A stretch of DNA of 64,000 nt from Magnetococcales bacterium DC0425bin3 (lineage in GTDB: Bacteria; Pseudomonadota; Magnetococcia; Magnetococcales; DC0425bin3). The notes below the pieces were generated by a model. That model made no database searches, had not been told where the DNA came from, and saw only the letters and a list, made by a program, of their open reading frames with translations. The DNA lies in contig PEAP01000003.1 in NCBI GenBank assembly GCA_002753665.1, forward strand, positions 15,054 through 79,053, in the 5' to 3' direction. This document shows positions 1-64,000 of this stretch, piece after piece; the first letter of the stretch is position 1, and every line of letters begins with the position of its first letter. A program made the position numbers and the translations under genes.

Positions 1-1056
1 GTGCTGGACCTGGGCAATTCCGGGACCGGCATCCGGCTGCTGACCGGTCTGCTGGCCAGCCGGCCGTTTCTGTCCATCCTCACCGGCGACGCGAGCCTGC
101 GGGGCCGCCCCATGGGCCGGGTGGTCACCCCCCTGACCCGCATGGGGGCCCAGATCCTCGGCCGGGACGGCAACCGCCGGGCGCCCCTGGTGATCCGGGG
201 CACCGAGCTGATCCCCATCGACTACGTCAGTCCGGTGGCCTCGGCCCAGGTGAAGAGCGCCATCCTGCTGGCCGGCATCAACACCCCCGGGGAAACCAGT
301 GTCACCGAACCGGCCCTGACCCGGGACCACACCGAACGGATGCTGGCCGCCTTCGGCGGCACGGTGCAGCGCGACGGCCTGACCGTGCGGGTGGACTGCT
401 GGCCGCGCCTGACCGGACAGACCGTGGCGGTGCCGGGGGATCCGTCCGCCGCCGCCTTTCCCCTGGTGGCGGCCCTGCTGACCCCCGGCTCCGACCTGGT
501 GCTGGAGAACGTGGGCGTCAACCCCACCCGCACCGGGCTCCTGGACCTCCTGGAAATGATGGGCGCCGCCATCGAGCGCTTCAACCTGCGGGAATCCGGA
601 GGGGAACCGGTGGCCGATCTGCGGGTGACCCATGCGGAACTGCGCGGCATCACCGTGCCCCGGGAGGTGATCCCCCGGGCCATCGACGAGTTTCCGGTGT
701 TTTTCGTGGCCGCGGCTTTGGCCGAAGGAGCAACCATTCTGACGGGCGCCGGGGAACTGCGGGTCAAGGAAAGCGACCGCCTCGCCGCCATGGCCCAGGG
801 GCTGACCCACCTGGGGGCCCGGGTCACCGAGACCCCGGACGGTCTCACCATTATCGGCCAGCCCGGCGGCCTGAACGGCGGGCCGGCGGATTCCTGGACC
901 GACCACCGGGTGGCCATGAGCCTGCTGGTGGCCGGCCAGCGCTGCCGGGAGCCGGTCACCGTGACCCGCTGCGACAACATCGACACTTCCTTTCCCGATT
1001 TCCTGCCGCTGATGACCGGCCTGGGCATGGATCTGGGCGTCGGTGACGCCCCATGA
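1..1056 (+). CDS. aroA: 3-phosphoshikimate 1-carboxyvinyltransferase (EPSP synthase), 5'-truncated by the window edge
   Basis: Translation LDLGNSGTGIRLLTGLLA...DHRVAMSLLVAG matches conserved EPSP synthase motifs. Stop overlaps the cmk start (ATGA at 1053-1056). Confidence 0.95.
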   Translation: MLDLGNSGTGIRLLTGLLASRPFLSILTGDASLRGRPMGRVVTPLTRMGAQILGRDGNRRAPLVIRGTELIPIDYVSPVASAQVKSAILLAGINTPGETSVTEPALTRDHTERMLAAFGGTVQRDGLTVRVDCWPRLTGQTVAVPGDPSAAAFPLVAALLTPGSDLVLENVGVNPTRTGLLDLLEMMGAAIERFNLRESGGEPVADLRVTHAELRGITVPREVIPRAIDEFPVFFVAAALAEGATILTGAGELRVKESDRLAAMAQGLTHLGARVTETPDGLTIIGQPGGLNGGPADSWTDHRVAMSLLVAGQRCREPVTVTRCDNIDTSFPDFLPLMTGLGMDLGVGDAP

Positions 1057-1742
1057 CCCCCCGGCATCGGGTGACGGTGGCGGTGGACGGGCCGGCGGGC
1101 TCGGGCAAGGGCAGCGTCTGCCGGGCAGCGGCCGAGCGGTTCGGCTTGGCCTATCTGGACACCGGGTCCCTCTACCGGGCCGTGGGGCTGCTCGCCCTGC
1201 GCCACGGCCTGGAGGCGCCGGCCGCGCTGGCCGCGGCGGCCTCCACCATGTCCTTCGCCTTCCGCCCGGTGGCTCCGGGGGATTATCGGGCCTTCCTGGA
1301 GGGCGAGGATGTGTCCCGGACCCTGCGGGAAGAACAGGTCGGAATGGCCGCCTCCCGGGTGGCCGCCATTCCGGAGGTGCGGGCCGCCCTGCTGACCTTT
1401 CAACGGGGGTACGGCGGCAGCAACGACGCCATTCTTGACGGACGCGACGTGGGAACGGTGATCCTGCCCGACGCCTCTCTGAAGATTTTTCTGGAGGCCT
1501 CCCCCCAGGCTCGGGCCGAACGGCGGGCTTTGGAGTTGCAAGGGGCAGGAAAAGCTGTTAGCTTTCATACCATCCACGCCCGCATGTCCGAGCGCGATGC
1601 CCGAGACCGCGGACGTAACGACGCCCCCTTGACCCCGGCCGCGGATGCCATCCTGATCGACACCACCCACATGACGTTGGCAGAAAGCGTGCGGCAGGTC
1701 GTGCGCCTGGTGGAGAACGTCTTGAGGCGGACCGCCCCTTGA
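1053..1742 (+). CDS. cmk: cytidylate kinase
   Basis: P-loop VAVDGPAGSGKGS followed by YLDTGSLYRAV, typical of Cmk. The aroA-cmk-rpsA order is a common conserved arrangement. Confidence 0.93.
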   Translation: MTPRHRVTVAVDGPAGSGKGSVCRAAAERFGLAYLDTGSLYRAVGLLALRHGLEAPAALAAAASTMSFAFRPVAPGDYRAFLEGEDVSRTLREEQVGMAASRVAAIPEVRAALLTFQRGYGGSNDAILDGRDVGTVILPDASLKIFLEASPQARAERRALELQGAGKAVSFHTIHARMSERDARDRGRNDAPLTPAADAILIDTTHMTLAESVRQVVRLVENVLRRTAP

Positions 1743-1760
1743 GCCGGACAGGTGGGGTAT

Positions 1761-3527
1761 ATGTCAACCAGCAACCCAAATTTTGAGGACCGTTTCGTGG
1801 CTGCAGAAGACCGGGTCCAGGACCCCGAAATTGCCGACGAGAATTTTGCCTCCCTGCTCGAAGAATCCTTCAGCAAAGGGGTAGGCAAAGAAGGAACGGT
1901 GGTCAGCGGCACCATCATCCAGCAGGAAGGCGAGGAGTTCGTCATCGACGTCGGCCTGAAATCCGAAGGCCGGTTGGCGGTGCGGGAATTCCTGAATGGC
2001 GATGGGAAATTGACCATCGGGGTGGGAGACCGGGTCGATGTCTTCGTGGAACGTACCGAAGACCAAAACGGCCAGGCGGTCCTCTCCCGCGAAAAGGCCA
2101 AACGGGAGGAGGCCTGGGTGGCCCTGGAAAAGGCCTTCAACAACAAGGAAACCGTCCATGGCCGGATCATCGGCAAGGTCAAGGGCGGCTACACGGTGGA
2201 CATCAATTCGCTGGCCGCCTTCCTGCCCGGCTCCCAGGTGGATGTGCGTCCGGTTCACGACATCACCCGCCTCCAGGAAGAGCATCAGCCCTTCGACATC
2301 CTCAAGATGGATCGCCGCCGGGGCAACATCGTGGTGAGCCGCCGCACGGTGATCGAACGTCACCGCGAGGATGCCCGCAAGGCCCTGCTGGAAACCCTCC
2401 ACGAAGGCATGATCCTGGACGGGGTGGTGAAGAACATCACCGACTACGGCGCCTTCGTCGATCTCGGCGGTCTGGATGGCCTGCTGCACATCACCGACAT
2501 GTCCTGGAAACGGGTCAAGCATCCCTCCAGCGTGGTCAACGTGGGCGACACGGTGGCGGTGCAGGTGATCAAGTTCAATCCCGACACCCAACGCATCTCC
2601 CTGGGCATGAAGCAACTGCTGACCGACCCCTGGGAGGGCATCGGCGCCAAATATCCCCCCGAGGCCCGCTTCCGGGGCACGGTCACCAACATCACCGACT
2701 ACGGCGCCTTCGTGGAGCTGGAGCCGGGGGTGGAAGGCCTGGCCCATGTGTCGGAACTGGCCTGGACCAAAAAGAACATCCATCCCTCCAAAATCCTGGA
2801 AGTGGGCCGGGAGGTGGAGGTGATGGTGCTGGACGTGGACGCCGACCGGCGCCGCATCTCCCTGGGTCTCAAGCAGTGCCTGGAGAATCCCTGGGAGGCC
2901 TTCGCGGCCAGTCATCCGGTGGGCACCAGCGTCACCGGGGAGATCAAGAACATCACCGAGTTCGGCCTGTTCGTCGGGCTGGAGGGGGACATCGACGGTC
3001 TGGTCCATCTCTCCGACGTGACCTGGGACGCCGCCGCCGGCGAGGATGTCCTCAAGCAGTTCCAGAAGGGCCAGCAGGTGGAAACGGTGGTCCTCTCCCT
3101 GGATCCGGAAAAGGAGCGCATCTCCCTGGGCCTGAAGCAGGCCTCACCGGACGATTGGAGCCAGTGGGTGGACGCCAATCCCAAGGGCAACGTCATCACC
3201 GGCACCATCAAGGAAGTCCTCAACTCCGGCTTTGTCCTGACCCTGGCCGAGGGGGTCGAAGCCCTGCTGCGCAAGGCCGATCTGAGTCAGGACGCCCGGG
3301 ATTCGGGCGCCACGCCCCAGGTGGGTGACCAGTTGGAAGTGAAGATCACCCAGGTGGACCGGCAGAAGCGCAAAATCTCCGTCTCCGTCAAGGCGCTGGA
3401 AATGGCCCAGGAACGCCAGGCCCTCAAGGAGTACACCTCCCCCCGGGGAGGGGGTGGGAGCATCAGCAGCCTGGGCGAAGCCCTGAGCCAGGCCCTGGAA
3501 AAGGCCAATACCGGCAACAATTCCTGA
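1761..3527 (+). CDS. rpsA: 30S ribosomal protein S1
   Basis: Six S1 domains with repeated ITDYGAFV / GLVHxSD motifs. The track ORF starts at GTG 1752; ATG 1761 preceded by AGGTGGGG is the more likely start. Confidence 0.95.
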   Translation: MSTSNPNFEDRFVAAEDRVQDPEIADENFASLLEESFSKGVGKEGTVVSGTIIQQEGEEFVIDVGLKSEGRLAVREFLNGDGKLTIGVGDRVDVFVERTEDQNGQAVLSREKAKREEAWVALEKAFNNKETVHGRIIGKVKGGYTVDINSLAAFLPGSQVDVRPVHDITRLQEEHQPFDILKMDRRRGNIVVSRRTVIERHREDARKALLETLHEGMILDGVVKNITDYGAFVDLGGLDGLLHITDMSWKRVKHPSSVVNVGDTVAVQVIKFNPDTQRISLGMKQLLTDPWEGIGAKYPPEARFRGTVTNITDYGAFVELEPGVEGLAHVSELAWTKKNIHPSKILEVGREVEVMVLDVDADRRRISLGLKQCLENPWEAFAASHPVGTSVTGEIKNITEFGLFVGLEGDIDGLVHLSDVTWDAAAGEDVLKQFQKGQQVETVVLSLDPEKERISLGLKQASPDDWSQWVDANPKGNVITGTIKEVLNSGFVLTLAEGVEALLRKADLSQDARDSGATPQVGDQLEVKITQVDRQKRKISVSVKALEMAQERQALKEYTSPRGGGGSISSLGEALSQALEKANTGNNS

Positions 3528-3544
3528 CCGCATCGGGAACCGCA

Positions 3545-3584
3545 CGCCGTCCGGGCGGGGGGAGAATCCCCTGCCTGGACGGCG
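3545..3584 (+). terminator. long imperfect GC-rich hairpin downstream of rpsA (no U-tract)
   Basis: CGCCGTCCGGGCGGGGGGA-gaa-TCCCCTGCCTGGACGGCG inverted repeat 18 nt after the rpsA stop. A possible terminator or RNA-processing hairpin. Confidence 0.3.
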
Positions 3585-3666
3585 CGCCCACCGGGACGAT
3601 TCTTCCGTCGGTCATCCGTCCAGACGCCGCCCTGGCGTTGCGATTACCAGCCCGTGACTTGACCCG

Positions 3667-3972
3667 ATGCGTGGCCGTCTCCACCTGCTTCCGGCCCTGA
3701 TCCTGATGATCGGCGCCCTGCTCTTCAGCCTGACCGATCCGGGAGAGGTTCCGGTGCCTCTGCCGGGCGGGGCCGGGCCCCTGCCGGTGCCCTTGACCGG
3801 GCTGCTGTTCATTCCGCTGTCGATCGGTTTTCTGCTGGGTCTGTTCGCCAGCTGGGCAGATGGCGCCCAATGCCGCCGCCGGGCCAGTGAGCTGCTGCGG
3901 GACAATCGGGCGCTGGAGGAAGAGCTGACCAACCTGCGCAACCTGCCCCTGGACGATACCCTTCACTCCTGA
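3667..3972 (+). CDS. lapA: LapA-like small inner-membrane protein (DUF1049 family)
   Basis: 101 aa with two hydrophobic helices and a C-terminal coiled segment (RALEEELTNLRNL). Sits immediately upstream of lapB, as in the conserved rpsA...lapA-lapB arrangement. Confidence 0.6.
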   Translation: MRGRLHLLPALILMIGALLFSLTDPGEVPVPLPGGAGPLPVPLTGLLFIPLSIGFLLGLFASWADGAQCRRRASELLRDNRALEEELTNLRNLPLDDTLHS

Positions 3973-4094
3973 GACCCTGTCCGGTCCTCTTTAACCGTGC
4001 AAGTCGCGAGGCGACGGTCAGCGGTGGAGGGTGAAGGACGGCTTCCCCCATTCATCGAGGTCAGGACAGCCTCTGAACCGTTGAGCCCTTGGGC

Positions 4095-5270
4095 ATGGAC
4101 TTTTCGCATCTGGCCGGTTGGTGGGCGCTGCTGCTCACGGTGGGGGTGATCCTGTTCAGCACCGGCCACCGGATGGGGCGCCGTCAGGATTCCGCCTCTC
4201 CCCAGCCGGAGCCGGGGAATCCCCACAACGTCTTCTATTTCCAGGGCATGAACTTCCTGCTGGCGGACCAGCCGGACAAGGCCATCGAAGCCCTGGTGCA
4301 GGCGGTGCGGCTCAACTCGGAGACGGTGGAGATCTATCTGTCCCTGGGCAGCCTGTTCCGGGCCCGGGGGGAGGTGGGGCGGGCCATCCGCATCCATCAG
4401 ACCATCATTGCACGCCCCAACCTGTCCCTGGGGATCCGCACCGCCGCTCTTTACGGCCTGGCGGAGGATTTCCGCCAGGGGGGGTTCGTGGACCGGGCGG
4501 TGGCGGCCTATCGTCAGGTGCTGGAGGTGGATCCCCACCACCAGCAGGCCCTGGCCGGGCTGCAGATGCTCCATGAGCGGGAAGGCTGCTGGGAGCGCGC
4601 CCTGGAGGCCCTGAAGCGACTGGAACAGGTGTCCGGCAAACCCGATCCCCGCCGGGAGGCCCACCTGCGTCTGAAACAGGGCCTGGAGCTGGCCCGCAAG
4701 GGAGAGACCGGCCGGGCCGAGGAGACCTACCGCACCGCGCTGCGGATCCATCCCGGCTGTGTGGAGGCCGGCCGGCTGTTGGGGGAGGCCCAGTTGGCCC
4801 GGGGGGACGTGCCGGGGGCCATCGCGAGTTTCGTCCACCTGAACCAGACCCGGCCCAGCCATTTTTTCCTGCTGGTGGAACCCCTGGGGCGGGCTTACGA
4901 CCTGCTCGACGACCGGGAGGGCTTCGAACGCTGCCTGAACGACGCCGCCACCGCCCCCACCGCCCCCACCCAGTTGATGGTGCGCTGGAGCCGACTGCTG
5001 GAGGAGCGGGGCGACCTGGAAGGGGCCGCCCGGGTGTTGCGCCAGGGGCTGGCGCGGAAGCCGGGCTCGGCGGTGCTGGCCGACCGCCTGATCGACCTGC
5101 TGGCCCGCCGGGAGGACTGGCCCCAGACGGTGGCGGTGGCCCGGGGCTGCCTGGAACACATCACCGCGCAGCAGCATGCGTTCCAATGCGGCCAATGCGG
5201 CTTCAAAAGCCGGGATATCTACTGGAAATGTCCCCAATGCCATCATTGGGACACCATGGAGCCCTTGTAA
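4095..5270 (+). CDS. lapB: LPS assembly protein LapB (YciM): TPR protein with C-terminal rubredoxin-type zinc finger
   Basis: N-terminal TM helix, TPR repeats, and C-terminal FQCGQCGFKSRDIYWKCPQCHHWDT metal-binding motif. The track start is TTG 4089; ATG 4095 is more likely. Confidence 0.85.
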   Translation: MDFSHLAGWWALLLTVGVILFSTGHRMGRRQDSASPQPEPGNPHNVFYFQGMNFLLADQPDKAIEALVQAVRLNSETVEIYLSLGSLFRARGEVGRAIRIHQTIIARPNLSLGIRTAALYGLAEDFRQGGFVDRAVAAYRQVLEVDPHHQQALAGLQMLHEREGCWERALEALKRLEQVSGKPDPRREAHLRLKQGLELARKGETGRAEETYRTALRIHPGCVEAGRLLGEAQLARGDVPGAIASFVHLNQTRPSHFFLLVEPLGRAYDLLDDREGFERCLNDAATAPTAPTQLMVRWSRLLEERGDLEGAARVLRQGLARKPGSAVLADRLIDLLARREDWPQTVAVARGCLEHITAQQHAFQCGQCGFKSRDIYWKCPQCHHWDTMEPL

Positions 5271-5359
5271 GGCAATCCTGGCCCCGGTTACCTTTGCGGA
5301 GTCGAGAGACAGCACGCCTCGAACCGATCCTCATCCTTCTTGCGGAGTCCGATCCACCC

Positions 5360-5803
5360 ATGCGCATCCTCACCGCCTGCGACCACGGAGCCTATGAATT
5401 GAAAGAACTGTTGCGGCACCATCTGGAAAGCCGCAACCATGCCGTCGTCAACCTGGGCACGGACGGCCCGGAGTCGGTGGACTATCCCGATTACGCCGCC
5501 AAACTGTGCCGGGCCCTGCTGGCCGGCGAGGGGGAGCGGGGCATTCTGTTGTGCGGCACCGGCATCGGCATCTCCATCGCCGCCAACCGGTTTCCCGGCA
5601 TCCGCGCCGCTCTGTGCCACGACGAGTTGACCGCCCGCCTGGCCCGGGAACACAACGATGCCAACGTGCTGGTTCTGGGGGGACGCACCACCGGAGCGGC
5701 CACGGCCCTGGGCATTCTGGATGTCTGGCTGGACACCCCCTTCGCGGGGGGACGCCATCAACGCCGTCTGGACCGTCTGGAGCAGGTGACGGTGCGCGGC
5801 TGA
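5360..5803 (+). CDS. rpiB: ribose-5-phosphate isomerase B
   Basis: [15 protein letters not shown]...[22 protein letters not shown]...NVLVLGGR is a typical RpiB/LacAB sequence. The track ORF has an upstream non-homologous extension from 5186. Confidence 0.9.
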
Positions 5804-5841
5804 CCCCATTCCATCGACCACATACAGGGAAGGAACGCCCC

Positions 5842-7107
5842 ATGTCCGCGTTGCCCGTCGATTTGCCGCAATTCGACCCGGAGGTTCATGCCGCCATCCA
5901 GGGGGAGCTGGGCCGCCAGCGGGATCAGATCGAGCTGATCGCCTCGGAAAACATCGTCAGCCCCGCGGTGCTGGCCGCCCAGGGCTGCGTGATGACCAAC
6001 AAGTATGCCGAGGGCTATCCCCACAAGCGCTATTACGGCGGCTGCGAATTCGTGGACCAGGTGGAAGACCTGGCCATCCAGCGGGCCAAGGCGTTGTTCG
6101 GCTGTGGATTCGTCAACGTGCAGCCCCACTCCGGGTCCCAGGCCAACATGGGCGCCTACCTGGCCCTCATCGATCCGGGCGATACCATCCTGGGCATGTC
6201 CCTGGCCCATGGCGGTCACCTGACCCATGGCGCCACGGTCAACTTCTCCGGGCAGGTGTTCAGGGCGGTGCAGTACGGGTTGGACAAGGTCACCGAGCGG
6301 ATCGATTACGATCAAGTGGCGGCCCTGGCCCGGGAGCATCGGCCCCGGGTGATCGTGGCCGGCGCGTCGGCCTACAGCCGGGTGATCGACTTTCCCCGTT
6401 TTCGGGAGATCTGCGACGCCATCGGCGCCGCCCTGGTGGTGGACATGGCCCATTTCGCCGGCCTGGTGGCCACCGGCGAGCATCCCAGCCCCATCCCCTA
6501 CGCCGACGTGGTGACCACCACCACCCACAAAACCCTGCGGGGCCCCCGGGGCGGGATGATCCTCACCAACCGGGAGGATCTGGCCAAGAAGATCAACTCC
6601 CGGATCTTTCCCGGCATTCAGGGCGGCCCGCTGATGCATGTCATCGCCGCCAAGGCGGTGGCCTTCAAGGAAGCCCTGAGCCCCGATTTCAAGGTCTACT
6701 GCCAGCAGATCCGCAAGAACGCCGTGGCCCTGGCCGAGGCCCTGGTGGCGGGCGGTCTGCGCATCGTCTCCGGCGGCACCGACAACCACCTGATGCTGGT
6801 GGATCTGACCAGCCGCAACATCACCGGCAAGGACACCGAGGCGGCCCTGGAGCGGGCCGGGCTCACCTGCAACAAGAACGCCATTCCCGGCGATCCCCGC
6901 AGTCCCTTCGTCACCTCCGGCATCCGGCTGGGCACCCCTGCCGGCACCACCCGGGGCCTGGGTACCGGGGAGTTCACCGCCATCGGCCGGTGGATCGTGC
7001 AGGTGGTGGACGGGGTGTCCCGGGGGGATGCCGGCGCCATCGAACGGGAGGTCCGCGCCCAGGTGGCGGAATTGTGCCGGCGGTTTCCGGTCTATCCCAC
7101 CCTGTGA
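5842..7107 (+). CDS. glyA: serine hydroxymethyltransferase
   Basis: [30 protein letters not shown] and the PLP-lysine region [16 protein letters not shown]. The start is ATG 5842; the track ORF (5506) carries an off-homology extension. Confidence 0.97.
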
Positions 7108-8237
7108 ACGGCTCCGACGCCCGTTTCATGGCCCGCGCCCTGGCCCTGGCCGCCCGCGGGGCCGGGCGCACCCGTCCCAACCCCACGGTGGGCTGCGTGG
7201 TGGTGGCCGACGGCCGGGCCGTGGGATGGGGCTGGCACCGCCGGGCTGGAGCGCCCCATGCCGAGGTGGAGGCCCTGGCCATGGCCGGTTCCCGAGCCCA
7301 GGGCGCCACCGCCTACGTCACCCTGGAACCCTGCAGCCATTTCGGCCGCACGCCGCCCTGCGCCGACGCCCTGATCCGGGCCGGCGTGGCCCGGGTGGTG
7401 GCCGCGGTCACCGATCCCAACCCCCGGGTGGCGGGGCAGGGTCTCGAACGATTGCGGCAGGCCGGCATCGAGGTCACCCTCGGCGTGGGCCAACAGGAGG
7501 CGTCCCGCCTGCTGGCCCCGTTCTTCTCCTGGGTGACCCGCGGCCGGCCCAGCCTCACCCTGAAGAGCGCCGCCTCCCTGGACGGCAAGATCGCCACCCG
7601 CAGCGGCGAAAGCCAATGGATCACCGGTCCGGCCGCCCGCACCCGGGTGCAGCGCCTGCGGGATGTCCACGACCTAGTGCTGGTGGGCATCGGCACCGTG
7701 CTGGCCGATGATCCCCAGCTCAACTGCCGCCTGCCGGGCGGACGGGATCCGGTCCGCCTGGTGGTGGACTCCCAGCTGCGCACCCCCCCCGACAGTCGGA
7801 TCCTGACCAGCTCCACCACCGCCCCGACCTGGATCGCCACCACCGGAACAGCGGATCCGGACCGCGCCAAACGCCTGGCCGCCGCCGGGGCGGAGATCCT
7901 CCACTGCCCGGACGATGGCCAGGGCCGGGTGGATCTGGCCGCCCTGCTGACCCTGCTGGGCCAGCGGGACATCACCAGCGTCCTCTCCGAGGCCGGCGGC
8001 ACCCTGACCCAGGCCCTGCTGGACGCCCGGCTGGCCGACCGGCTGGCCCTGTTCCTGGCGCCCCGGCTGATCGGCGGACGGACCGCCCCGGGCTTTCTGG
8101 CCGGCGCGGGCATCGGGCATCTGGCGGATTCGCCATGGCTGGAGGACATGACCGTGACCCGGTTGGGTGACGATTGGCTTCTGGAAGGATCCCTCCGTTA
8201 CACACCAGCGTCGGAAACACCATGTTTACGGGATTGA
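7104..8237 (+). CDS. ribD: bifunctional diaminohydroxyphosphoribosylaminopyrimidine deaminase / 5-amino-6-(5-phosphoribosylamino)uracil reductase
   Basis: [12 protein letters not shown]...[12 protein letters not shown]...HAEVEAL...[14 protein letters not shown] deaminase motifs plus a reductase domain. GTG 7104 overlaps the glyA stop (GTGA); the alternative start is ATG 7128. Confidence 0.92.
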
Positions 8238-8905
8238 TCGCGGATGTGGGCAAGATCGTTGCGGTGCAACGCTCCAGCCAGGATTGGCGCCTGCGCATCG
8301 CCTGCGGCTTCGACATGACCGGCATCACCCTGGGCGACTCCATCGCCGTCAACGGCGCCTGCCTGACCGTGGTGGCGAAGTCCCAGTCCACCTTCGACGT
8401 GGACGCCTCCCTGGAAACCGTGCAACGCACCACCTTCGCTACCCTGAGCCCGGGCGCCCCGGTCAACCTGGAACAGGCCCTGACCCTCGCCGACCGCCTG
8501 GATGGCCACCTGGTGCAAGGCCATGTGGATGCCGTGGGCCAGGTGGACCGCATCACCCCCAAGGGACGCTCGGTGGAAATATGGTTCCGTGTCCCCGCCT
8601 CTTCGGGAAGGTATATTGTGGAAAAAGGCTCCATCGCCGTGGACGGCGTCAGCCTGACCGTCAACAGCGTGCGGGACATGGGCGAGGAAACCGGCTTTGC
8701 GGTCAACATCATCCCCCATACCCAACTGAAGACCACCCTGGCCGGCCTGACCCCCGGCAGCAGGGTCAACGTGGAAACCGACCTGATCGGTCGTTATGTG
8801 GAGCGCCTGCTCAAGGGGGGCGCGGTCCATTCTCCGGCGGCTCCGAGCAAAGCCGCCCCAGGCCCCATCGACGAGGCATGGCTGCGCAGCAAGGGCTTTG
8901 CCTGA
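8222..8905 (+). CDS. ribE: riboflavin synthase (alpha chain)
   Basis: [12 protein letters not shown]...[13 protein letters not shown]...[12 protein letters not shown]: the duplicated lumazine-binding motif of riboflavin synthase. Confidence 0.9.
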
Positions 8906-8921
8906 ATTTTCGGAAGACCCG

Positions 8922-10157
8922 ATGTCCCAAACCTTCAATACGATCCAAGAAATCATCACCGACTTCGCCGCCGGCCGCATCGTCATCCTGGTGGACGACG
9001 AAAACCGCGAAAACGAAGGCGACCTGATCGTCGCTGCGGAAAAATGCACCCCGGAAGTGGTCAACTTCATGGCCATGCACGGCCGGGGGCTGATCTGCCT
9101 GGCCCTGACCGAGGAGCGCGTCCGTTTCCTCCAGCTGCCCCTGATGGTGGTGGACAACGACGCCAAGTTCAAGACCGCCTTCACCGTCTCCATCGAGGCC
9201 CGCACCGGGGTGACCACCGGCATCTCGGCCCACGACCGGGCCTGCACCGTGGCTGCCGCCATCAACCCGGACGGCACCCCCCAGGACGTGGTGCGGCCCG
9301 GCCATGTGTTCCCCCTGGTGGCCCGGGACGGCGGCGTGCTGGTGCGCACCGGCCATACCGAAGCCTCGGTGGACCTGGCCCGCCTGTCCGGCCTGAACCC
9401 CTCGGCGGTGATCTGCGAAATCCTCAAACACGACGGCAGCATGGCCCGGGTGCCGGACCTGCTGGAGTTCGCCAGACATCACGGCATCAAGATCGGCACC
9501 ATCGCCGACCTGATCTCCTACCGCATCGGCAACGAAAAGATGGTCCACCGGGCGGTGGAAACCCGGCTGCCCAGCGCCTTCGGCGGCGAGTGGCAGCTGA
9601 TCGTCTTCACCAACGACGTGGACGACTTCCAGCATGTGGCCCTGGTCAAGGGCGAGGTCAACGACGGCGAACCGGTGCTGGTGCGGGTGCATTCCGAGTG
9701 CCTCACCGGCGACCTGTTCGGCAGCCTGCGCTGCGACTGCGGCAGCCAGTTGCAGTCGGCCATGGAGATGATCGGCGAGGCCCGCCGCGGGGTGATCCTC
9801 TACCTGCGCCAGGAAGGCCGGGGCATCGGGCTGGTCAACAAGATGCACGCCTACAACCTGCAAGATCAGGGGCTCGATACGGTGGAAGCCAACAAAGAGC
9901 TTGGCTTCTCCCCCGACCTGCGGGACTATGGCATCGGTGCGCAGATCCTGCGGGATCTGGGAATCACCCGGTTGAAACTGCTGACCAACAACCCGAAAAA
10001 GATCATCGGGCTGGAAGGGTACGGCATGGAGGTGGTGGAACGGGTGCCCATCGAGATCAAGTCCCGGGAACACAATGCCCGCTACCTGGCCGCCAAGAAG
10101 CACAAGCTCGGCCACCTGATCCGGCAGTTTCCGGAGGTCCCGGGTCCGGGAACGTGA
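8922..10157 (+). CDS. ribBA: bifunctional 3,4-dihydroxy-2-butanone-4-phosphate synthase / GTP cyclohydrolase II
   Basis: [13 protein letters not shown] (DHBP synthase) and [21 protein letters not shown]...[12 protein letters not shown] (GTP cyclohydrolase II). Confidence 0.95.
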
Positions 10158-10169
10158 GGAAAGTCTGAC

Positions 10170-10646
10170 ATGGATACGAGTCGAATCAATACGCTGGAGG
10201 GTCATCTGGATGCCTCCGGCCTGCGCTGCGGCCTGATCGTGAGCCGGTTCAACAGCTTCATCACCGAACGGCTGGTGGACGGGGCCGTGGACTGCCTGCT
10301 GCGCAACGGCGCCGAGGCCGGCAACCTCACCCTGATCCGGGTGCCGGGGGCCTTCGAGATTCCCATGGCGGCCCGGCGGGCGGCCCTGGCCGGCCGGTTC
10401 GACGCCCTGATCTGCCTGGGGGCGGTGATCCGGGGGGCCACACCCCATTTCGACTATGTGGCCGCCGAGGTCAGCAAGGGGGTCGCCACCGTCAGCCTGG
10501 AGACCGGCCTGCCCATCGGCTTCGGGGTGTTGACCACCGAAACGGTGGAGCAGGCCATCGACCGGGCCGGGGCCAAGGCCGGCAACAAGGGCTGGGACAC
10601 CGCCCTGTCGGTCATCGAAATGGTGAATCTCTACAAGAAGCTATAG
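10170..10646 (+). CDS. ribH: 6,7-dimethyl-8-ribityllumazine synthase
   Basis: 158 aa; [12 protein letters not shown]...VPGAFEIP...[14 protein letters not shown] are lumazine synthase motifs. Confidence 0.95.
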
Positions 10647-10659
10647 ATCGCGGACCGGA

Positions 10660-11121
10660 ATGCCGAACAACCGCAACACCGGCCAGCGCCGGGCCATGGG
10701 TGGACGCCGCAAGGCGCGGGAACTGACTGTGCAGGCCCTGTACCAGAGCGAACTGGCAGGGGTGGCGGTGGAGGAGGCAGTGGAGCAACTGTGTCAGGAT
10801 GCCGGGGAACGGGCCGACCTGGACTATTTCCGCCGCCTGGCCGGAGGCATCGCCCGACGGCTGCCGGAACTGGACGGCTGGATCGACACCGCCGTGCAGA
10901 AATGGACCCCGGAACGGATCTCCATCGTGGACCGCAACGTCATGCGGCTGGGGATCTATGAACTGCTGGCGGAGCCGGACGTGCCGCGCAATGTTGCCAT
11001 CAACGAGGCCATCGAGCTTTCCAAACGGTTCGGAGGGGAGGGTTCCGGACGTTTCGTCAACGGGATATTGGACCAGGTTGCCGCCCAGGTGCGCAAGGAT
11101 GGCGACCCGGGGGAGGAGTAG
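10660..11121 (+). CDS. nusB: transcription antitermination factor NusB
   Basis: RRKARELTVQALYQ...INEAIELSKRFGGEGSGRFVNGILD. The ribH-nusB-thiL order is conserved. Confidence 0.9.
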   Translation: MPNNRNTGQRRAMGGRRKARELTVQALYQSELAGVAVEEAVEQLCQDAGERADLDYFRRLAGGIARRLPELDGWIDTAVQKWTPERISIVDRNVMRLGIYELLAEPDVPRNVAINEAIELSKRFGGEGSGRFVNGILDQVAAQVRKDGDPGEE

Positions 11122-11123
11122 AG

Positions 11124-12140
11124 ATGGCGACCAACCAGACCATCGCCACGGTGGGTGAGTTCGGGTTGATCCAGCGGTTGTTCGTCCCCCTCGGCGCGGT
11201 GGCCGGCATGCAGCCGCCCCTGGTGGGGATCGGCGACGACGGCGCGGTGACCGCCGTGCCCCGCACCCAGCACCTGGTGACCACCACCGACACCCTGGTG
11301 GAGGGGATTCATTTCAATTCGGACATGGATCCCCTGCTGCTGGGGCGCAAGTCGCTGGCGGTCAATCTGTCCGACCTGGCCGCCATGGGGGCCGCCCCCC
11401 AATGGTATCTGCTGTCCCTCGCCCTGCCCCCCTCCACCCCCCTGATCTGGGCCGAGCAGTTCGCCCAGGGCCTGCGGCAGGCCGCCGAACCGTTCAATGT
11501 GGCGCTGATCGGCGGCGACACGGTGGGGGCCAAGGGCGGCATCGTCATCACCATCACCCTGCTGGGCCTGGTGGGAGAGGACCGGGCGGTGAAGCGCTCC
11601 GGCGCCGCGGCCGGAGACCTGATCTATGTCTCCGGCACCATTGGCGACGCGGCCCTGGGGTTGGGGCAGATGCTGGGGCGGCTGCCCCGGCTCGATGCCG
11701 ACGAGGCGGTGTTCCTGGAGCAGCGCCAGCAGCTGCCCGAGCCCCGGGTGGCCCTGGGATTGTTGTTGCAGGACACCGCGGTGGTGCGGGCGGCCATCGA
11801 TGTGTCCGACGGTCTGGTGGCCGATCTGGGGCACCTGTGCGTGGCTTCCGGGGTGGCGGCCCGGGTGGATTGGGAGCGGCTGCCCCTGTCCCCGGCGGCC
11901 CGGCGGCTGGTGGCGGCCCGGGGGGAGGCCGTGGAACGCCTGATCCTGACCGGCGGGGAGGATTACGAGCTGCTGTTCGCCGTCCCGTCCGGAGCCCGGG
12001 CCGGGGTGGAGGAAGTCGCCCGGCGGGTGGGGGTACCATTGACGGAAATCGGGGAGTTCCAGGCCGGCGCGCCGCGGGTGACCGTTGTGAAGAACGGCGC
12101 ACCCTTCGATCCCGGTCCGGGCGGCTGGACGCACTTCTAG
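11124..12140 (+). CDS. thiL: thiamine-monophosphate kinase
   Basis: VGEFGLIQRL...GIGDDGAV...TTDTLVEGIHF...NLSDLAAMGA are AIR-synthase-related ThiL motifs. Confidence 0.9.
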   Translation: MATNQTIATVGEFGLIQRLFVPLGAVAGMQPPLVGIGDDGAVTAVPRTQHLVTTTDTLVEGIHFNSDMDPLLLGRKSLAVNLSDLAAMGAAPQWYLLSLALPPSTPLIWAEQFAQGLRQAAEPFNVALIGGDTVGAKGGIVITITLLGLVGEDRAVKRSGAAAGDLIYVSGTIGDAALGLGQMLGRLPRLDADEAVFLEQRQQLPEPRVALGLLLQDTAVVRAAIDVSDGLVADLGHLCVASGVAARVDWERLPLSPAARRLVAARGEAVERLILTGGEDYELLFAVPSGARAGVEEVARRVGVPLTEIGEFQAGAPRVTVVKNGAPFDPGPGGWTHF

Positions 12141-12145
12141 GTCTC

Positions 12146-12949
12146 ATGGAGCCCAGGGTCCTCGAAGCGCTGTTGCGGGAGGTGGCCGCGGGCCGCACCG
12201 GAGTGGCGGACGCCCTGGAGCGGCTGCGGTGTTTTCCGGTGGACGCGGTGGCCGACGGCGGGGAAATCGTGGCCCGGCTGGATACCCATCGCCGCCTGCG
12301 CCAGGGTTTTCCCGAGGTGATTCTGGCCCAGGGCAAGCGCTTCGACCACTTGCGGAGCATCGTGGAGCGGGCGTTGGGGCATGACGGGGATCTGTTGATC
12401 ACCCGCCTGGGATCCGGTCGCCTGCAGCGCCTGCAAGAGTTGTTTCCCGAACTGCAAAGCGAGGGGCAGTCCGGTTGTCTGTACCGCCAACGGCAACCGG
12501 GGCCCGGCCAAGGACTGGTGGGGGTGCTGTGCGCCGGCACCAGCGACATCCCCGTGGCCCAGGAGGCGGCGCTCACCGCCCGGCTGCTGGGGGCGCGGGT
12601 GGAGACCTGGTTCGACGCCGGGGTGGCGGGTCTGCACCGCCTGCTGGCGGCGGGGGAGCTGCTGCGCCGGGGACGGGTGTTCGTGGTGGCCGCCGGCATG
12701 GAAGGCGCCCTGCCCTCGGTGGTGGGGGGGCTGGTGGATCGCCCGGTCATCGCCGTGCCCACCGACGGCGGCTATGGCACGGCCTTCGGCGGGGTCTCCG
12801 CCCTGCTGGGCATGCTGAACAGCTGCGCGGCCAACGTGACGGTGGTCAACATCAACAACGGCTTCGGCGCCGGCTATGTGGCGGGGTTGATCAACCGGGG
12901 GGGCGAGCGTGAGGAGGAGCATGGCCAACCCTGCCTATCTCAACGATGA
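12146..12949 (+). CDS. larB: LarB-like nickel-pincer cofactor biosynthesis protein (PurE/AIR-carboxylase-related)
   Basis: ARLDTHRRLRQGFPEVILAQGK N-terminal part and a PurE-like C-terminal part (GTSDIPVAQEAA...VAAGMEGALPSVVGGL...VIAVPT). The track ORF 11402.. is an off-frame extension over thiL. Confidence 0.75.
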   Translation: MEPRVLEALLREVAAGRTGVADALERLRCFPVDAVADGGEIVARLDTHRRLRQGFPEVILAQGKRFDHLRSIVERALGHDGDLLITRLGSGRLQRLQELFPELQSEGQSGCLYRQRQPGPGQGLVGVLCAGTSDIPVAQEAALTARLLGARVETWFDAGVAGLHRLLAAGELLRRGRVFVVAAGMEGALPSVVGGLVDRPVIAVPTDGGYGTAFGGVSALLGMLNSCAANVTVVNINNGFGAGYVAGLINRGGEREEEHGQPCLSQR

Positions 12950-14324
12950 CTGGACCAACCAGGTCGGGCAACTGGGGGCGCTGAAGTTCGCCGAAACCGC
13001 CCGGGAGCTGATCCTCACCGCCCCCACCCCCTTTGCCCTCGCCATCGGCGGACGCTGGGGATCGGGCAAGACCTCCATGCTGCGCACCCTGATGCGGGCG
13101 TTGGGAGGGCAGTTCCTCGTTCATCTTGGTGGGGAAGGCACCGCCTTCGAAGAACACCAGCCGCCGATCGATGATGCGCTCGATCCCTCCAAGAACAAGG
13201 AGTTGAAAAAACGCCTGAAGAACGTCCGCACCGTCTGGTTCAATCCCTGGCAGTTCCAGCACGAGCCCAACCCCCTGGTGCCGCTGTTGCAGGAGATCCG
13301 CGAGCAGGTGCGCTACCAGTTCCTCCGCGGCGGGGCCAAGCAGCTGGCCAATCTGGTGGAGGCGGGCATTCAGTCCCTGGGCTCTTTGGCGGACGCGGCA
13401 ATCCAGGTCTCCACCGGGGCCAGAAAGTTCGAGGTCTTCCAGCGGATGTCCGACACCCTGCGCCAGACGGCGGAGCGGGAGCGACGGGAGAGTTTCAGCC
13501 AGCCGGTGGACGCCCAGCGCTTCTTCCTGCAGTTCGAGCAGGCCGTGCGCCAAGTGCTGGGCCTCAGGGCCAAGGAAACCAACGACTCCGCCCGGTTGGT
13601 GGTCTTCATCGACGACCTGGACCGCTGCAGCGATGCGGTGGTCTTCGCCCTGCTGGAGGCCATCAAACTCTACCTCTCCAGCCGCCACTGCGTGTTCGTC
13701 TTCGGCCTGGACCGCACCCATGTGGAGAAGGCCGTGGCCCAGGCCGGGGGCTACACCGACCTGGAGGCGGCCCAGTATGTGGAAAAGCTGTTCCAGACCC
13801 GGCTGCACCTGCCGGTGCCGGATGCGACACAGTGGAAAACGTTCATCGAAGGCCTGCTGGCGGCTTTGGATATCCGGCAGCAAGCGGCCGAGGTCGAGCT
13901 GCTGGCCACCCTGCTCCCCCCCAACCCGCGCCAAGCCAAGAACTATCTCAACGGCCTGAAGCTCCATCTGACCATCGGCCCCAAAGAGGAACCCCGTCGC
14001 GCCATTCTGGTCCACCTGCTGCGGGTGTGGTTTCCAGACGTTTATGAACTGCTCCTGCAAAACCCGAAGGAGGTGCTCGAGGATCTGATGCACATGTGCA
14101 GGGAGGAGTCCCCGGGCGACACGGTGCGCAAGCAGTACATCCACCATGTCATGGAGAACCCCCTGATGGCCGACACCAAGGCCGATCCCAAAACGGTCCT
14201 GGATCCCAGGCGGTTCCATGCCCTGCGGGCCGGGGCGGCACGGGCCGAAGCCCTGAGGACCTTCAAGCAACAATTCAGTGACACTTTTCCCACAGTGGCT
14301 GATCTGAAGGCCCACTTGATCTGA
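12921..14324 (+). CDS. KAP-family P-loop NTPase (soluble; no transmembrane insert seen)
   Basis: Walker A AIGGRWGSGKTSML, FNPWQF, Walker B LVVFIDDLDRC, YVEKLFQTRLHLP and a NPRQAKNYLN motif, all characteristic of KAP NTPases. ATG 12921 is preceded by GAGGAGG. The start overlaps larB by 29 nt. Confidence 0.85.
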   Translation: MANPAYLNDDWTNQVGQLGALKFAETARELILTAPTPFALAIGGRWGSGKTSMLRTLMRALGGQFLVHLGGEGTAFEEHQPPIDDALDPSKNKELKKRLKNVRTVWFNPWQFQHEPNPLVPLLQEIREQVRYQFLRGGAKQLANLVEAGIQSLGSLADAAIQVSTGARKFEVFQRMSDTLRQTAERERRESFSQPVDAQRFFLQFEQAVRQVLGLRAKETNDSARLVVFIDDLDRCSDAVVFALLEAIKLYLSSRHCVFVFGLDRTHVEKAVAQAGGYTDLEAAQYVEKLFQTRLHLPVPDATQWKTFIEGLLAALDIRQQAAEVELLATLLPPNPRQAKNYLNGLKLHLTIGPKEEPRRAILVHLLRVWFPDVYELLLQNPKEVLEDLMHMCREESPGDTVRKQYIHHVMENPLMADTKADPKTVLDPRRFHALRAGAARAEALRTFKQQFSDTFPTVADLKAHLI

Positions 14325-14332
14325 GGCTTGCC

Positions 14333-17300
14333 ATGGATCCCAAGCGCCAAGCCGTCCTGCAACAGCGGTTGAAAAGCAGCCTCACCGCCTGGATGAACCC
14401 CACCTTCGACACCTGGGAGGCGCGGCAATGGCTGGTGGATTATCGGCGATACCTGCGGGAGACCTATGCCCGGGCCGACTTCGCCGGGGTGCTGGATGCC
14501 AAACAGCGGGTGCCCATGGCCCTGGCGGATATCTTCGTCGCGGAGCGCTTCGCCGCCGAGGATCTGACCAGCCGGGAGGGGGATGCCGACCTGTCCCGGC
14601 GTCTGGCCGCCACGCCCGGGGAGGAGATCGAGGATCTGCTGGTATCCCTGGGAGCCGATGAAACCACTCCCGCGGTGAATGGCCGGGTGGTGCTGGTGGG
14701 GCCGCCGGGGTCGGGCAAGTCGGCCCTGGTGCGCATGCTGGCCGCGGACTGTGCCGACGACGCCATGCGGCCCCTCAACCGTCATCTGGGGCGGCGACTG
14801 GTGATCCCCTTCATCCTGCGGGAGGCCTCCCTGGCCGGGGTGCGCACCACGGACCAGTTGCTGGAGCGTTGGCGGCAGAGGGTTGCGGTCCAGAGTCAAG
14901 GGAAGCACCAGGTGGACCTGGCGCAGGCCAAGCTGTATCTGGACAAAGGCTGGGCCATCGTCGCCTTCGACGGGGTGGACGAAATCGGCTATCAGGCGCG
15001 CATCCGGGTCCGTCATCTGGCCTGTGCCCTGGCAGCGCGTTTTCCCGGGGTGGCGGTGCTGGTGACCGGCCGGCCGGTGGGATTCCAGAAGCTGCCCTAC
15101 GACCAACTGTCCCCCCGGATATGGCGGGCCTTGAGTCAACGAGAAGGACGGGCGCTGACGCCCTTCGTCTGGCCCCTCCGTTATCTGCGACCTTTCGACG
15201 ACGGCCAGATCGAAAGCTACATCACACGCTGGTTCGCCGCCGGCTATCCCGAGGATCACGACCGCCAACAACGGGATGGGACCCAGCTCCTGGAGGCCCT
15301 GAAGAACAACACCGGTCTGCAGGGTCTCAAGCGTCGGCCCATCTATCTGGCCATCCTCACCTTTGTCCACGACAAGAAGGGCAAACTGCCCAACAGCCAG
15401 ACGTTGGCCTACGAGGCCATGGTGGAGGCCTATCTGGACGTGCTGGATGCCGCCAAGGATCTGGATCATGCCGTCAGCCCGCCCTTTCCCCGGGTTGTCA
15501 AGTGGCAGGTCCTGGAGCGGCTGGCCTATGGTTTGCATAGCCGTGATCCGGCCTTGTCCGCCCAGGGGGCGGGCAAGGACAATCCCTTCAACCTGCGCAT
15601 CGGCTGCGAGCCGTTCCAGCAGTGGCTGCAGGCTTCCGGTGGCTTCACCCAGGAGCAGGCGAAGGATATGCTGACCTTTCTCATCGCCCGGGCCGGGCTG
15701 CTGGTGGAGTCGGAAGAGGGGGTGCTGGCCTTCAGTCACCTGTCGTTCCAGGAGTTCCTGGTGGCGGCCCATGTGTTCCGGGAACTGGGCGAGTATATCT
15801 TCGACGATCCCAGCGGCTTTCTTCGGAATCGCCTGCTGGATCCCCTCACCCGCGACAGCGCCTGGCACCCCGCCGGGCTGGCCTTCTTCGGCCTGGTGAC
15901 CCACAAACAGGGTCACCAGCATTTCCAGGAACGAATCCTGCGCAAATGCTGGCTGGAGTCCCCAGCGCCCACAGTCAACGAAAATGTCAACCGCTTCCGG
16001 TTTCTCGACCGTCTGCTGTCCGAAGGGGAATCCGCTCTGTCCGATGCCTTCAAGCAAGAACTCTGGGGGCATTATTGGGATCGGGCCATCGCCCAATGGC
16101 ATGAGGACTGGATCATCCCCTTCGCCACTCCCGCCAACCATTGGGCGTGCTGGGGACCCCGGGTGGCCTCCACCATGGCGGAACGCTGGCAGCAACTCGC
16201 TCCCTCCTCCCAGGACGCCTTCAAGGAACTGACCCTGTTCTCTCTCCTGCCGCCGGACTGGATGGGGGAACAATGGAAAAGCCTGGAGGCCAAAGCAATC
16301 CGGGACCGGTGGATCGCTGCGGCCAAGCAGGACGCGACCTTGTTGAAGGCCCTGGATCTGCATGCCATCCATTCTCCGACATGGCCGCTATTGCGGTCCG
16401 CGTTTGGTTTCGAGAAGCTGCTGCTGACCAGCCTGACTTATTGGTCCTCCAATGGATTGCTATTCCCCTTCGTTCTTCTGCGGCATGACCAGGCCTTTCG
16501 TCAGGTGAGGAATCATTATCTTTCTCTGTTGGCTCTTGAGCTATTGACAGAGATCAGCCTCAATGGTGTTGAGAAGGCTCTGGCTCGGGATCTGGATCTG
16601 GCTCGGACTCTGGATCGGGCTCTGGCTCTGGCTCGGGATCGGGCTCTGGCTCGGACTCTGGATCGGGCTCTGGCTCTGGCTCGGGATCGGGCTCTGGCTC
16701 TGGATCGGGCTCTGGCTCGGGATCTGGATCTGGCTCGGACTCTGGATCGGGCTCTGGCTCGGGATCGGGATCGGAATCTGGCTCTGGCTCGGGCTCTGGC
16801 TCGGGATCTGGATCTGGCTCTGGATCTGGCTCTGGATCTGGCTCTGGATCGGGATCGGGATCGGGATCTGGATCTGGATCTGGATCGGGCTCGGGATCTG
16901 GCTCGGGATCGGGATCGGGATCTGAGTTTTGAAAAAACTAGAATTTTATATTATCATATTACCAATTGGATTTTGATCAACTCTTGCGTCGCCAACACCC
17001 CTCCCTGGTTTCCGACTCCAGCACAGGCCTGCGCGGCCGTGGAACGGCTGAGGGAGGAACAACCCGAATTGGCCGCCCTCTTTGATCGGGACTGGTTCCC
17101 CTACCGGTCATTGAAGAAGAAAGCCAGCCAGCCCTTCCCCCCCGAACCCCTGGAGGCCACCCACCACCGTTTCTACCGTTTTCTGCGCCATTGGTTACAG
17201 AAAGAAGGACAGGATGTCTCCGACCTGCCCGAACACCTCTCCCTCCAGCCGGGCAAGGCGTTCGCCAAGTACCATGGCGCCGAGGCGGCCCAACGCTGCC

Positions 17301-17401
17301 TGAAGGATCTGCAAGCCGCTGGCTGGGACCCCACGGTGTGGCCGCCGGCGGATGTCGATGCCTGGATTCGCAAGCCATCCCGAAAAAAAAGATCCCGCTG
17401 A
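14333..17401 (+). CDS. NACHT-domain (STAND) NTPase with C-terminal helical region, a 116-aa dipeptide-repeat tract and an uncharacterised ~158-aa tail
   Basis: Walker [19 protein letters not shown], Walker [13 protein letters not shown], then VLVTGRP and [12 protein letters not shown], typical of bacterial NACHT. Starts 8 nt after the KAP gene stop. No recognisable N-terminal effector domain. Confidence 0.85.
16577..16924 (+). repeat. 58 uninterrupted hexanucleotide units G[C/A]TC[T/G]G (3 ACTCTG and 1 AATCTG variants) encoding [A/D/T/N][L/R] dipeptides inside the NACHT gene
   Basis: Direct reading: gct ctg gct cgg gat ctg gat ctg gct cgg act ctg gat cgg ... gat cgg gat cgg gat ctg. There is a higher-order 48-bp unit ([16 protein letters not shown] x2). 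No stop codon in any of the six frames. Confidence 0.95.
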
Positions 17402-17486
17402 CGCCAATCCAGCCGATAGGGAGACAGGAGGTCGGGATTTCGATCCCATGCCCGGCCCTGTTCGCGGTCTCGAAGGAGCGTCCACC

Positions 17487-18194
17487 ATGTCGCCCGCCTA
17501 CGACCCCCTGGCCCCGGCCCGGGAAAGCTACCTCTTCGCCCATCTGTCGGAGCCGGCCTGGCAGCGGCTCCGGCCGGCCTTCCAGCGCCGACGCCTGGAA
17601 TCCGGCGCCCTGCTCTTCCAGCAGGGCGACCCCTTCGAGCATTTCTTCTTCGTGCTGTCCGGGGGGGTCAAGCTGTTCCGGATGTCGGCGGAAGGGCAGG
17701 AAAAGGTGCTGGAGGTGGTGGAGCCCGGCGCCACCTTCGCCGAGGCCATCATGTTCTCGGGCGGCCACCGCTATCCGGTGAACGCCGAGGCGGTGACGGA
17801 GTCGGTGCTGCTGGCCATGCCCCAGAAACCCTACATGGAGTTGCTGAAGAAACAGCCGGAACTCTGCTTCGACCTGCTGGCGGGCATGAGCCGGCGGCTG
17901 CATGGCCTGGTGATGGAAATCAACCGGTTGACCCTGCTGCGGGCGCGGGAACGCCTCATCGGCTACCTGGTGCGGCAGGCGGTGCCCGCCGAAAGCGGCG
18001 GGGCGGTGGTCAAGCTGCCCATGACCCGCAAGGTGCTGGCCTCGCGCCTGTCCATCCAGCCGGAAACCCTCTCCCGGCTGCTGGGCGCCCTCAAGCGGGC
18101 CGGTCAGATCCGGGAGGCCGAATCGGCCCTGCTCATCCCCGACCCCGCCGCCCTGCGGGCGCTGATGGCGGAAGAAAACCCGGACCCGGAATGA
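17487..18194 (+). CDS. Crp/Fnr-family transcriptional regulator
   Basis: cNMP-binding-like beta-roll (LFQQGDPFEHFFFVLSGGVKLFRMSAEGQEKVLEVV) and a C-terminal HTH (TRKVLASRLSIQPETLSRLLGALK). ATG 17487 is preceded by GAAGGAG. Confidence 0.85.
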   Translation: MSPAYDPLAPARESYLFAHLSEPAWQRLRPAFQRRRLESGALLFQQGDPFEHFFFVLSGGVKLFRMSAEGQEKVLEVVEPGATFAEAIMFSGGHRYPVNAEAVTESVLLAMPQKPYMELLKKQPELCFDLLAGMSRRLHGLVMEINRLTLLRARERLIGYLVRQAVPAESGGAVVKLPMTRKVLASRLSIQPETLSRLLGALKRAGQIREAESALLIPDPAALRALMAEENPDPE

Positions 18195-18215
18195 CCGCCG
18201 CCGGGTCCGGCGCGC

Positions 18216-20393
18216 TCAAAACGGCAGGATGTCCTTGAGAGGAATCCCCAGCTTCTCCTCCAGCTTCTTGACCTTCTCGCCGGTCTTGCCGGTCTGGAGC
18301 TTCTCCAGCAGTTTTTCCTTGGCCTGGGTCTTGGCGGCGGATTCCAACAACTCGGCCAGGTCCACCTGAACCTCCGGCTTGCCGAAGCCCCCGGTCACCC
18401 GCACCGGAATTTCCAGCCCCTTGAGATCCCGGGCGGTATGGTCGATCTCCTCCAGGGCCGGCAGCACCTTGGCCTTGAGCAGGTAATCCAACGTCTCGCC
18501 GGGCAGGTCCACCTGGCCGCCGCCCTCGACCTCCAGCAGGCCGGAGGCGGCCACCAGGTCGCGGTTGTCCACCACCCCCTGGCGAATGGTCGCCGACCCG
18601 GACAGGGTCTTGAAGACAGTCTTGCCCTGGTCCTCCCGCAGGGTGAGCGGACGCTGCTTGAGCAGGGCATAGGCTTCCAGGATGCGCCGCTCCAGGTCCA
18701 CGCCGAACACCGCGCCATCGGCCACGTCGAAACGGGCGCTGCCGTCGAGGTTGGAACGCAGCGTCGCCGCATCCAGACCCCGGCTGGTCAGATCCATCCC
18801 CAGGGTGGCGGTGCCGGAGACCAGATCCATGTCCAGCATCTCCTTCAGCAGCGGCTGGATCTTCACCCCCCGGAAGTCCGGTTTCAAGGCCAGGGCGGGG
18901 GCGGCACCCCGCAGGTCCAGCTGGGCGGTGGCCTCCAGGGTGCCTTCATAGAGACTCGCCTGGAACGGATCCAGGCGCAGCAGGCCGTCCCGGGCCCGCA
19001 CCCGGGCCTGCAGGTTGGTGAACTGCCCGCCATGGGCGGTGAGCCGACCCAGGCGCAGACGACCTTCCAGATCCAAACCGGCCAGGGCTGCCAACGGCCG
19101 CGCGGCCGCCGGCGCCGGCCTGGCCGCTCCGGGAGCGGGGGACGGCTCCCCCGGGGCCGGACCCGCCGCCCCGGTCTGGGGCGGGAGCAGGTAGCGGTCC
19201 AGGTCCAGGTGATCCAGGTTCAGGTCGAAGCGGATGGTCGGCTTGGCGAAGCGGGTCACCACGGCGGTGCCGGTCAGGTGGGCGCCGTCCAGGTCCATGG
19301 CCAGCTTTTGCACCTCGGCCCGGTCCAGTCCGATCCCCAGGGTGGTTTCCAGGGCCACGGCGCCGAAGGCCTGGAGATCGGCCGGCACCGGCTGGCCCAG
19401 CCGTTCCAGCAGCCGGCGCGGATCGAAGCGGGCCAACGCGAGCTGGGCGTCGAAGCGGGGATCGCCGAGGATTTCCCGGCCGTCGATGCGACCGGTCAGT
19501 TGCAGATGGTCCACCACGCCCAGGGTCAGACCGGTCACCGTCAGGGTCTGATCGTCCAGGCTGGTGGCGATCTCGGCCGCGAGGGTCGCCTCCACCCCCT
19601 GGTCGGGCAGCCCCTCCCCCGCGGCCCGCAGGGCCAGGCGGGTGCCGGCCAGGCGGAAGTTCCGGGATTTCTGGTCGCCGTGGAGGGTGCCGGCCAGCTG
19701 CAAGGTCCCGGTGGTTTTGGGTTGGGCGTTGCGCCACTCCAGGCTCGAATCGATGGCCACCGGCTGGCCATGGGCCACCGGCCCGGTGGCCAGGTTGAAC
19801 CGTTCCACCGCCACCTGATCGCCGGTGGCCTGGTCGGCAAAGCGCACCGCGCCGTCGGTGATCTCCACCCCGCCGACGGTGACGGCGGCCAGGGCCAGAC
19901 CCGCCCCCTCCTCTCCGGAGCCCGGCTCCGGGGCGGTGGCGGGGGGAGTCGCAGCCGCGGGGGCCGGCGCGGCAGCGCCGGTCAGGCCGACCCAGTTGCC
20001 CCGCCCGGCGCGGTCCCGCTCCAGGTCCAGTTGCAGGCCCTCCACCACCACCCGGTTCACCTCCACCCGCCGGTCCAGCAGGGGCAGCAGCTTCACCCGG
20101 ATGTCCAGCCGTTTGACCTGGGCCATGGGGCGGTCGGAAAACAGCGGCGCGTTGGAGAGGGTCACCCGCTCCAGCTTCACCCCCACCCAGGGGAACAGGG
20201 ACAGGCCCACCTCCCCGCCGATGGTCAGGTCCCGGCCCGTGCGGTCCTTGACGGCTTGGATCAGGGCGGGCTTGTAGTCGTTGGGATCCACCACCAGGGG
20301 GACGATCACCACCGCGCCCAACCCCAGGATCACCATGGCCAACAGGAGAAACAGCACCGTCTTGAGAATCGTTCCCATGAGTTCCGGTTCCAT
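18216..20393 (-). CDS. asmA: AsmA-family outer-membrane assembly protein
   Basis: N-terminal TM anchor, then an AsmA N-domain (DPNDYKPALIQAVKDRTGRDLTIGGEVGLSLFPWVGVKLERVTLSN) and an AsmA C-domain (GSATIRQGVVDNRDL). Alternative start is M6 (20378). Confidence 0.8.
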   Translation of the reverse strand: MEPELMGTILKTVLFLLLAMVILGLGAVVIVPLVVDPNDYKPALIQAVKDRTGRDLTIGGEVGLSLFPWVGVKLERVTLSNAPLFSDRPMAQVKRLDIRVKLLPLLDRRVEVNRVVVEGLQLDLERDRAGRGNWVGLTGAAAPAPAAATPPATAPEPGSGEEGAGLALAAVTVGGVEITDGAVRFADQATGDQVAVERFNLATGPVAHGQPVAIDSSLEWRNAQPKTTGTLQLAGTLHGDQKSRNFRLAGTRLALRAAGEGLPDQGVEATLAAEIATSLDDQTLTVTGLTLGVVDHLQLTGRIDGREILGDPRFDAQLALARFDPRRLLERLGQPVPADLQAFGAVALETTLGIGLDRAEVQKLAMDLDGAHLTGTAVVTRFAKPTIRFDLNLDHLDLDRYLLPPQTGAAGPAPGEPSPAPGAARPAPAAARPLAALAGLDLEGRLRLGRLTAHGGQFTNLQARVRARDGLLRLDPFQASLYEGTLEATAQLDLRGAAPALALKPDFRGVKIQPLLKEMLDMDLVSGTATLGMDLTSRGLDAATLRSNLDGSARFDVADGAVFGVDLERRILEAYALLKQRPLTLREDQGKTVFKTLSGSATIRQGVVDNRDLVAASGLLEVEGGGQVDLPGETLDYLLKAKVLPALEEIDHTARDLKGLEIPVRVTGGFGKPEVQVDLAELLESAAKTQAKEKLLEKLQTGKTGEKVKKLEEKLGIPLKDILPF

Positions 20394-20482
20394 CCGCAGA
20401 AGAGAGCTGGCATCATGACAGCCTCAAATGATTATGCCCTATTTCCCCCTTTTGCCAAGCACGGGACTGAACCCTTGCCGCC

Positions 20483-20995
20483 TTGAACCTCACCACCACC
20501 CCTCTGCTGATGCTGATCGGCATCCTGTTCCTCGCCGCCCTGCTGGCCGACCGGCGCCATGCCCTCCGCGTCCGCGCGGACGGCCGGGGCATGGCCCGGG
20601 AACGACCCTTCAAGTGCCTCAAGGGCAACTGTCACAACGGCTACGGCGAGGCCCGCTTCGTCAACGGCAACCTCTACCGGGGGCAGTACCGGAAGGGCCG
20701 CAAGCACGGCCGGGGCACCTTCATCTGGCGGGATGGCCGGATGTACGACGGCCAGTGGCGGGACGGGCGCATGAACGGCCCGGGAGTGATGACCTTTCCC
20801 CTGGGCGGCCGCTTCGAGGGCAATTTCGTCGAGGATCGCAAGGAGGGACGGGGCCGCTACACCTGGCCCAACGGCGGGGTCTACGAGGGGGAGTTCAAGA
20901 ACGACAAGCGTCACGGCCCGGGCGCCTACACCGATCCCGAAGGCCGCACCCTGCGCTGCCTCTGGTGCGAGGATCGGCCGGTGACCCCCTCCTGA
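20483..20995 (+). CDS. MORN-repeat protein with N-terminal membrane anchor or signal
   Basis: Repeated Y-x-G-x-[WF]-x-x-[GD]-x-x-x-G-x-G units (YRGQYRKGRKHGRGTF, YDGQWRDGRMNGPGV, YEGEFKNDKRHGPGAY). TTG start at 20483; alternative ATG at 20510. Confidence 0.8.
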   Translation: MNLTTTPLLMLIGILFLAALLADRRHALRVRADGRGMARERPFKCLKGNCHNGYGEARFVNGNLYRGQYRKGRKHGRGTFIWRDGRMYDGQWRDGRMNGPGVMTFPLGGRFEGNFVEDRKEGRGRYTWPNGGVYEGEFKNDKRHGPGAYTDPEGRTLRCLWCEDRPVTPS

Positions 20996-21003
20996 TCCCC
21001 TGT

Positions 21004-22815
21004 TCAACGCGGCGGTTCGGCGGCGAAGTTGATGACGATCCCATCGGGCAGGCCTGACGGGACCCCTCCGGCATCCGCGGCCGCCGGCTCCCCCTCCCCG
21101 GTCAGCTCGCCACGCAGTTTGCGGTACAGCCGATGCTGCGGATGAATGACCAGGGCCTTGTCCACCTCCGCCAGAGCCTTGACGGTCTCGCCCAGGGCCT
21201 GGAAAGCCACCGCCAGGTGGTAATGGGCGTTGCCATGCTCGGGATGTCGCGCCACCAACCCCTGCAGGAGTTCCACGGCTTCCCGGTAACGTCCCTGGCC
21301 GTTGCGCAGCGCCCCCAGATTGGACTGGGCGTTGGGATCCCCGGGGGCGATGCGCAGCGCCATGGCCACCGGCTCCTCCGCCTCGGCGAAGCGCCCCAGA
21401 TTGAGCAGCATGGCGGCGGTGTTGAGGTGGCTGGAGAACAGGCGGGGATAGCGTTCCCGCAGCGCCTGGAAGTGGACCAGGGCCTTCTCGAACTGTCCCA
21501 CCGCATGCCAGGCGCTGCCGGCCTGGAGCCGCACGATCCGGCTCTGGGGCTGGAGGCGGGCGTTCTCTTCCCAGAGCAGGGGGGGCGAGGCCATCAGGGT
21601 ATTGCGCAGCAGGGTGAAAACCCCCAACGTCCCCAGCAGGGCCAGCCACAGGGGACGGCGCAGGGTCCGGGCCAGGGCGCTGCCCCGCGCCAGCAGCCGG
21701 TCCCCCGCCAGCACCACGAAGATCAGCGGGCCGCTGCTGGAGAGATAGGCCCGGTATTCCAGGGGATAGTTGTGGACCATGGGCAACACGCTGTGCAGGG
21801 GCGCCATGACCAGCAGAAACCAGCCCAGGGCGAACGCCCACAGCCGCCGCCGGGCCGCCCCGACCAGGGTGAGGCCCACCAGGATCAGAAAAGCCGCGAC
21901 CCAAGGCCAAGCCTGCGCTGGTCCCTGGGGGGTCCAGCTGTAATCCATGACCAGATCGGTGGGCCAGAAGGTGATCTGCAGGTAATGGAACAGCACCCGG
22001 GGCTGGTTGAGGGCGTAGAGCAGGGGATCGTCCTGGGGCTGGACCGTCCCCGCCCAGCGTTTGAGATCCAGCCGCAGCAGGATGGTGACGGTCATGGCCA
22101 CCAGGGCCAGGGCCATGCCGCCATGGAGGATCCGGCCCTGCCACAGGATCCGCCGCCAGGAGTCCGGGAAGAAGAACCAATGGGTGAAAAAAAGCACGAA
22201 GGGGGCCGCCACCATGGTCTCATTGGCCCCCAGCCCCAGCAGAAAGGCCCCCAGCGCCAGGACCGTCCAGCGCCGCTCCCGCCCCCGGTCCGAAGTGGTC
22301 CAGCCGCGCAGGGCGCAGTAATGGGTCAGGAGCAGGAAGAGGGCCATGAGGATGGCGCTGCGTCCGCTCAGATAGGTGACGCCATGGACCAGCAGGGGGT
22401 GCAGCCCCCAGGCCAGGGTGGCCAGGGCGGCCGGCCAGGCGGTGCCGTCCGGAAACAGCGCCCGCAGCCGGGGCAGCTCCAGCAACCGCCGCAGCAGGCC
22501 GAACAGGGTCAGCACCGCCAGCAGGTGAATGATCAGGTTGACCAGATGATGGGGCCAGATCCGTTCGAGACCACCCATGGCCCAACTGAGGGCATAGGTG
22601 AAATTGCTCAGGGGGCGCATCATCAAACCGGTGGACGCCGGTGGATCGAGGGACTGCGTCAGGGGCAGGATGCTGTGGATGGAGGGGTTGTTGCCGATGT
22701 TGAGGATGTCGTCGAACAGCAGGGGTACCTGCAGGCTGTTGGCGTAGGCCAGACTGACCACGGCCAGAATCAGCAGGGCTGGACTGGTCGAGGAGGGCCA
22801 AACGGCATCCTTCAA
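21004..22815 (-). CDS. polytopic membrane protein (GT-C / PMT-TMTC-like glycosyltransferase fold) with C-terminal TPR repeats
   Basis: N-terminal LAYANSLQVPLLFDDILNI (first-loop DD motif), about 10 hydrophobic helices and a C-terminal TPR block (AWHAVGQFEKALVHFQ...HYHLAVAFQALGE). Proposed start is TTG 22815, 6 nt after GGAGG. The track extension to 23058 reads as off-frame junk. Confidence 0.6.
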   Translation of the reverse strand: MKDAVWPSSTSPALLILAVVSLAYANSLQVPLLFDDILNIGNNPSIHSILPLTQSLDPPASTGLMMRPLSNFTYALSWAMGGLERIWPHHLVNLIIHLLAVLTLFGLLRRLLELPRLRALFPDGTAWPAALATLAWGLHPLLVHGVTYLSGRSAILMALFLLLTHYCALRGWTTSDRGRERRWTVLALGAFLLGLGANETMVAAPFVLFFTHWFFFPDSWRRILWQGRILHGGMALALVAMTVTILLRLDLKRWAGTVQPQDDPLLYALNQPRVLFHYLQITFWPTDLVMDYSWTPQGPAQAWPWVAAFLILVGLTLVGAARRRLWAFALGWFLLVMAPLHSVLPMVHNYPLEYRAYLSSSGPLIFVVLAGDRLLARGSALARTLRRPLWLALLGTLGVFTLLRNTLMASPPLLWEENARLQPQSRIVRLQAGSAWHAVGQFEKALVHFQALRERYPRLFSSHLNTAAMLLNLGRFAEAEEPVAMALRIAPGDPNAQSNLGALRNGQGRYREAVELLQGLVARHPEHGNAHYHLAVAFQALGETVKALAEVDKALVIHPQHRLYRKLRGELTGEGEPAAADAGGVPSGLPDGIVINFAAEPPR

Positions 22816-23009
22816 AGCGCGCCTCCCGGACGGGGCAGGAGGTGTATGTTCGAATCGAATTGGATATGTTCGACCGCCAGAGCAGCAGGCAGCGTCATTC
22901 CACAATAGCTGCAGTAGGGACCCAACCGTTCGACGAGATGAGGCCGAGCGGTGGCGTAATTGTGGAATACGACTCCGATCGGCGCTGGACCACGGTCGAT
23001 GGGCCTCAT
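22812..23009 (-). pseudogene. 65-codon ORF resembling the N-terminal half of a PtuB/TIGR02646-type HNH nuclease (truncated remnant or mini-protein)
   Basis: MRPIDRGPAP...RLGPYCSYCGMTLPAALAVEHIQ has the CxxC...EH first half of the family but lacks the downstream W-N-L/CxxCN half. The start overlaps the ATPase stop (ATGA). The stop overlaps the TTG of the next gene (TTGA). Confidence 0.4.
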
Positions 23010-24301
23010 GGACGCCGTCCCTCCGCTGCCAGCCGTTCCATGCGCAAAAAGGCCACAAAGGCCGGATCGTCCGCGAAGGGCTCGGCCAGCTCGTCCAGGC
23101 GCTGCTTAAGTGCTGCCAGCTCCGTCTCCGGGGCGGCGGGAATCCGTTCCAGCAACCGGTAATACGCCTCGGCAGCGACCACCATTTCCTGGCGGCGTTG
23201 GCTCCGTTGGGGCAGGGGAACGCCCTGGATCCACTCGATGATATCCTCTGGGCTGGCGTTGGCGTGGGAAAGTGTGGCCTTGTAATCGGGATCCAGATTG
23301 TACAGGCTCCCCTCCCAGAGGCTCTGGATAATGAAAGGAGAATGGGTGGTGGCCACGAACTGCAGGTTGGGAAAGGCGGTCCGCAGGTCCCCGACCACTC
23401 GCCGTTGCCACTTGGGATGAAGGTGGAGGTCGATCTCGTCGATGAGTACCAGACCGGTGGTCCGCTGTGGCGCCTCCTGGCCGAAAAATGGGTTCAGAAC
23501 CGTGGCCCGCCAGGCGATGTCGGCCACCATGGCCAGCATGTTCCGATAGCCATCGGAAAGCATGTCAAAGGTGAAGAGAGGGCCATCGTCCATCTCCAGA
23601 ACCAGTTCCTCCCGGGCCAAGTCGTAACGAAAGCTGCGTGCCCCTTCCAGAAAGGTGAGAACCACCCGTTCGATGGTGTGGGCATGAAGGCTGGTCTGTC
23701 CCCGCTGGGCGTCGATCAGAGCCTGCCGACGCAGCCAGGCGGTCAGATGTTTGTGGTTGGAGGCAGGATCCAGACAATCCCGGTAGCCGGCCAACCGACC
23801 GGGAATCTTGGGACCCATGTCGGCCAATTCCCGTTTTTGCCGCCACAGACGTTGGGTTCCATAATAGGCCAGCACCGGTAATGGGCGCTGTTCCCCCCCG
23901 GCCACCGCCTTCCGCAGTTCTTCCGCCAGGGCCACCAGTTCCACGGCCTCCCGTCGCGTGGTTCGCCCCCTGGGACCATACAGGCCTCGGCGCCAGGAAA
24001 CCGCATGGTCGGCTACCTGTCCCCGGGCCGCGACGACGGCCGGGTATTGGGGTTGCAGGTCGGCGAGGCCGTCGAACACATGAACCACCCGTCGGACTTC
24101 CTCCTGGCCGATGCTCCGGCCTTGAATCCCCGGAAAACCCAACAGGAACCCTCCCATGGCCACTGCCAGGGCCTCCAGCAGGCTGGTCTTGCCGCTGGCG
24201 TTGTTGCCCACCAGCAGGGTAAACCTGGGGTCCAGGGAAAGTTCCTTGGCAGCGAAGCCATGGAAATTCTGGGTTTGAAGTTCCGTGATTTTCATGGTCA
24301 T
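23006..24301 (-). CDS. ABC/SMC-type AAA15/21-family ATPase, PtuA-like (Septu / retron-associated type)
   Basis: MKITELQTQNFHGF, Walker A LLVGNNASGKTSLLEAL, signature-like MLSDGYRNMLAMV, Walker B GLVLIDEIDLHLHPKWQ and H-loop FVATTHSPFIIQS. Visibly lower GC than its neighbours. Confidence 0.75.
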   Translation of the reverse strand: MTMKITELQTQNFHGFAAKELSLDPRFTLLVGNNASGKTSLLEALAVAMGGFLLGFPGIQGRSIGQEEVRRVVHVFDGLADLQPQYPAVVAARGQVADHAVSWRRGLYGPRGRTTRREAVELVALAEELRKAVAGGEQRPLPVLAYYGTQRLWRQKRELADMGPKIPGRLAGYRDCLDPASNHKHLTAWLRRQALIDAQRGQTSLHAHTIERVVLTFLEGARSFRYDLAREELVLEMDDGPLFTFDMLSDGYRNMLAMVADIAWRATVLNPFFGQEAPQRTTGLVLIDEIDLHLHPKWQRRVVGDLRTAFPNLQFVATTHSPFIIQSLWEGSLYNLDPDYKATLSHANASPEDIIEWIQGVPLPQRSQRRQEMVVAAEAYYRLLERIPAAPETELAALKQRLDELAEPFADDPAFVAFLRMERLAAEGRRP

Positions 24302-24326
24302 GCCATGCGTAACGACAAGTCGTCGG

Positions 24327-25862
24327 TCATCCCGGCCCCTGTCCGGAGGTCCGCGCCCCTGTCTTGCCCTTCTTGTCCCCGCCCTTGATCTCCTCCAGAT
24401 TGACCCGGAACCGGCTGGCCTCCGCCGGGGGATCGATGAAAATGGCTTGGAATTTCATCTCCTTGCCAGGAATCACCTTGGGGACCTTGAGCTTTTCGGT
24501 GTCGGCCTGGGAGGCGACCATGCGCAGCAGGTTCTGGTCATGGGTGGGAAAATCCTTCTCCTGCAACACCCGACCCGGAATCACCCGGGCCGTGGCCACC
24601 GGCTGCTGCTGGTCGTCCAACAGTTCGACCACCACCATCTGGGCACTGCGGGCCGTCCGGGCTTCATTGCCGATGCCGCCCATCACCATCAGCATGGGAT
24701 TGCCTTCGGGGCTGGACTGCCACTGTCCCTCCACCCCGATCAGCGCCAGTTCGCTCCCACCCCGCATCTTCTTCTGCAGCCAATCGCTCTGACCGAAGGA
24801 GCCCACCAGCCAGGTCAGTCCCAGAATGGCGGCCGCGGTCCAGAGGATCTTGCGCACCTTGGGGCTGTCGAAGGGCAGGGCGGTTTTCTTCTCTTCTTCC
24901 TCCTCCTCCGGCTCCTCGTCATCGACGGATCCGGTCAGGTCGATATCCTCATCGGCCGCGAAATCCTTCGTGAAGTCGGAATCGGTGGCCGGCTCCACCG
25001 GATCGTCGTCATGATCGAGCTTCTGCCGGCCCCGCTGGGAAGGCGGCGCCAACTGGGTGGGGGCATCTTCGTCCACCCTGCTGGGCAGGGGCTCGTCATC
25101 CAACCCCTCGACGGGCTCCTGCAACATCGGACCGGTGGTGTCCTCGTCCAGGTTGATCTCTTCGATGCGGGTGAGATCCTCGTCTTCCTCCAGGGTCAGA
25201 TCGTCATCCAGCCCATCCGGCTTCTCCAACTCGTCGCCATCCGCGGCGTCTTCCGGACCCAGGCCGCTCAGATCCACCTCTTCCAGCTCGTCCCCGACCA
25301 GTCCGGCCGCCCCGGACGCTTCCTCGCCCTCCTCCAGGTCCGGCAGCCCTCCTTCCAGCCCCTCGTCCTCCTCCACTTCCTCGCCGGCCAGTTGGCTGAG
25401 GGCCGACGCGGGATCTCCCGCGTCCTCCTCCCCCAGAGCGTCGGAATCGATCCGGCCCATCAGGGATTCCAGGGATTCCTCGTCCGACTCCGCTGCCCCG
25501 GCGGCAGGCTCTTCCTCCGCTGCCCCGGCGGCAGGCTCTTCTCCCCCTTCGTCGGCAGCGGATTCCCCTGCCGGATCCGGTTCCTCCAGATCTTCCAACC
25601 CCTCTCCGATCCCCTCCCCATCGGGTTCTGCATCCCCCTCCGGCTCGGCTTCCGCCTGATCCTTGTCTTCCTCCAGGTCCGCCGCCGGCGGCTCCTCATC
25701 CGGCAGACCCCTGGAACCGGCAGGTTCGGGATCTCCCTTCCTGGGAGGGTCCTGGAAAAAGACGTGCTTGCAGCGGGAGCATTTGAGCTTGCGCCCGGCG
25801 GGCTGCAGGATCATGTCCTCCACATCGAAACGGCTGCCGCAACTGTTGCACTGGACGATCAC
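24327..25862 (-). CDS. MJ0042-type zinc-ribbon protein with acidic low-complexity linker, one TM helix and a DUF3426 C-terminal domain
   Basis: Proposed GTG start gives (M)IVQCNSCGSRFDVEDMILQPAGRKLKCSRCKHVF. This is followed by about 280 aa of D/E/P/A-rich sequence, a TM segment (ILWTAAAILGLTWLVGSF) and a DUF3426-like beta domain. The track ORF extends to 26117 without homology. Confidence 0.7.
   Translation of the reverse strand: MIVQCNSCGSRFDVEDMILQPAGRKLKCSRCKHVFFQDPPRKGDPEPAGSRGLPDEEPPAADLEEDKDQAEAEPEGDAEPDGEGIGEGLEDLEEPDPAGESAADEGGEEPAAGAAEEEPAAGAAESDEESLESLMGRIDSDALGEEDAGDPASALSQLAGEEVEEDEGLEGGLPDLEEGEEASGAAGLVGDELEEVDLSGLGPEDAADGDELEKPDGLDDDLTLEEDEDLTRIEEINLDEDTTGPMLQEPVEGLDDEPLPSRVDEDAPTQLAPPSQRGRQKLDHDDDPVEPATDSDFTKDFAADEDIDLTGSVDDEEPEEEEEEKKTALPFDSPKVRKILWTAAAILGLTWLVGSFGQSDWLQKKMRGGSELALIGVEGQWQSSPEGNPMLMVMGGIGNEARTARSAQMVVVELLDDQQQPVATARVIPGRVLQEKDFPTHDQNLLRMVASQADTEKLKVPKVIPGKEMKFQAIFIDPPAEASRFRVNLEEIKGGDKKGKTGARTSGQGPG
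25490..25543. repeat. 27-bp tandem duplication (x2, one mismatch) inside the acidic linker
   Basis: ccgctgccccggcggcaggctcttcct / ccgctgccccggcggcaggctcttctc encodes a repeated EEPAAGAAE. Confidence 0.85.
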
Positions 25863-26085
25863 TGGGCTGTTCCTTCCGCGAAACCGGAGCCTTCCCTGAC
25901 CCTTGAGAATTGTTGCCACAATACCATAATCAAAATTCGTGCCGTAAGCATCAACCGGAACGAAATGTCCGCCGCCGGACATCCGGCAGCCCCATTTCTG
26001 CGCCATAAGCCTTGATCTTCCGCGCCCGTTTCCTGAAACTGCAAGTCCCCCAACCTCTTTCCAGCCCGACCGAAAGGAATTCACC

Positions 26086-26481
26086 ATGACCACACCGGCC
26101 ATGACCACACCGGACAATCTGAAATATACCAGGGAACACGAATGGTGCCGCCCCGAGGGAGCGGAGGTGGTGGTGGGGGTGACCCAGTACGCCGCCAGTC
26201 AGCTCGGCGACGTGGTGTTCGTGGAACTGCCGGCGGTCGGCGCCCCGGTCACCGCCGGCCAACCCTTCGGCGTGGTGGAGTCGGTGAAATCGGTCTCCGA
26301 CCTGTTCGCCCCGGTCAGCGGCACCGTCAGCGCCATCAATTCGACCCTCCCCGATGCCCCGGAACAGGTCAACCAGGACCCTTATGGCGAAGGATGGATG
26401 ATCCGCATCCGCCCCGTCCCAGGGGACCAGATGACCGGCCTGCTGTCGGCGGCGGACTATGCGGCCTTGATCGCCGGATGA
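26086..26481 (+). CDS. gcvH: glycine cleavage system protein H
   Basis: LKYTREHEW...GVTQYAASQLGDVVFVELP...VESVKSVSDLFAPVSG, including the lipoyl-lysine motif ESVK. Confidence 0.93.
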   Translation: MTTPAMTTPDNLKYTREHEWCRPEGAEVVVGVTQYAASQLGDVVFVELPAVGAPVTAGQPFGVVESVKSVSDLFAPVSGTVSAINSTLPDAPEQVNQDPYGEGWMIRIRPVPGDQMTGLLSAADYAALIAG

Positions 26482-26495
26482 CCGGCATTTGACAT

Positions 26496-26526
26496 GACGG
26501 CTTTCCCACATGCTGGGAAAGCCGTC
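26496..26526. terminator. perfect 13-bp stem / 5-nt loop hairpin between convergent gcvH and the rlmD-like gene
   Basis: GACGGCTTTCCCA-catgc-TGGGAAAGCCGTC. There is no clear U-tract on either side, so terminator function is inferred from position only. Confidence 0.4.
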
Positions 26527-26552
26527 GAATGTCGATGGATGGGAAAAACCGC

Positions 26553-27836
26553 TCAGCCCAGAAACAGGGCCGTCAGCTCCACATGGTGGGTCTGGGGCAG
26601 CATCTCCACCGGCACCACCGCCGCCAGCCGCAGCCCACCCCGCACCAGCCGGGCCGCGTCCCGGGCAAACGTGGCCGGGTCGCAGGAGACATACACCACC
26701 CGCCGGGGCGGCGCCGCGGCCAGCCGTTCGGCCAGGGCCACCGCCCCCTGGCGGGGCGGATCCAGCACCACCACATCCTCCCTGCCCCAGGGCAGCCGCC
26801 GCGGATCCGGGCCGACCAGCAGATCGGCCTGCTGGAAGGTCACCCCGGTCAGACCTGCCTCCCGGGCATTCTGCCGCCCACGGGCCACCGCCGGACCATA
26901 CCCTTCCAGCCCCAGCACCTGCCGAAACCGCCCCGCCAGAGGCAGCGTGAAATTGCCTACTCCGCAAAACAGATCCACAACCCGCTCACCCCGCCCGGCC
27001 TGCTCCAACACCAACTCGGCCAAGGGACGGTTCTGCTCGAAATTGGCCTGGGTGAACATCTCGGGGCGGTAACCCAACACCACGTCCCCCACCCGATAGC
27101 AGGGATCGGGCCCCTCCACCAGCGGCCGCAACGTCCCCTTGCGCCCCATCTGGGCCCAGATCTGCAGAACCCCATGGTCACGGGCAAATCCGGCCATGGC
27201 CGCCCGGTCCGACCCGCCGGGCTCCCGCAACAGATGAAAGACCAGGGCCGGACCGTTGTCGCCGCACACCCCGTCCACCTGGGGCACACGGGCCGCCACC
27301 GACAGGGTGGCGATCAGCTCCCGCAACGGCCCCAGCAGCTCGGCCAGCCGGGGATGCAGCACCGGACACCCGGGCAGGTCCACCACCCGATGGCTGGCGG
27401 CGGCGAAGAAGCCCAGCAACACGCGCTCCCCCACCCGGCGCACCTTGAATCCGGCCCGCCGCCGATAGCCCAGGGGCGCGGGGGCCGGCAGAATGGGCGC
27501 CAGCACCCCCTCCTCCAGGGCCAGCCGGCCCACCCGGGTCACGGCCTCGGCCACCATCTCTTCCCGAACCCGGCCTTGCCCGGCCGGGGCGAGATGCAGC
27601 AACCGGCAGCCGCCGCACTGGCCATGCAGGGGACAGGGTGGCTCCACCCGCCAGGGGCCCGGGGCCAGAATCTCCCGGATTTCCCCCTTGAGATACCCCC
27701 GGCCCCCGGGACTCAACGCCACCCGCAACCGATCCCCGGGGGCGGCAAACGGCACAAACACCGCCTGCCCCTGATGATGGGCCAAACCATGGCCTCCCGC
27801 GACCACCCGTTCGATATCGAGTGCAATGGTCTCCAT
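26553..27836 (-). CDS. rlmD: 23S rRNA (uracil-5-)-methyltransferase RlmD/RumA-like (TRAM + [4Fe-4S] + class I SAM MTase)
   Basis: N-terminal TRAM-like domain, Cys cluster PPCPLHGQCGGCRLLH, SAM motif VVDLFCGVGNFTLPLA and C-terminal VYVSCDPATFARD. Confidence 0.8.
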   Translation of the reverse strand: METIALDIERVVAGGHGLAHHQGQAVFVPFAAPGDRLRVALSPGGRGYLKGEIREILAPGPWRVEPPCPLHGQCGGCRLLHLAPAGQGRVREEMVAEAVTRVGRLALEEGVLAPILPAPAPLGYRRRAGFKVRRVGERVLLGFFAAASHRVVDLPGCPVLHPRLAELLGPLRELIATLSVAARVPQVDGVCGDNGPALVFHLLREPGGSDRAAMAGFARDHGVLQIWAQMGRKGTLRPLVEGPDPCYRVGDVVLGYRPEMFTQANFEQNRPLAELVLEQAGRGERVVDLFCGVGNFTLPLAGRFRQVLGLEGYGPAVARGRQNAREAGLTGVTFQQADLLVGPDPRRLPWGREDVVVLDPPRQGAVALAERLAAAPPRRVVYVSCDPATFARDAARLVRGGLRLAAVVPVEMLPQTHHVELTALFLG

Positions 27837-27886
27837 ATTTGCCTAGAATATCGCTCCGTTCCAGATCATCCTCGTGAGAACTGCCC

Positions 27887-28903
27887 GTGAGCCGTGCCCG
27901 CACGCGAGCCGACCGCCTGCCCACCCTGAACCGCCGGTTCACCCAGGGCAGCCTGCTGCTGCTGGGGGCCACCCTGGCCGGTTTCGCCGCCGGGCAATGG
28001 TGGTTCTGGGAGCTGTTTGCACATTTTCGGGTGCAATACACCCTGGCCGCCCTGGTGGGCGTGGCCCTGGCCCTGGGCTTGAAGCGGCCCCTGTGGGGCG
28101 TGCTGCTGGGCTTCTGCGCCGGCCTCAATGGCGCCCAACTGCTGCCCCTGCTCCCCAATGGCGCGGACCTCCCTCCGCCCCCGGGTCCGACCCTGAGACT
28201 GTTGAGCTACAACCTCAACGCCTTCAAGTCCATGGAGCCAGAGATGCTCGCCTGGCTGGAGCGGGAATCCTTCGACATCCTCGTGCTGCTGGAGGTGACT
28301 TCCGAGGACTGGCAGGCCCTGGCCCCCCTGCGCGCCCACTACCCCCACTGGACCGTCAAACCCAGCCCCACCCCCAACGGCGTGGCCCTGTTGAGCCGGG
28401 TGCCCGGCACCCGAACGGCGGTGTTCGAGATTCCCGGTGTCTCCTCTCCGGGGGTGAGCGCCTACCTCTCCCTGGCGGGTCGGCCCCTGACCATCCTGGG
28501 TCTCCATCCGCCCCCATCCCATTCCCCGCAGCGCTCGGAGGTCCAGGACCAGGTCTTTCAGGAGGTGATCCGGCTGGCGGCCAGCCGCCCGGCGCCCCTG
28601 GTGGTGGCCGGGGACCTCAACAGCACCCGCTGGTCACCGCGTTTCCAGAACCTGCTGACCGCCACCGGCCTGCGGGACAGCAGCGACGGGCGCGGCTGGC
28701 ATCCCACCTGGCCCTCCTGGCTGGTGGGATTGCCCCTGTTGATTCCCATCGACCATTTCCTCCACACCCCGGAGATCACCGTCCATCAGCGCCGGGTGGG
28801 AGCCGACCGCGGCTCGGACCATTATCCCCTGGAAGTGATCTTCGGCTGGAACGCGCCCCGGCGGGCGGTCAACGAAACAGCTTCAGCACGCCCTGCACCT
28901 TGA
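27887..28903 (+). CDS. endonuclease/exonuclease/phosphatase (EEP) family protein with N-terminal TM helices
   Basis: LRLLSYNLNAF...DILVLLEVT...VVAGDLNST...GSDHYPLEV are EEP catalytic motifs. GTG start. Confidence 0.75.
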   Translation: MSRARTRADRLPTLNRRFTQGSLLLLGATLAGFAAGQWWFWELFAHFRVQYTLAALVGVALALGLKRPLWGVLLGFCAGLNGAQLLPLLPNGADLPPPPGPTLRLLSYNLNAFKSMEPEMLAWLERESFDILVLLEVTSEDWQALAPLRAHYPHWTVKPSPTPNGVALLSRVPGTRTAVFEIPGVSSPGVSAYLSLAGRPLTILGLHPPPSHSPQRSEVQDQVFQEVIRLAASRPAPLVVAGDLNSTRWSPRFQNLLTATGLRDSSDGRGWHPTWPSWLVGLPLLIPIDHFLHTPEITVHQRRVGADRGSDHYPLEVIFGWNAPRRAVNETASARPAP

Positions 28904-30371
28904 TCTTGAATTCGTAGAACGAACGAATATTGAAAATGCTGCGCACGATGTATCCGGGGCGGAAGTAGAACCGCCGGTAGCTGCGGCGCTGGATCTCCAT
29001 CTGCCGGGCGGCGGGGATGAACTCCTCCCAATGATCCACGGTGAAACCGGGTTTGGGATCCAGCACCCATTCCTTCCAGCGGCGTGGATCGACCAGGCCC
29101 TGCTCGACCGCCCGATCATAGAGGGGGGTATTGGGATAGAGGTTGAGGACCGCCACCTGGCAATAGTCGGGATCGATCTTCAGGGCGAATTCCAGGTTGC
29201 GCTCGATGTCCGCCTCGGTCTTTTCCGTGGGCAGACCGATCATGAAATCCGCCACCCGCAGGATGCCCAGCTCCCGGCACCAGCGGAACACCTGTTCGAC
29301 CTGGGCGATGTTGGTGCCCTTTTGCAGATCCTCCAACCCGGCATCGTTGCCGGTCTCCACCCCGAAGGAAATGAGCCGGCAGCCGGCCCGCTTGGCCCGC
29401 TCCAGGGATTCCCGGGTGACGGTGTTGGTGCGGCCGCGGAAGCTCCAGGGGAATCTCAGCCCCCGGCGTTCCACCTCATCGCAGAACTCGACCACCTTGC
29501 GGGGCGAGACGTTGAACAGGTCGTCATAGAAATGGATCTCCCGGTAGCCCATGGCCAGGCACCGGGCCACCTCGTCGGCCACGCTGGCGGCGGAGCGGCG
29601 CCGGTAGCGCTTGTAGGGCACATCGCAGAAGGTGCAGCGATAGGGACAGCCCCGGGTGCTGATGATGGTGGCCAGCCGGTGGCTCACCCCCAGAATGGAG
29701 TGGTAGTCGATGTGCCGGATGTACTCCCGGTTGGGAAAGGGCAGGGCGTCGAGGTCGTCCACATAGGCCGGCGGCACGGTGACGCTGCCGAGAAAACGTT
29801 GGTCCCGATAGTTGGCCTCCCGCCAGGCGGCCATGGACTCCCGGGTATAGACCCCGGTGATGCGGGTGATGTCATTGCCCTGTTCCAGGGCCTCGACCAG
29901 TGCGGTGAAGGCCACCTCCCCTTCCCCCACCACGATGGAGTCGAACTCCGGCAACTGAGCGGCCTCGTAGGGGAAGGCGATGGGGTGGTGCCCGCCCATG
30001 CAGATATGGGCGGTGGGCACGATCTCCCGCACGGTGCGGGCGGCCTTGATCACATCGATGAGAGAAATGGTGAAGCTGGTGATCCCCACCACGTCGGGCT
30101 GGATGTCCCGGATCAGGGCCGGCAGGTCCGCATGGCGGATCCGCTCCCCCACGCAATCCTTGAAGAACAGCCGATGGCCCCGGGTGTGGGCTTCCAGATG
30201 GCTGAGAACATAGAGCGCCCCCAGGGGCGGAAAGGCCCCGAAATCATCCGACTCCAGGTATTCCTCCCCCTCCGCGTTGGGGTATTCGATGACGGTATGT
30301 TCGGCAGGGGGGTTGAGGATCAGAATGTTCATCGGCGCAAAACCCGCTTCTTCCATGAAGGATAATGCCAT
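28869..30371 (-). CDS. B12-binding-domain radical SAM protein
   Basis: N-terminal cobalamin-binding-like domain (DVVGITSFT...) and the radical SAM cluster motif TRGCPYRCTFCDV. Possible alternative start at M14 (30332, MNILILNPP). The 3' end overlaps the convergent EEP gene by 35 nt. Confidence 0.85.
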   Translation of the reverse strand: MALSFMEEAGFAPMNILILNPPAEHTVIEYPNAEGEEYLESDDFGAFPPLGALYVLSHLEAHTRGHRLFFKDCVGERIRHADLPALIRDIQPDVVGITSFTISLIDVIKAARTVREIVPTAHICMGGHHPIAFPYEAAQLPEFDSIVVGEGEVAFTALVEALEQGNDITRITGVYTRESMAAWREANYRDQRFLGSVTVPPAYVDDLDALPFPNREYIRHIDYHSILGVSHRLATIISTRGCPYRCTFCDVPYKRYRRRSAASVADEVARCLAMGYREIHFYDDLFNVSPRKVVEFCDEVERRGLRFPWSFRGRTNTVTRESLERAKRAGCRLISFGVETGNDAGLEDLQKGTNIAQVEQVFRWCRELGILRVADFMIGLPTEKTEADIERNLEFALKIDPDYCQVAVLNLYPNTPLYDRAVEQGLVDPRRWKEWVLDPKPGFTVDHWEEFIPAARQMEIQRRSYRRFYFRPGYIVRSIFNIRSFYEFKIKVQGVLKLFR

Positions 30372-30402
30372 GTCCCGTTATCATCCCCTCTCCACGGCAG
30401 GA

Positions 30403-30430
30403 TTGTAAACCGGTAATCCCATGTCCATAT
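30403..30430 (+). promoter_or_regulatory. possible sigma-32 (heat-shock) type promoter of clpB
   Basis: TTGTAAA-N13-gTCCATAT compared with the E. coli sigma-32 consensus TTGAAA-N13/14-CCCCATNT. Lies about 115 nt upstream of the clpB ATG. Pattern match by eye only. Confidence 0.35.
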
Positions 30431-30455
30431 GATGCGTGACAGTCACCCGACTAAA

Positions 30456-30520
30456 GATGGAGGGGGGAGGCCTCCCTCCACCCTCCACCGATGCAAGCCG
30501 CTTCCCGGCTTCCACGGTAA
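30456..30520 (+). repeat. dispersed palindrome-containing repeat, copy A (clpB leader)
   Basis: gatggaggggggaggcctccctccaccctccaccgatgcaagccgcttcccggcttccacggtaa; core palindrome GGGAGGCCTCCC. Confidence 0.9.
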
Positions 30521-30546
30521 CTTCCATTTTGGAGTGGAGAACCGCC

Positions 30547-33126
30547 ATGCGTCAGGATCGCTTGACCACCAAAACCCAGGAAGCGTTGCAGGCCGCCAGC
30601 GGGATCGCCGCCAGCCGTTCCCATCAACAGCTGGAGCCGGAACATTTGCTGGCGGCCCTGCTGGAGCAGAACGACGGCCTGACCCGGCCCCTGCTGGAAA
30701 AGATGGGGGGGAACCCGGACACCCTGGCCCAGCAGGTGGCCGCAGTCCTGAACAGATTTCCCCGGGTGGAGGGCAGCGGGGTGGGACAGCTGATCCCGTC
30801 CCGACGCTTCCAGGCTCTGGTGGCGGCGGCGGAAAAGCAGGCCGCCAAAATGGGCGACGAGTATCTTTCCACCGAACATTTCCTGCTGGCCATGGCGGTC
30901 GAAAAGGAGGGGGAGTCGCCGCGCCTGCTGAAGGCGGCGGGCATGACCGCACAGGGCCTGCTGGAAGCCCTGAAGATCATTCGCGGCGGCCAGCGGATCA
31001 CCAACCCCGATCCGGAAGGAAGCTATCAGGCCCTGGAAAAATATGCCCGCGACCTCACCCAGCTCGCCCAGCGGGGCAAGCTGGACCCGGTGATCGGCCG
31101 GGATGAGGAGATCCGCCGCACCATTCAGGTCCTGTCCCGCCGCACCAAGAACAATCCGGTGCTGATCGGCGAGCCCGGGGTGGGCAAGACCGCCATCGCC
31201 GAAGGGCTGGCCCAGCGCATCGTGCGGGGCGACGTGCCGGAGCCCCTCAAGAACAAGCGGCTGGCGGCCCTGGATATGGGAGCCCTGATCGCCGGGGCCA
31301 AATACCGGGGGGAATTCGAGGAACGGCTCAAGGCCGTGCTGCGGGAGGTGCAGGAAGCCGACGGCGGCGTGATTCTCTTCATCGACGAAATGCACACCCT
31401 GGTGGGCGCCGGACGGGCCGACGGGGCCATGGACGCCTCCAATCTGCTGAAACCGGCCCTGGCCCGGGGCGACCTCCACTGCGTGGGGGCCACCACCCTG
31501 GACGAATACCGCCAGCATGTGGAAAAGGATGCCGCCCTGGAACGGCGTTTCCAGCCGGTGCAGGTCGGTGAGCCCACGGTGGCCGACACCATCTCCATCC
31601 TGAGGGGCATCAAGGAAAAGTACGAGCTGCACCACGGCGTGCGCATCGCCGATGCCGCCCTGGTGGCCGCCGCCACCCTGTCCAACCGCTACATCAGCGA
31701 CCGCTTCCTGCCCGACAAGGCCATCGACCTGATGGACGAGGCGGCGGCCCGCATCCGCATGGAGGTGACCTCCAAGCCCCAGCCCATCGACGAAATCGAC
31801 CGCCGGATCCTGCAACTGGAGATCGAGCGCACCGCCCTGACCCGGGAGAAGGATGCCGCCTCCCGCAAGCGGCTGGAGGATCTGGATCAGGAGCTGGCCG
31901 ACCTGCGGGAGCAGTCCGCCACCCTCACCGCCGCCTGGCGCCGGGAGAAGGAGACCCTCACCCGCCACCAAACCCTCCAGGAAACCCTGGAACAGAAACG
32001 GCGCGAGCTGGAAACCGCCGAACGGCAGGCCGACCTGGAACTGGCGGGCCGGTTGCGCTACGGCGACATTCCCCGGCTGGAGGCCAGCCTGGAGGAGGCA
32101 CGGCAGGCCGCCGCAGGCCTGGAAAACCGCCTGTTGCGGGAGGAGGTGGGCGAGGAGGAGATCGCCGCGGTGGTGTCCCGCTGGACCGGGGTGCCGGTGG
32201 CCCGCATGCTGGAGGGAGAGCGGGAGAAGCTGTTGCAGATGGAGCAGCGGCTGGCCCAACGGGTGGTGGGGCAGGATGCCGCCCTGGCCGAGGTGTCCCG
32301 GGCGGTGCGCCGGGCCCGGGCCGGGTTGCAGGATCCCCAGCGTCCCATCGGGTCCTTCCTCTTCCTCGGCCCCACCGGGGTGGGCAAGACCGAACTGACC
32401 AAGGCCCTGGCGGAGTTCCTGTTCGACAACGAGCAGGCCCTGGTGCGGGTGGACATGTCGGAGTACATGGAACGCCATGCCGTGGCCCGGCTGGTGGGCG
32501 CTCCGCCGGGGTATGTGGGCTACGAGGAAGGCGGGCAGCTCACCGAGGCGGTGCGGCGCCGGCCCTACAGCGTGGTGCTGCTGGACGAGATCGAAAAGGC
32601 CCACCCAGAGGTGTTCAACCTGCTGCTCCAGGTCCTGGACGAGGGGCGCCTGACCGACGGTCACGGCCGCACGGTGGATTTCCGCAACACGGTGATCATC
32701 CTCACCTCCAACATCGGTTCCCACTTCCTGGAGGGGAATGGCGGGCCGGAGTTCCAGCGGGACCAGGTGATGAAACTGTTGCGGGAAACCTTCCGACCCG
32801 AGTTCCTCAACCGGCTGGACGGCATCACCTTCTTCCGGCGTCTGGAGCGGGAGATGATGGGCACCATCGTGGAGATTCAACTGAACCGGCTGCGCCGGCT
32901 GCTGGCCGATCACCGCATGGCACTCGAAACGACGCCGGAGGCCCGGGATCTTCTGGCCCGGGAGGGATACGATCCGGTCTACGGGGCCCGGCCCCTGAGG
33001 CGGGTGATCCAGCGTCTGGTGCAGGATCCCCTGGCCGAAGCCATGTTGGCCGGCACCTTCAAGGATGGCGACCGGATCCAGGTGACGGTCGATGGCACGC
33101 TGCTGCGCCTGCAACCAATCCCGTGA
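30547..33126 (+). CDS. clpB: ATP-dependent chaperone/disaggregase ClpB
   Basis: [17 protein letters not shown], two AAA+ modules ([10 protein letters not shown]; [10 protein letters not shown]) and a long coiled-coil middle domain. The start is ATG 30547; the track ORF starts inside the upstream repeat. Confidence 0.97.
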
Positions 33127-33149
33127 CCCAACCCAGCGAGTGACCCACC

Positions 33150-33860
33150 ATGGCCCAGCGGGAGCGCCGGCAATGCCTGCAGCTCGGGGAACGGGAGATC
33201 GCCTATACCCTGATCCGCCATCCACGCCGCAAGCGCCTCACCCTGGCGGTGACTCCCCAGGCCGGGGTGGAGGTGCGGGGGCCGCTGCATGTGACCCGGC
33301 GGGGGGTGGAGGAGTTCGTGGCCCGCCACGGTTCCTGGCTGCTCAACCGCCTGGAGGCGGTCCAGCGGCGCAGCCGGCACCGCCCGCACCTGGCACCGGG
33401 GGCCACCCTGCCCCTGCTCGACGCCTCCCTCACCCTGGTGCTGAAACCCATGGTCGCCCCCCGGGTGCGGCAGGTGGGGGGAGAATTGTGGGCTCCGGCG
33501 GGGCTGGAAGACCTGGACCGGCTGGAAGCCCTGCTGGAACAGTGGTACCGGACCCGGGCCCGGGGTTACCTGGAGCCACGCTTGCGGGATTGGGCCGCCC
33601 GGATGGGCCAGCCGGTGACGCGGCTCACGGTGCGGGGCCAGCGCACCCGCTGGGGCAGCTGCTCCACCCGAGGTACGGTGAGCCTCAACTGGCGGCTGCT
33701 GTGGCTGCCGACGGCGGTGGTGGATTATGTATTGATCCACGAACTGAGTCACATGGCCCACATGGACCATTCACCGGCCTTCTGGCAGGCCGTGGCCCGT
33801 TGGGATCCGGAATTCCGCAGGCATCGGGCCATCCTGAAGGGCTTCCGGGGACCCTGGTAG
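33150..33860 (+). CDS. YgjP-like M48/DUF45 zinc metallohydrolase
   Basis: RTRWGSCSTRGTVSLNWRL...[19 protein letters not shown] contains the HExxH motif in a DUF45 context. Confidence 0.85.
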   Translation: MAQRERRQCLQLGEREIAYTLIRHPRRKRLTLAVTPQAGVEVRGPLHVTRRGVEEFVARHGSWLLNRLEAVQRRSRHRPHLAPGATLPLLDASLTLVLKPMVAPRVRQVGGELWAPAGLEDLDRLEALLEQWYRTRARGYLEPRLRDWAARMGQPVTRLTVRGQRTRWGSCSTRGTVSLNWRLLWLPTAVVDYVLIHELSHMAHMDHSPAFWQAVARWDPEFRRHRAILKGFRGPW

Positions 33861-34526
33861 AACGGACTCTCCCGGCGGAAGCGGCGCATGGGCGGCCCGG
33901 TCGAGCCGGTCCTGGAACCAGGCATGGTTATCCTCCTGCCGGAAGCGCTGCTCCGCCGCCGCGGCCAGGGCGGTCGCCCGCCAGAACCGCTGCCGCTGCT
34001 CCCCCTCCGGCAGCCGCTCCCTGACCCGTTGCCGCATGGCGCCGAACAGCCCGGCCAGGGGACCCCAGCCCGGCTCCAGCCAGGCCTCGATCCGCTCCTT
34101 GAGCAGCCGGGACAGCGCCGGGCTGCGTCCCTGGGTGGCCACCGCCACCGTGACCGTGCCCCGCCGCACCACGGCCGGGACCAGGAATCCGCTCGCTTCC
34201 GGATCGTCCGCCGAGTTGCACAGCAGGCCCCGCTGCCGGCAGGCGGCGGCGATGGTCCGGTTCAGGGTGGCCGTGGCCGTGGCGGCAAAGACCAGGACCG
34301 GACGCGGCCGGGCCTCCAGATGGGCCTCGACAAAGGCCTCCGGCACATGGTCCAGCACCCCGTCGGCCACCTGCCCGGCAATCCAGGGATCCAGCTCCGG
34401 GGCCACCACCCGGATCCGGGCGCCGGCGGCCTGCAACCCGGCCAGCTTGCGGCGGGCCACCCGGCCCCCTCCCACCATCAGCACCGGCTGGTCGGTCAAG
34501 ACCAGTTCCGCCATGTAATGGGGCAT
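33771..34526 (-). CDS. precorrin-2 dehydrogenase / sirohydrochlorin ferrochelatase (SirC/Met8/CysG N-domain-like)
   Basis: [31 protein letters not shown] Rossmann motif, then ...[38 protein letters not shown]. It is only the 3' part of the track ORF 33771..36557. Alternative start at 34514. Confidence 0.75.
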
Positions 34527-34562
34527 GGTACCTTGTCCCCCTTCTGTCCACAGAGAATCCTG

Positions 34563-37397
34563 ATGTCCGACCAACAGATCATCATCCGCGGCGCCCGGGA
34601 ACACAACCTCCGCAACATCGATCTGGAGATTCCCCGCAACGCCCTGACCGTCATCACCGGCGTCTCCGGATCCGGCAAGTCCTCCCTGGCCTTCGACACC
34701 CTCGCCGCCGAAGGGCAGCGCCGCTATGTGGAATCCCTCTCCGCCTACGCCCGCCAGTTTCTCAGCCTGCAGAACAAACCGGACGTGGACAGCATCGAGG
34801 GGCTCTCGCCGTCCATCTCCATCGAGCAGAAGACCACCAGCAAGAACCCCCGCTCCACCGTGGGCACGGTCACCGAGATCCACGACTACCTGCGCCTGCT
34901 CTACGCCCGCATCGGCCGCCCCTACTGCCACGGCTGTGGACGGCCCATCGAGAGCCAGACCGTCACCCGGATGGTGGACCAGATCCTTGGGCTGCCGGAA
35001 CGCAGCCGCCTGCTGTTGTTGGCCCCCATCGTGCGGGGCCGCAAGGGGGAGTACCGCAAGGAACTCGCCGCCCTGGCCAAGCAGGGCTACACCCGGGTGG
35101 TGATCGACGGCGACACCCTCGACCTGGAACCGCTCCCCACCCTGGACAAAAATCAAAAGCATACCATCGAGGTGCTGGTGGACCGGGTGATCGTCAAACC
35201 GGGCCTCAACACCCGCCTGGCCGACTCCCTGGAGACCGCCCTGGCCCTGGGCGAGGGCATCGTCCGGATCCAGATCCTCGAAGATCCACCCCGGGAGCTG
35301 CTGTTCTCGGAGCGGCATGCCTGCATCCACTGCAACATCTCCTATCCGGAGATCGAACCGCGCCTGTTCTCCTTCAACAACCCGTTCGGCGCCTGTCCCC
35401 GCTGCGACGGGCTGGGCACCGAGGAATACTTCGATCCCCTGCTGGTGGTGCCCAACCCGGATCTGTCCCTGGCCCAGGGCGCCATCGCCCCCTGGGCCAA
35501 ACCCACCGCCCGCATGGGCCAGGAACTGCTGCATACCGTGGCCGACCATTTCGGCATCGACCTCGACCAACCCTGGAAGGACCTGCCCCCGGACCACCAG
35601 ACCCTGTTGCTGGAGGGCTCCGGGGCGGACAAGATCCGCTTCCGTTTCCGAGGGTTCCATCGGCGATTCTCCGCCACACGCCCCTGGGAAGGGGTGTTGA
35701 AGACCCTGGAGCGGCGCTATCTGGAAACCGACTCCGACGACCGGCGAGAAGAGCTGCGCCCCTACCGCAACACCTCCCCCTGTCCGGTCTGCGCCGGACA
35801 GCGGCTGCGCAAGGAGGCCCTGCATGTGCGGGTCGGAGAACACAACATCGCCGAATTTTCCGCCCTGCCCCTGGGCCCGGCCATGGCGTACCTGCAAACC
35901 GACCTGGACCTCACCCCCCAGGAACGCGCCATCGCCCAGCGGATCCTCAAGGAGGTGATCGAACGGCTGCAGTTTCTCATCGCCGTGGGGCTGGACTATC
36001 TGACCCTGGATCGGGCGGCGGCCACCCTGTCCGGCGGCGAGGGACAGCGCATCCGTCTGGCCAATCAGATCGGCTCCGGCCTGGTGGGGGTACTCTACAT
36101 CCTGGACGAGCCCAGCATCGGCCTGCACCAGCGGGACAACCAGCGTCTGCTGGATTCCCTGGTGCGGTTGCGCAACCTGGGCAACACCGTGGTGGTGGTG
36201 GAACATGACGAGGAGGCCATCCGCACCGCCGATTTCGTGGTCGACCTGGGGCCCGGTCCCGGCGAACATGGCGGCCGGGTGGTGGCCGCCGGCACCCCGG
36301 CCCAGATCGCCGCCCATCCGGACTCCCTCACCGGCCAATACCTCTCCGGCCGCCGGGTCATTCCCATGCCCCCCCGACGGCGGCCATCGGATCCCCAGCG
36401 GCAGATCGTCCTCAAGGGCGTGGCCACCCACAATCTCAAGCAGGTGACCGCCGCCATTCCCCTGGGGTTGCTGGTCTGCGTCACCGGTGTGTCCGGCTCC
36501 GGCAAGTCCAGCCTCATCCTGGACACCCTGCTCCCGACCCTGACCCAGCGCCTTCACCAGAGCCGGATTCCCGGTGGGCTATTGGAGGAGGTCGTGGGGC
36601 TGGAACACCTGGACAAGGTGATCCACATCGACCAGTCCCCCATCGGCCGCACCCCCCGCTCCAATCCGGCCACCTATACCGGGCTCTTCACCCCCATCCG
36701 CGACCTGCTGGCCCTGGTGCCCGAGGCCCGGGCCCGGGGTTACAAACCCGGACGGTTCAGCTTCAACGTCAAGGGGGGGCGATGCGAAGCCTGCGCGGGC
36801 GAGGGGCTGATCAAGATCGAAATGCATTTTTTGCCGGACATCTTCGTGCCCTGCGATGATTGCGGCGGCTCCCGCTACAACCGCGAGACCCTGGAGATTC
36901 GCTACAAGGAGAAGAACGTGGCGGAAATCCTGGAGATGACCGTGGAGGAAGGCACCCTGTTCTACCAGGCCATCGGGGCGGTCCAGAGCAAACTCGCCAC
37001 CCTGCTGGATGTGGGGCTGGGTTACCTGCGGCTGGGCCAGTCCGCCACCACCCTGTCCGGGGGCGAGGCCCAGCGGGTCAAGATCGCCCGGGAACTCTCC
37101 AGAAAGGCCACCGGCCGCACCCTCTACATCCTGGACGAACCCACCACCGGCCTCCATTTCGACGATATCCGCACCCTGCTGGAGGTGCTGCAGCGGCTGG
37201 TGGCCGGGGGCAACACGGTGGTGGTGATCGAACACAACCTGGACGTGGTCAAGACCGCCGATTGGGTCATCGACCTGGGTCCGGAAGGGGGCAACCGCGG
37301 CGGCGAAATCGTGGCCCAGGGCACCCCGGAAACCGTGGCGGCCGACCCGCGTTCCTGGACCGGACGCTATCTGCAACCACTACTGGGAACCAAATAG
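34563..37397 (+). CDS. uvrA: excinuclease ABC subunit A
   Basis: [42 protein letters not shown], a second Walker [13 protein letters not shown], zinc-finger cysteines and [15 protein letters not shown]. Confidence 0.97.
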
Positions 37398-37471
37398 ATC
37401 GTTCCTCCAGAAATCCGGTTGCTGCTTGACCTTTCGTGGCCATTTGCAACCGGTTCTGGAATGCCCTCAAC

Positions 37472-37532
37472 GGATGGGGGAAGCCTCCCTCCACCCCCTG
37501 CCGATGAACGTCGCGACACGACTTTTACGGTC
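37472..37532 (+). repeat. dispersed repeat, copy B (diverged; alternative right-hand module)
   Basis: ggatgggggaagcctccctccaccccctgccgatgaacgtcgcgacacgacttttacggtca. The left and core parts match the family. The right part matches the extra module of copy E. Confidence 0.6.
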
Positions 37533-37560
37533 AGCCGACTGACGGACTTCGAACAGGTCT

Positions 37561-38103
37561 TCAGGCCGTGGCGACCTGTGTCCCGGTGGCCCTGGATTTC
37601 CGGCGGGCATCCCGCAGCTTTTCGCCCAGACCGGAATCGATGGCCAACTGGCGACGCCGTTCGGAATAGTCCTGCGCCACCAGGGGATAGAATTTGTCCA
37701 GGCCGAACAGGGTGCGATATTCATCCACCGACAACTTGTGGGAGCGGGTCAGATGTCCCTTGATGGCCCGGCAGGGCTTGCCACAAAGCAGGCAATAGAT
37801 CGCCTCCCGGCTCACCGAGTCGGCCAGGGAAATTGCCGGAGTCGTCTTTCCCGGCGCCGGTGCAGCGGCGAGATCCGCCGATGCACCGGCGACCGCCGCC
37901 GGTTCCTCTTTCTGGATCGGAATCGCAACGGCAGCAGCCGGTTGGTCTTCCTCCTCCGGCTCCGGGGACTGCCCCCCGGAAATCTGGATCAGGGAGGCAT
38001 AGACCCTGCCCAGCAGGGGAGCCACCTCCGCGGGCGATAGTTCATTGTTGGATACATAGGCTTCCACGATACTCGCGGCGCGTTTTACCAGATCCGAAGA
38101 CAT
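37561..38103 (-). CDS. mucR: MucR/Ros-family zinc-finger transcriptional regulator
   Basis: MSSDLVKRAASIVEAYVSNNELSPAEV N-terminal domain and C-terminal IYCLLCGKPCRAIKGHLTRSHKLSVDEYRTLFGL zinc finger. A Pro/Ala/Glu-rich insertion lies between the two domains. The track ORF extends to 38295 without homology. Confidence 0.85.
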   Translation of the reverse strand: MSSDLVKRAASIVEAYVSNNELSPAEVAPLLGRVYASLIQISGGQSPEPEEEDQPAAAVAIPIQKEEPAAVAGASADLAAAPAPGKTTPAISLADSVSREAIYCLLCGKPCRAIKGHLTRSHKLSVDEYRTLFGLDKFYPLVAQDYSERRRQLAIDSGLGEKLRDARRKSRATGTQVATA

Positions 38104-38191
38104 CGATTTCTCTCCGTGAAAATCCAATACCGATTCAAGAATGCAAGGCGGCCCTGTATAATTACTAATGCCTTTCCGCCAAGGACAATTC

Positions 38192-38219
38192 ATTATACTG
38201 AAAAAACAGCTCGTCTCAA
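38192..38219 (-). promoter_or_regulatory. sigma-70-like promoter of mucR
   Basis: Minus-strand TTGAGA (38219-38214), a 16-nt spacer, then TATAAT (38197-38192), about 90 nt upstream of the mucR ATG in an AT-rich intergenic region. Confidence 0.45.
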
Positions 38220-38304
38220 CCCTTTTTTCAGGTCCGACGGATGCCTTACCGTATTTTTTCTGTTCCCCTCTCATCGAGCGGGGGACGGTTATCATCCTTC
38301 TGCG

Positions 38305-39480
38305 TTATTCCTGCCCCGTTACCGCCCGTTCCGGGCTTGTCGCAGAATTCGCGGAGCCTGCCACAGCGTGGGACAAACTTCCCGCGGCAAACATCCCCTC
38401 CCGGGCCCGCTGCAGTAAAAAATGGTCCGCCAGCACCAGGGCCGTCATGGCCTCGGCCACGGGCACCCCGCGAATTCCCACGCAGGGATCGTGGCGCCCG
38501 TGGGTGACAATCTCCCGGGCCGCGCCAAACCGGTCCACCGTGTGCCGGGGCACCCCAATGGAGGAAGTCGGCTTCAACGCCAGGCGGATCACGACGGGTT
38601 GGCCGCTGGAAATCCCTCCCAGGATGCCACCGGCCTGGTTGCCCAGAAACCGGGGGCCCGGTTCCCCCGGGACGGCCGGCGCCATTTCATCCACCATGGC
38701 ACTGCCGGTGAGGGTGGCAGCGGCCATGCCAGCGCCGATCTCCACCCCCTTGACGGCATTGATGCCCATCATCGCCTTGGCCAGATCGGCATCCAGCCGG
38801 TCGAACACCGGTTCCCCCCACCCCGCAGGCACACCTTCCGCCACTACCTCCAGCAGCGCCCCCACCGAATCCCCCCGACTGCGCAGGTCGTCCAGCAAGG
38901 ACTCCATGGCCGCCACCGACCCGGGATCCGGACAGAAGAAAGGATTGCGGCCCACCTCCGCCCAATCCCAGTTCTCCCGCCGGATGGTCACGCTCCCCAT
39001 GCCGATCAAGGCCCCGCGAATGGTCACGCCCGCCGCCAGGTGCAACAGCTTGCGCGCCACCGCCCCGGCCGCCACCCGCACCGCGGTCTCCCGGGCCGAG
39101 GCCCGGCCGCCGCCCCGATAATCCCGGATGCCCCCGTACTTGGCCCAATAGGTGTAGTCCCCGTGGCCGGGTCGAAACAGGTCCTTGATGTCCGCATAGT
39201 CCCGGCTCCGCTGGTCGGTGTTCTCGATCAGCAGACCGATGGGAGTCCCGGTGGTGAGGCCCTCGAACACCCCCGAGAGAATCCGCACCCGATCTTCCTC
39301 CCTCCGCTGGGTGGTGTGGCGGCTCTGGCCGGGACGGCGCCGGTCCAGATCGACCTGCAAATCCGCCTCGGTCAGGGGCAGACCAGCCGGACAGCCCTCC
39401 ACCACCCCGCCGATGGCCGGACCGTGACTTTCCCCGAATGTGGCCACCCGAAATACCCGACCCATGGCGCTGCCTGGCAT
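38305..39480 (-). CDS. aroC: chorismate synthase
   Basis: [27 protein letters not shown]...[18 protein letters not shown]. Confidence 0.95.
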
Positions 39481-39593
39481 ACTTTCTCTCCCCTGTCACC
39501 GGTGCCATGACTCCAGAACGACAGAAGCCCCGCGGCGCCTTGCCCGGGGCTTCTGGCCGAGCCCTGCTCGATCCGACAGATCCCGCTCCCTTC

Positions 39594-41614
<2,021 letters not shown>

Positions 41615-41656
41615 GGGGAAAAGGACGGCAAGGGGAGAACGACGCCGCCCCGGTCG

Positions 41657-43108
41657 CTACAGCAGAGGCCGGATGGAGGCCTCCGCCCAATCGATCAGGC
41701 CCCCGGGCAGCAGTCCCCAGTAAAGCACCGCCAGGGTACTTACGGCGATCACCAGTCGGCTCAGCAATCCCACCTCCATGCGGAACGCGGTCTCGGCCTC
41801 CTCGAAATACATCCGCTGCACCACGCGCAGGTAGTAGTAGGCCCCTACCGCCGAGAACAGCACGCCCGTCACCGCCAGGCCGATCATGCCGGCCTTCACC
41901 GCCGCCATGAAGACATAGAACTTGCCGATGAAGCCGGCCAGGGGCGGAATGCCCGCCATGGCGAACATGAAGATGGCCATCAGGAAGGCCAGCAGGGGGC
42001 GTTTCTTTGCCAAGCCGCGGTAGTCGTTGATCTCGTCCCCCACGCCCGCGTTGTTGACCACCAGGATCAGGGCGAAGGTTCCCAGGTTCATGAAGATGTA
42101 GATGGCCAGATAGATCAACACGCTCCGGAAGCCCAGCTCCGTACCGCTGGCGAGACCGATGAGTGCATAGCCGACGTGGCCGATGGAGGAATAGGCCAGC
42201 ATGCGCTTGATGTTGGTCTGGGCGATGGCCGCCAGCGCCCCCACCGCCAGGGATGCCACGGCCAGGAACTGAAGAATGGGTCCCCACTGGGACTGCATGG
42301 GGCCGAAAGGTTCCAGCAGCACCCGGTAGATGGCCGCGAACCCGGCGATCTTGGGCATGGCCGCCATGAAGGCGGTCACCGAAGTCGGGGCGCCCTGATA
42401 GACATCCGGGGCCCACATGTGGAACGGCGCCGCTGCGATCTTGAAGGCCATGCCGGCCAGCACCAACACCACCCCGAGCCGCAGACCGATGCCCGGGGCA
42501 TGGCCGCCGCCTTCCCCCATGGCCTGGGCCACCGCCGCGAACCCGGTGCCGCCGGCGCCGCCATAGATGAGGCTGATCCCGTAAAGCAGCAGACCGGAGG
42601 CCATGGAGCCGAGGACGAAATATTTCAGGCCAGCCTCGTTGGATTTCGGGTCATCCCGGTTGAAGGCCGCCAGCACATAGATGGACAGGGACATCAGCTC
42701 CAGCCCCAGGTAGAGGGTGATGAAATCACCGCTGGAGGCCATCAGCATGCCGCCCAACAGGGCGAACAGGGTCAGCACGAAGTATTCGCCGATGTCCAGG
42801 CGGTGGCGGGCCAGATAATCCCAGGACATCAACAAAGGCAACAGGGTGGCCACCAGCATCAGCAGCTTCATCGCCGAGGCGAAGGGATCCAGCACGAACA
42901 GGCCACCGAAGGTGGTCGTGGTCATCCCGGTCTGGATCAGGAGAATGCCGCCGGCCAGGGCGACCCCCGCCATGGCCACCAGACCCAGCAGGGGCTGGGT
43001 GGTCTCGCGACTCCAGGCGGTGAGCAGCAGCACCCCCATGGCCACCAGCAGGATGAGGATCTCGGGCAGCAAGGCAATCAGATTGATGTCCGGCATTGGA
43101 ACGGGCAT
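41657..43108 (-). CDS. nuoN: NADH-quinone oxidoreductase subunit N
   Basis: Polytopic antiporter-like subunit (LLPEILILLVAMGVLLL...KMLAYSSIGHVGY). Start at ATG 43108 or 43096. The track extension to 43246 is non-homologous. Confidence 0.92.
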   Translation of the reverse strand: MPVPMPDINLIALLPEILILLVAMGVLLLTAWSRETTQPLLGLVAMAGVALAGGILLIQTGMTTTTFGGLFVLDPFASAMKLLMLVATLLPLLMSWDYLARHRLDIGEYFVLTLFALLGGMLMASSGDFITLYLGLELMSLSIYVLAAFNRDDPKSNEAGLKYFVLGSMASGLLLYGISLIYGGAGGTGFAAVAQAMGEGGGHAPGIGLRLGVVLVLAGMAFKIAAAPFHMWAPDVYQGAPTSVTAFMAAMPKIAGFAAIYRVLLEPFGPMQSQWGPILQFLAVASLAVGALAAIAQTNIKRMLAYSSIGHVGYALIGLASGTELGFRSVLIYLAIYIFMNLGTFALILVVNNAGVGDEINDYRGLAKKRPLLAFLMAIFMFAMAGIPPLAGFIGKFYVFMAAVKAGMIGLAVTGVLFSAVGAYYYLRVVQRMYFEEAETAFRMEVGLLSRLVIAVSTLAVLYWGLLPGGLIDWAEASIRPLL

Positions 43109-43217
43109 GGCCTCGACTTCTCCGACTCTGGTGAAAACCCGCCTGCAACGCCCCGGCAGGCTCGTGGGACCCGGGATTGGACGCCGGCACATCCGGCGCA
43201 CCGGGCGCAACCGATGT

Positions 43218-44705
43218 TCAATGCATGGCCATGGCCGCGGCGGCACCCGCCGCCTTCTGTACCGTGGTCTGGGTGATCAGGTTGTCCACCGAGGCATGCA
43301 TCACCTCCAGAAACGGCCCCGGATACAACCCCATCCAGAAGACCAGCACCAGCAGCGGCGCAAACAGCAGCAGTTCCCGGGTGGTCAGGTCCTGCAGGCC
43401 GCGCACGTCGGCATGGACCACCTCGCCGAACACCACCTTCTTGAACATCCACAGCATGTAGGCCGCTCCCAGCACCAGGCCGGTGGCCGCCACCGCCGCC
43501 ACCGCCTTGTTGTGCAGGAAGGCGCCCAACAAAATCAGGAACTCACCGACGAAACCGTTGGTGCCCGGCAGTCCCACCGATGCCATGGTGAAGATCATGA
43601 AAATCACCGCATACACCGGCATGGGATGGACCAGGCCGCCGAAGCGGGCGATCTCCCGGGTATGCAGCCGGTCGTAGACCACGCCCACCAGGAGGAACAG
43701 CGCCCCGGAGACCACCCCGTGGTTGACCATCTGCAGGAGGCCCCCCTCGATGCCCTGCTGATTGAAGGTGAACAGACCGATGGTGACGAACCCCATGTGG
43801 GAGACCGAGCTGTAGGCCACCAGCTTCTTGAGGTCGGTCTGCATCAGGGCCACCAGGGCCGTGTAGACCACCGCCACCAGGGACAGGCCGAAGATGAAGG
43901 GCGTGAAGAAATGGGAGGCGTCCGGCAGCATGGGCAGGCTGAAGCGGATGAAGCCATAGGCCCCCATCTTCAGCAGAATGCCCGCCAGGATCACCGAGCC
44001 GGCCGTGGGCGCCTCCACATGGGCGTCGGGCAGCCAAGTATGGACCGGCCACATGGGCACCTTGACGGCGAAGGAGGCGAAGAAGGCCAGAAAGACCCAG
44101 ACCTGGAAATTGATGGACAGGGGCAAGTCCATCAGCGCCCGAATGTCGAAGGTGCCGGCCTTGACGCCCAGGGCCAGGATGGCGATCAGCATCAGCACCG
44201 ATCCGGCCAGGGTATAGAGGAAGAACTTGAGGGCCGCGTAGACCCGCCGGGGGCCGCCCCAGACGCCGATGATCAGGAACATGGGGATCAGCATCGCCTC
44301 CCAGAGGATGTAGAAGACCACAAAATCCAGGGCGCAGAACACGCCCACCACGAAGGATTCCAGGGCCAGGAAGGCCATCATGTATTCCCGCACTCGCTCC
44401 TTGATGGACTCCCAGGATCCCAGGAGACAGATGGGGGTCAACAGCGTGGTGAGCAGCACGAAGGGCAGGCTGATGCCGTCCACCCCCATGCGGTAGGCGA
44501 TGCCGAAGGCTGGCAGCCAAGCGCTTTCCTCCAGGAACTGGAATTCGGCGGAGGCGGTGTCGAAGCCGGTGTAGAGGCGCAGGCTCAGCAGGAAGGTGAG
44601 CAGGCTGATCCCCAGGGCGAACCGTTTCGCCGTGGCCGGGTTGCGAATGGCCAGGAAGATGAACAACCCGCCTGCCAATGGAAGAAAGGTTACCAGACTC
44701 AACAT
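43218..44705 (-). CDS. nuoM: NADH-quinone oxidoreductase subunit M
   Basis: WLPDAHVEAPTAGSVILAGILLKMG...KKLVAYSSVSHMGF. Confidence 0.95.
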   Translation of the reverse strand: MLSLVTFLPLAGGLFIFLAIRNPATAKRFALGISLLTFLLSLRLYTGFDTASAEFQFLEESAWLPAFGIAYRMGVDGISLPFVLLTTLLTPICLLGSWESIKERVREYMMAFLALESFVVGVFCALDFVVFYILWEAMLIPMFLIIGVWGGPRRVYAALKFFLYTLAGSVLMLIAILALGVKAGTFDIRALMDLPLSINFQVWVFLAFFASFAVKVPMWPVHTWLPDAHVEAPTAGSVILAGILLKMGAYGFIRFSLPMLPDASHFFTPFIFGLSLVAVVYTALVALMQTDLKKLVAYSSVSHMGFVTIGLFTFNQQGIEGGLLQMVNHGVVSGALFLLVGVVYDRLHTREIARFGGLVHPMPVYAVIFMIFTMASVGLPGTNGFVGEFLILLGAFLHNKAVAAVAATGLVLGAAYMLWMFKKVVFGEVVHADVRGLQDLTTRELLLFAPLLVLVFWMGLYPGPFLEVMHASVDNLITQTTVQKAAGAAAAMAMH

Positions 44706-44759
44706 GGTCAGATCATCCCGCTGTCACGATGGAAACGTTGCACGCGGTTCTCCCCGGGG

Positions 44760-46676
44760 TCACCCATACCAGGTGGCCAGGACCAGCACGCCGACCAGCA
44801 TGGCGAAGGCATAGTGGTAAACGTAACCGGTCTGGGCCCGCCCCATGCGCCGGGCCAAGCGGACACAGGTGGCAGCCAAGCCGTTGACCCCGTAGCCGTC
44901 GATGATGGTTTCGTCGCCGGTCTTCCACAGCCCGCGGCCGATCGCCTTGGCGGGCCCCACGAACAGGGTGTCGTAGAGCCGGTCGAAGTACCAGGCATTG
45001 GCGAGGAAACGGTAGGTCCCGGCCCACACCTCGGCCATGGCCGGCGGCAGGTTGGGGTTCTTGATGTAGAGGTACCAGGCCAGCCCGAGGCCGATCAGGA
45101 ACATGCCGAAGGGCAGCCACTTGACCCAGGCGCTCACATGGTGGGAATGGGCCAGGGCGTCATGGCCGGCGGCCACGAAGACACCCGGTCCGAACCAGCC
45201 CTCGCCCACCAGGGGCATGCCGATCCAGCCGGCGAAGACCGCGCCCAGGGCCAGCACCAGCAGGGGCGCCCGGATGGACCAGGGCGCCTCATGGGCATGG
45301 TCCCAGGCATGCCGATCCGCCGGCCGACCATGAAACGTCATGAACACCAAGCGGAAGGAATAGAAGGTGGTCATCACCGCCGCCAGGATGCCCAAGGTCC
45401 AGGCGAAGGTGCCGGTGGCGGTATGGGCGGCGAAGGCGGACTCCAGGATGGCATCCTTGGAATAGAACCCGGCCAGGAAGGGGAAGCCGGTCAGGGCCAG
45501 GGTGCCAATCATCATCAGGGCGTAGGTGATGGGAATCTTGGCCTTCAGCCCCCCCATCCTGCGCATGTCCTGCTCGTGGTGCATGGCGTTGATCACCGCT
45601 CCCGCCCCCAGGAACAGCAGGGCCTTGAAAAAGGCGTGGGTCATCAGGTGAAACATGGCGGCGGCATAGGCGGACACGCCGGCGGCGAAGAACATGTACC
45701 CCAACTGGGAGCAGGTCGAGTAGGCGATCACCCGCTTGATGTCGTTCTGAACCAGGCCCACCGTGGCGGCGAAGAAGGCGGTCAGCGCGCCGACGATGGT
45801 CACCACCGCCAGGGCGGTTTCCGAGAGTTCGAACAGGGGCGAGGCCCGGCAGACCATGAACACCCCGGCGGTCACCATGGTGGCGGCATGGATCAGGGCC
45901 GACACCGGGGTGGGGCCTTCCATGGCGTCCGGCAGCCAGGTATGCAGGCCCAACTGGGCCGATTTGCCCATGGCGCCCACGAACAGCAGCAGGCAGATCA
46001 GGGTAATGGTGTCCACCGGGCCCCAGAACAGAAAGTCAACCGTCGGAGGGAACTGCCCGGTGGCGGCCATGTGGAACACCTGCTGGTAATCCAGGGTGCC
46101 GAACACCATGAAGATGGCGAAAATGCCCAGCGCGAATCCGAAGTCTCCCACCCGGTTGACCAGAAACGCCTTGATGGCGGCGTTGCAGGCCGACTCCTTC
46201 TTGAACCAGAAGCCGATCAGCAGGTAGGACGCCAGGCCCACCCCTTCCCAACCGAAAAACAGTTGGAGAAAATTGTCCCCGGTCACCAGCACCAGCATGG
46301 CGAAGGTGAAGAGCGAGAGATAGCTGAAGAAGCGCGGCTGGTCGGGATCCTCCGCCATGTACCCAACTGAATAGATGTGGACCATGGTCGACACCCCGGT
46401 GACCACGATCAGCATCACCGCCGTCAGGCGGTCGATCAGCAGAGCGAAGGCAACCTGGAAATCCCCTGAAACGATCCAGGAGAAGACCGGCTCGTGGATC
46501 ACCGGCGCCTCGCCCACAGCCACGGCGAGGAACACCTGGATGGAGATCAGCATGGCGAGTCCCACCCCGGCGATGGTCACCAGTTGGCTCAGCCGGTTGC
46601 CGAGCCGGCGACCCAGCAAGCCGGTGATCAGGGAGCCGGCCAGGGGCAACAGTACGATCAGTAGGTTTTTGCTCAT
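44760..46676 (-). CDS. nuoL: NADH-quinone oxidoreductase subunit L
   Basis: MSKNLLIVLLPLAGS...FFGWEGVGLASYLLIGFW...HTWLPDAMEGPTPVSALIHAATMVTAGV. The true ATG is at 46676; the track ORF runs on into the upstream repeat. Confidence 0.95.
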   Translation of the reverse strand: MSKNLLIVLLPLAGSLITGLLGRRLGNRLSQLVTIAGVGLAMLISIQVFLAVAVGEAPVIHEPVFSWIVSGDFQVAFALLIDRLTAVMLIVVTGVSTMVHIYSVGYMAEDPDQPRFFSYLSLFTFAMLVLVTGDNFLQLFFGWEGVGLASYLLIGFWFKKESACNAAIKAFLVNRVGDFGFALGIFAIFMVFGTLDYQQVFHMAATGQFPPTVDFLFWGPVDTITLICLLLFVGAMGKSAQLGLHTWLPDAMEGPTPVSALIHAATMVTAGVFMVCRASPLFELSETALAVVTIVGALTAFFAATVGLVQNDIKRVIAYSTCSQLGYMFFAAGVSAYAAAMFHLMTHAFFKALLFLGAGAVINAMHHEQDMRRMGGLKAKIPITYALMMIGTLALTGFPFLAGFYSKDAILESAFAAHTATGTFAWTLGILAAVMTTFYSFRLVFMTFHGRPADRHAWDHAHEAPWSIRAPLLVLALGAVFAGWIGMPLVGEGWFGPGVFVAAGHDALAHSHHVSAWVKWLPFGMFLIGLGLAWYLYIKNPNLPPAMAEVWAGTYRFLANAWYFDRLYDTLFVGPAKAIGRGLWKTGDETIIDGYGVNGLAATCVRLARRMGRAQTGYVYHYAFAMLVGVLVLATWYG

Positions 46677-46700
46677 GCGCTTTCCGCCGGCTGTTGCTAA

Positions 46701-46840
46701 CCTTTGATGGATGGGGGAGGCCTCCCTCCACCCTCCACCGATGAAAACCGCTTCCCGGCTTCCTCGGTAACCTTTGATGGATGGGGGAGGCCTCCCTCCA
46801 CCCTCCACCGATGAAAACCGCTTCCCGGCTTCCTCGGTAA
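46701..46840 (+). repeat. dispersed repeat, copies C and D: perfect 70-bp tandem duplication in the nuoK-nuoL spacer
   Basis: cctttgatggatgggggaggcctccctccaccctccaccgatgaaaaccgcttcccggcttcctcggtaa occurs twice head-to-tail (46701-46770 and 46771-46840) and reads identical. Confidence 0.95.
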
Positions 46841-46851
46841 AGATCCGTTGG

Positions 46852-47157
46852 TCAACCCTTCAGCGAGTCGATCTCTTCCACGTCGATGGTGGCCCGGTTG
46901 CGGAAGAAGGCCACCAGAATGGCCAGGCCGATGGCCGCCTCCGCCGCCGCCACCGTCAGGACGAAAAAGGTGAACACCTGCCCCGTCACATCGCCCATGA
47001 ACCGTGAAAAGGCCACGAAGTTGAGGTTCACCGACAGCAGAATCAGCTCGATGCTCATCAGGATGATGATGACGTTCTTCCGGTTGAGAAAGATGCCGAA
47101 CAGTCCGATGGCGAACAGGATGGCGGCAAGGACCAGATAATGGTTGAGTCCGACCAC
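46852..47157 (-). CDS. nuoK: NADH-quinone oxidoreductase subunit K
   Basis: 101 aa with three TM helices; ...[18 protein letters not shown]...[15 protein letters not shown]. Confidence 0.95.
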
Positions 47158-47159
47158 GG

Positions 47160-47756
47160 TTAGGCTCCTTCTCCGGAGGCCACCTTCTTCAGTTCCACCG
47201 CCTGGTCCCGGGTGCGGGCCAGCTGGTGGGAAATCACCTGCTTGCGGACATCGGGCCGCTTGCGCAGCGTCAGCACGATGGCCCCGATCATGGCCACCAG
47301 CAGCACCAGGGAGGCGATTTCGAAGGGCAACAGGTAGGTGGTATAGAGGACCCGCCCGATGGCCAGGGTGTTGGGCACCGCCACCGCCGGTTCCGTCACT
47401 GGCCCGGCCGAGTGCTGGGCCAGGGCCACGATGATCAGCTCCACCAGGATCACACCCCCCACCGCCAGCCCCACGGGCAGGTGGGACAGGGCGCCCCGGC
47501 GCAGCTCGGCGAAGTCCACGTCCAGCATCATGACCACGAACAGGAACAGCACCGCCACCGCGCCCATGTAGACCATCACCAGGATGGCGGCCAGGAACTC
47601 CGCCCGAAGCAGCACGAACAGGCCGGCCGCCGTGAAGAAGGTCAGGACCAGAAACAGGGCCGAATGCACCGGATTGCGGGTGGTGACCACCCGCAGGGCG
47701 GCGATCACCAACACCGCCGCCAACAGGTAGAAGACGATATCAGCCACAGGGATCAT
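47160..47756 (-). CDS. nuoJ: NADH-quinone oxidoreductase subunit J
   Basis: [41 protein letters not shown]...[26 protein letters not shown]. The start is ATG 47756. Confidence 0.93.
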
Positions 47757-47772
47757 GAATCGGTCGCCCCTT

Positions 47773-48267
47773 TCAACGGTATTTGGCGTTGGCCGCCAGG
47801 TTGGCATCCACCTGTTTGCCCCATCGGTCACCGTTGGCCAACAGCTTGGCCTTGTCGTAGATGAGCCCCCGGCGGGTTTCGGAGTAGAACTCGAAATTGG
47901 GTCCCATGACGATGGCATCCACAGGACAGGCCTCCTGGCAGTAGCCACAGTAGATGCACTTGGCCATGTCGATGTCGTAGACCCTGGTCAGCCGCTGGCT
48001 GGCGGTGGAGCCGGGATCGATTTCGATGTAGATCGCCTGGGCCGGACAGACCGCCTCGCACAGTTTGCAGGCGACACAACGTTCCGTGCCGTTGTCATGG
48101 CGCCGCAGCACATGCTCGCCCCGGAACCGGGGAGAGAGGGGGGTACGCTGTTCGGGATACTGGATGGTGATCTTGGGCTTGAACATGTACTTCAGGGTCA
48201 CGCCCAAACCCGCCACCAGCTCCCGCAGGGCAAAGCTATCCAGAACCGTCATGATGTTCAGGCCCAT
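47773..48267 (-). CDS. nuoI: NADH-quinone oxidoreductase subunit I (2x[4Fe-4S] ferredoxin)
   Basis: [12 protein letters not shown] and [12 protein letters not shown] cluster motifs. Confidence 0.95.
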
Positions 48268-48280
48268 GCCCGCTCCTCCC

Positions 48281-49309
<1,029 letters not shown>

Positions 49310-49345
49310 GGTCCTCCCCGGTTCCAGACCTGTTGCCCATCCGCC

Positions 49346-51754
49346 TCACAACCCGGCCACGATGACCCGGGGGAAGTCTTCTCCCCCACCACCCAGCCCC
49401 TGGGTCGGAGCCACGGCGTACCCGTAATGACCCACCAGCACCCCCTGGGGAACACGGGCGTCCACCGCCAGCGTCAGCTCCACCCGTCGGTCGCCTTGGA
49501 TCAGCCGCACCCGCTGGCCATCGGCCACCTTGTGGGCGGCCGCGTCGGCGGGATTGATCCGCACCCGGTTGCCCGGACTCAGCTGGGCCATGATCCGGGA
49601 ATTGCGCACCACCGCGTCATCGTGATGGAAGGCGGTCTCCAGCACCAGGGCCAACCCCGTTCCCGGGGCCACCGCCGCTCCGCCCCCGGCGGGGGCCAAT
49701 CCGGTGGTGACCGGTTTGTGGTCGCAGGCCGGCGACAGCTCCCCCGGGGCCAGACTGACCAGGTTGTAGCGGTGATCCGCCTCGGCCATCGCTTCCCGCA
49801 GGGCCTCGATGGTGTTGTAGGCCAAGGATTGGGGAAAATGGTCGCTCAGCGCCCGCAGAATGCGCCAGTCGGCCTTGGCCTCCCCCGGGGGGGGAACCGC
49901 CATGCCGCCCCGCTGCACCCGCCCTTCCGCGTTGGTGAAGGTGGCCTCCTGCTCCGCCCCGCAGGCTCCCGGCAGCACCACCGCGGCATGGTTCACCACC
50001 GGCCCGACATGGGTGCCCAGATAGATCACCTGGGCCTTGGTCAGCGCCTCCCGAGCCAGTCCGGCTTCGATTCCGTCCAGCAGGGGATCGGCCCCCAGCA
50101 GGAACAGCACCTTCACCTCGCCCGCGGCGGCCGCGGCGAGAATTCCCGCGGCGTTGCGGCCGCCCTTGGCCAGAGGACGGTAGCCGGGTCCCCGATGGGG
50201 CACCACCCCGAGATCCTGGGCCGCGGCGGCATTGGCCTCCGGCGCCACCCGGTTGTAGCCGTTCCACCCGTCGCCTCCCAGGGCGCCGCAGGCCTCCAGG
50301 ATCGCCACCGCCAAGCGACGCAGGCTCTCCGCCTGGGGATGGTCGACGGCATATTCCCCCAGCAGGATCGCTGGCTTCTTCGCTCCCTGCAGCAGCTCGG
50401 CCAGCTGTCCGGACGGCCGGCTATCGGGCCTTCCCCCTAGTGCCGCCAGTACCGCGCCGAGGAATGCCGGCTCCTCTCCCGGCGCCACCACCCATTCCCG
50501 CAGGCCGGGCAGGTTGTTTGCCAGTTGCCGGGGATTGACCGCCACCACCCGGGCGCCGGCCTCCAGGGCCCGGCGCAGGCGCAGGTTCAGCAGCGGGGTC
50601 TCGAAGCGCGGGTCCGCCCCCAGCAGCAGGATACAGTCCGCCTCCGGCAGTTTTTCCAAGGAGGTATTCATCAGCAGATCGGCCCGGGTCAGGGCCTCGG
50701 CGTCGCCGCTGAAATCCCGTTGCCGCAGGCGATGGTCGATGTGGGGAGTGCCCACCGCGTTGCGCAGCAGATCCTGGAAGGCGAACAGCGCCTCCGCCGT
50801 GGCGTGGCGGGCATCGGCCAGGCCGGCCACCGCGTCCGGGTCCACCCCCTTGAGAATCTCTCCGGCCCGCTGCAAAGCTTCCGCCCAGGCGACCGGCAAG
50901 GCTTCCCGGGCGCCCACCGCCCGCACCAGGGGCCGCTCCAGCCGTTTTTCGGACAGACCGTCGTAGGAGAAACGCCCCTTGTCGCAAATCCAGGTCTGGT
51001 TGATGGGCTCGCACTGATCGGCCCGGATCCGCTTCACCCGTCCCGCCAGATGGTCCCGCCGCACCCGGCAACCCACCGGGCAGTGGTGACAGACCCCGGG
51101 ACTGGTGCGCAGCTCCCAGCTGCGGGCCTGAAAATGAAACGGCTTGTCGTTGAGGGCCCCCACCGGACAGATTTCCGCCAGGTTGCCGGCCATTTCCGAA
51201 GTCAGGGCCTGTTCCACCCAGGGCCCCACCTCCATGTGGTCCCCCCGGAACATGGCGCCCAGTTCCTCCACCCCCGCCACCTCGATGGTGAAACGGATGC
51301 AGCGGGTGCAGTGGATGCAGCGGTCCATCTCGGTTTCGATGAGAGGACCCAGATTCTTGTTGCGAACCTGCCGTTTCTCCTCGTGGAAACGGCTGCGGTC
51401 GGGGCCATACTTCATGGCCAGATCCTGGAGGGAGCAGTCCCCCCCCTGGTCACAGACCGGGCAGTCCAAGGGATGGTTGATGAGCAGAAACTCCATCATC
51501 CCCCGCCGGGCCTGGCGCACCATCTCGCTGGCGGTCTTCACCACCATGCCGTCATTGACGGGCATGGCGCAGGAAGCCACCGGCTTGGGCATCTTTTCCA
51601 CTTCCACCAGGCACATGCGACAGTTGCCCGCCACCGACAGCCCCGGGTGGTAGCAGAAATGGGGAATGTACTGGCCCAGCTTTCTGGCGGCCTCCATGAT
51701 CGTGGTCCCGGGCTGGACCGTGATCTCCTTGCCATCGATGATCAGGGTAGGCAT
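49346..51754 (-). CDS. nuoG: NADH-quinone oxidoreductase subunit G
   Basis: MPTLIIDGKEITVQPGTTIMEAA...HFCYHPGLSVAGNCRMCLVEV...CPVCDQGGDC. ATG 51754 is preceded by GAGGAG. Confidence 0.95.
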   Translation of the reverse strand: MPTLIIDGKEITVQPGTTIMEAARKLGQYIPHFCYHPGLSVAGNCRMCLVEVEKMPKPVASCAMPVNDGMVVKTASEMVRQARRGMMEFLLINHPLDCPVCDQGGDCSLQDLAMKYGPDRSRFHEEKRQVRNKNLGPLIETEMDRCIHCTRCIRFTIEVAGVEELGAMFRGDHMEVGPWVEQALTSEMAGNLAEICPVGALNDKPFHFQARSWELRTSPGVCHHCPVGCRVRRDHLAGRVKRIRADQCEPINQTWICDKGRFSYDGLSEKRLERPLVRAVGAREALPVAWAEALQRAGEILKGVDPDAVAGLADARHATAEALFAFQDLLRNAVGTPHIDHRLRQRDFSGDAEALTRADLLMNTSLEKLPEADCILLLGADPRFETPLLNLRLRRALEAGARVVAVNPRQLANNLPGLREWVVAPGEEPAFLGAVLAALGGRPDSRPSGQLAELLQGAKKPAILLGEYAVDHPQAESLRRLAVAILEACGALGGDGWNGYNRVAPEANAAAAQDLGVVPHRGPGYRPLAKGGRNAAGILAAAAAGEVKVLFLLGADPLLDGIEAGLAREALTKAQVIYLGTHVGPVVNHAAVVLPGACGAEQEATFTNAEGRVQRGGMAVPPPGEAKADWRILRALSDHFPQSLAYNTIEALREAMAEADHRYNLVSLAPGELSPACDHKPVTTGLAPAGGGAAVAPGTGLALVLETAFHHDDAVVRNSRIMAQLSPGNRVRINPADAAAHKVADGQRVRLIQGDRRVELTLAVDARVPQGVLVGHYGYAVAPTQGLGGGGEDFPRVIVAGL

Positions 51755-51768
51755 CGTCGGTTCGCTCC

Positions 51769-53085
51769 TCATCCCACCAAGCAGCGGCCATGTTCGACGT
51801 GATAGTCGAACTCTTCCGGAAAGGCCTTGATCGCCCCGACCACCGGCATGGCCGCGGCGTCGCCCAGGGCACAGATGGTCTTGCCGGACATGTTGGTGCA
51901 GATCTCCTTCAGCAACGCGATATCCCCCTTCTCCCCCCGGCCGTTTTCGATGCGATTCATCACCTGGGAGAGCCACCCGGTTCCTTCACGGCAGGGGGTA
52001 CACTGGCCACAGGATTCATGCCGGTAGAAGCGGGACAGCCGGGCGATGGCTCGCACGATGCACACCGACTTGTCCATCACGATCACCGACCCCGCCCCCA
52101 GCATGCTGCCGGCCTTGGCCAGGGAGTCGTAATCCATGGTGACCGTGGCGCAGGCAACGGCGGTCAGCACCGGGGTGGAAGAGCCGCCGGGAATCACCCC
52201 CTTGAGGTTCTCCCATCCGCCCCGCACCCCGCCGGCATGTTCCTCGATCAGGGTCTTGAGAGGGATGCCCAACTCCACCTCGTAGTTGCCCGGCCGATTG
52301 ACATGGCCCGAAACAGAAAAGAGCTTGGTGCCGCTGGACTTGTCCACCCCCAGGCCGGCATACCACGCCCCGCCGCGCTCCAGGATGGCGGGCACGGCGG
52401 CCAGGGTTTCGACGTTATTGATCACCGTGGGACAGCCATAGAGGCCCACGTTGGCTGGAAACGGCGGCTTGAGGCGGGGCTGGCCCTTCTTGCCCTCCAG
52501 GGATTCCACCAGACCGGTTTCCTCGCCGCAGACATAGGCCCCGGCCCCCCGGTGGACGGTCAATTGAAAACGGACGCCATCCCGGCCCAGAACCCGGTCC
52601 CCCAGCAACCCGGCCCCATAGGCTTCGTCCACGGCGGCCTGCAGCCGCTCGTACTCCCGATAGAACTCGCCGCGGATGTAGATGAACCCCCACTCCGCCT
52701 GCACCGCATAGGCGGCGATGATCATGCCCTCGATCAGCAGGTGGGGATCATGCCGCAAGATCTCCCGGTCCTTGCAGGTCCCCGGCTCACCCTCATCGGC
52801 ATTGCAGACCAGGTAGCGGGGACGGGGATCCTTCTTGGGGATGAAGGACCATTTCAGTCCGGCGGGAAACCCGGCGCCACCCCGCCCCCGCAGCCCGGAC
52901 TTCTTCACCTCTTCGATCACCTCGTCCCGGCTCATGGCCAGGGCCTTTTCGGCGGCCTGGTAGCCGCCCCGCTGGCGGGCCACCGCCAGGGTATGGCTCC
53001 CGTCCAATTGCAAGTTTCTGTAGACCACCAGCGTCTGGGCGCTCTTGCTCATTCCGTTGCCTTTGCGTTGAACCCCGTCGGACAC
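51769..53085 (-). CDS. nuoF: NADH-quinone oxidoreductase subunit F
   Basis: GLRGRGGAGFPAGLKWSF...NADEGEPGTCKDREI...ESCGQCTPCREG. GTG 53085 abuts the nuoE stop; the alternative start is ATG 53052. Confidence 0.95.
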   Translation of the reverse strand: MSDGVQRKGNGMSKSAQTLVVYRNLQLDGSHTLAVARQRGGYQAAEKALAMSRDEVIEEVKKSGLRGRGGAGFPAGLKWSFIPKKDPRPRYLVCNADEGEPGTCKDREILRHDPHLLIEGMIIAAYAVQAEWGFIYIRGEFYREYERLQAAVDEAYGAGLLGDRVLGRDGVRFQLTVHRGAGAYVCGEETGLVESLEGKKGQPRLKPPFPANVGLYGCPTVINNVETLAAVPAILERGGAWYAGLGVDKSSGTKLFSVSGHVNRPGNYEVELGIPLKTLIEEHAGGVRGGWENLKGVIPGGSSTPVLTAVACATVTMDYDSLAKAGSMLGAGSVIVMDKSVCIVRAIARLSRFYRHESCGQCTPCREGTGWLSQVMNRIENGRGEKGDIALLKEICTNMSGKTICALGDAAAMPVVGAIKAFPEEFDYHVEHGRCLVG

Positions 53086-53598
53086 TCAGGGCAGCCGGTC
53101 GATGATCTCCGCCACCTTGTCCGGCGTCAGATCCTCGTAATAGTCGTCGTTTATCTGCATCATCGGGGCATTGACACAGGCCCCCAGGCATTCCACCTCG
53201 GTCAGGGTGAACCGATTGTCGTCGCCGGTCTCGCCCCATTTCAGGCGCAGCTTGTTCCGCAACGCCTGGACCACCCCGTCGGAACCGCACAGCCAGCAGG
53301 AGATGTTGGTGCAGACCTGCACATGGTATTTCCCGACCGGTTTGAGGTTGTACATGGTGTAGAAGGTGGCCACCTCGTAGACCCGCACCGGCGGGATCTC
53401 CGTCAACTCCGCCACATAGTCCAGCGCCTCCCGGGACAGCCAGCCGCCGAACTCCCGCTGGGCCAGAAAGAGGATGGGCATCAGGGCGGAGCGACGCTGA
53501 CCCGGGGGATAGCGCCGGTAGATGGCCTCCACCTCCCGCAGGCTCTCCGGAGAGAACCGGGGCCTCCGCATGTTGGAATTCTTCTGGAGTTCACTCAT
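53086..53598 (-). CDS. nuoE: NADH-quinone oxidoreductase subunit E
   Basis: YHVQVCTNISCWLCGSD...CLGACVNAPMMQIND are [2Fe-2S] motifs. Confidence 0.95.
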   Translation of the reverse strand: MSELQKNSNMRRPRFSPESLREVEAIYRRYPPGQRRSALMPILFLAQREFGGWLSREALDYVAELTEIPPVRVYEVATFYTMYNLKPVGKYHVQVCTNISCWLCGSDGVVQALRNKLRLKWGETGDDNRFTLTEVECLGACVNAPMMQINDDYYEDLTPDKVAEIIDRLP

Positions 53599-53632
53599 CG
53601 ATCACGGGTCTCTGCGGTTGCGTGGAACGGTC

Positions 53633-54817
53633 TCAACGGTCGATCTCGCCGAACACGATGTCGATGGTGCCCACGCAGGTGGTCACGTCCGCCAGCATGT
53701 GCCCCTTGACCATGGCGTCCAGCCCTTGCAGGTGGTTGAACCCGGCGGCGCGGATCTTGACCCGGTAGGGCTTGTTGCCGCCATGGGAGATCACATACAC
53801 CCCCATTTCCCCCTTGGGGGTTTCCACCGCGGTGTACACCTCCCCCGGCGGCACATCGAACCCCTCGGTGAAGAGCTTGAAGTGATGGATCAGCGACTCC
53901 ATGCCGGCCTTCATCTCCTTCCGGTAGGGAGTGGAGATCTTGAAATTCTCGTGACGCACCGGCCCCGGGGTCATCTGGTCCAGGCATTGGGCGATGATGC
54001 GGGCGCTCTGGCGCAGCTCCTCCACCCGGACCAGGTAGCGGTCGTAGCAGTCGCCGTTCTTGCCCACCGGGATGTCGAACTCCACCTTGGCGTAGACATC
54101 GTAGGGCACCGCCTTGCGCAGGTCGTAGGCCACCCCCGAGCCCCGCAGCATGGGACCCACAAAGCCCCAGTCCATGGCCTGGGCCGCCGTGACGACCCCG
54201 ATGTCCACCAGCCGCTGCTTCCAGATGCGGTTGTCGGTGAGCAGGGTTTCGTATTCGTCGATCTTGGCCGGAAAATCTTCCACGAAGGCGCGGATCTTGT
54301 CCGCCAAGCCGTCGGGCAGGTCCAGGGCCACGCCGCCGGGACGGAAATAGGCGGCATGCATGCGCGCCCCGCACACCGCCTCGTAGAAGTCCATGACCCG
54401 CTCCCGTTCCCGGAAGGTGTAGATGAACATGGTCATGGCGCCCACGTCCAACCCATGGGCCCCCAGGAACAGCAGGTGGTTCAGGATGCGGGTCAGCTCG
54501 GCGAAGATCACCCGGATGTACTGGGCCCGTTCGGGGACCTCGATCCCCAGCAGCTTCTCCACCGCCAGCACATAGGGATGCTCCTGGGTCATCATGGACA
54601 TGTAGTCCAGACGGTCGAAGTAGGGCACCCCCTGGGTGTAGGTCTTTTGTTCCAGGAGCTTTTCCGTCCCCCGGTGCAGGAACCCGATGTGGGGATCGGC
54701 CCGCTGCACCACCTCCCCGTCCAGCTCCAACAGCAGCCTCAACACCCCGTGAGCCGCCGGGTGCTGGGGGCCGAAGTTGATGGTGTAGGTCTGTTCGGTT
54801 CGTGCCATCGCTTCCAT
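53633..54817 (-). CDS. nuoD: NADH-quinone oxidoreductase subunit D
   Basis: [25 protein letters not shown]...[16 protein letters not shown]. Start at ATG 54817 or 54808. Confidence 0.95.
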
Positions 54818-54831
54818 CCCGCCGCGCAGGG

Positions 54832-55386
54832 TCAGGTCCGATCCGGGCCGTAGAATTCCCGGTCGGGAATGGTCAGTCGGGTGGGCTCGCGCACCACCCG
54901 GTCCTGGTCGGCATCCCAACGCACCTCGAAGTGACCGGTCACCGGAAACTCCTTGCGCAGGGGATAGCCTTCGAAGTCGTATTCGGTGAGCAGCCGCCGC
55001 AGGTCGGGATGGCCGGAGAAAAGGATGCCGAACATCTCGTAGGCTTCCCGCTCGTACCAGTTGGCACTGCTCCAGACCGGGATCACCGAGGGAACCGGCT
55101 CGCCCTCCGCCACCGCCACCTTGATGCGAATGCGCTGGTTCTTGTAGACCGACAGTAGCTGGTAGACCACTTCCAGGGGTTTCTCCCGGCCCGGATAGTG
55201 GACCCCGGCCAGGTCGATGAGAATCTTGAAATCCAGCGCCGGGTCATCCCGCAGCAGGGTCATGGTCGCCACCAACTCGGCCGGGGCCACCCGCAGGATC
55301 AGGGCATCGGCCAGCCGCTCCCGGGGCAGGGAGGGCAACAGGTCGGCGATGACGGACTCCAGCCGCCCCAATTGTTCCGGGCTCAT
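54832..55386 (-). CDS. nuoC: NADH-quinone oxidoreductase subunit C
   Basis: [28 protein letters not shown] is typical of NuoC (30-kDa subunit). The start overlaps the nuoB stop (ATGA). Confidence 0.93.
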
Positions 55387-55892
55387 GCGGATTCACCCCA
55401 TCCGGAGGAGAAGGTGTTGGTGCGGTGGATCTTCTTGTGCAGTTGCAGGATACCGTAGATCAGGGCCTCGGCGGTGGGAGGGCAGCCGGGGACATAGACA
55501 TCCACCGGCACCACCCGGTCGCAGCCCCGCACCACCGAATAGGAATAGTGGTAGTAGCCGCCCCCGTTGGCGCAGGAGCCCATAGAGATCACCCAGCGGG
55601 GCTCGGGCATCTGTTCGTAGAGCTTGCGCAGCACCGGGGCCATCTTGTTGGTCAGGGTGCCAGCCACGATCATCACGTCCGACTGTCGGGGGCTGCCCCG
55701 GAACACGATGCCGAAGCGGTCCAGGTCGTAGCGGCTGGCACCGGCCTGCATCATCTCCACCGCGCAGCAGGCCAGGCCGAAGGTCATGGGCCACATGGAG
55801 GAAGTCCGGGCCCAGTTGACCAGCTTGTCCACGCTGGTGAGCAGAAAGCCCCGGTCGTCCAGCTCGTGGCGGACTTCTTCGATCATTCCCAT
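55383..55892 (-). CDS. nuoB: NADH-quinone oxidoreductase subunit B
   Basis: [17 protein letters not shown]...[14 protein letters not shown]...[10 protein letters not shown] are N2-cluster motifs. The start overlaps the nuoA 3' end. Confidence 0.95.
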
Positions 55893-56239
55893 TCCAGCGC
55901 CCCCTTCTTCCAGGCGTAGGCATAGCCCACCAGCAGGATGAACAGAAACAGCATCATCTCCACGAAGCCGAGGAAACCGATGTCCCGGAAGGCCACCGCC
56001 CAGGGAAACAGAAAGGCCGCCTCGATATCGAACACCACGAACAGGATGGCCAGCAGGTAGTAGCGAACGTCGAATTGCAGGCGAATGCGGGTCAGGGGAT
56101 CGAAACCGCATTCGTACTGGCTGCGCTTGACCGCATTGGGCCGTTTGATGCCGGCCAGGTAGGAGGCCGCCAGGATGACGATTCCCAGGCCAAAGGCGAT
56201 GGCCAACAGCACCAGCACCGGGAAATAGTTTTCCAGCAT
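55883..56239 (-). CDS. nuoA: NADH-quinone oxidoreductase subunit A
   Basis: 118 aa with three TM helices; YECGFDP...[26 protein letters not shown]. Confidence 0.95.
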
Positions 56240-56385
56240 CTCTCAATCCTCCTCGCAGGCTTCCTGCGGTGGACGGGCGGCATCGTTCGCCCATCGCACC
56301 TCGAAGCACAAGTAACATCCCGATCCCCGGTGCGTCAACGGCATCCGATCCCCCGGCTCGGATTGTACCCCTTCCTCACCAAGCC

Positions 56386-56413
56386 AAAAAAAACCGGCGC
56401 CCGAAGGCGCCGG
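56386..56413 (-). terminator. rho-independent terminator after the ATP-citrate lyase operon
   Basis: Minus strand reads CCGGCGCC-ttcg-GGCGCCGG followed by TTTTTTTT, 25 nt downstream of the aclA stop. Confidence 0.75.
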
Positions 56414-56438
56414 TGAAGATCATCCGGATGGATTGGGC

Positions 56439-59216
56439 TTAGCCGGCGTAGCTGCACTGGCTGGCAACGGTCCGGGTGTCCATGTTGCGGCCCCGGTTGG
56501 TGTGGTCGTCGATTTCGGCGGCGCTGCCCATCATGCGACCGAACAGGAAGGTGGTGAACGCCGCGGTCTCCATGACGCCGTCGGAGATCTCCCCCTTGCT
56601 GAAGGACTTCCACAGCATCTTCAGCAACAGCACGGCGATCACCGCGTCCACGTTGACGCAGTAGACCTTCTTGCTGACCCCGGCCTTGTGCAGGGCATGG
56701 ACCAGCTTGTGATAGAAATCCTGGAAGATGTTATAGTCGTTGCGCTTCTCGAACAACTCGCCGACGAACACCTCCCGGGGGTCGTAGTTGACGTCCTTGT
56801 CCTTGAAGACCGGGTGGTTGATGCAGGGAATCTTCTCGTAGTTGAGATCCCCTTCGGCCTTGGCCTTCTTCTTGTAGCCGCCGTACTCCTTGGCATAGGC
56901 CAGGGCCATGCCTTCCAGATCCAGACCATGGGACGGATTGGCGGGATCTTCCAGACCGCTGTTGCGGAACCGCTCCACCAGGAACTGGATGGCCTCGTAG
57001 CCGTTGCCGCCATGGGCATAGCCGGTGTGGGTGAGGAAGCCGATGTAGCCCTTGTTGATCTGGATCCGGTCCGGAACCTCGGGACCATCGGCGCTGACCG
57101 CGCCCTTGGCGCCCTGGGCGGAGATGGTGCCCGGGCCGTTGGTGATGATCAGCCCCAACAGCACGGAGAAGGAAAACAGCTCCTGGTCCGCGGGCCGGTG
57201 GCCGAACAGGGACAGGAAGGCGGTCTCGGTGAAGCTCCAGGAGCTGGCCAGTTCGCCCAGATCGACGCCCCGGTAGCTCTTCTCGTCCTGATGCTCCGCG
57301 CTGACGGTGGACCCCACCAGGGTGCTGTAGACGCGGAAATGCCAGGGCAGGTTCTTCACCGTGGTCACGCTGAGCCGCTTGCGCAGCAGGGGCACCCAGC
57401 CCAGGTGGCAGCAGATGGCCCCCAGCAGCACATCGTCCCGGATCTTGCCGCCGGTCCGCTCGGCAAAGGCCCGCAGGAAATTGATGAAGACCGACCCCGC
57501 TCCCCGGGCGTCGATGCCCTGGAACATGATCTTGCCCCGCTTGCCGACCTTGTCGGACAGCAGCGCGGCGCGAATGGGTTCCTGGGCCACGGCGGTTTCC
57601 AACTGGGCGCTGAAGTCGAACCCGGTGCTGGCGGGATCCTCCAGCCCCGACTGCACGAACAGATCCAGCAGCACGGTAATGGTCTGCTTCGCCGCGGCTG
57701 CCTCCCGGGGACCCACCAGGGCCACCGCCGCCGCCAGGACCGTGTTGGGGCTGTTGCCGGCCGCCCGGGCAGCGTCCGCCGCCGCCAGACCGACGGTGCC
57801 GCTCTGGTTGACGTAGGCGTTGAGGGCCACATTGGCCAAAGACCGCCCGGTGGCGTCGGGATATTCCCGGATCAGGGAAAGAACCAGGTTCTCCTCGAAG
57901 GTGCGGGTGGAGGCATCCAGAATGCTGAGATTGTGGATTCTGCTGACCTGGGTCTTGGGATCCATCCGGGAGGCCCCGGAGCAGTCCTTCATGGTCTGCC
58001 GCGGGAAGATGGTCCCCACCTGCCTGGAAAGCAGCTTGATCTGATCGTCGTAGGGCGCGATGGCCTGGACCAGGGGCGGGCTCAGCGCGGAAGGCAATTC
58101 CAGCCCCTGATTGTTGCCGAACCAGGGCTTCAGCTCCAGGTTGCCCCGGGGCGGAAAGTCCGGTTTGATGCCGTGCTTGGCCATCACTTCGGTCAGGGCC
58201 TGGGGAATGAGGGAAATGTTGGTCACCACCGCGCCCTTGGCCGAACAGACCGGGTTTTCCAGGGTGTAAAGGGCATCCACCCCGAATTTCTTCATGAACC
58301 AGCGTTCCTTGGCCTCCGCGTCATCCCCGGATCCGGCAATGGCGCCGGCATGGCCGCAGGATCGGGTCAGCTTGGCCTTCCAGCGGCCCACCACGCAGGC
58401 CACCACGGGCTTGTCGAACTGGAGATCATGTTCGTAGTATCCGCCCGGTTCGATGTACATCACCGCCGCCTGGGTGCGATAGTCGTTGTGGAAGGCGTGG
58501 GTGAATTCCGGAGCGGCGAAGTGGATGTAGACATCCTTGCCCGAACTGAGGGACACGGTGGTCCCCCAGCCGGCGGTGAGGAGGTAGGTGGCGATGGTGG
58601 TGGTGAAGTTGCCGGAGTTGGAGAAGATGGCCACCGATCCCGGGACCAGGGACTCCTCCGGGGCACTGCCCCCCAGGGCACCGCCCAGACGGACATGCTG
58701 GTGGGCGTCCGCCACGCCGAGGCAGTTGGCGCCGAAAACGTCCACCCCTCGCTGCTGGCAATATTGCCGGATCATGCGGGAATGGGACACCGGAACCTTT
58801 TCGGTGAGGATGATGACCTTCTTCAGCTCGGGATTGACCCGCACCGCCTCGATCACCGAGTCCCGCACCCCCGAGGGCGGCACATAGACCACCGCCACAT
58901 TGAAGCGGTGGCCGGCGTCCATGGCCTCCAGCACGTTGTTGTAGACCGGAATGTTGCCCACCGGAGTCTTCATGAACTCCCCGGAGCGACCCGGCATGGT
59001 GCCGCACACCACGTTGCCGCCGGAATAGGCATGGCTGACGGGAGTCACCGTGCGGCTTTCCCCGCCCAAAATGTTGAGGACGCACACCCGGTCCTCCCGG
59101 GTGGCGATGCCCATCAGGGAGTGGATTCCCACATAATACGGGAACTTCACCTCTCCCTTGGCCTGCATGTAGTTGAAACCCCTGTTCAGCTCGGCATTGA
59201 CCTTCTGCTTGCTCAT
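56439..59216 (-). CDS. aclA: ATP-citrate lyase alpha subunit, long form (SCS-alpha-like CoA-ligase domain fused to an enlarged citrate-synthase/citryl-CoA-lyase-like domain)
   Basis: CoA-binding/ligase part with the phosphohistidine loop TRSCGHAGAIAG. C-terminal citrate-synthase-like part (GYAHGGNGYEAIQF...INHPVFKDKD...VNVDAVIAVLL). ATG 59216 is preceded by GAGG; 925 aa. Confidence 0.85.
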   Translation of the reverse strand: MSKQKVNAELNRGFNYMQAKGEVKFPYYVGIHSLMGIATREDRVCVLNILGGESRTVTPVSHAYSGGNVVCGTMPGRSGEFMKTPVGNIPVYNNVLEAMDAGHRFNVAVVYVPPSGVRDSVIEAVRVNPELKKVIILTEKVPVSHSRMIRQYCQQRGVDVFGANCLGVADAHQHVRLGGALGGSAPEESLVPGSVAIFSNSGNFTTTIATYLLTAGWGTTVSLSSGKDVYIHFAAPEFTHAFHNDYRTQAAVMYIEPGGYYEHDLQFDKPVVACVVGRWKAKLTRSCGHAGAIAGSGDDAEAKERWFMKKFGVDALYTLENPVCSAKGAVVTNISLIPQALTEVMAKHGIKPDFPPRGNLELKPWFGNNQGLELPSALSPPLVQAIAPYDDQIKLLSRQVGTIFPRQTMKDCSGASRMDPKTQVSRIHNLSILDASTRTFEENLVLSLIREYPDATGRSLANVALNAYVNQSGTVGLAAADAARAAGNSPNTVLAAAVALVGPREAAAAKQTITVLLDLFVQSGLEDPASTGFDFSAQLETAVAQEPIRAALLSDKVGKRGKIMFQGIDARGAGSVFINFLRAFAERTGGKIRDDVLLGAICCHLGWVPLLRKRLSVTTVKNLPWHFRVYSTLVGSTVSAEHQDEKSYRGVDLGELASSWSFTETAFLSLFGHRPADQELFSFSVLLGLIITNGPGTISAQGAKGAVSADGPEVPDRIQINKGYIGFLTHTGYAHGGNGYEAIQFLVERFRNSGLEDPANPSHGLDLEGMALAYAKEYGGYKKKAKAEGDLNYEKIPCINHPVFKDKDVNYDPREVFVGELFEKRNDYNIFQDFYHKLVHALHKAGVSKKVYCVNVDAVIAVLLLKMLWKSFSKGEISDGVMETAAFTTFLFGRMMGSAAEIDDHTNRGRNMDTRTVASQCSYAG

Positions 59217-59268
59217 GGCAAACCTCGATCCCCTTGGCTGGTTCCCCAAGTCTGGGGATTGTCATTGG

Positions 59269-60543
59269 TCACTCGGAGATGCCCAACTTCCGGGCAATCT
59301 GCTGACGTCCGCCCTTGATCATCCACTCGTCCACCGCCTGGGCGAAGTTGACCACCTCGCTCATGGCCGAGTCGTGACCGAAAATCCGGTAGGGCAGGCC
59401 CAGGGAATCCAGGGTGTCCCGCAGGTACCCCATGCCCCGAACCAGGTTGGGACCGCCCCGTCCCACCACCACATACAGCGGAGTGGGGCCGTGAGTGCTG
59501 AAATGTTCGCGCAGAGCGTCCCCCATGGCCCGGAAGGTCTCGTAGATGTCGGTGTTGTTGGCCTTGCCGCCGATGATGAACAGCACGTTGCTCTGCTTCA
59601 GCCAGTAATTGTAGGTGATGCGGCCGATATCCTTCATCTTGGCGTAGGGGGGATTGCCGCCGAAGTCGGAGGAAATGGTGGCGGCATCGCCCAGCAGCTC
59701 GGTCACCAGGGCATTGGCGCCACCCCCGAAGGTCATGGCGGTGATGGTGCCGTGGGGGTTGATCACGAACACGTCCGACTGGCCCTGGTAGGTGCGCAGC
59801 TGGTTCACCTCCCGCTCATAGGCGGACAGCTCCACATTGAACAGGTCCTTGGAAAGACCCAGCCGTTCCATGTTGGGATCATCGCCGTCGAAGGCGCACT
59901 TGAAATCGCAGGCCACCGGAGTCAGCCGCCCCTTGGCATCCTCCATGATGCGGATGGGATTCAGCTCCAGGGTGGTCATGCCATAGTGGTGGAACAGGTC
60001 CCACAGCTTGGGCAGATTCTGCACCAGGGGGCTGATGATCTCGTTGGGCGCATTGAGTTTGTTGAGGGCATTGTTGACGATGAAGCCCTTGAACCCGGTC
60101 AGGGGGTCGAAGGGCACCACCGCGATGTCCTCCTTGGGCAGTTCCTCGATGTCCACGCCACCCCGATGGGTGATGGTCATGGTGGGAGCCCGGAACTGGG
60201 TATTGTCGGTCAGGGAGAAATAGACCTCATGCTTGCAAGGGATGAAGCTTTCGAAGGTCACCCCCTCCGCCTTGGCCACGGTGTTGCCGACCCGATGCTC
60301 GGCGAAGTAGAGCCGTTCCTTCTCCTTGAGGGCGGTATAGACATCGGTGGCCTTGCCGATCAGCCCCGCCTTGCCTTTTTTTCCGATCCCACCCTTGAAG
60401 ATCGGTTTGATCAAAACTCCGCCGAATTCGTCGATGACCGCCTGGATGGCCTCCTTGGTCGCTTCCGGACCAAGCACCTTCGCAGTCGGGAACCCGACGT
60501 AACTCAGCAGCTTGGCTCCCCAACTCATGCCTGTGATCTGCAT
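59269..60543 (-). CDS. aclB: ATP-citrate lyase beta subunit (SCS-beta-like ATP-grasp)
   Basis: ATP-grasp region (LIKPIFKGGIGKKGKAGLI...TLELNPI) and ligase-CoA region (INPHGTITAMTFGGGANALVTELLG...SDFGGNPP). ATG 60543 is preceded by GAGTGAGGG. Confidence 0.85.
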   Translation of the reverse strand: MQITGMSWGAKLLSYVGFPTAKVLGPEATKEAIQAVIDEFGGVLIKPIFKGGIGKKGKAGLIGKATDVYTALKEKERLYFAEHRVGNTVAKAEGVTFESFIPCKHEVYFSLTDNTQFRAPTMTITHRGGVDIEELPKEDIAVVPFDPLTGFKGFIVNNALNKLNAPNEIISPLVQNLPKLWDLFHHYGMTTLELNPIRIMEDAKGRLTPVACDFKCAFDGDDPNMERLGLSKDLFNVELSAYEREVNQLRTYQGQSDVFVINPHGTITAMTFGGGANALVTELLGDAATISSDFGGNPPYAKMKDIGRITYNYWLKQSNVLFIIGGKANNTDIYETFRAMGDALREHFSTHGPTPLYVVVGRGGPNLVRGMGYLRDTLDSLGLPYRIFGHDSAMSEVVNFAQAVDEWMIKGGRQQIARKLGISE

Positions 60544-60701
60544 CGAGAAAACCCTCACTCAGAACGTGGACGACGCTCGGACTGTCTCCGATTCCACCAA
60601 ACGGGATTGATCTTACCAAACCGCAATTTATAGTAACGGAAAAAACGCCACGAAGAGACCGACGTTGCCGATCCCATGGATCCCGCCAGGACCGGCAGCC
60701 C

Positions 60702-60741
60702 AAAAAAACGGGCAAGCCACTTTTTCCGGAGCGGCTTGCCC
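60702..60741 (-). terminator. rho-independent terminator downstream of tRNA-Asp
   Basis: Minus strand reads GGGCAAGCC-(14-nt loop)-GGCTTGCCC followed by GTTTTTTTG. Confidence 0.7.
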
Positions 60742-60772
60742 ATTTGTATCGTTTTTCTTGGCGGATTGGGAG

Positions 60773-60849
60773 TGGCGGGAGCGACGGGACTCGAACCCGC
60801 GACCTCCGGCGTGACAGGCCGGCATTCTAACCAACTGAACTACGCCCCC
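60773..60849 (-). tRNA. tRNA-Asp (anticodon GTC), CCA encoded
   Basis: Reverse complement GGGGGCGTAGTTCAGTTGGTTAGAATGCCGGCCTGTCACGCCGGAGGTCGCGGGTTCGAGTCCCGTCGCTCCCGCCA folds as a cloverleaf. The anticodon loop CTGTCAC is close to E. coli tRNA-Asp. Confidence 0.95.
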
Positions 60850-60933
60850 TCGCAACCCCATCCGATGGACAACGGAACGCGCAAGATAAAGACCGCAGCT
60901 CCCCCTGTCAACCTCTTCCGTAGCCGACCACTC

Positions 60934-61013
60934 CGGAGGCCTCCCTCCACCCTCCACCGATGAAAGCCGCTTCCCAGCTTCCACGGTAAAACCGCGACGT
61001 GACTTTCACGGTA
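60934..61013 (+). repeat. dispersed repeat, copy E (left arm truncated; extra right-hand module)
   Basis: cggaggcctccctccaccctccaccgatgaaagccgcttcccagcttccacggtaaa followed by ccgcgacgtgactttcacggta. The latter parallels the cgcgacacgacttttacggt of copy B. Confidence 0.85.
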
Positions 61014-61125
61014 TAAAGCGACTCCCCGGGGCGGCCCGTGCCGGGGGGGCGGACCGAACGCAAAATAATGCGCCGGAATCCGCATGGCAAGGGAATGATG
61101 GGGACTCGGAAATCGCGGCAAACGG

Positions 61126-61201
61126 TGGTGGGCGGAACAGGGCTTGAACCTGTGACCCCCGGCTTGTAAGGCCGATGCTCTCCCGGCTGAGCTACCCGCC
61201 C
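61126..61201 (-). tRNA. tRNA-Val (anticodon TAC), CCA encoded
   Basis: Reverse complement GGGCGGGTAGCTCAGCCGGGAGAGCATCGGCCTTACAAGCCGGGGGTCACAGGTTCAAGCCCTGTTCCGCCCACCA; anticodon loop CTTACAA. Confidence 0.95.
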
Positions 61202-61305
61202 TGAACAGGAATTACCTCCCCTCCCGGCCTGGCGACTGCCGGGGGTGGATCTGCCGCGGAAAGGCCCGATTCTCCCCCCTGGGCCAAGGACTGGACCAAA
61301 CCGAT

Positions 61306-61581
61306 TCAGCCGCCGACGGCGTCCTTCAGCCCCTTGCCCGGACGAAATTTGGGTTGTTTGCCGGCAGAGATCGTGATCTGCTCGCCGGTGCGGGGATTGC
61401 GTCCCGTCCGGGCCGGCCGTTCCTTGACCATGAAGGTCCCAAAACCGATGAGACTCACCGAATCACCCGCCTTGAGGGCATTGGTGATGGCCCCGACCAT
61501 GGCGTCCACCGCGGCAGTGGCCTGCAGTTTGGGCAAACCAGCCTCATTGGCTACCTGATCAACCAACTCTGTCTTATTCAA
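61306..61581 (-). CDS. hupB: DNA-binding protein HU
   Basis: MNKTELVDQVA...GFGTFMVKERPARTGRNPRTGEQI. TTG start preceded by GGGAGGCGAGG. Conserved lon-hupB linkage. Confidence 0.93.
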   Translation of the reverse strand: MNKTELVDQVANEAGLPKLQATAAVDAMVGAITNALKAGDSVSLIGFGTFMVKERPARTGRNPRTGEQITISAGKQPKFRPGKGLKDAVGG

Positions 61582-61635
61582 GGTCCTCGCCTCCCAGCGA
61601 ACTGGATAAATACAGTATTTTCAAGCCGATTTCGC

Positions 61636-61664
61636 CTTATATCGGCTACCGGCCCCGCTGTCAA
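61636..61664 (-). promoter_or_regulatory. sigma-70 promoter of hupB
   Basis: Minus-strand TTGACA (61664-61659), a 17-nt spacer, then TATAAG (61641-61636), about 55 nt upstream of the hupB start. Confidence 0.55.
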
Positions 61665-61690
61665 CCGCCCTCTTGAGTCCGCAAGCCCGT

Positions 61691-61724
61691 TTTTTCGGGC
61701 CCAAGGGTAAACCGGCCCGAAAAA
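61691..61724. other. 11-bp perfect-stem hairpin in the lon-hupB spacer
   Basis: TTTTTCGGGCC-(12 nt)-GGCCCGAAAAA. The A/T runs extend the stem rather than forming a 3' U-tract, so terminator function for lon is uncertain. Confidence 0.3.
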
Positions 61725-61746
61725 CGCAGGAAACAAAATCACCCCC

Positions 61747-61811
61747 GATGGATGGGAGATGCCTCCCTCCACCCTCCACCGATGAAAGCCGCTGTCCGGC
61801 TTCCACAGTAA
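61747..61811 (+). repeat. dispersed repeat, copy F (lon-hupB spacer)
   Basis: gatggatgggagatgcctccctccaccctccaccgatgaaagccgctgtccggcttccacagtaa. Confidence 0.85.
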
Positions 61812-61819
61812 AAGACCCG

Positions 61820-64000
61820 TCAGTGGGTCACCGAGGGGGAATCCACGCTGGGGGGAGGATCGGTCTTCACCACCATCGGCTCCCCTTCCGGCGTCTCCAC
61901 TTCGGAATCCAGGGGCGTGATCACCCGGTCACCGGGAGAGGCGATCAGGGCCCGCTCCAGCACCTCGTCCATGTGGGTGACGGGGTGGATTTCCAGATTT
62001 TTGAGGATGGTCTGGGGAACGTCCTTGAGATCCTTGAGATTCTCCTGGGGGATCAGGACCTGCCGGATTCCAGCCCGGTGGGCGGCCAGCAGTTTCTCCT
62101 TGAGGCCACCGATGACCAGCACCCGGCCCCGCAGGGTGATCTCTCCGGTCATGGCCACCTCCTTGCGGATGGCGATGCCGGTGAGGGCGCTGACGATGGC
62201 GGTACAGATGCCGATACCCGCCGAAGGGCCATCCTTGGGGGTGGCGCCCTCGGGAACGTGAACATGGATGTCCCGGTTCTGGAAATATTCCTTGGGCAGT
62301 TTCCAGTCCTTGGCACGGGAGCGGGCATAGCTCATGGCCGCCTGCACCGACTCCTGCATCACATCCCCCAGTTTGCCGGTGATGGTCAGTTTGCCCTTGC
62401 CGGGCAGATGAATCGCCTCAATGGAGAGTATCTCTCCCCCCACATTGGTCCAGGCCAGACCGGTGGCCACACCCACCAGGTCCGACTCCTCCGCCAGTCC
62501 GAAGCGGAACTGCCGCACTCCCAGGGATTTCTCCAGGCTGCTGCTGGTGGTGGCGAACTTCTTGCGCTTCGCGTCCTTGAGCAAGGCCTTGGCGGCCTTG
62601 CGGCACAGGGTGGCGATCTCCCGCTCCAGGTTGCGCACCCCTGCCTCCCGCGTATAGTAGCGGATGATGTCCACCAGGGCGGTATCCACAAGGCTGAACT
62701 CGCCGCCCTTCAGGCCATGGGCCTCCATCTGGCGGGGAATCAGATAGCGCTTGGCGATGTGGATCTTTTCCTCTTCCGTATATCCGGCCAGACGGATCAC
62801 CTCCATCCGGTCCAGCAGGGGACGGGCGATGTTGAGACCGTTGGCGGTGGTGATGAACATCACCTTGGACAGATCATATTCCACCTCCAGATAATGGTCG
62901 GAGAAGGTGTTGTTCTGTTCCGGATCCAGCACCTCCAGCAGGGCCGAACTGGGATCTCCCCGGAAATCCGACCCCACCTTGTCGATTTCATCCAGCAGGA
63001 ACAATGGGTTGTTGGTCCCCGCCTTCTTCATGGATTGCAGGATCTTGCCCGGCAGGGAGCCGATATAGGTCCGGCGATGGCCGCGGATTTCGGCCTCGTC
63101 CCGCACCCCGCCCAGGGAAACCCGCACATAGTTGCGGCCCGAGGCCCGGGCAATGGATTTGGCCAGGGAGGTCTTGCCCACCCCGGGCGGCCCCACCAAG
63201 CAAAGAATGGGACCCTTGATCTTCTCGACCTTCTGTTGCACCGCCAGGTGTTCGACGATCCGTTCCTTCACCTTTTCCAGGCCGTAGTGGTCTTCCTCCA
63301 GGATGCGCTCCGCCTCGTCCAGGTCATGGGCCAGCTCCGAGGACTTGCTCCAGGGCAGGCTGACCAACCAGTCGATGTAGTTGCGTACCACCGTGGCTTC
63401 GGCCGACATGGGAGACATCTGCTTGAGCTTTTTCAGTTCCGACTCGGCCTTCTTCCTGGCCTCCTCCGGCATGCCGGCGGCCTCAATGCGTTCGGCCAAC
63501 TCGGCCATCTCGTCTTTTTCGCCCTCTTCCTCCCCCCGGTCCCCCAGCTCCTTCTGGATCGCCTTCATCTGTTCGTTGAGATAATAATCCCGGTGGCTCT
63601 TCTCCATCTGGCGCTTGACCCGGCCCCGGATGCGCTTCTCGACCTGGAGTACGTCGATCTCCTGTTCCAGGGCCACGAACAGCCGCTCCAGGCGTTCCAC
63701 CACCGAGATGAGTTCCAGCAGATCCTGTTTTTCCGGCACCTTGAGGTTCAGATGGGTGGCGGCGATGTCGGACAACCGGGACGGATCATCCGCCGACTGG
63801 AAGGTCACCAGCACTTCCGGGGGAATCTTCTTGTTCAGCTTGGCGTAATTCTCGAACTGGCTCACCACCGAGCGCATCAGGGCTTCCGCCTCGGTGCGAT
63901 TGTAGGGCTCTTCCTCCAGATAATGGGCCTCCGCCAGAAAATACGGCTCGGTCTGGATGAAGCGCAGCACCCGCACCCGCTGCCCCCCTTCCACCAGAAC
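61820..64000 (-). CDS. lon: ATP-dependent Lon protease, N-terminus beyond the window edge
   Basis: [31 protein letters not shown] and the catalytic PKDGPSAGI serine motif. The reading frame is open to the window end; the track M at 63994 is an internal GTG. Confidence 0.95.

Follow-up and report, generated by a model that had tools for sequence, protein, structure and literature searches.

Bacterial NACHT/STAND proteins are recognised as ancestors or analogues of the innate immune receptors of animals and plants. On the sensor side, such receptors are known to diversify by domain swapping, by DGR mutagenesis of FGS/C-type-lectin domains, and by the shuffling of long repeats in fungi, whose NLRs of the HET-E/HET-D/NWD type contain highly similar WD40, ANK or TPR repeats. 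Staphylococcal ClfA/Sdr adhesins have a Ser-Asp dipeptide 'R region' of strain-variable length that is thought to be a stalk positioning another domain. The pentapeptide repeats, A(D/N)LXX with a period of 5, form a beta-helix and are common in bacterial conflict proteins.

Diversity-enhancing NLR evolution has been described in fungi (PMC13449251), and the simple-sequence contingency loci of Neisseria, Haemophilus and Campylobacter have been reviewed (PMC4700210, PMC7015867). Bacterial NACHT (bNACHT) proteins (bioRxiv 10.1101/2022.07.19.500537) and KAP NTPases (PMC13552941) are defensive in other systems. The accessible part of the text of Kibby et al. (bioRxiv 10.1101/2022.07.19.500537) describes a 'hybrid' architecture of bacterial NACHT proteins, with repeat modules of the LRR, TPR, HEAT, beta-propeller or pentapeptide type.

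Here we describe a NACHT gene of Magnetococcales bacterium DC0425bin3, located in a 64,000-nucleotide stretch of DNA (the window), whose coding sequence contains a long run of six-base units. This run is probably a genuine hexanucleotide microsatellite that is translated in frame as part of the NACHT protein. It lies next to a KAP-family NTPase gene, and counterparts are found in KAP-linked NACHT genes of other bacteria.

The hexanucleotide array and its coding

In the assembled sequence the tract is 348 bp long and consists of exactly 58 hexamers of the form G[C/A]TC[T/G]G, four variant units included; on recounting, the figures of the original prediction, with three ACTCTG and one AATCTG variants, were exact (Table 1). 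The units are GCTCTG (15), GATCGG (14), GATCTG (13), GCTCGG (12), ACTCTG (3) and AATCTG (1), and in the gene frame they are read as the dipeptides AL (15), DR (14), DL (13), AR (12), TL (3) and NL (1), ending in ...DRDRDL. Hexamer positions 3, 4 and 6 are invariant across all 58 units, and the array is thus a near-perfect tandem repeat with a unit of no more than 6 bp, as a microsatellite is defined. A degenerate 6-unit pattern gave 29 matches, all of them within the tract, against 0 in 100 shuffles, and a looser degenerate pattern gave 55 matches against a shuffle mean of 0.05.

The tract codons are monomorphic: GCT for Ala (27/27), GAT for Asp (27/27), CGG for Arg (26/26) and CTG for Leu (32/32). 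Outside the tract, GCT accounts for just 6 of the 102 Ala codons of the gene. The 27 Asp and 26 Arg residues leave a net charge of about 0, and the choices between L and R and between A and D are statistically independent and run-random. TRF assigned periods of 12, 18, 42 and 48 to the array. Two 48-bp blocks of eight units, which had been noted as a tandem repeat, are identical in DNA sequence and are the product of a recent multi-unit duplication within the array; a different 48-bp block also occurs twice. Stop codons are absent from the tract in all six frames, as had been claimed, and the overlapping +2-frame ORF is spurious because of this.

Table 1. Coordinates of the KAP-NACHT gene pair and of features within the NACHT gene; positions are those of the window.
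Feature	Position	Strand or frame	Residues	Basis or remark
KAP-family P-loop NTPase gene	12909..14324	+	471 aa	Pfam KAP_NTPase E=1.2e-26; no obvious TM segment
NACHT (STAND) NTPase gene, tract-bearing	14333..17401	+	1022 aa	ORF; Pfam NACHT at residues 119-255
Walker A, GPPGSGKS	14699..14722	+	123-130	G, S, G, K, S columns nearly invariant in alignment A1
Walker B region, IVAFDGVDE	14957..14983	+	209-217	sequence motif
All-helical region past the NACHT/winged-helix part	15740..16576	+	about 470-748	AF2 helices H470 to H768
Tract, ([A/D/T/N][L/R])58	16577..16924	+	749-864	part of the 1022-aa NACHT protein
Tandem identical 48-bp (8-unit) blocks	16601-16648 and 16649-16696	+		DNA identity confirmed
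Second 48-bp block, differing from the tandem pair	16577-16624, again at 16709-16756	+		repeat copies
Spurious ORF, WLGIWIW...	16563..16925	+2 frame		by-product of the stop-free repeat
C-terminal helical domain	16925..17398	+	865-1022 (158 aa)	family-specific; conserved in all orthologues

Domain organisation of the NACHT protein

The protein matches the Pfam NACHT profile with 36.8 bits, above the gathering threshold of 26.7, and contains a Walker A motif of the GxxxxGK[ST] form and a Walker B motif of the hhhhDGhDE form. The fold is NACHT-like, with NLRC4 (4kxf) and the NLRP3 NACHT domain as the best PDB matches in Foldseek (E about 1e-8). In an alignment of 15 sequences (A1), residues A211, F212, D213, G214, D216 and E217 of the Walker B region are invariant. 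The AF2 model of the whole protein has a mean pLDDT of 75; values are mostly 80-94 up to residue about 740, and the last helix (residues 720-768) continues into the tract.

Because a conserved domain of 158 residues follows it, the tract does not end the protein but lies inside it, as a module with the NACHT-helical part on one side and this small terminal domain on the other. The terminal domain has the motifs WFPY, EP[IL]EA..H, WHG and GWD..WPP.DVD.W, is modelled by AF2 as seven helices with a pLDDT of 81, and has just 13 representatives among 1.84 billion proteins. It has no Pfam match at E<=10, and fold comparisons with PDB and viral structures gave nothing at E<=0.001. Homology to NCH2 (PF22727) was ruled out by an hhalign probability of 0.2% together with the Pfam result.

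Within the tract itself, residues 770-864 have a pLDDT of 31-42 and are drawn as long helices; the structure prediction that had been proposed as a check therefore returned confident flanking helices and no confident fold for the tract. The original prediction had also suggested a charged/hydrophobic alternation, which turned out to be mistaken: the alternation is between small (A/D/T/N) and large (L/R) residues, and charge and hydrophobicity are distributed independently at both positions. A coiled coil or amphipathic helix was rejected, as there is no spectral peak at 100 degrees, no heptad, and no alpha or beta amphipathic periodicity. Folded sensor repeats of NLRs (LRR, TPR, WD40, HEAT, ANK) were likewise rejected by the lack of a Pfam repeat match, the low pLDDT and the lack of a PDB sequence relative; a PDB sequence search with the tract gave only chance matches, to ABC-transporter signature regions.

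The KAP partner gene

The KAP gene ends 8 nt ahead of the NACHT start. Its product resembles QatA in NCBIfam (E=3.5e-24, under the curated cut-off) and PDC-S20 in PADLOC (E=7.9e-30). A KAP gene lies directly upstream of the NACHT gene and on the same strand at 35 related loci, mostly overlapping it or within tens of nucleotides, and Pfam confirmed the KAP domain at 4 distant loci. The pair is conserved across phyla in otherwise unrelated neighbourhoods; in the window it is surrounded by housekeeping genes and not by a defence island. KAP NTPase plus NACHT is apparently an undescribed and broad gene pair, and our literature searches found no description of it or of such a dipeptide tract. By analogy with the NACHT and KAP families, and from the PADLOC and NCBIfam similarities, we regard KAP-NACHT as a putative conflict system.

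Distribution of the tract among relatives

A search for other NACHT proteins with such tracts, suggested in the original prediction, found them across phyla, in KAP-linked and NCH2 clades. Among the orthologues P0001-P0016, which are only 39-46% identical to the NACHT protein (best match 46%), tracts occur at the same place, as they do in relatives of 26-30% identity from Campylobacterota, Desulfobacteraceae, Alteromonadaceae and SAR324. Hexamers are lineage-specific in these relatives (GMTAKG, TCGCKG, GMCCKT), and the dipeptide alphabets are (A/D)(L/R), (A/D)(M/R) or S(L/R). A universal wobble constraint (T3/G6) was dropped, as lineages with C/T and G/G wobble bases exist. Even where the genome has a GC content of 25-36%, the arrays are still GC-rich and clean. 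Lineages differ in the net charge of the tract, which is about 0 here and +13 to +22 where the units are S(L/R).

The tract is present at 16 of the 35 KAP-linked loci and at 3 of 48 other loci, two of these three being truncated upstream. It is not essential to the system, since about half of the KAP-linked relatives lack it, and its length ranges from 0 to 61 units, with the tract absent or eroded in the orthologues L009, L010, P0006 and P0008. Two members of the same KAP-linked NACHT clade (L032, L041) have leucine-rich repeats of near-identical 22-aa units at the tract position, and P0020 and P0022 have LRR Pfam matches; other KAP-linked relatives have non-repeat sequence there. Because of these LRRs, we place the tract where the sensor module of its relatives sits. 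The suggestion that it occupies the position of a sensor domain thus holds as far as the clade relatives go, but the tract is internal and not terminal.

Similar tracts occur in cyanobacterial NCH2 proteins, immediately ahead of NCH2. In P0051, of the NACHT-NCH2 clade, the tract is written in synonymous codons (CTC/CTT/CTA, CGT/CGA/CGC/AGA and GAC/GAT) and is not a DNA repeat. P0051 was reached through phmmer with the tract alone as query, which returned 3 proteins only, probably owing to composition filtering. An NCH2-domain search yielded short fragments only and no full-length architectures. When viral and metagenome contigs were scanned with (GMTCKG)5, no new members appeared among the matches listed; most of these were (GS)n linkers, (EP)n read from the other strand or wrong-frame ARAR in GC-rich DNA, and the DNA motif is generic.

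Natural alleles and the pattern of variation

Length polymorphism was seen in metagenome orthologues, the nearest relative of the DC0425bin3 locus being 46% identical. Where two alleles of such an orthologue are nearly identical, most of what separates them lies within the tract. Two alleles of one orthologue (loci L002 and L330, 8.7 kb; proteins P0013 and P0045) show six differences: two indels of -6 and +12 bp, both within the tract, one substitution at the tract edge and three substitutions elsewhere. Each of these alleles was found on four contigs, from several samples. Between P0012 and P0048 the sole indel is +12 bp (+4 aa) in the tract, and between L001 and L333 the one difference in 11,995 bp is a G-to-T change at hexamer position 5 inside the tract. 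All observed indels are multiples of 6 bp, and the frame runs on into the conserved C-terminal domain; the predicted in-frame length change by slippage is therefore matched by whole-hexamer differences between close alleles of orthologues, which a comparison of related genomes had been expected to reveal. Frameshift ON/OFF switching is excluded by the 6-bp unit and the multiple-of-6 indels. Exact-sequence cluster look-ups among distant relatives gave no additional allele pairs.

The tract also evolves fast, as had been proposed. In pairs with flanks that are 76-90% identical, the tract regions are 16-35% identical and differ in length. P0010 and P0006, which share the same genomic context, have flanks of 74% and 78% identity and a middle of 13% identity, and their difference is a whole-module replacement. 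Across 11 clean arrays (466 units), minor alleles at hexamer positions 1-6 number 19, 144, 0, 8, 178 and 7, which amounts to 322 at second codon positions and 7 at wobble positions. A/D and L/R stay near 50:50 in the arrays, wobble changes are almost absent, and no array has collapsed to one unit type. Such an extreme excess of second-position over wobble alleles is an unusual and directly testable evolutionary signature.

A candidate hypervariable stalk

We consider it probable that the tract forms a stalk or spacer on the sensor side of a KAP-NACHT conflict system and is made hypervariable, always in frame, by slippage. With similar likelihood, it represents in this gene a hypervariable module that KAP-linked NACHT proteins of many phyla carry at the same position. 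Such arrays change by in-frame gain or loss of whole hexamers or blocks, and also by second-codon-position substitutions that toggle A/D and L(M)/R. Turnover by slipped-strand or unequal exchange could account, through concerted evolution, for the uniform wobble bases within each lineage. The amino-acid pattern itself appears to be under selection, because the equivalent tract of P0051 is spelled with a variety of synonymous codons and the mixture of {A,D}x{L/M,R} recurs with different codons.

More tentatively, the segment may be a stalk or tether of low complexity, either helical or extended and free to vary in length and surface, that would join the NACHT-helical module to the small conserved C-terminal domain. 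This role is suggested by the position of the tract and its tolerance of length change; if the stalk varies in this way, slippage would yield a population of receptors whose stalks vary in length and composition. A need for a spacer alone would leave the strict small/large alphabet across phyla unaccounted for.

A possible but doubtful alternative is that the tract itself is a recognition or evasion surface, a contingency locus kept by selection while phages, phage inhibitors or conspecifics evolve against it. The LRR sensors that clade relatives hold at this position fit such adaptive diversification, as do the second-position excess, the 2x2 amino-acid polymorphism retained in independent lineages with different codons, and the GC-rich, clean state of the arrays in AT-rich hosts; the tract is, moreover, the fastest-evolving part of the protein, and the whole module can be swapped. 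The second-position excess could also come from the reshuffling of old unit types, however, and hence is no proof of ongoing positive selection. We found no folded binding surface for the tract, the conserved domain behind it could be the real interaction module, and the cyanobacterial version is not DNA-repetitive, so mutability is no universal requirement. An extension of this idea, which we hold to be unlikely, would make the tract a selection-maintained mutator module: an ancient microsatellite, retained across bacterial phyla in KAP-NACHT immune receptors, that writes a changing binary peptide (A/D x L/M/R) by in-frame slippage and two-position toggling, and thereby sets recognition, inhibitor evasion or self/non-self specificity. 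If true, this would be a prokaryotic, template-free form of NLR-like receptor diversification, unlike both DGRs and the shuffling of repeats in fungi.

We think it improbable that the tract is junk which the protein tolerates: a microsatellite that propagated itself in a permissive linker between domains and has no function beyond harmlessness. The wide length range, with loss or erosion in some orthologues, and the low-confidence AF2 model agree with such an origin, and slippage would produce whole-unit indels without any selection. Such an origin is hard to reconcile with a period-2 small/large pattern kept across phyla, in two NACHT families whose terminal domains are unrelated, nor does it fit the non-repetitive synonymous codons of P0051 or the balanced unit types with nearly unchanged wobble bases.

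A role at the nucleic-acid level is very improbable and already largely refuted, because the hexamers are lineage-specific. The 348 bp hold 27 GATC sites, a density of 78 per kb where the window as a whole has 8 per kb, which could suggest a Dam/SeqA cluster, but the hexamers GMTATG, TCGCKG and GMCCKT of relatives contain no GATC. The RNA fold z-score of -2.7 is weak evidence for a structured mRNA. An overlapping gene might be suspected, as both main polymorphisms are silent in frame +3, which reads (Ser-Gly)n; no other frame reaches past the repeat, however, and frame +3 is lost in relatives, for example in those with GCTTGG units. Against a DGR variable region, the degenerate pattern matched nothing resembling a template elsewhere in the 64-kb window, the related neighbourhoods examined contain no reverse transcriptase, and the variation consists of C/A and G/T changes and whole-unit indels, not adenine-specific substitutions. 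Finally, a near-perfect 348-bp repeat exceeds a typical short read, so the unit count could be wrong, but mis-assembly of the tract or its length is hardly credible given equivalent tracts in dozens of independent assemblies, a reading frame intact into the conserved C-terminal domain, and the recurrence of both alleles of one orthologue on separate contigs and in several samples.

Comparison with known systems

The KAP-NACHT pair has three interchangeable C-terminal solutions, namely the dipeptide tract, LRRs and unique sequence, and so offers a natural experiment on the role of this region. To the known routes of sensor-side diversification the locus adds a simpler one: a six-base microsatellite within the receptor, conserved in position across phyla, that changes by whole units in natural populations without breaking the frame.

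Fungal NLRs resemble the NACHT protein in having repeats of high nucleotide identity C-terminal to the NACHT domain, with polymorphic repeat number and diversity at few positions per unit. They differ in that a unit of the tract spans 2 residues (6 bp) instead of about 42 and forms no recognised folded repeat domain, and in the conserved small domain behind the repeats, the bacterial host and the pairing with a KAP NTPase. The R region of ClfA/Sdr likewise consists of dipeptides repeated at length and encoded by a short DNA unit, but its alphabet is S-D and not A/D-L/R, and the adhesins are secreted and anchored to the cell wall by LPXTG, whereas the NACHT protein is a cytoplasmic NTPase without an LPXTG motif. 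Pentapeptide repeat proteins use the alphabet A, D, L and R as well and occur in similar kinds of bacterial conflict proteins; identity with them was rejected, since the tract has a period of 2 and not 5 and no pentapeptide-family match down to E=0.1.

As in contingency loci, a short tandem repeat inside the gene would undergo slipped-strand mispairing and give heritable, reversible variants at a high rate. Contingency-locus repeats shift the frame and switch genes on or off, while a 6-bp unit never does so and would instead produce graded changes in protein length and sequence. In the accessible part of the Kibby et al. text (10.1101/2022.07.19.500537), the dipeptide tract and the KAP partner are unmentioned. 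There is also a likeness to the cyanobacterial and SAR324 NACHT-NCH2 proteins (P0051, P0054, P0062, P0077, L082), in which an x[L/R] tract (ALDRALDLAL...) stands directly ahead of a small C-terminal helical domain; the terminal domains are unrelated, the NCH2 (PF22727) loci seen have no adjacent KAP gene, and the DNA-repetitive form of the tract sets the Magnetococcales gene apart from P0051.

Architecture of the array

The original prediction placed a stop-free run of 58 hexanucleotide units inside the NACHT gene, and both the unit count and a six-frame check bear it out. The units are GCTCTG (15), GATCGG (14), GATCTG (13), GCTCGG (12), ACTCTG (3) and AATCTG (1), which in the gene frame read ALARDLDL...DRDRDL and form residues 749–864 of the 1022-aa protein. 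None of the six frames contains a stop codon, which explains a mechanical ORF that spans the array. The array was picked up by TRF, and degenerate hexamer patterns gave 29 and 55 matches, all inside the tract, against about zero in shuffles. The tract is a genuine, non-random feature. Two tandem 48-bp blocks are identical in DNA, and another 48-bp block is present twice, its copies 132 bp apart. Each amino acid of the tract has one codon throughout, e.g., GCT for all 27 alanines; elsewhere in the gene GCT accounts for 6 of 102 Ala codons.

Features of the window and of related loci
Sequence	Feature	Position	Strand	Remarks
Window	KAP-family P-loop NTPase gene	12909..14324	+	ends 8 nt ahead of NACHT start
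Window	NACHT gene	14333..17401	+
Window	Dipeptide tract	16577..16924	+	58 hexamers exactly, as assembled
Window	Tandem 48-bp blocks	16601-16696
Window	Mechanical ORF	16563..16925
Window	Flanks of KAP–NACHT pair (12909-17401)	5506-12140; 17352-20393
L329	NACHT protein P0006	5001-8105		Cupin-KAP-NACHT context
L005	NACHT protein P0010	2523-5621		Cupin-KAP-NACHT context
L001 (and L333)	~1.4 kb tandem repeats downstream of orthologous NACHT gene	11132-12764		~72% identical among themselves, unrelated to tract
L326	P0051 (tract + NCH2)	5075-6600		starts just past IS transposase genes (DDE_Tnp_1, DUF4096)
L327 (Scytonema sp. RU_4_4)	Free-standing 172-aa gene, short x[L/R] tract + NCH2	5727-6519		divergent to CyanoTRADDas_TM gene
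L082 (SAR324)	Second NACHT protein, fused to AAA_21/AbiEii-like ATPase domain	3-2936		~0.9 kb upstream of NACHT-tract-NCH2 gene, one ORF between
L032 (beta-proteobacterium MAG)	KAP-linked NACHT relative with long array of 22-aa LRRs, unit LTPLRELTQLQTLNLSGTQVSN	3644-6556
L041 (Shewanella oncorhynchi)	KAP-linked NACHT relative with long array of 22-aa LRRs, same unit	3887-6757

GATC sites are dense in the tract, since each Asp unit reads GAT followed by C: there are 27 in 348 bp, or 78 per kb, compared with 8 per kb across the window. The tracts of close orthologues have 28–57 GATC per kb, and the hexamers of more distant lineages have none. The cluster is probably a by-product.

The host gene and its KAP partner

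The host protein exceeds the threshold of the Pfam NACHT match and has Walker A (GPPGSGKS) and Walker B (IVAFDGVDE) motifs; the top PDB matches of its AlphaFold model are NLRC4 and NLRP3. The KAP NTPase encoded directly upstream is similar to QatA and to the PADLOC candidate PDC-S20. The pair does not lie in a defence island in the window, as its neighbors are housekeeping genes: glyA, ribD, ribBA, ribH, nusB and a thiL-like gene upstream, with genes for a Crp/Fnr-type regulator and an AsmA-family protein downstream. The GC content of the cassette is 62.7% vs 65.7% for the window. NACHT orthologues, 39–46% identical, occur in Magnetococcales, Thiotrichales, Methylococcales and other Gammaproteobacteria MAGs, and keep the KAP–NACHT pair while the surrounding neighborhoods are otherwise unrelated, as would be typical of a mobile two-gene cassette. 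Because phage defence was demonstrated in other systems, both for KAP NTPases (PMC13552941) and for bacterial NACHT proteins (10.1101/2022.07.19.500537), a defence role of this pair may be proposed by analogy only.

The tract is an internal module of a protein family

Nearly all orthologues have a period-2 tract at the matching position, of about 8 to 61 units and with sequences such as ARARDLARAWAWAWDLDL, DRDRDRARIRAR..., TLDRTLDRAL... and AQAQAQ...ALDL. The tract is characteristic of the family and not a peculiarity of the window's genome. In every orthologue it is followed by a conserved domain of ~158 aa, and the tract is therefore an internal module, with the NACHT-helical part before it and this small terminal domain after it. 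The latter is confidently predicted to be a seven-helix bundle, has no match in Pfam, PDB or viral fold searches, and has just 13 representatives among 1.84 billion proteins.

We surveyed more distant NACHT relatives (21–41% identical) at 80 genome loci. Their tracts occupy the equivalent place, around residues 700–900, and the hexamer is specific to each lineage: G[C/A]TA[T/G]G, encoding (A/D)(M/R), in Campylobacterota and a Desulfobacteraceae MAG of 25–34% GC (32–53 units); TCGC[T/G]G, encoding S(L/R), in Alteromonadaceae (27–39 units); and G[C/A]CC[T/G]T, encoding (A/D)(L/R), in SAR324 (31 units). A KAP gene lies directly upstream in these relatives too, apart from the SAR324 protein, whose C-terminal domain is Pfam NCH2. 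Tracts were found at 16 of 35 KAP-linked loci vs 3 of 48 others, two of these three being truncated upstream. The window tract belongs to a broad class that is apparently undescribed, in which KAP-linked NACHT proteins contain a small/large dipeptide module encoded by hexanucleotide units.

KAP-linked members that lack the tract carry at that place either unique non-repeat sequence or LRRs of near-identical 22-aa units (L032 and L041), which supports the proposal that the tract sits where sensor repeats usually lie. These LRR arrays are a second highly homogenised repeat type in the same clade. In the (A/D)(M/R) arrays of AT-rich Campylobacterota (L013–L018, with L024), in-frame ATG accounts for 56–81% of the large-residue positions, and nearly every Arg is encoded by AGG, a codon expected to be uncommon in such genomes. 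Dozens of internal start codons together with uncommon codons might affect translation.

An x[L/R] tract also lies immediately N-terminal to NCH2 in P0051, part of a different NACHT clade, and in several cyanobacterial NCH2 proteins. P0051 seems to be what remains of the 3' end of a NACHT gene interrupted by an insertion sequence, and its tract codons are diverse (CTC/CTT/CTA, CGT/CGA/CGC/AGA, GAC/GAT). NCH2 showed no homology to the ~158-aa domain when the two were compared; the tract thus precedes two unrelated small helical domains, and the free-standing L327 gene indicates that the tract–NCH2 unit occurs outside full-length NACHT proteins too. We infer that the amino-acid pattern itself may be under selection.

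Variation of the array

Minor alleles were counted across 466 units from 11 clean arrays; hexamer positions 1–6 gave 19, 144, 0, 8, 178 and 7. The two second-codon positions hold almost all variation and toggle A/D and L(M)/R. Wobble bases are constant inside a lineage but are T/G, C/T or G/G among some lineages. A universal nucleotide constraint on T3/G6, suspected first, was ruled out by the lineages with other wobble bases. We read the uniform wobble bases inside each array as concerted evolution, and take the 2x2 mixture that keeps recurring to be a polymorphism maintained at the amino-acid level.

The predicted in-frame length change by repeat mutation is confirmed in orthologues, where natural alleles display it directly. 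Contigs L002 and L330 (8.7 kb) differ by indels of −6 and +12 bp, both within the tract, and by one substitution at its edge and three elsewhere; the sole indel between proteins P0012 and P0048 is a 4-aa duplication inside the tract. The single difference in 11,995 bp between L001 and L333 is a G-to-T change at hexamer position 5, inside the tract. Middle regions are 16–35% identical and unequal in length where the flanks of the pair are 76–90% identical. P0010 and P0006, which share genomic context, have flanks 74% and 78% identical and a middle 13% identical, with a 51%-GC tract in P0010 and a 23%-GC non-repeat segment in P0006. That alternative segment is unrelated, N/I/K-rich and ~165 aa long. 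The middle module has been exchanged in the manner of a cassette.

Predicted structure and possible roles

AlphaFold predicts long helices over the tract at pLDDT 31–42, with confident flanking helices continuing into it. The window tract has no heptad or amphipathic periodicity; its A/D choice is independent of its L/R choice, and both are run-random. Its net charge is about zero (D 27, R 26), while S(L/R) arrays are strongly positive. No solved structure is similar to it by sequence. The tract is best read as a low-complexity stalk or tether, helical or extended, whose length and surface would be free to vary.

An adaptive sensor or evasion surface, favored by the tract's position and variation pattern, is a putative role that we consider rather unlikely. 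Tolerated junk is disfavored, as the pattern is kept across phyla and a non-repetitive version of the tract exists. Also disfavored is a nucleic-acid-level role (GATC cluster, RNA structure with a z of −2.7, or overlapping frame), because relatives have different hexamers. Assembly artefact is unlikely as a class, and the alleles P0013 and P0045 of the L002/L330 pair occur on four contigs each, which argues against assembly noise. A diversity-generating retroelement (DGR) was excluded, with no template copy in the window and no RT nearby.

Comparison with known systems

In the searchable literature, no account of either the tract or the KAP–NACHT pair was found. The protein matches the 'hybrid' type of bacterial NACHT protein, which combines a repeat module with a small terminal domain; the searchable text of the study on this type is silent on dipeptide tracts and on a KAP partner (10.1101/2022.07.19.500537). 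The array mutates in the manner of intragenic microsatellites, but in contrast to contingency loci it never shifts the reading frame. It resembles the repeat shuffling of fungal NLRs, yet its unit is two residues without a folded repeat. A further parallel is the length-variable Ser-Asp stalk of staphylococcal adhesins, although the tract sits in a cytoplasmic NTPase.

Follow-up and report, generated by a model that had tools for sequence, protein, structure and literature searches.

A probable decayed type I Septu cassette with an internally deleted ptuB in a Magnetococcales MAG

Stand-alone type I Septu systems consist of PtuA and the HNH nuclease PtuB (8EE4, 8EE7), and PtuB combines an HNH domain with a PtuA-binding C-terminal domain (CTD) (PMC12819146, PMC12673091). 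The H-N-H and zinc residues are needed for defence (PMC12673091, PMC13096335). Moreover, the zinc finger of PtuB requires all four cysteines, defence is abolished by the PtuB H57A substitution, by H/N mutants and by a 4-Cys mutant, and neither PtuA alone nor PtuB alone is toxic (PMC12673091, PMC12819146, PMC13096335). The effectors of type I-A retrons (PtuAB of Ec78/Eco7 and Ec83/Eco4) share a homologous ATPase core and the HNH partner family. However, retron PtuAs are ~550 aa long with an N-terminal extension and a coiled-coil, whereas the PtuA described here (429–431 aa) has neither.

We analysed a window of 64 kb from a short-read MAG contig (GCA_015233965.1, JADFWZ010000002.1), in which a ptuA gene and a 65-codon ORF lie directly upstream of a gene for a membrane protein with TPR repeats (Table 1). 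The locus has the gene order and ATGA overlap of stand-alone type I Septu, a full-length ptuA with all ATPase motifs, and a ptuB remnant with the PtuB N-terminus and C-terminal motif. Compared with a working stand-alone system it is a defective member, without the H-N-H Asn, the second Cys pair, the remainder of the HNH domain and the docking CTD. It is very probably a horizontally acquired type I Septu cassette whose nuclease gene was internally deleted in frame, leaving the system inactive.

Table 1. Features of the ptuA–ptuB locus and its neighbours (window coordinates)
Feature	Position	Strand	Description
Upstream co-directional gene, zinc-ribbon/DUF3426 protein	24327..25862	-	Stop 25 nt before the ptuA ORF
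ptuA	23006..24301	-	Maximal ORF of 431 aa; intact stand-alone Septu ABC-type ATPase
ptuB remnant	22812..23009	-	65-codon ORF; matches PtuB codons 1–50 plus the last 15 PtuB codons and native stop, in frame
ptuB N-terminal part	22860..23009	-	Residues 1–50, MRPID...AVEHIQ
Deletion junction	22859..22860	-	CAA/TTC, Q50/F51; from mapping onto the L005 and L009 PtuBs
ptuB C-terminal part	22812..22859	-	Residues 51–65, FDSNIHLLPRPGGAL, plus TGA; fits family terminal motif CFDx6PRPGGxL
Shine-Dalgarno and TTG start	22813..22827	-	GGGAGG 22827..22822, 6-nt spacer, TTG 22815..22813; sequence read directly
Polytopic membrane protein gene	21004..22815	-	603 aa, C-terminal TPR repeats; MBF0623348.1

The ATPase gene and its setting

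The likely ptuA start codon is the ATG at 24295, which yields a protein of 429 aa; alignments to the family models open at residue 3, and the NCBI annotation (MBF0623347.1) agrees. PtuA matched the PADLOC PtuA model PDLC00278 over its full length (E = 1.7e-133; residues 3–428 on model positions 1–434 of 436), as well as the Pfam families AAA_15, AAA_21, AAA_23 and SMC_N. Its best solved relative is the stand-alone Septu PtuA 8EE4 (E = 2e-46), to which the Walker A, signature, Walker B and H-loop regions all align; the gene thus encodes a complete ABC/SMC-type PtuA with all four motifs, as the initial annotation had recognized. The remnant is adjacent and co-directional, and its start codon overlaps the stop codon of ptuA (ATGA, 23006..23009).

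The same annotation had regarded the locus as not retron-linked, a view that our comparisons support. Retron PtuAs align to this PtuA only over residues ~160–340, and its score against the retron-type NCBIfam model NF041760 (178.6 bits) falls below the cut-off of 500. No RVT-family reverse transcriptase gene was detected among the called genes within 8.5–10 kb on either side (Pfam), and no msr/msd RNA was matched by Rfam, whose coverage of retron RNAs is limited, between 18000 and 30000 at E ≤ 0.1, save for one chance match.

The lower GC content that had been noted over the ATPase and stub was also borne out, at 0.60–0.63 across both compared with 0.66–0.74 in the flanks. GC3 was 0.73 in ptuA and 0.61 in the stub, 0.87 in the TPR gene and 0.83–0.91 in neighbouring genes. 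By this measure ptuA and the stub are foreign and the TPR gene is host-like. The stop of the DUF3426 gene lies so close to ptuA that there is no room for an obvious promoter, and a sigma-70 consensus scan of the minus strand (20459..26400) found no promoter-like site; these co-directional genes are probably co-transcribed.

The ptuB remnant and the missing segment

The 65-codon ORF has no gene call in the NCBI annotation, and its exact sequence is absent from a collection of 15 billion proteins. It nevertheless matched the PADLOC PtuB model PDLC00315 at positions 1–53 of 227 (E = 1.7e-16) and an HMM built from 83 full-length PtuBs at positions 1–53 of 229 (E = 7e-27). It is also 55–57% identical to residues 1–54/55 of the 237-aa PtuBs partnering the two closest PtuA homologues, and BLAST extends the match to one of these (L009) as far as residue 65. 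The first CxxC (C33, C36) and the H-N-H catalytic His (H48) are kept in the N-terminal part, as are all invariant columns of the family alignment (A2) across the remnant. The initial annotation had likened the ORF to the N-terminal half of PtuB; the family and the terminus were right, albeit the part retained is the first ~22% of the protein rather than half.

It had further held that the ORF ends before the C-terminal part of PtuB, and so overlooked the tail. Residues 51–65 are the genuine, extreme C-terminus of PtuB: the tail is identical at 10 of 15 positions to the C-termini of two full-length PtuBs (P0309 and P0261), the match score was reached by none of 716 controls taken from ORF ends in this window and by none of 5,000 shuffles, and the best-matching position was the exact C-terminus in all 27 PtuBs scoring at least 25.

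Since the remnant unites the N-terminus of PtuB with its native C-terminus, the deletion lies wholly inside ptuB, as an in-frame internal loss that retains the gene's own start and stop. Relative to the closest 237-aa PtuBs, ~166–167 codons (~0.5 kb) are missing, equating to ~166 of ~232 PtuB codons, and tblastn found no trace of the missing part elsewhere in the window (best other match E = 0.11). Removed from the HNH domain are the H-N-H Asn, two of four zinc cysteines (the second pair) and the rest of the domain, such that a complete H-N-H (beta-beta-alpha-metal) fold and four-Cys zinc finger are reduced to the first CxxC and the catalytic His. The helical CTD, through which PtuB docks on the C-terminal region of PtuA, is gone except for the last 15 residues of PtuB. 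With half of the HNH site and the docking CTD lost, the remnant would be unable to cleave nucleic acid or assemble with PtuA, so the defence system would be inactive; mutagenesis of homologues likewise leads us to predict that the locus is negative for anti-phage defence. On this analysis, the cassette is almost certainly a dead remnant adjoining an unrelated membrane-protein gene.

Behind each of the two PtuA homologues nearest to this one (56% and 52% identity; loci L005 and L009) lies a gene for a 237-aa PtuB that overlaps ptuA by the same 4 nt, and the modal length of the family is 225–250 aa among the 150 best family matches. An intact nuclease gene is present in these loci. No relative close enough to display the intact ancestral locus was found, the nearest AsmA orthologue being 40% identical and without synteny. 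Internally deleted or frame-shifted PtuBs were found in other lineages. Decay of ptuB is thus recurrent, one example being an 85-aa mini-PtuB (P0347) with joined N- and C-termini behind a PtuA homologue in another lineage. Deletion end points differ between cases, so the mini-PtuBs are not one family.

The downstream membrane protein gene

The TTG start of the TPR gene, which NCBI also annotates, overlaps the ptuB stop (TTGA), and the Shine-Dalgarno sequence is formed by Pro-Gly-Gly codons of the ptuB tail. These elements, like the ATGA overlap, had been read correctly in the initial annotation (GGAGG 6 nt upstream of the TTG). Because both the TTGA overlap and the Shine-Dalgarno sequence sit in the retained tail, they were not created by the deletion. 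The only other in-frame upstream starts are TTGs at 22905 and 23058, neither of which has a Shine-Dalgarno sequence.

The encoded protein matched only TPR models in Pfam (including TPR_16, E = 7.8e-16, and TPR_19, E = 1.1e-15), consistent with a C-terminal TPR array. It has at least six strong hydrophobic segments, and its AlphaFold model is all-helical (mean pLDDT 90.9). An Asp-Asp pair follows TM1, with D35 conserved in all of 40 homologues and D36 in nearly all, giving a polytopic N-terminal domain and an acidic first-loop motif as expected of a GT-C enzyme. Based on these two features and the TPR array, the protein looks like a PMT_2/TMTC-type GT-C glycosyltransferase. Its homologues, none of which exceeds 33% identity (the match with the highest score has 32%), include proteins that carry Pfam PMT_2 or the name protein O-mannosyl-transferase. 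Of the earlier description as a GT-C-like/TPR protein, the TPR part is confirmed by Pfam, and the GT-C part is supported only indirectly, by a PMT_2 match in 8 of 40 homologues, not in the protein itself. None of the homologues adjoined Septu in the contexts examined, which were unrelated, and the protein had no PADLOC match. The gene appears to be a host gene outside Septu.

Origin of the locus and its meaning

We propose that a stand-alone ptuA–ptuB cassette was acquired horizontally and came to lie between two co-directional Magnetococcales host genes. An in-frame loss of ~0.5 kb (~166 codons) inside ptuB would then have left a 65-codon ORF with native start and stop. As the deletion is in frame, ribosomes on the remnant would still terminate at the TGA overlapping the TTG start of the TPR gene, and translational coupling of that gene, whose Shine-Dalgarno sequence belongs to the part of the ptuB tail that was kept, would be preserved as a by-product. 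The initial annotation had offered, as one option, a decayed Septu locus in which a deletion fused the nuclease to its neighbour; decay is upheld, and the fusion gives way to an internal, in-frame deletion.

No point-mutational decay was observed in ptuA or in either retained piece of ptuB, where all invariant family positions are kept. The deletion may accordingly be recent, and the intact ptuA could be either a recent orphan or a gene that has simply not yet decayed. Continued selection would also fit the absence of point decay, and an in-frame deletion that spares translational coupling might be taken as a product of selection and not of accident. However, only ~5 of the 12 decayed PtuBs seen were in frame, near the one-third expected by chance, which counters the latter reading.

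An otherwise undecayed ptuA and remnant are also what a very recent or unreal deletion would leave, and the window derives from a short-read assembly. It is nonetheless unlikely that the population carries an intact ptuB and that the 0.5-kb gap reflects MAG assembly or a sub-population. The junction flanks contain no repeat able to cause an assembly collapse; the 9-nt TCGAACATA pair near the junction occurs at chance frequency, such a repeat being found in 10% of window tiles. Moreover, the two sides of the join are exactly in frame with each other, and the frame stays open up to the native stop. NCBI records the same 431-aa PtuA from a second contig (91,670 bp) and lists the TPR and AsmA proteins, in identical form, from two contigs each; no intact PtuB belonging to this lineage was found.

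The other option raised initially was a functional variant, in which the mini-protein and/or the TPR protein replaces the nuclease. In such a variant the mini-PtuB would bind PtuA as a regulator or decoy, the TPR protein would have taken over as effector of PtuA, or both. The intact ptuA, the in-frame deletion with conserved residues of both retained pieces unharmed, the tight translational chain of three ORFs and the independent second mini-PtuB behind a PtuA homologue (P0347) could all be taken to favour this. However, the PtuA-binding CTD and half of the zinc/HNH site are gone, and the differing end points of mini-PtuBs do not describe a family. The TPR protein has no PADLOC match and its homologues no Septu neighbour in the contexts examined, its gene is host-like next to a foreign ptuA, and the PtuA/mini-PtuB/TPR arrangement was found in no second genome in the collections searched. 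We consider a functional variant very improbable. There is a comparably slim, slightly smaller chance that N- and C-joined mini-PtuBs, here and in P0347, still engage and modulate PtuA or a PtuB target, or that PtuA uses the coupled TPR protein as a new effector. Were the mini-PtuB or the TPR protein to act with PtuA, the locus would represent a new Septu variant, and nothing found favours this. Finally, the idea that ptuB lost its 3' part together with the intergenic DNA, fusing the truncated gene to its neighbour's start, accords with the overlap of stub stop and TPR start and the lack of intergenic space, but is refuted by the last 15 codons and stop being the native ptuB 3' end, barring a coincidental match (0/716 and 0/5,000 controls), and has next to no probability.

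The preferred reading, a cassette inactivated by internal deletion of its nuclease gene, makes this Magnetococcales MAG locus a decayed Septu of an ordinary kind, and its importance is mainly for annotation. Automated defence finders would overlook the locus or report an orphan PtuA, and a short stub is best aligned to the N- and C-terminal ends of its parent family before truncation or fusion is proposed. The locus offers an example in which a toxic defence nuclease has been lost, with its ATPase partner and expression of the downstream host gene spared, and the recurrence of deleted or frame-shifted ptuB genes in metagenomes fits frequent inactivation of Septu.

The ptuB remnant and its junction

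The 65-codon stub between ptuA and the TPR gene had been described in the initial annotation as resembling the N-terminal half of PtuB, and the N-terminal match held when it was checked against the PADLOC PtuB profile (PDLC00315, E 1.7e-16, model 1-53 of 227). The 237-aa PtuBs encoded beside the two closest PtuA homologues (loci L005 and L009) showed 55-57% identity to it across their first 54-65 residues, and, used as queries, found no further PtuB-like sequence elsewhere in the window (64 kb; best other E 0.11). Searched against 1.84 billion representative proteins, the stub gave 224 matches with a modal length of 225-250 aa, and nearly all of these alignments ended at stub residue 48-56.

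New relative to that description is the C-terminal identity of the stub tail, which in a multiple alignment fell on the extreme C-terminus of full-length PtuBs. An ending common among PtuBs is CFDx6PRPGGxL/I, and the stub ends in QFDSNIHLLPRPGGAL. Its last 15 residues were scored, end-anchored, against 83 full-length PtuB C-termini; the best matches were 10/15 identical (P0309, FDEQYRLIPRPGGAL; P0261, FDADGHPLPRPGGDL), and neither ORF ends from the same window (0/716) nor shuffled stub tails (0/5000) reached the observed scores. When the tail was slid along the proteins, the best position was the exact C-terminus in all 27 PtuBs scoring at least 25. This anchoring, beyond both controls, shows that the stub comprises PtuB residues 1-50 fused in frame to the final 15 residues and native stop. 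Compared with the PtuBs of L005 and L009, it lacks 166-167 residues (~0.5 kb), and the junction lies between 22860 (CAA, Q50) and 22859 (TTC, F51). A deletion running from ptuB into the neighbouring gene is ruled out, since the stub retains the native ptuB C-terminus and stop.

The window belongs to the 117,340-bp contig JADFWZ010000002.1 of GCA_015233965.1, a Magnetococcales genome assembled from a metagenome. That the deletion is real and not an assembly artefact is favoured by three points: no repeat able to explain assembly collapse was found at the junction, the 9-nt direct repeat bracketing it (TCGAACATA; 22873..22865 and 22853..22845, minus strand) occurs at background frequency, and the join is exactly in frame. 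Such repeats were present in 1.4% of mononucleotide shuffles and in 10% of tiles of matching size taken from the real window, so this one is probably due to chance. In protein records, an identical PtuA is found on a second NCBI contig, and identical TPR and AsmA proteins are each on two contigs.

In Retron-Eco7 PtuB, residues 1-152 form the HNH domain, with zinc ligands C43, C46, C78 and C90, and a three-helix C-terminal domain (CTD, 153-216) binds the PtuA C-terminal domains; defence is abolished by H57A and by a four-Cys mutant (PMC12673091). Ec78 and Septu are reported to share a conserved PtuB CTD and a conserved C-terminal extension of PtuA, and PtuA alone or PtuB alone is non-toxic, PtuB being dependent on PtuA (PMC12819146). 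Mutating the His or Asn of H-N-H abolishes immunity by a stand-alone E. coli Septu (PMC13096335). Unlike Retron-Eco7 PtuB, the stub has one Cys pair (C33 and C36, equivalent to C43/C46) and the His (H48, equivalent to H57), and is without the H-N-H Asn, the second Cys pair, the remaining HNH domain and essentially the entire CTD. Given these losses, it would be unable to form a zinc-stabilised HNH site or to dock on PtuA, and we infer that the Septu system in the window is likely inactive.

The Septu cassette and its neighbours

The three minus-strand ORFs reported previously were recovered by ORF calling, and the ATGA overlap joining ptuA and the stub, the TTGA overlap joining the stub and TPR ORFs, and the Shine-Dalgarno sequence (GGGAGG) six nt 5' of the TTG start were all seen in the sequence.

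Coordinates of the Septu cassette, the TPR gene and possible further defence-like genes in the window
Feature	Position	Strand	Remarks
ptuA ATPase ORF	23006..24301	-	431 aa; NCBI: 429 aa, start at 24295
Stub ORF (ptuB remnant)	22812..23009	-	65 aa; no NCBI gene call
TPR gene	Long ORF ending at 21004; TTG at 22815..22813	-	NCBI: 603 aa, same TTG start
KAP-family NTPase	12921..14324	+	PADLOC candidate-defence PDC-S20, QatA, PifA, E 8e-30
1022-aa P-loop (GPPGSGKS) protein	14333..17401	+	Long DLAR/DRAL-type repeat tract; GC3 0.74 (low)

The ATPase matched the PADLOC PtuA model over the full length (PDLC00278, E 1.7e-133; residues 3-428, model 1-434 of 436), as well as AAA_15, AAA_21, AAA_23 and SMC_N in Pfam. 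Its closest solved structure was stand-alone Septu PtuA (8EE4/8EE7, E 2e-46), with the Walker A, signature, Walker B and H-loop regions conserved and aligned. Retron-type PtuAs, in contrast, are longer, and their alignment to the window PtuA is confined to the C-terminal ATPase half, and a score of 178.6 bits with the retron PtuA model of NCBIfam falls below its cut-off of 500. No reverse transcriptase gene was found within ~10 kb of the cassette, and no Rfam family matched across 18000..30000, Rfam's coverage of retron RNAs being limited. The window PtuA is thus of the stand-alone Septu type, in agreement with the earlier reading of a Septu ATPase that is not retron-linked. Its two closest homologues among ~5.8 billion proteins (P0002, 56% identity; P0005, 52%) each have the gene for a 237-aa PtuB immediately downstream, with the same 4-nt overlap.

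The stop of an upstream zinc-ribbon/DUF3426 gene lies 25 nt ahead of the ptuA ORF (spacer 24302..24326, minus strand), and L005, the closest intact Septu locus, has identical spacing to its own upstream gene. Neither candidate ptuA ATG is preceded by a recognisable Shine-Dalgarno sequence, and a consensus scan found no sigma-70-like promoter on the minus strand around the cassette. The cassette is wedged between the zinc-ribbon/DUF3426 gene and the TPR gene; ptuA, the stub and the TPR gene are probably co-transcribed with the former, and translation of the TPR gene probably begins by termination-reinitiation at the stub stop. Separately, the zinc-ribbon/DUF3426 gene contains a perfect 27-nt tandem duplication (25488..25541) in its acidic low-complexity region, and a perfect 15-nt tandem repeat (26084..26113) in the gcvH / DUF3426 intergenic region overlaps the gcvH start.

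Because the native ptuB stop is kept, the TTGA overlap and GGGAGG, which encodes the Pro-Gly-Gly of the conserved PtuB tail, are features of the ptuB 3' end and did not arise through the deletion. The TPR protein has an N-terminus typical of its family (short tail, TM1, then LAYANSL..P..FDD), with an Asp-Asp pair invariant or nearly invariant across 40 homologues, at least six strongly hydrophobic segments and C-terminal TPR repeats; its AlphaFold model is all-helical and confident (pLDDT 90.9). Of its earlier description as a GT-C-like/TPR protein, the TPR part stood, as Pfam matched TPR models only, and the protein may be termed GT-C-like only by association with homologues (PMT_2 in 8/40, some named O-mannosyltransferase). 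At GC3 0.87 it resembles surrounding housekeeping genes (0.83-0.91), whereas values of 0.73 for ptuA and 0.61 for the stub mark these two as foreign, the lower GC previously noted there being evident in the GC profile too. The closest TPR-protein homologues are at most 33% identical and in unrelated neighbourhoods, with no Septu beside the nearest in the neighbourhoods examined, and no PADLOC model matched the protein. The TPR gene thus appears to be a host gene.

Decay or function of the locus

The locus is very probably a decayed Septu system, a defective representative of a known system. Decay had been one of two initial proposals, and only its postulated fusion to the neighbouring gene fell away, the deletion being internal and in frame. 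The other, a functional variant in which the mini-protein and/or the TPR protein replaces the nuclease, is unsupported: in the collections searched the ptuA/stub/TPR arrangement is unique, the nearest PtuA has an intact partner, and no recorded protein resembles the stub over its full length. Such a variant, or a very recent event, would accord with ptuA and both ptuB pieces being otherwise undamaged, with every invariant column kept; the searched collections held no close relatives of the organism, and this undamaged remainder fits "recent" and "selected" alike.

Five other shortened PtuBs retain both termini (P0347, 85 aa; P0400, 135; P0401, 148; P0324, 181; P0275, 149), and ~7 other short family representatives have frame-shifted or unrelated tails. 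P0347 (L020:1032-1289) lies directly behind a PtuA homologue 42% identical to that of the window. Decayed PtuB-family proteins in the representative library include P0304, P0351, P0301, P0280 and P0336. Since internal deletion end points vary among the five, and the in-frame share among decayed PtuBs (~5/12) is near the chance expectation of one-third, recurrent neutral or toxicity-driven ptuB decay fits better than a mini-PtuB family.

The KAP NTPase and P-loop pair may represent a second defence-like insertion ~6 kb from the Septu remnant. In a related Magnetococcales MAG (GCA_015234045.1), the AsmA orthologue has, two genes upstream, an AbiLi-type AAA_21 ATPase (L012:7738-9018, PADLOC E 4e-85). 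Although unrelated to PtuA, this is a further defence-type ATPase close to asmA in Magnetococcales.

The internally deleted and frame-shifted PtuBs suggest recurrent inactivation of ptuB in different lineages, and the value of the locus is limited to a methodological point and the hint that such inactivation is common.
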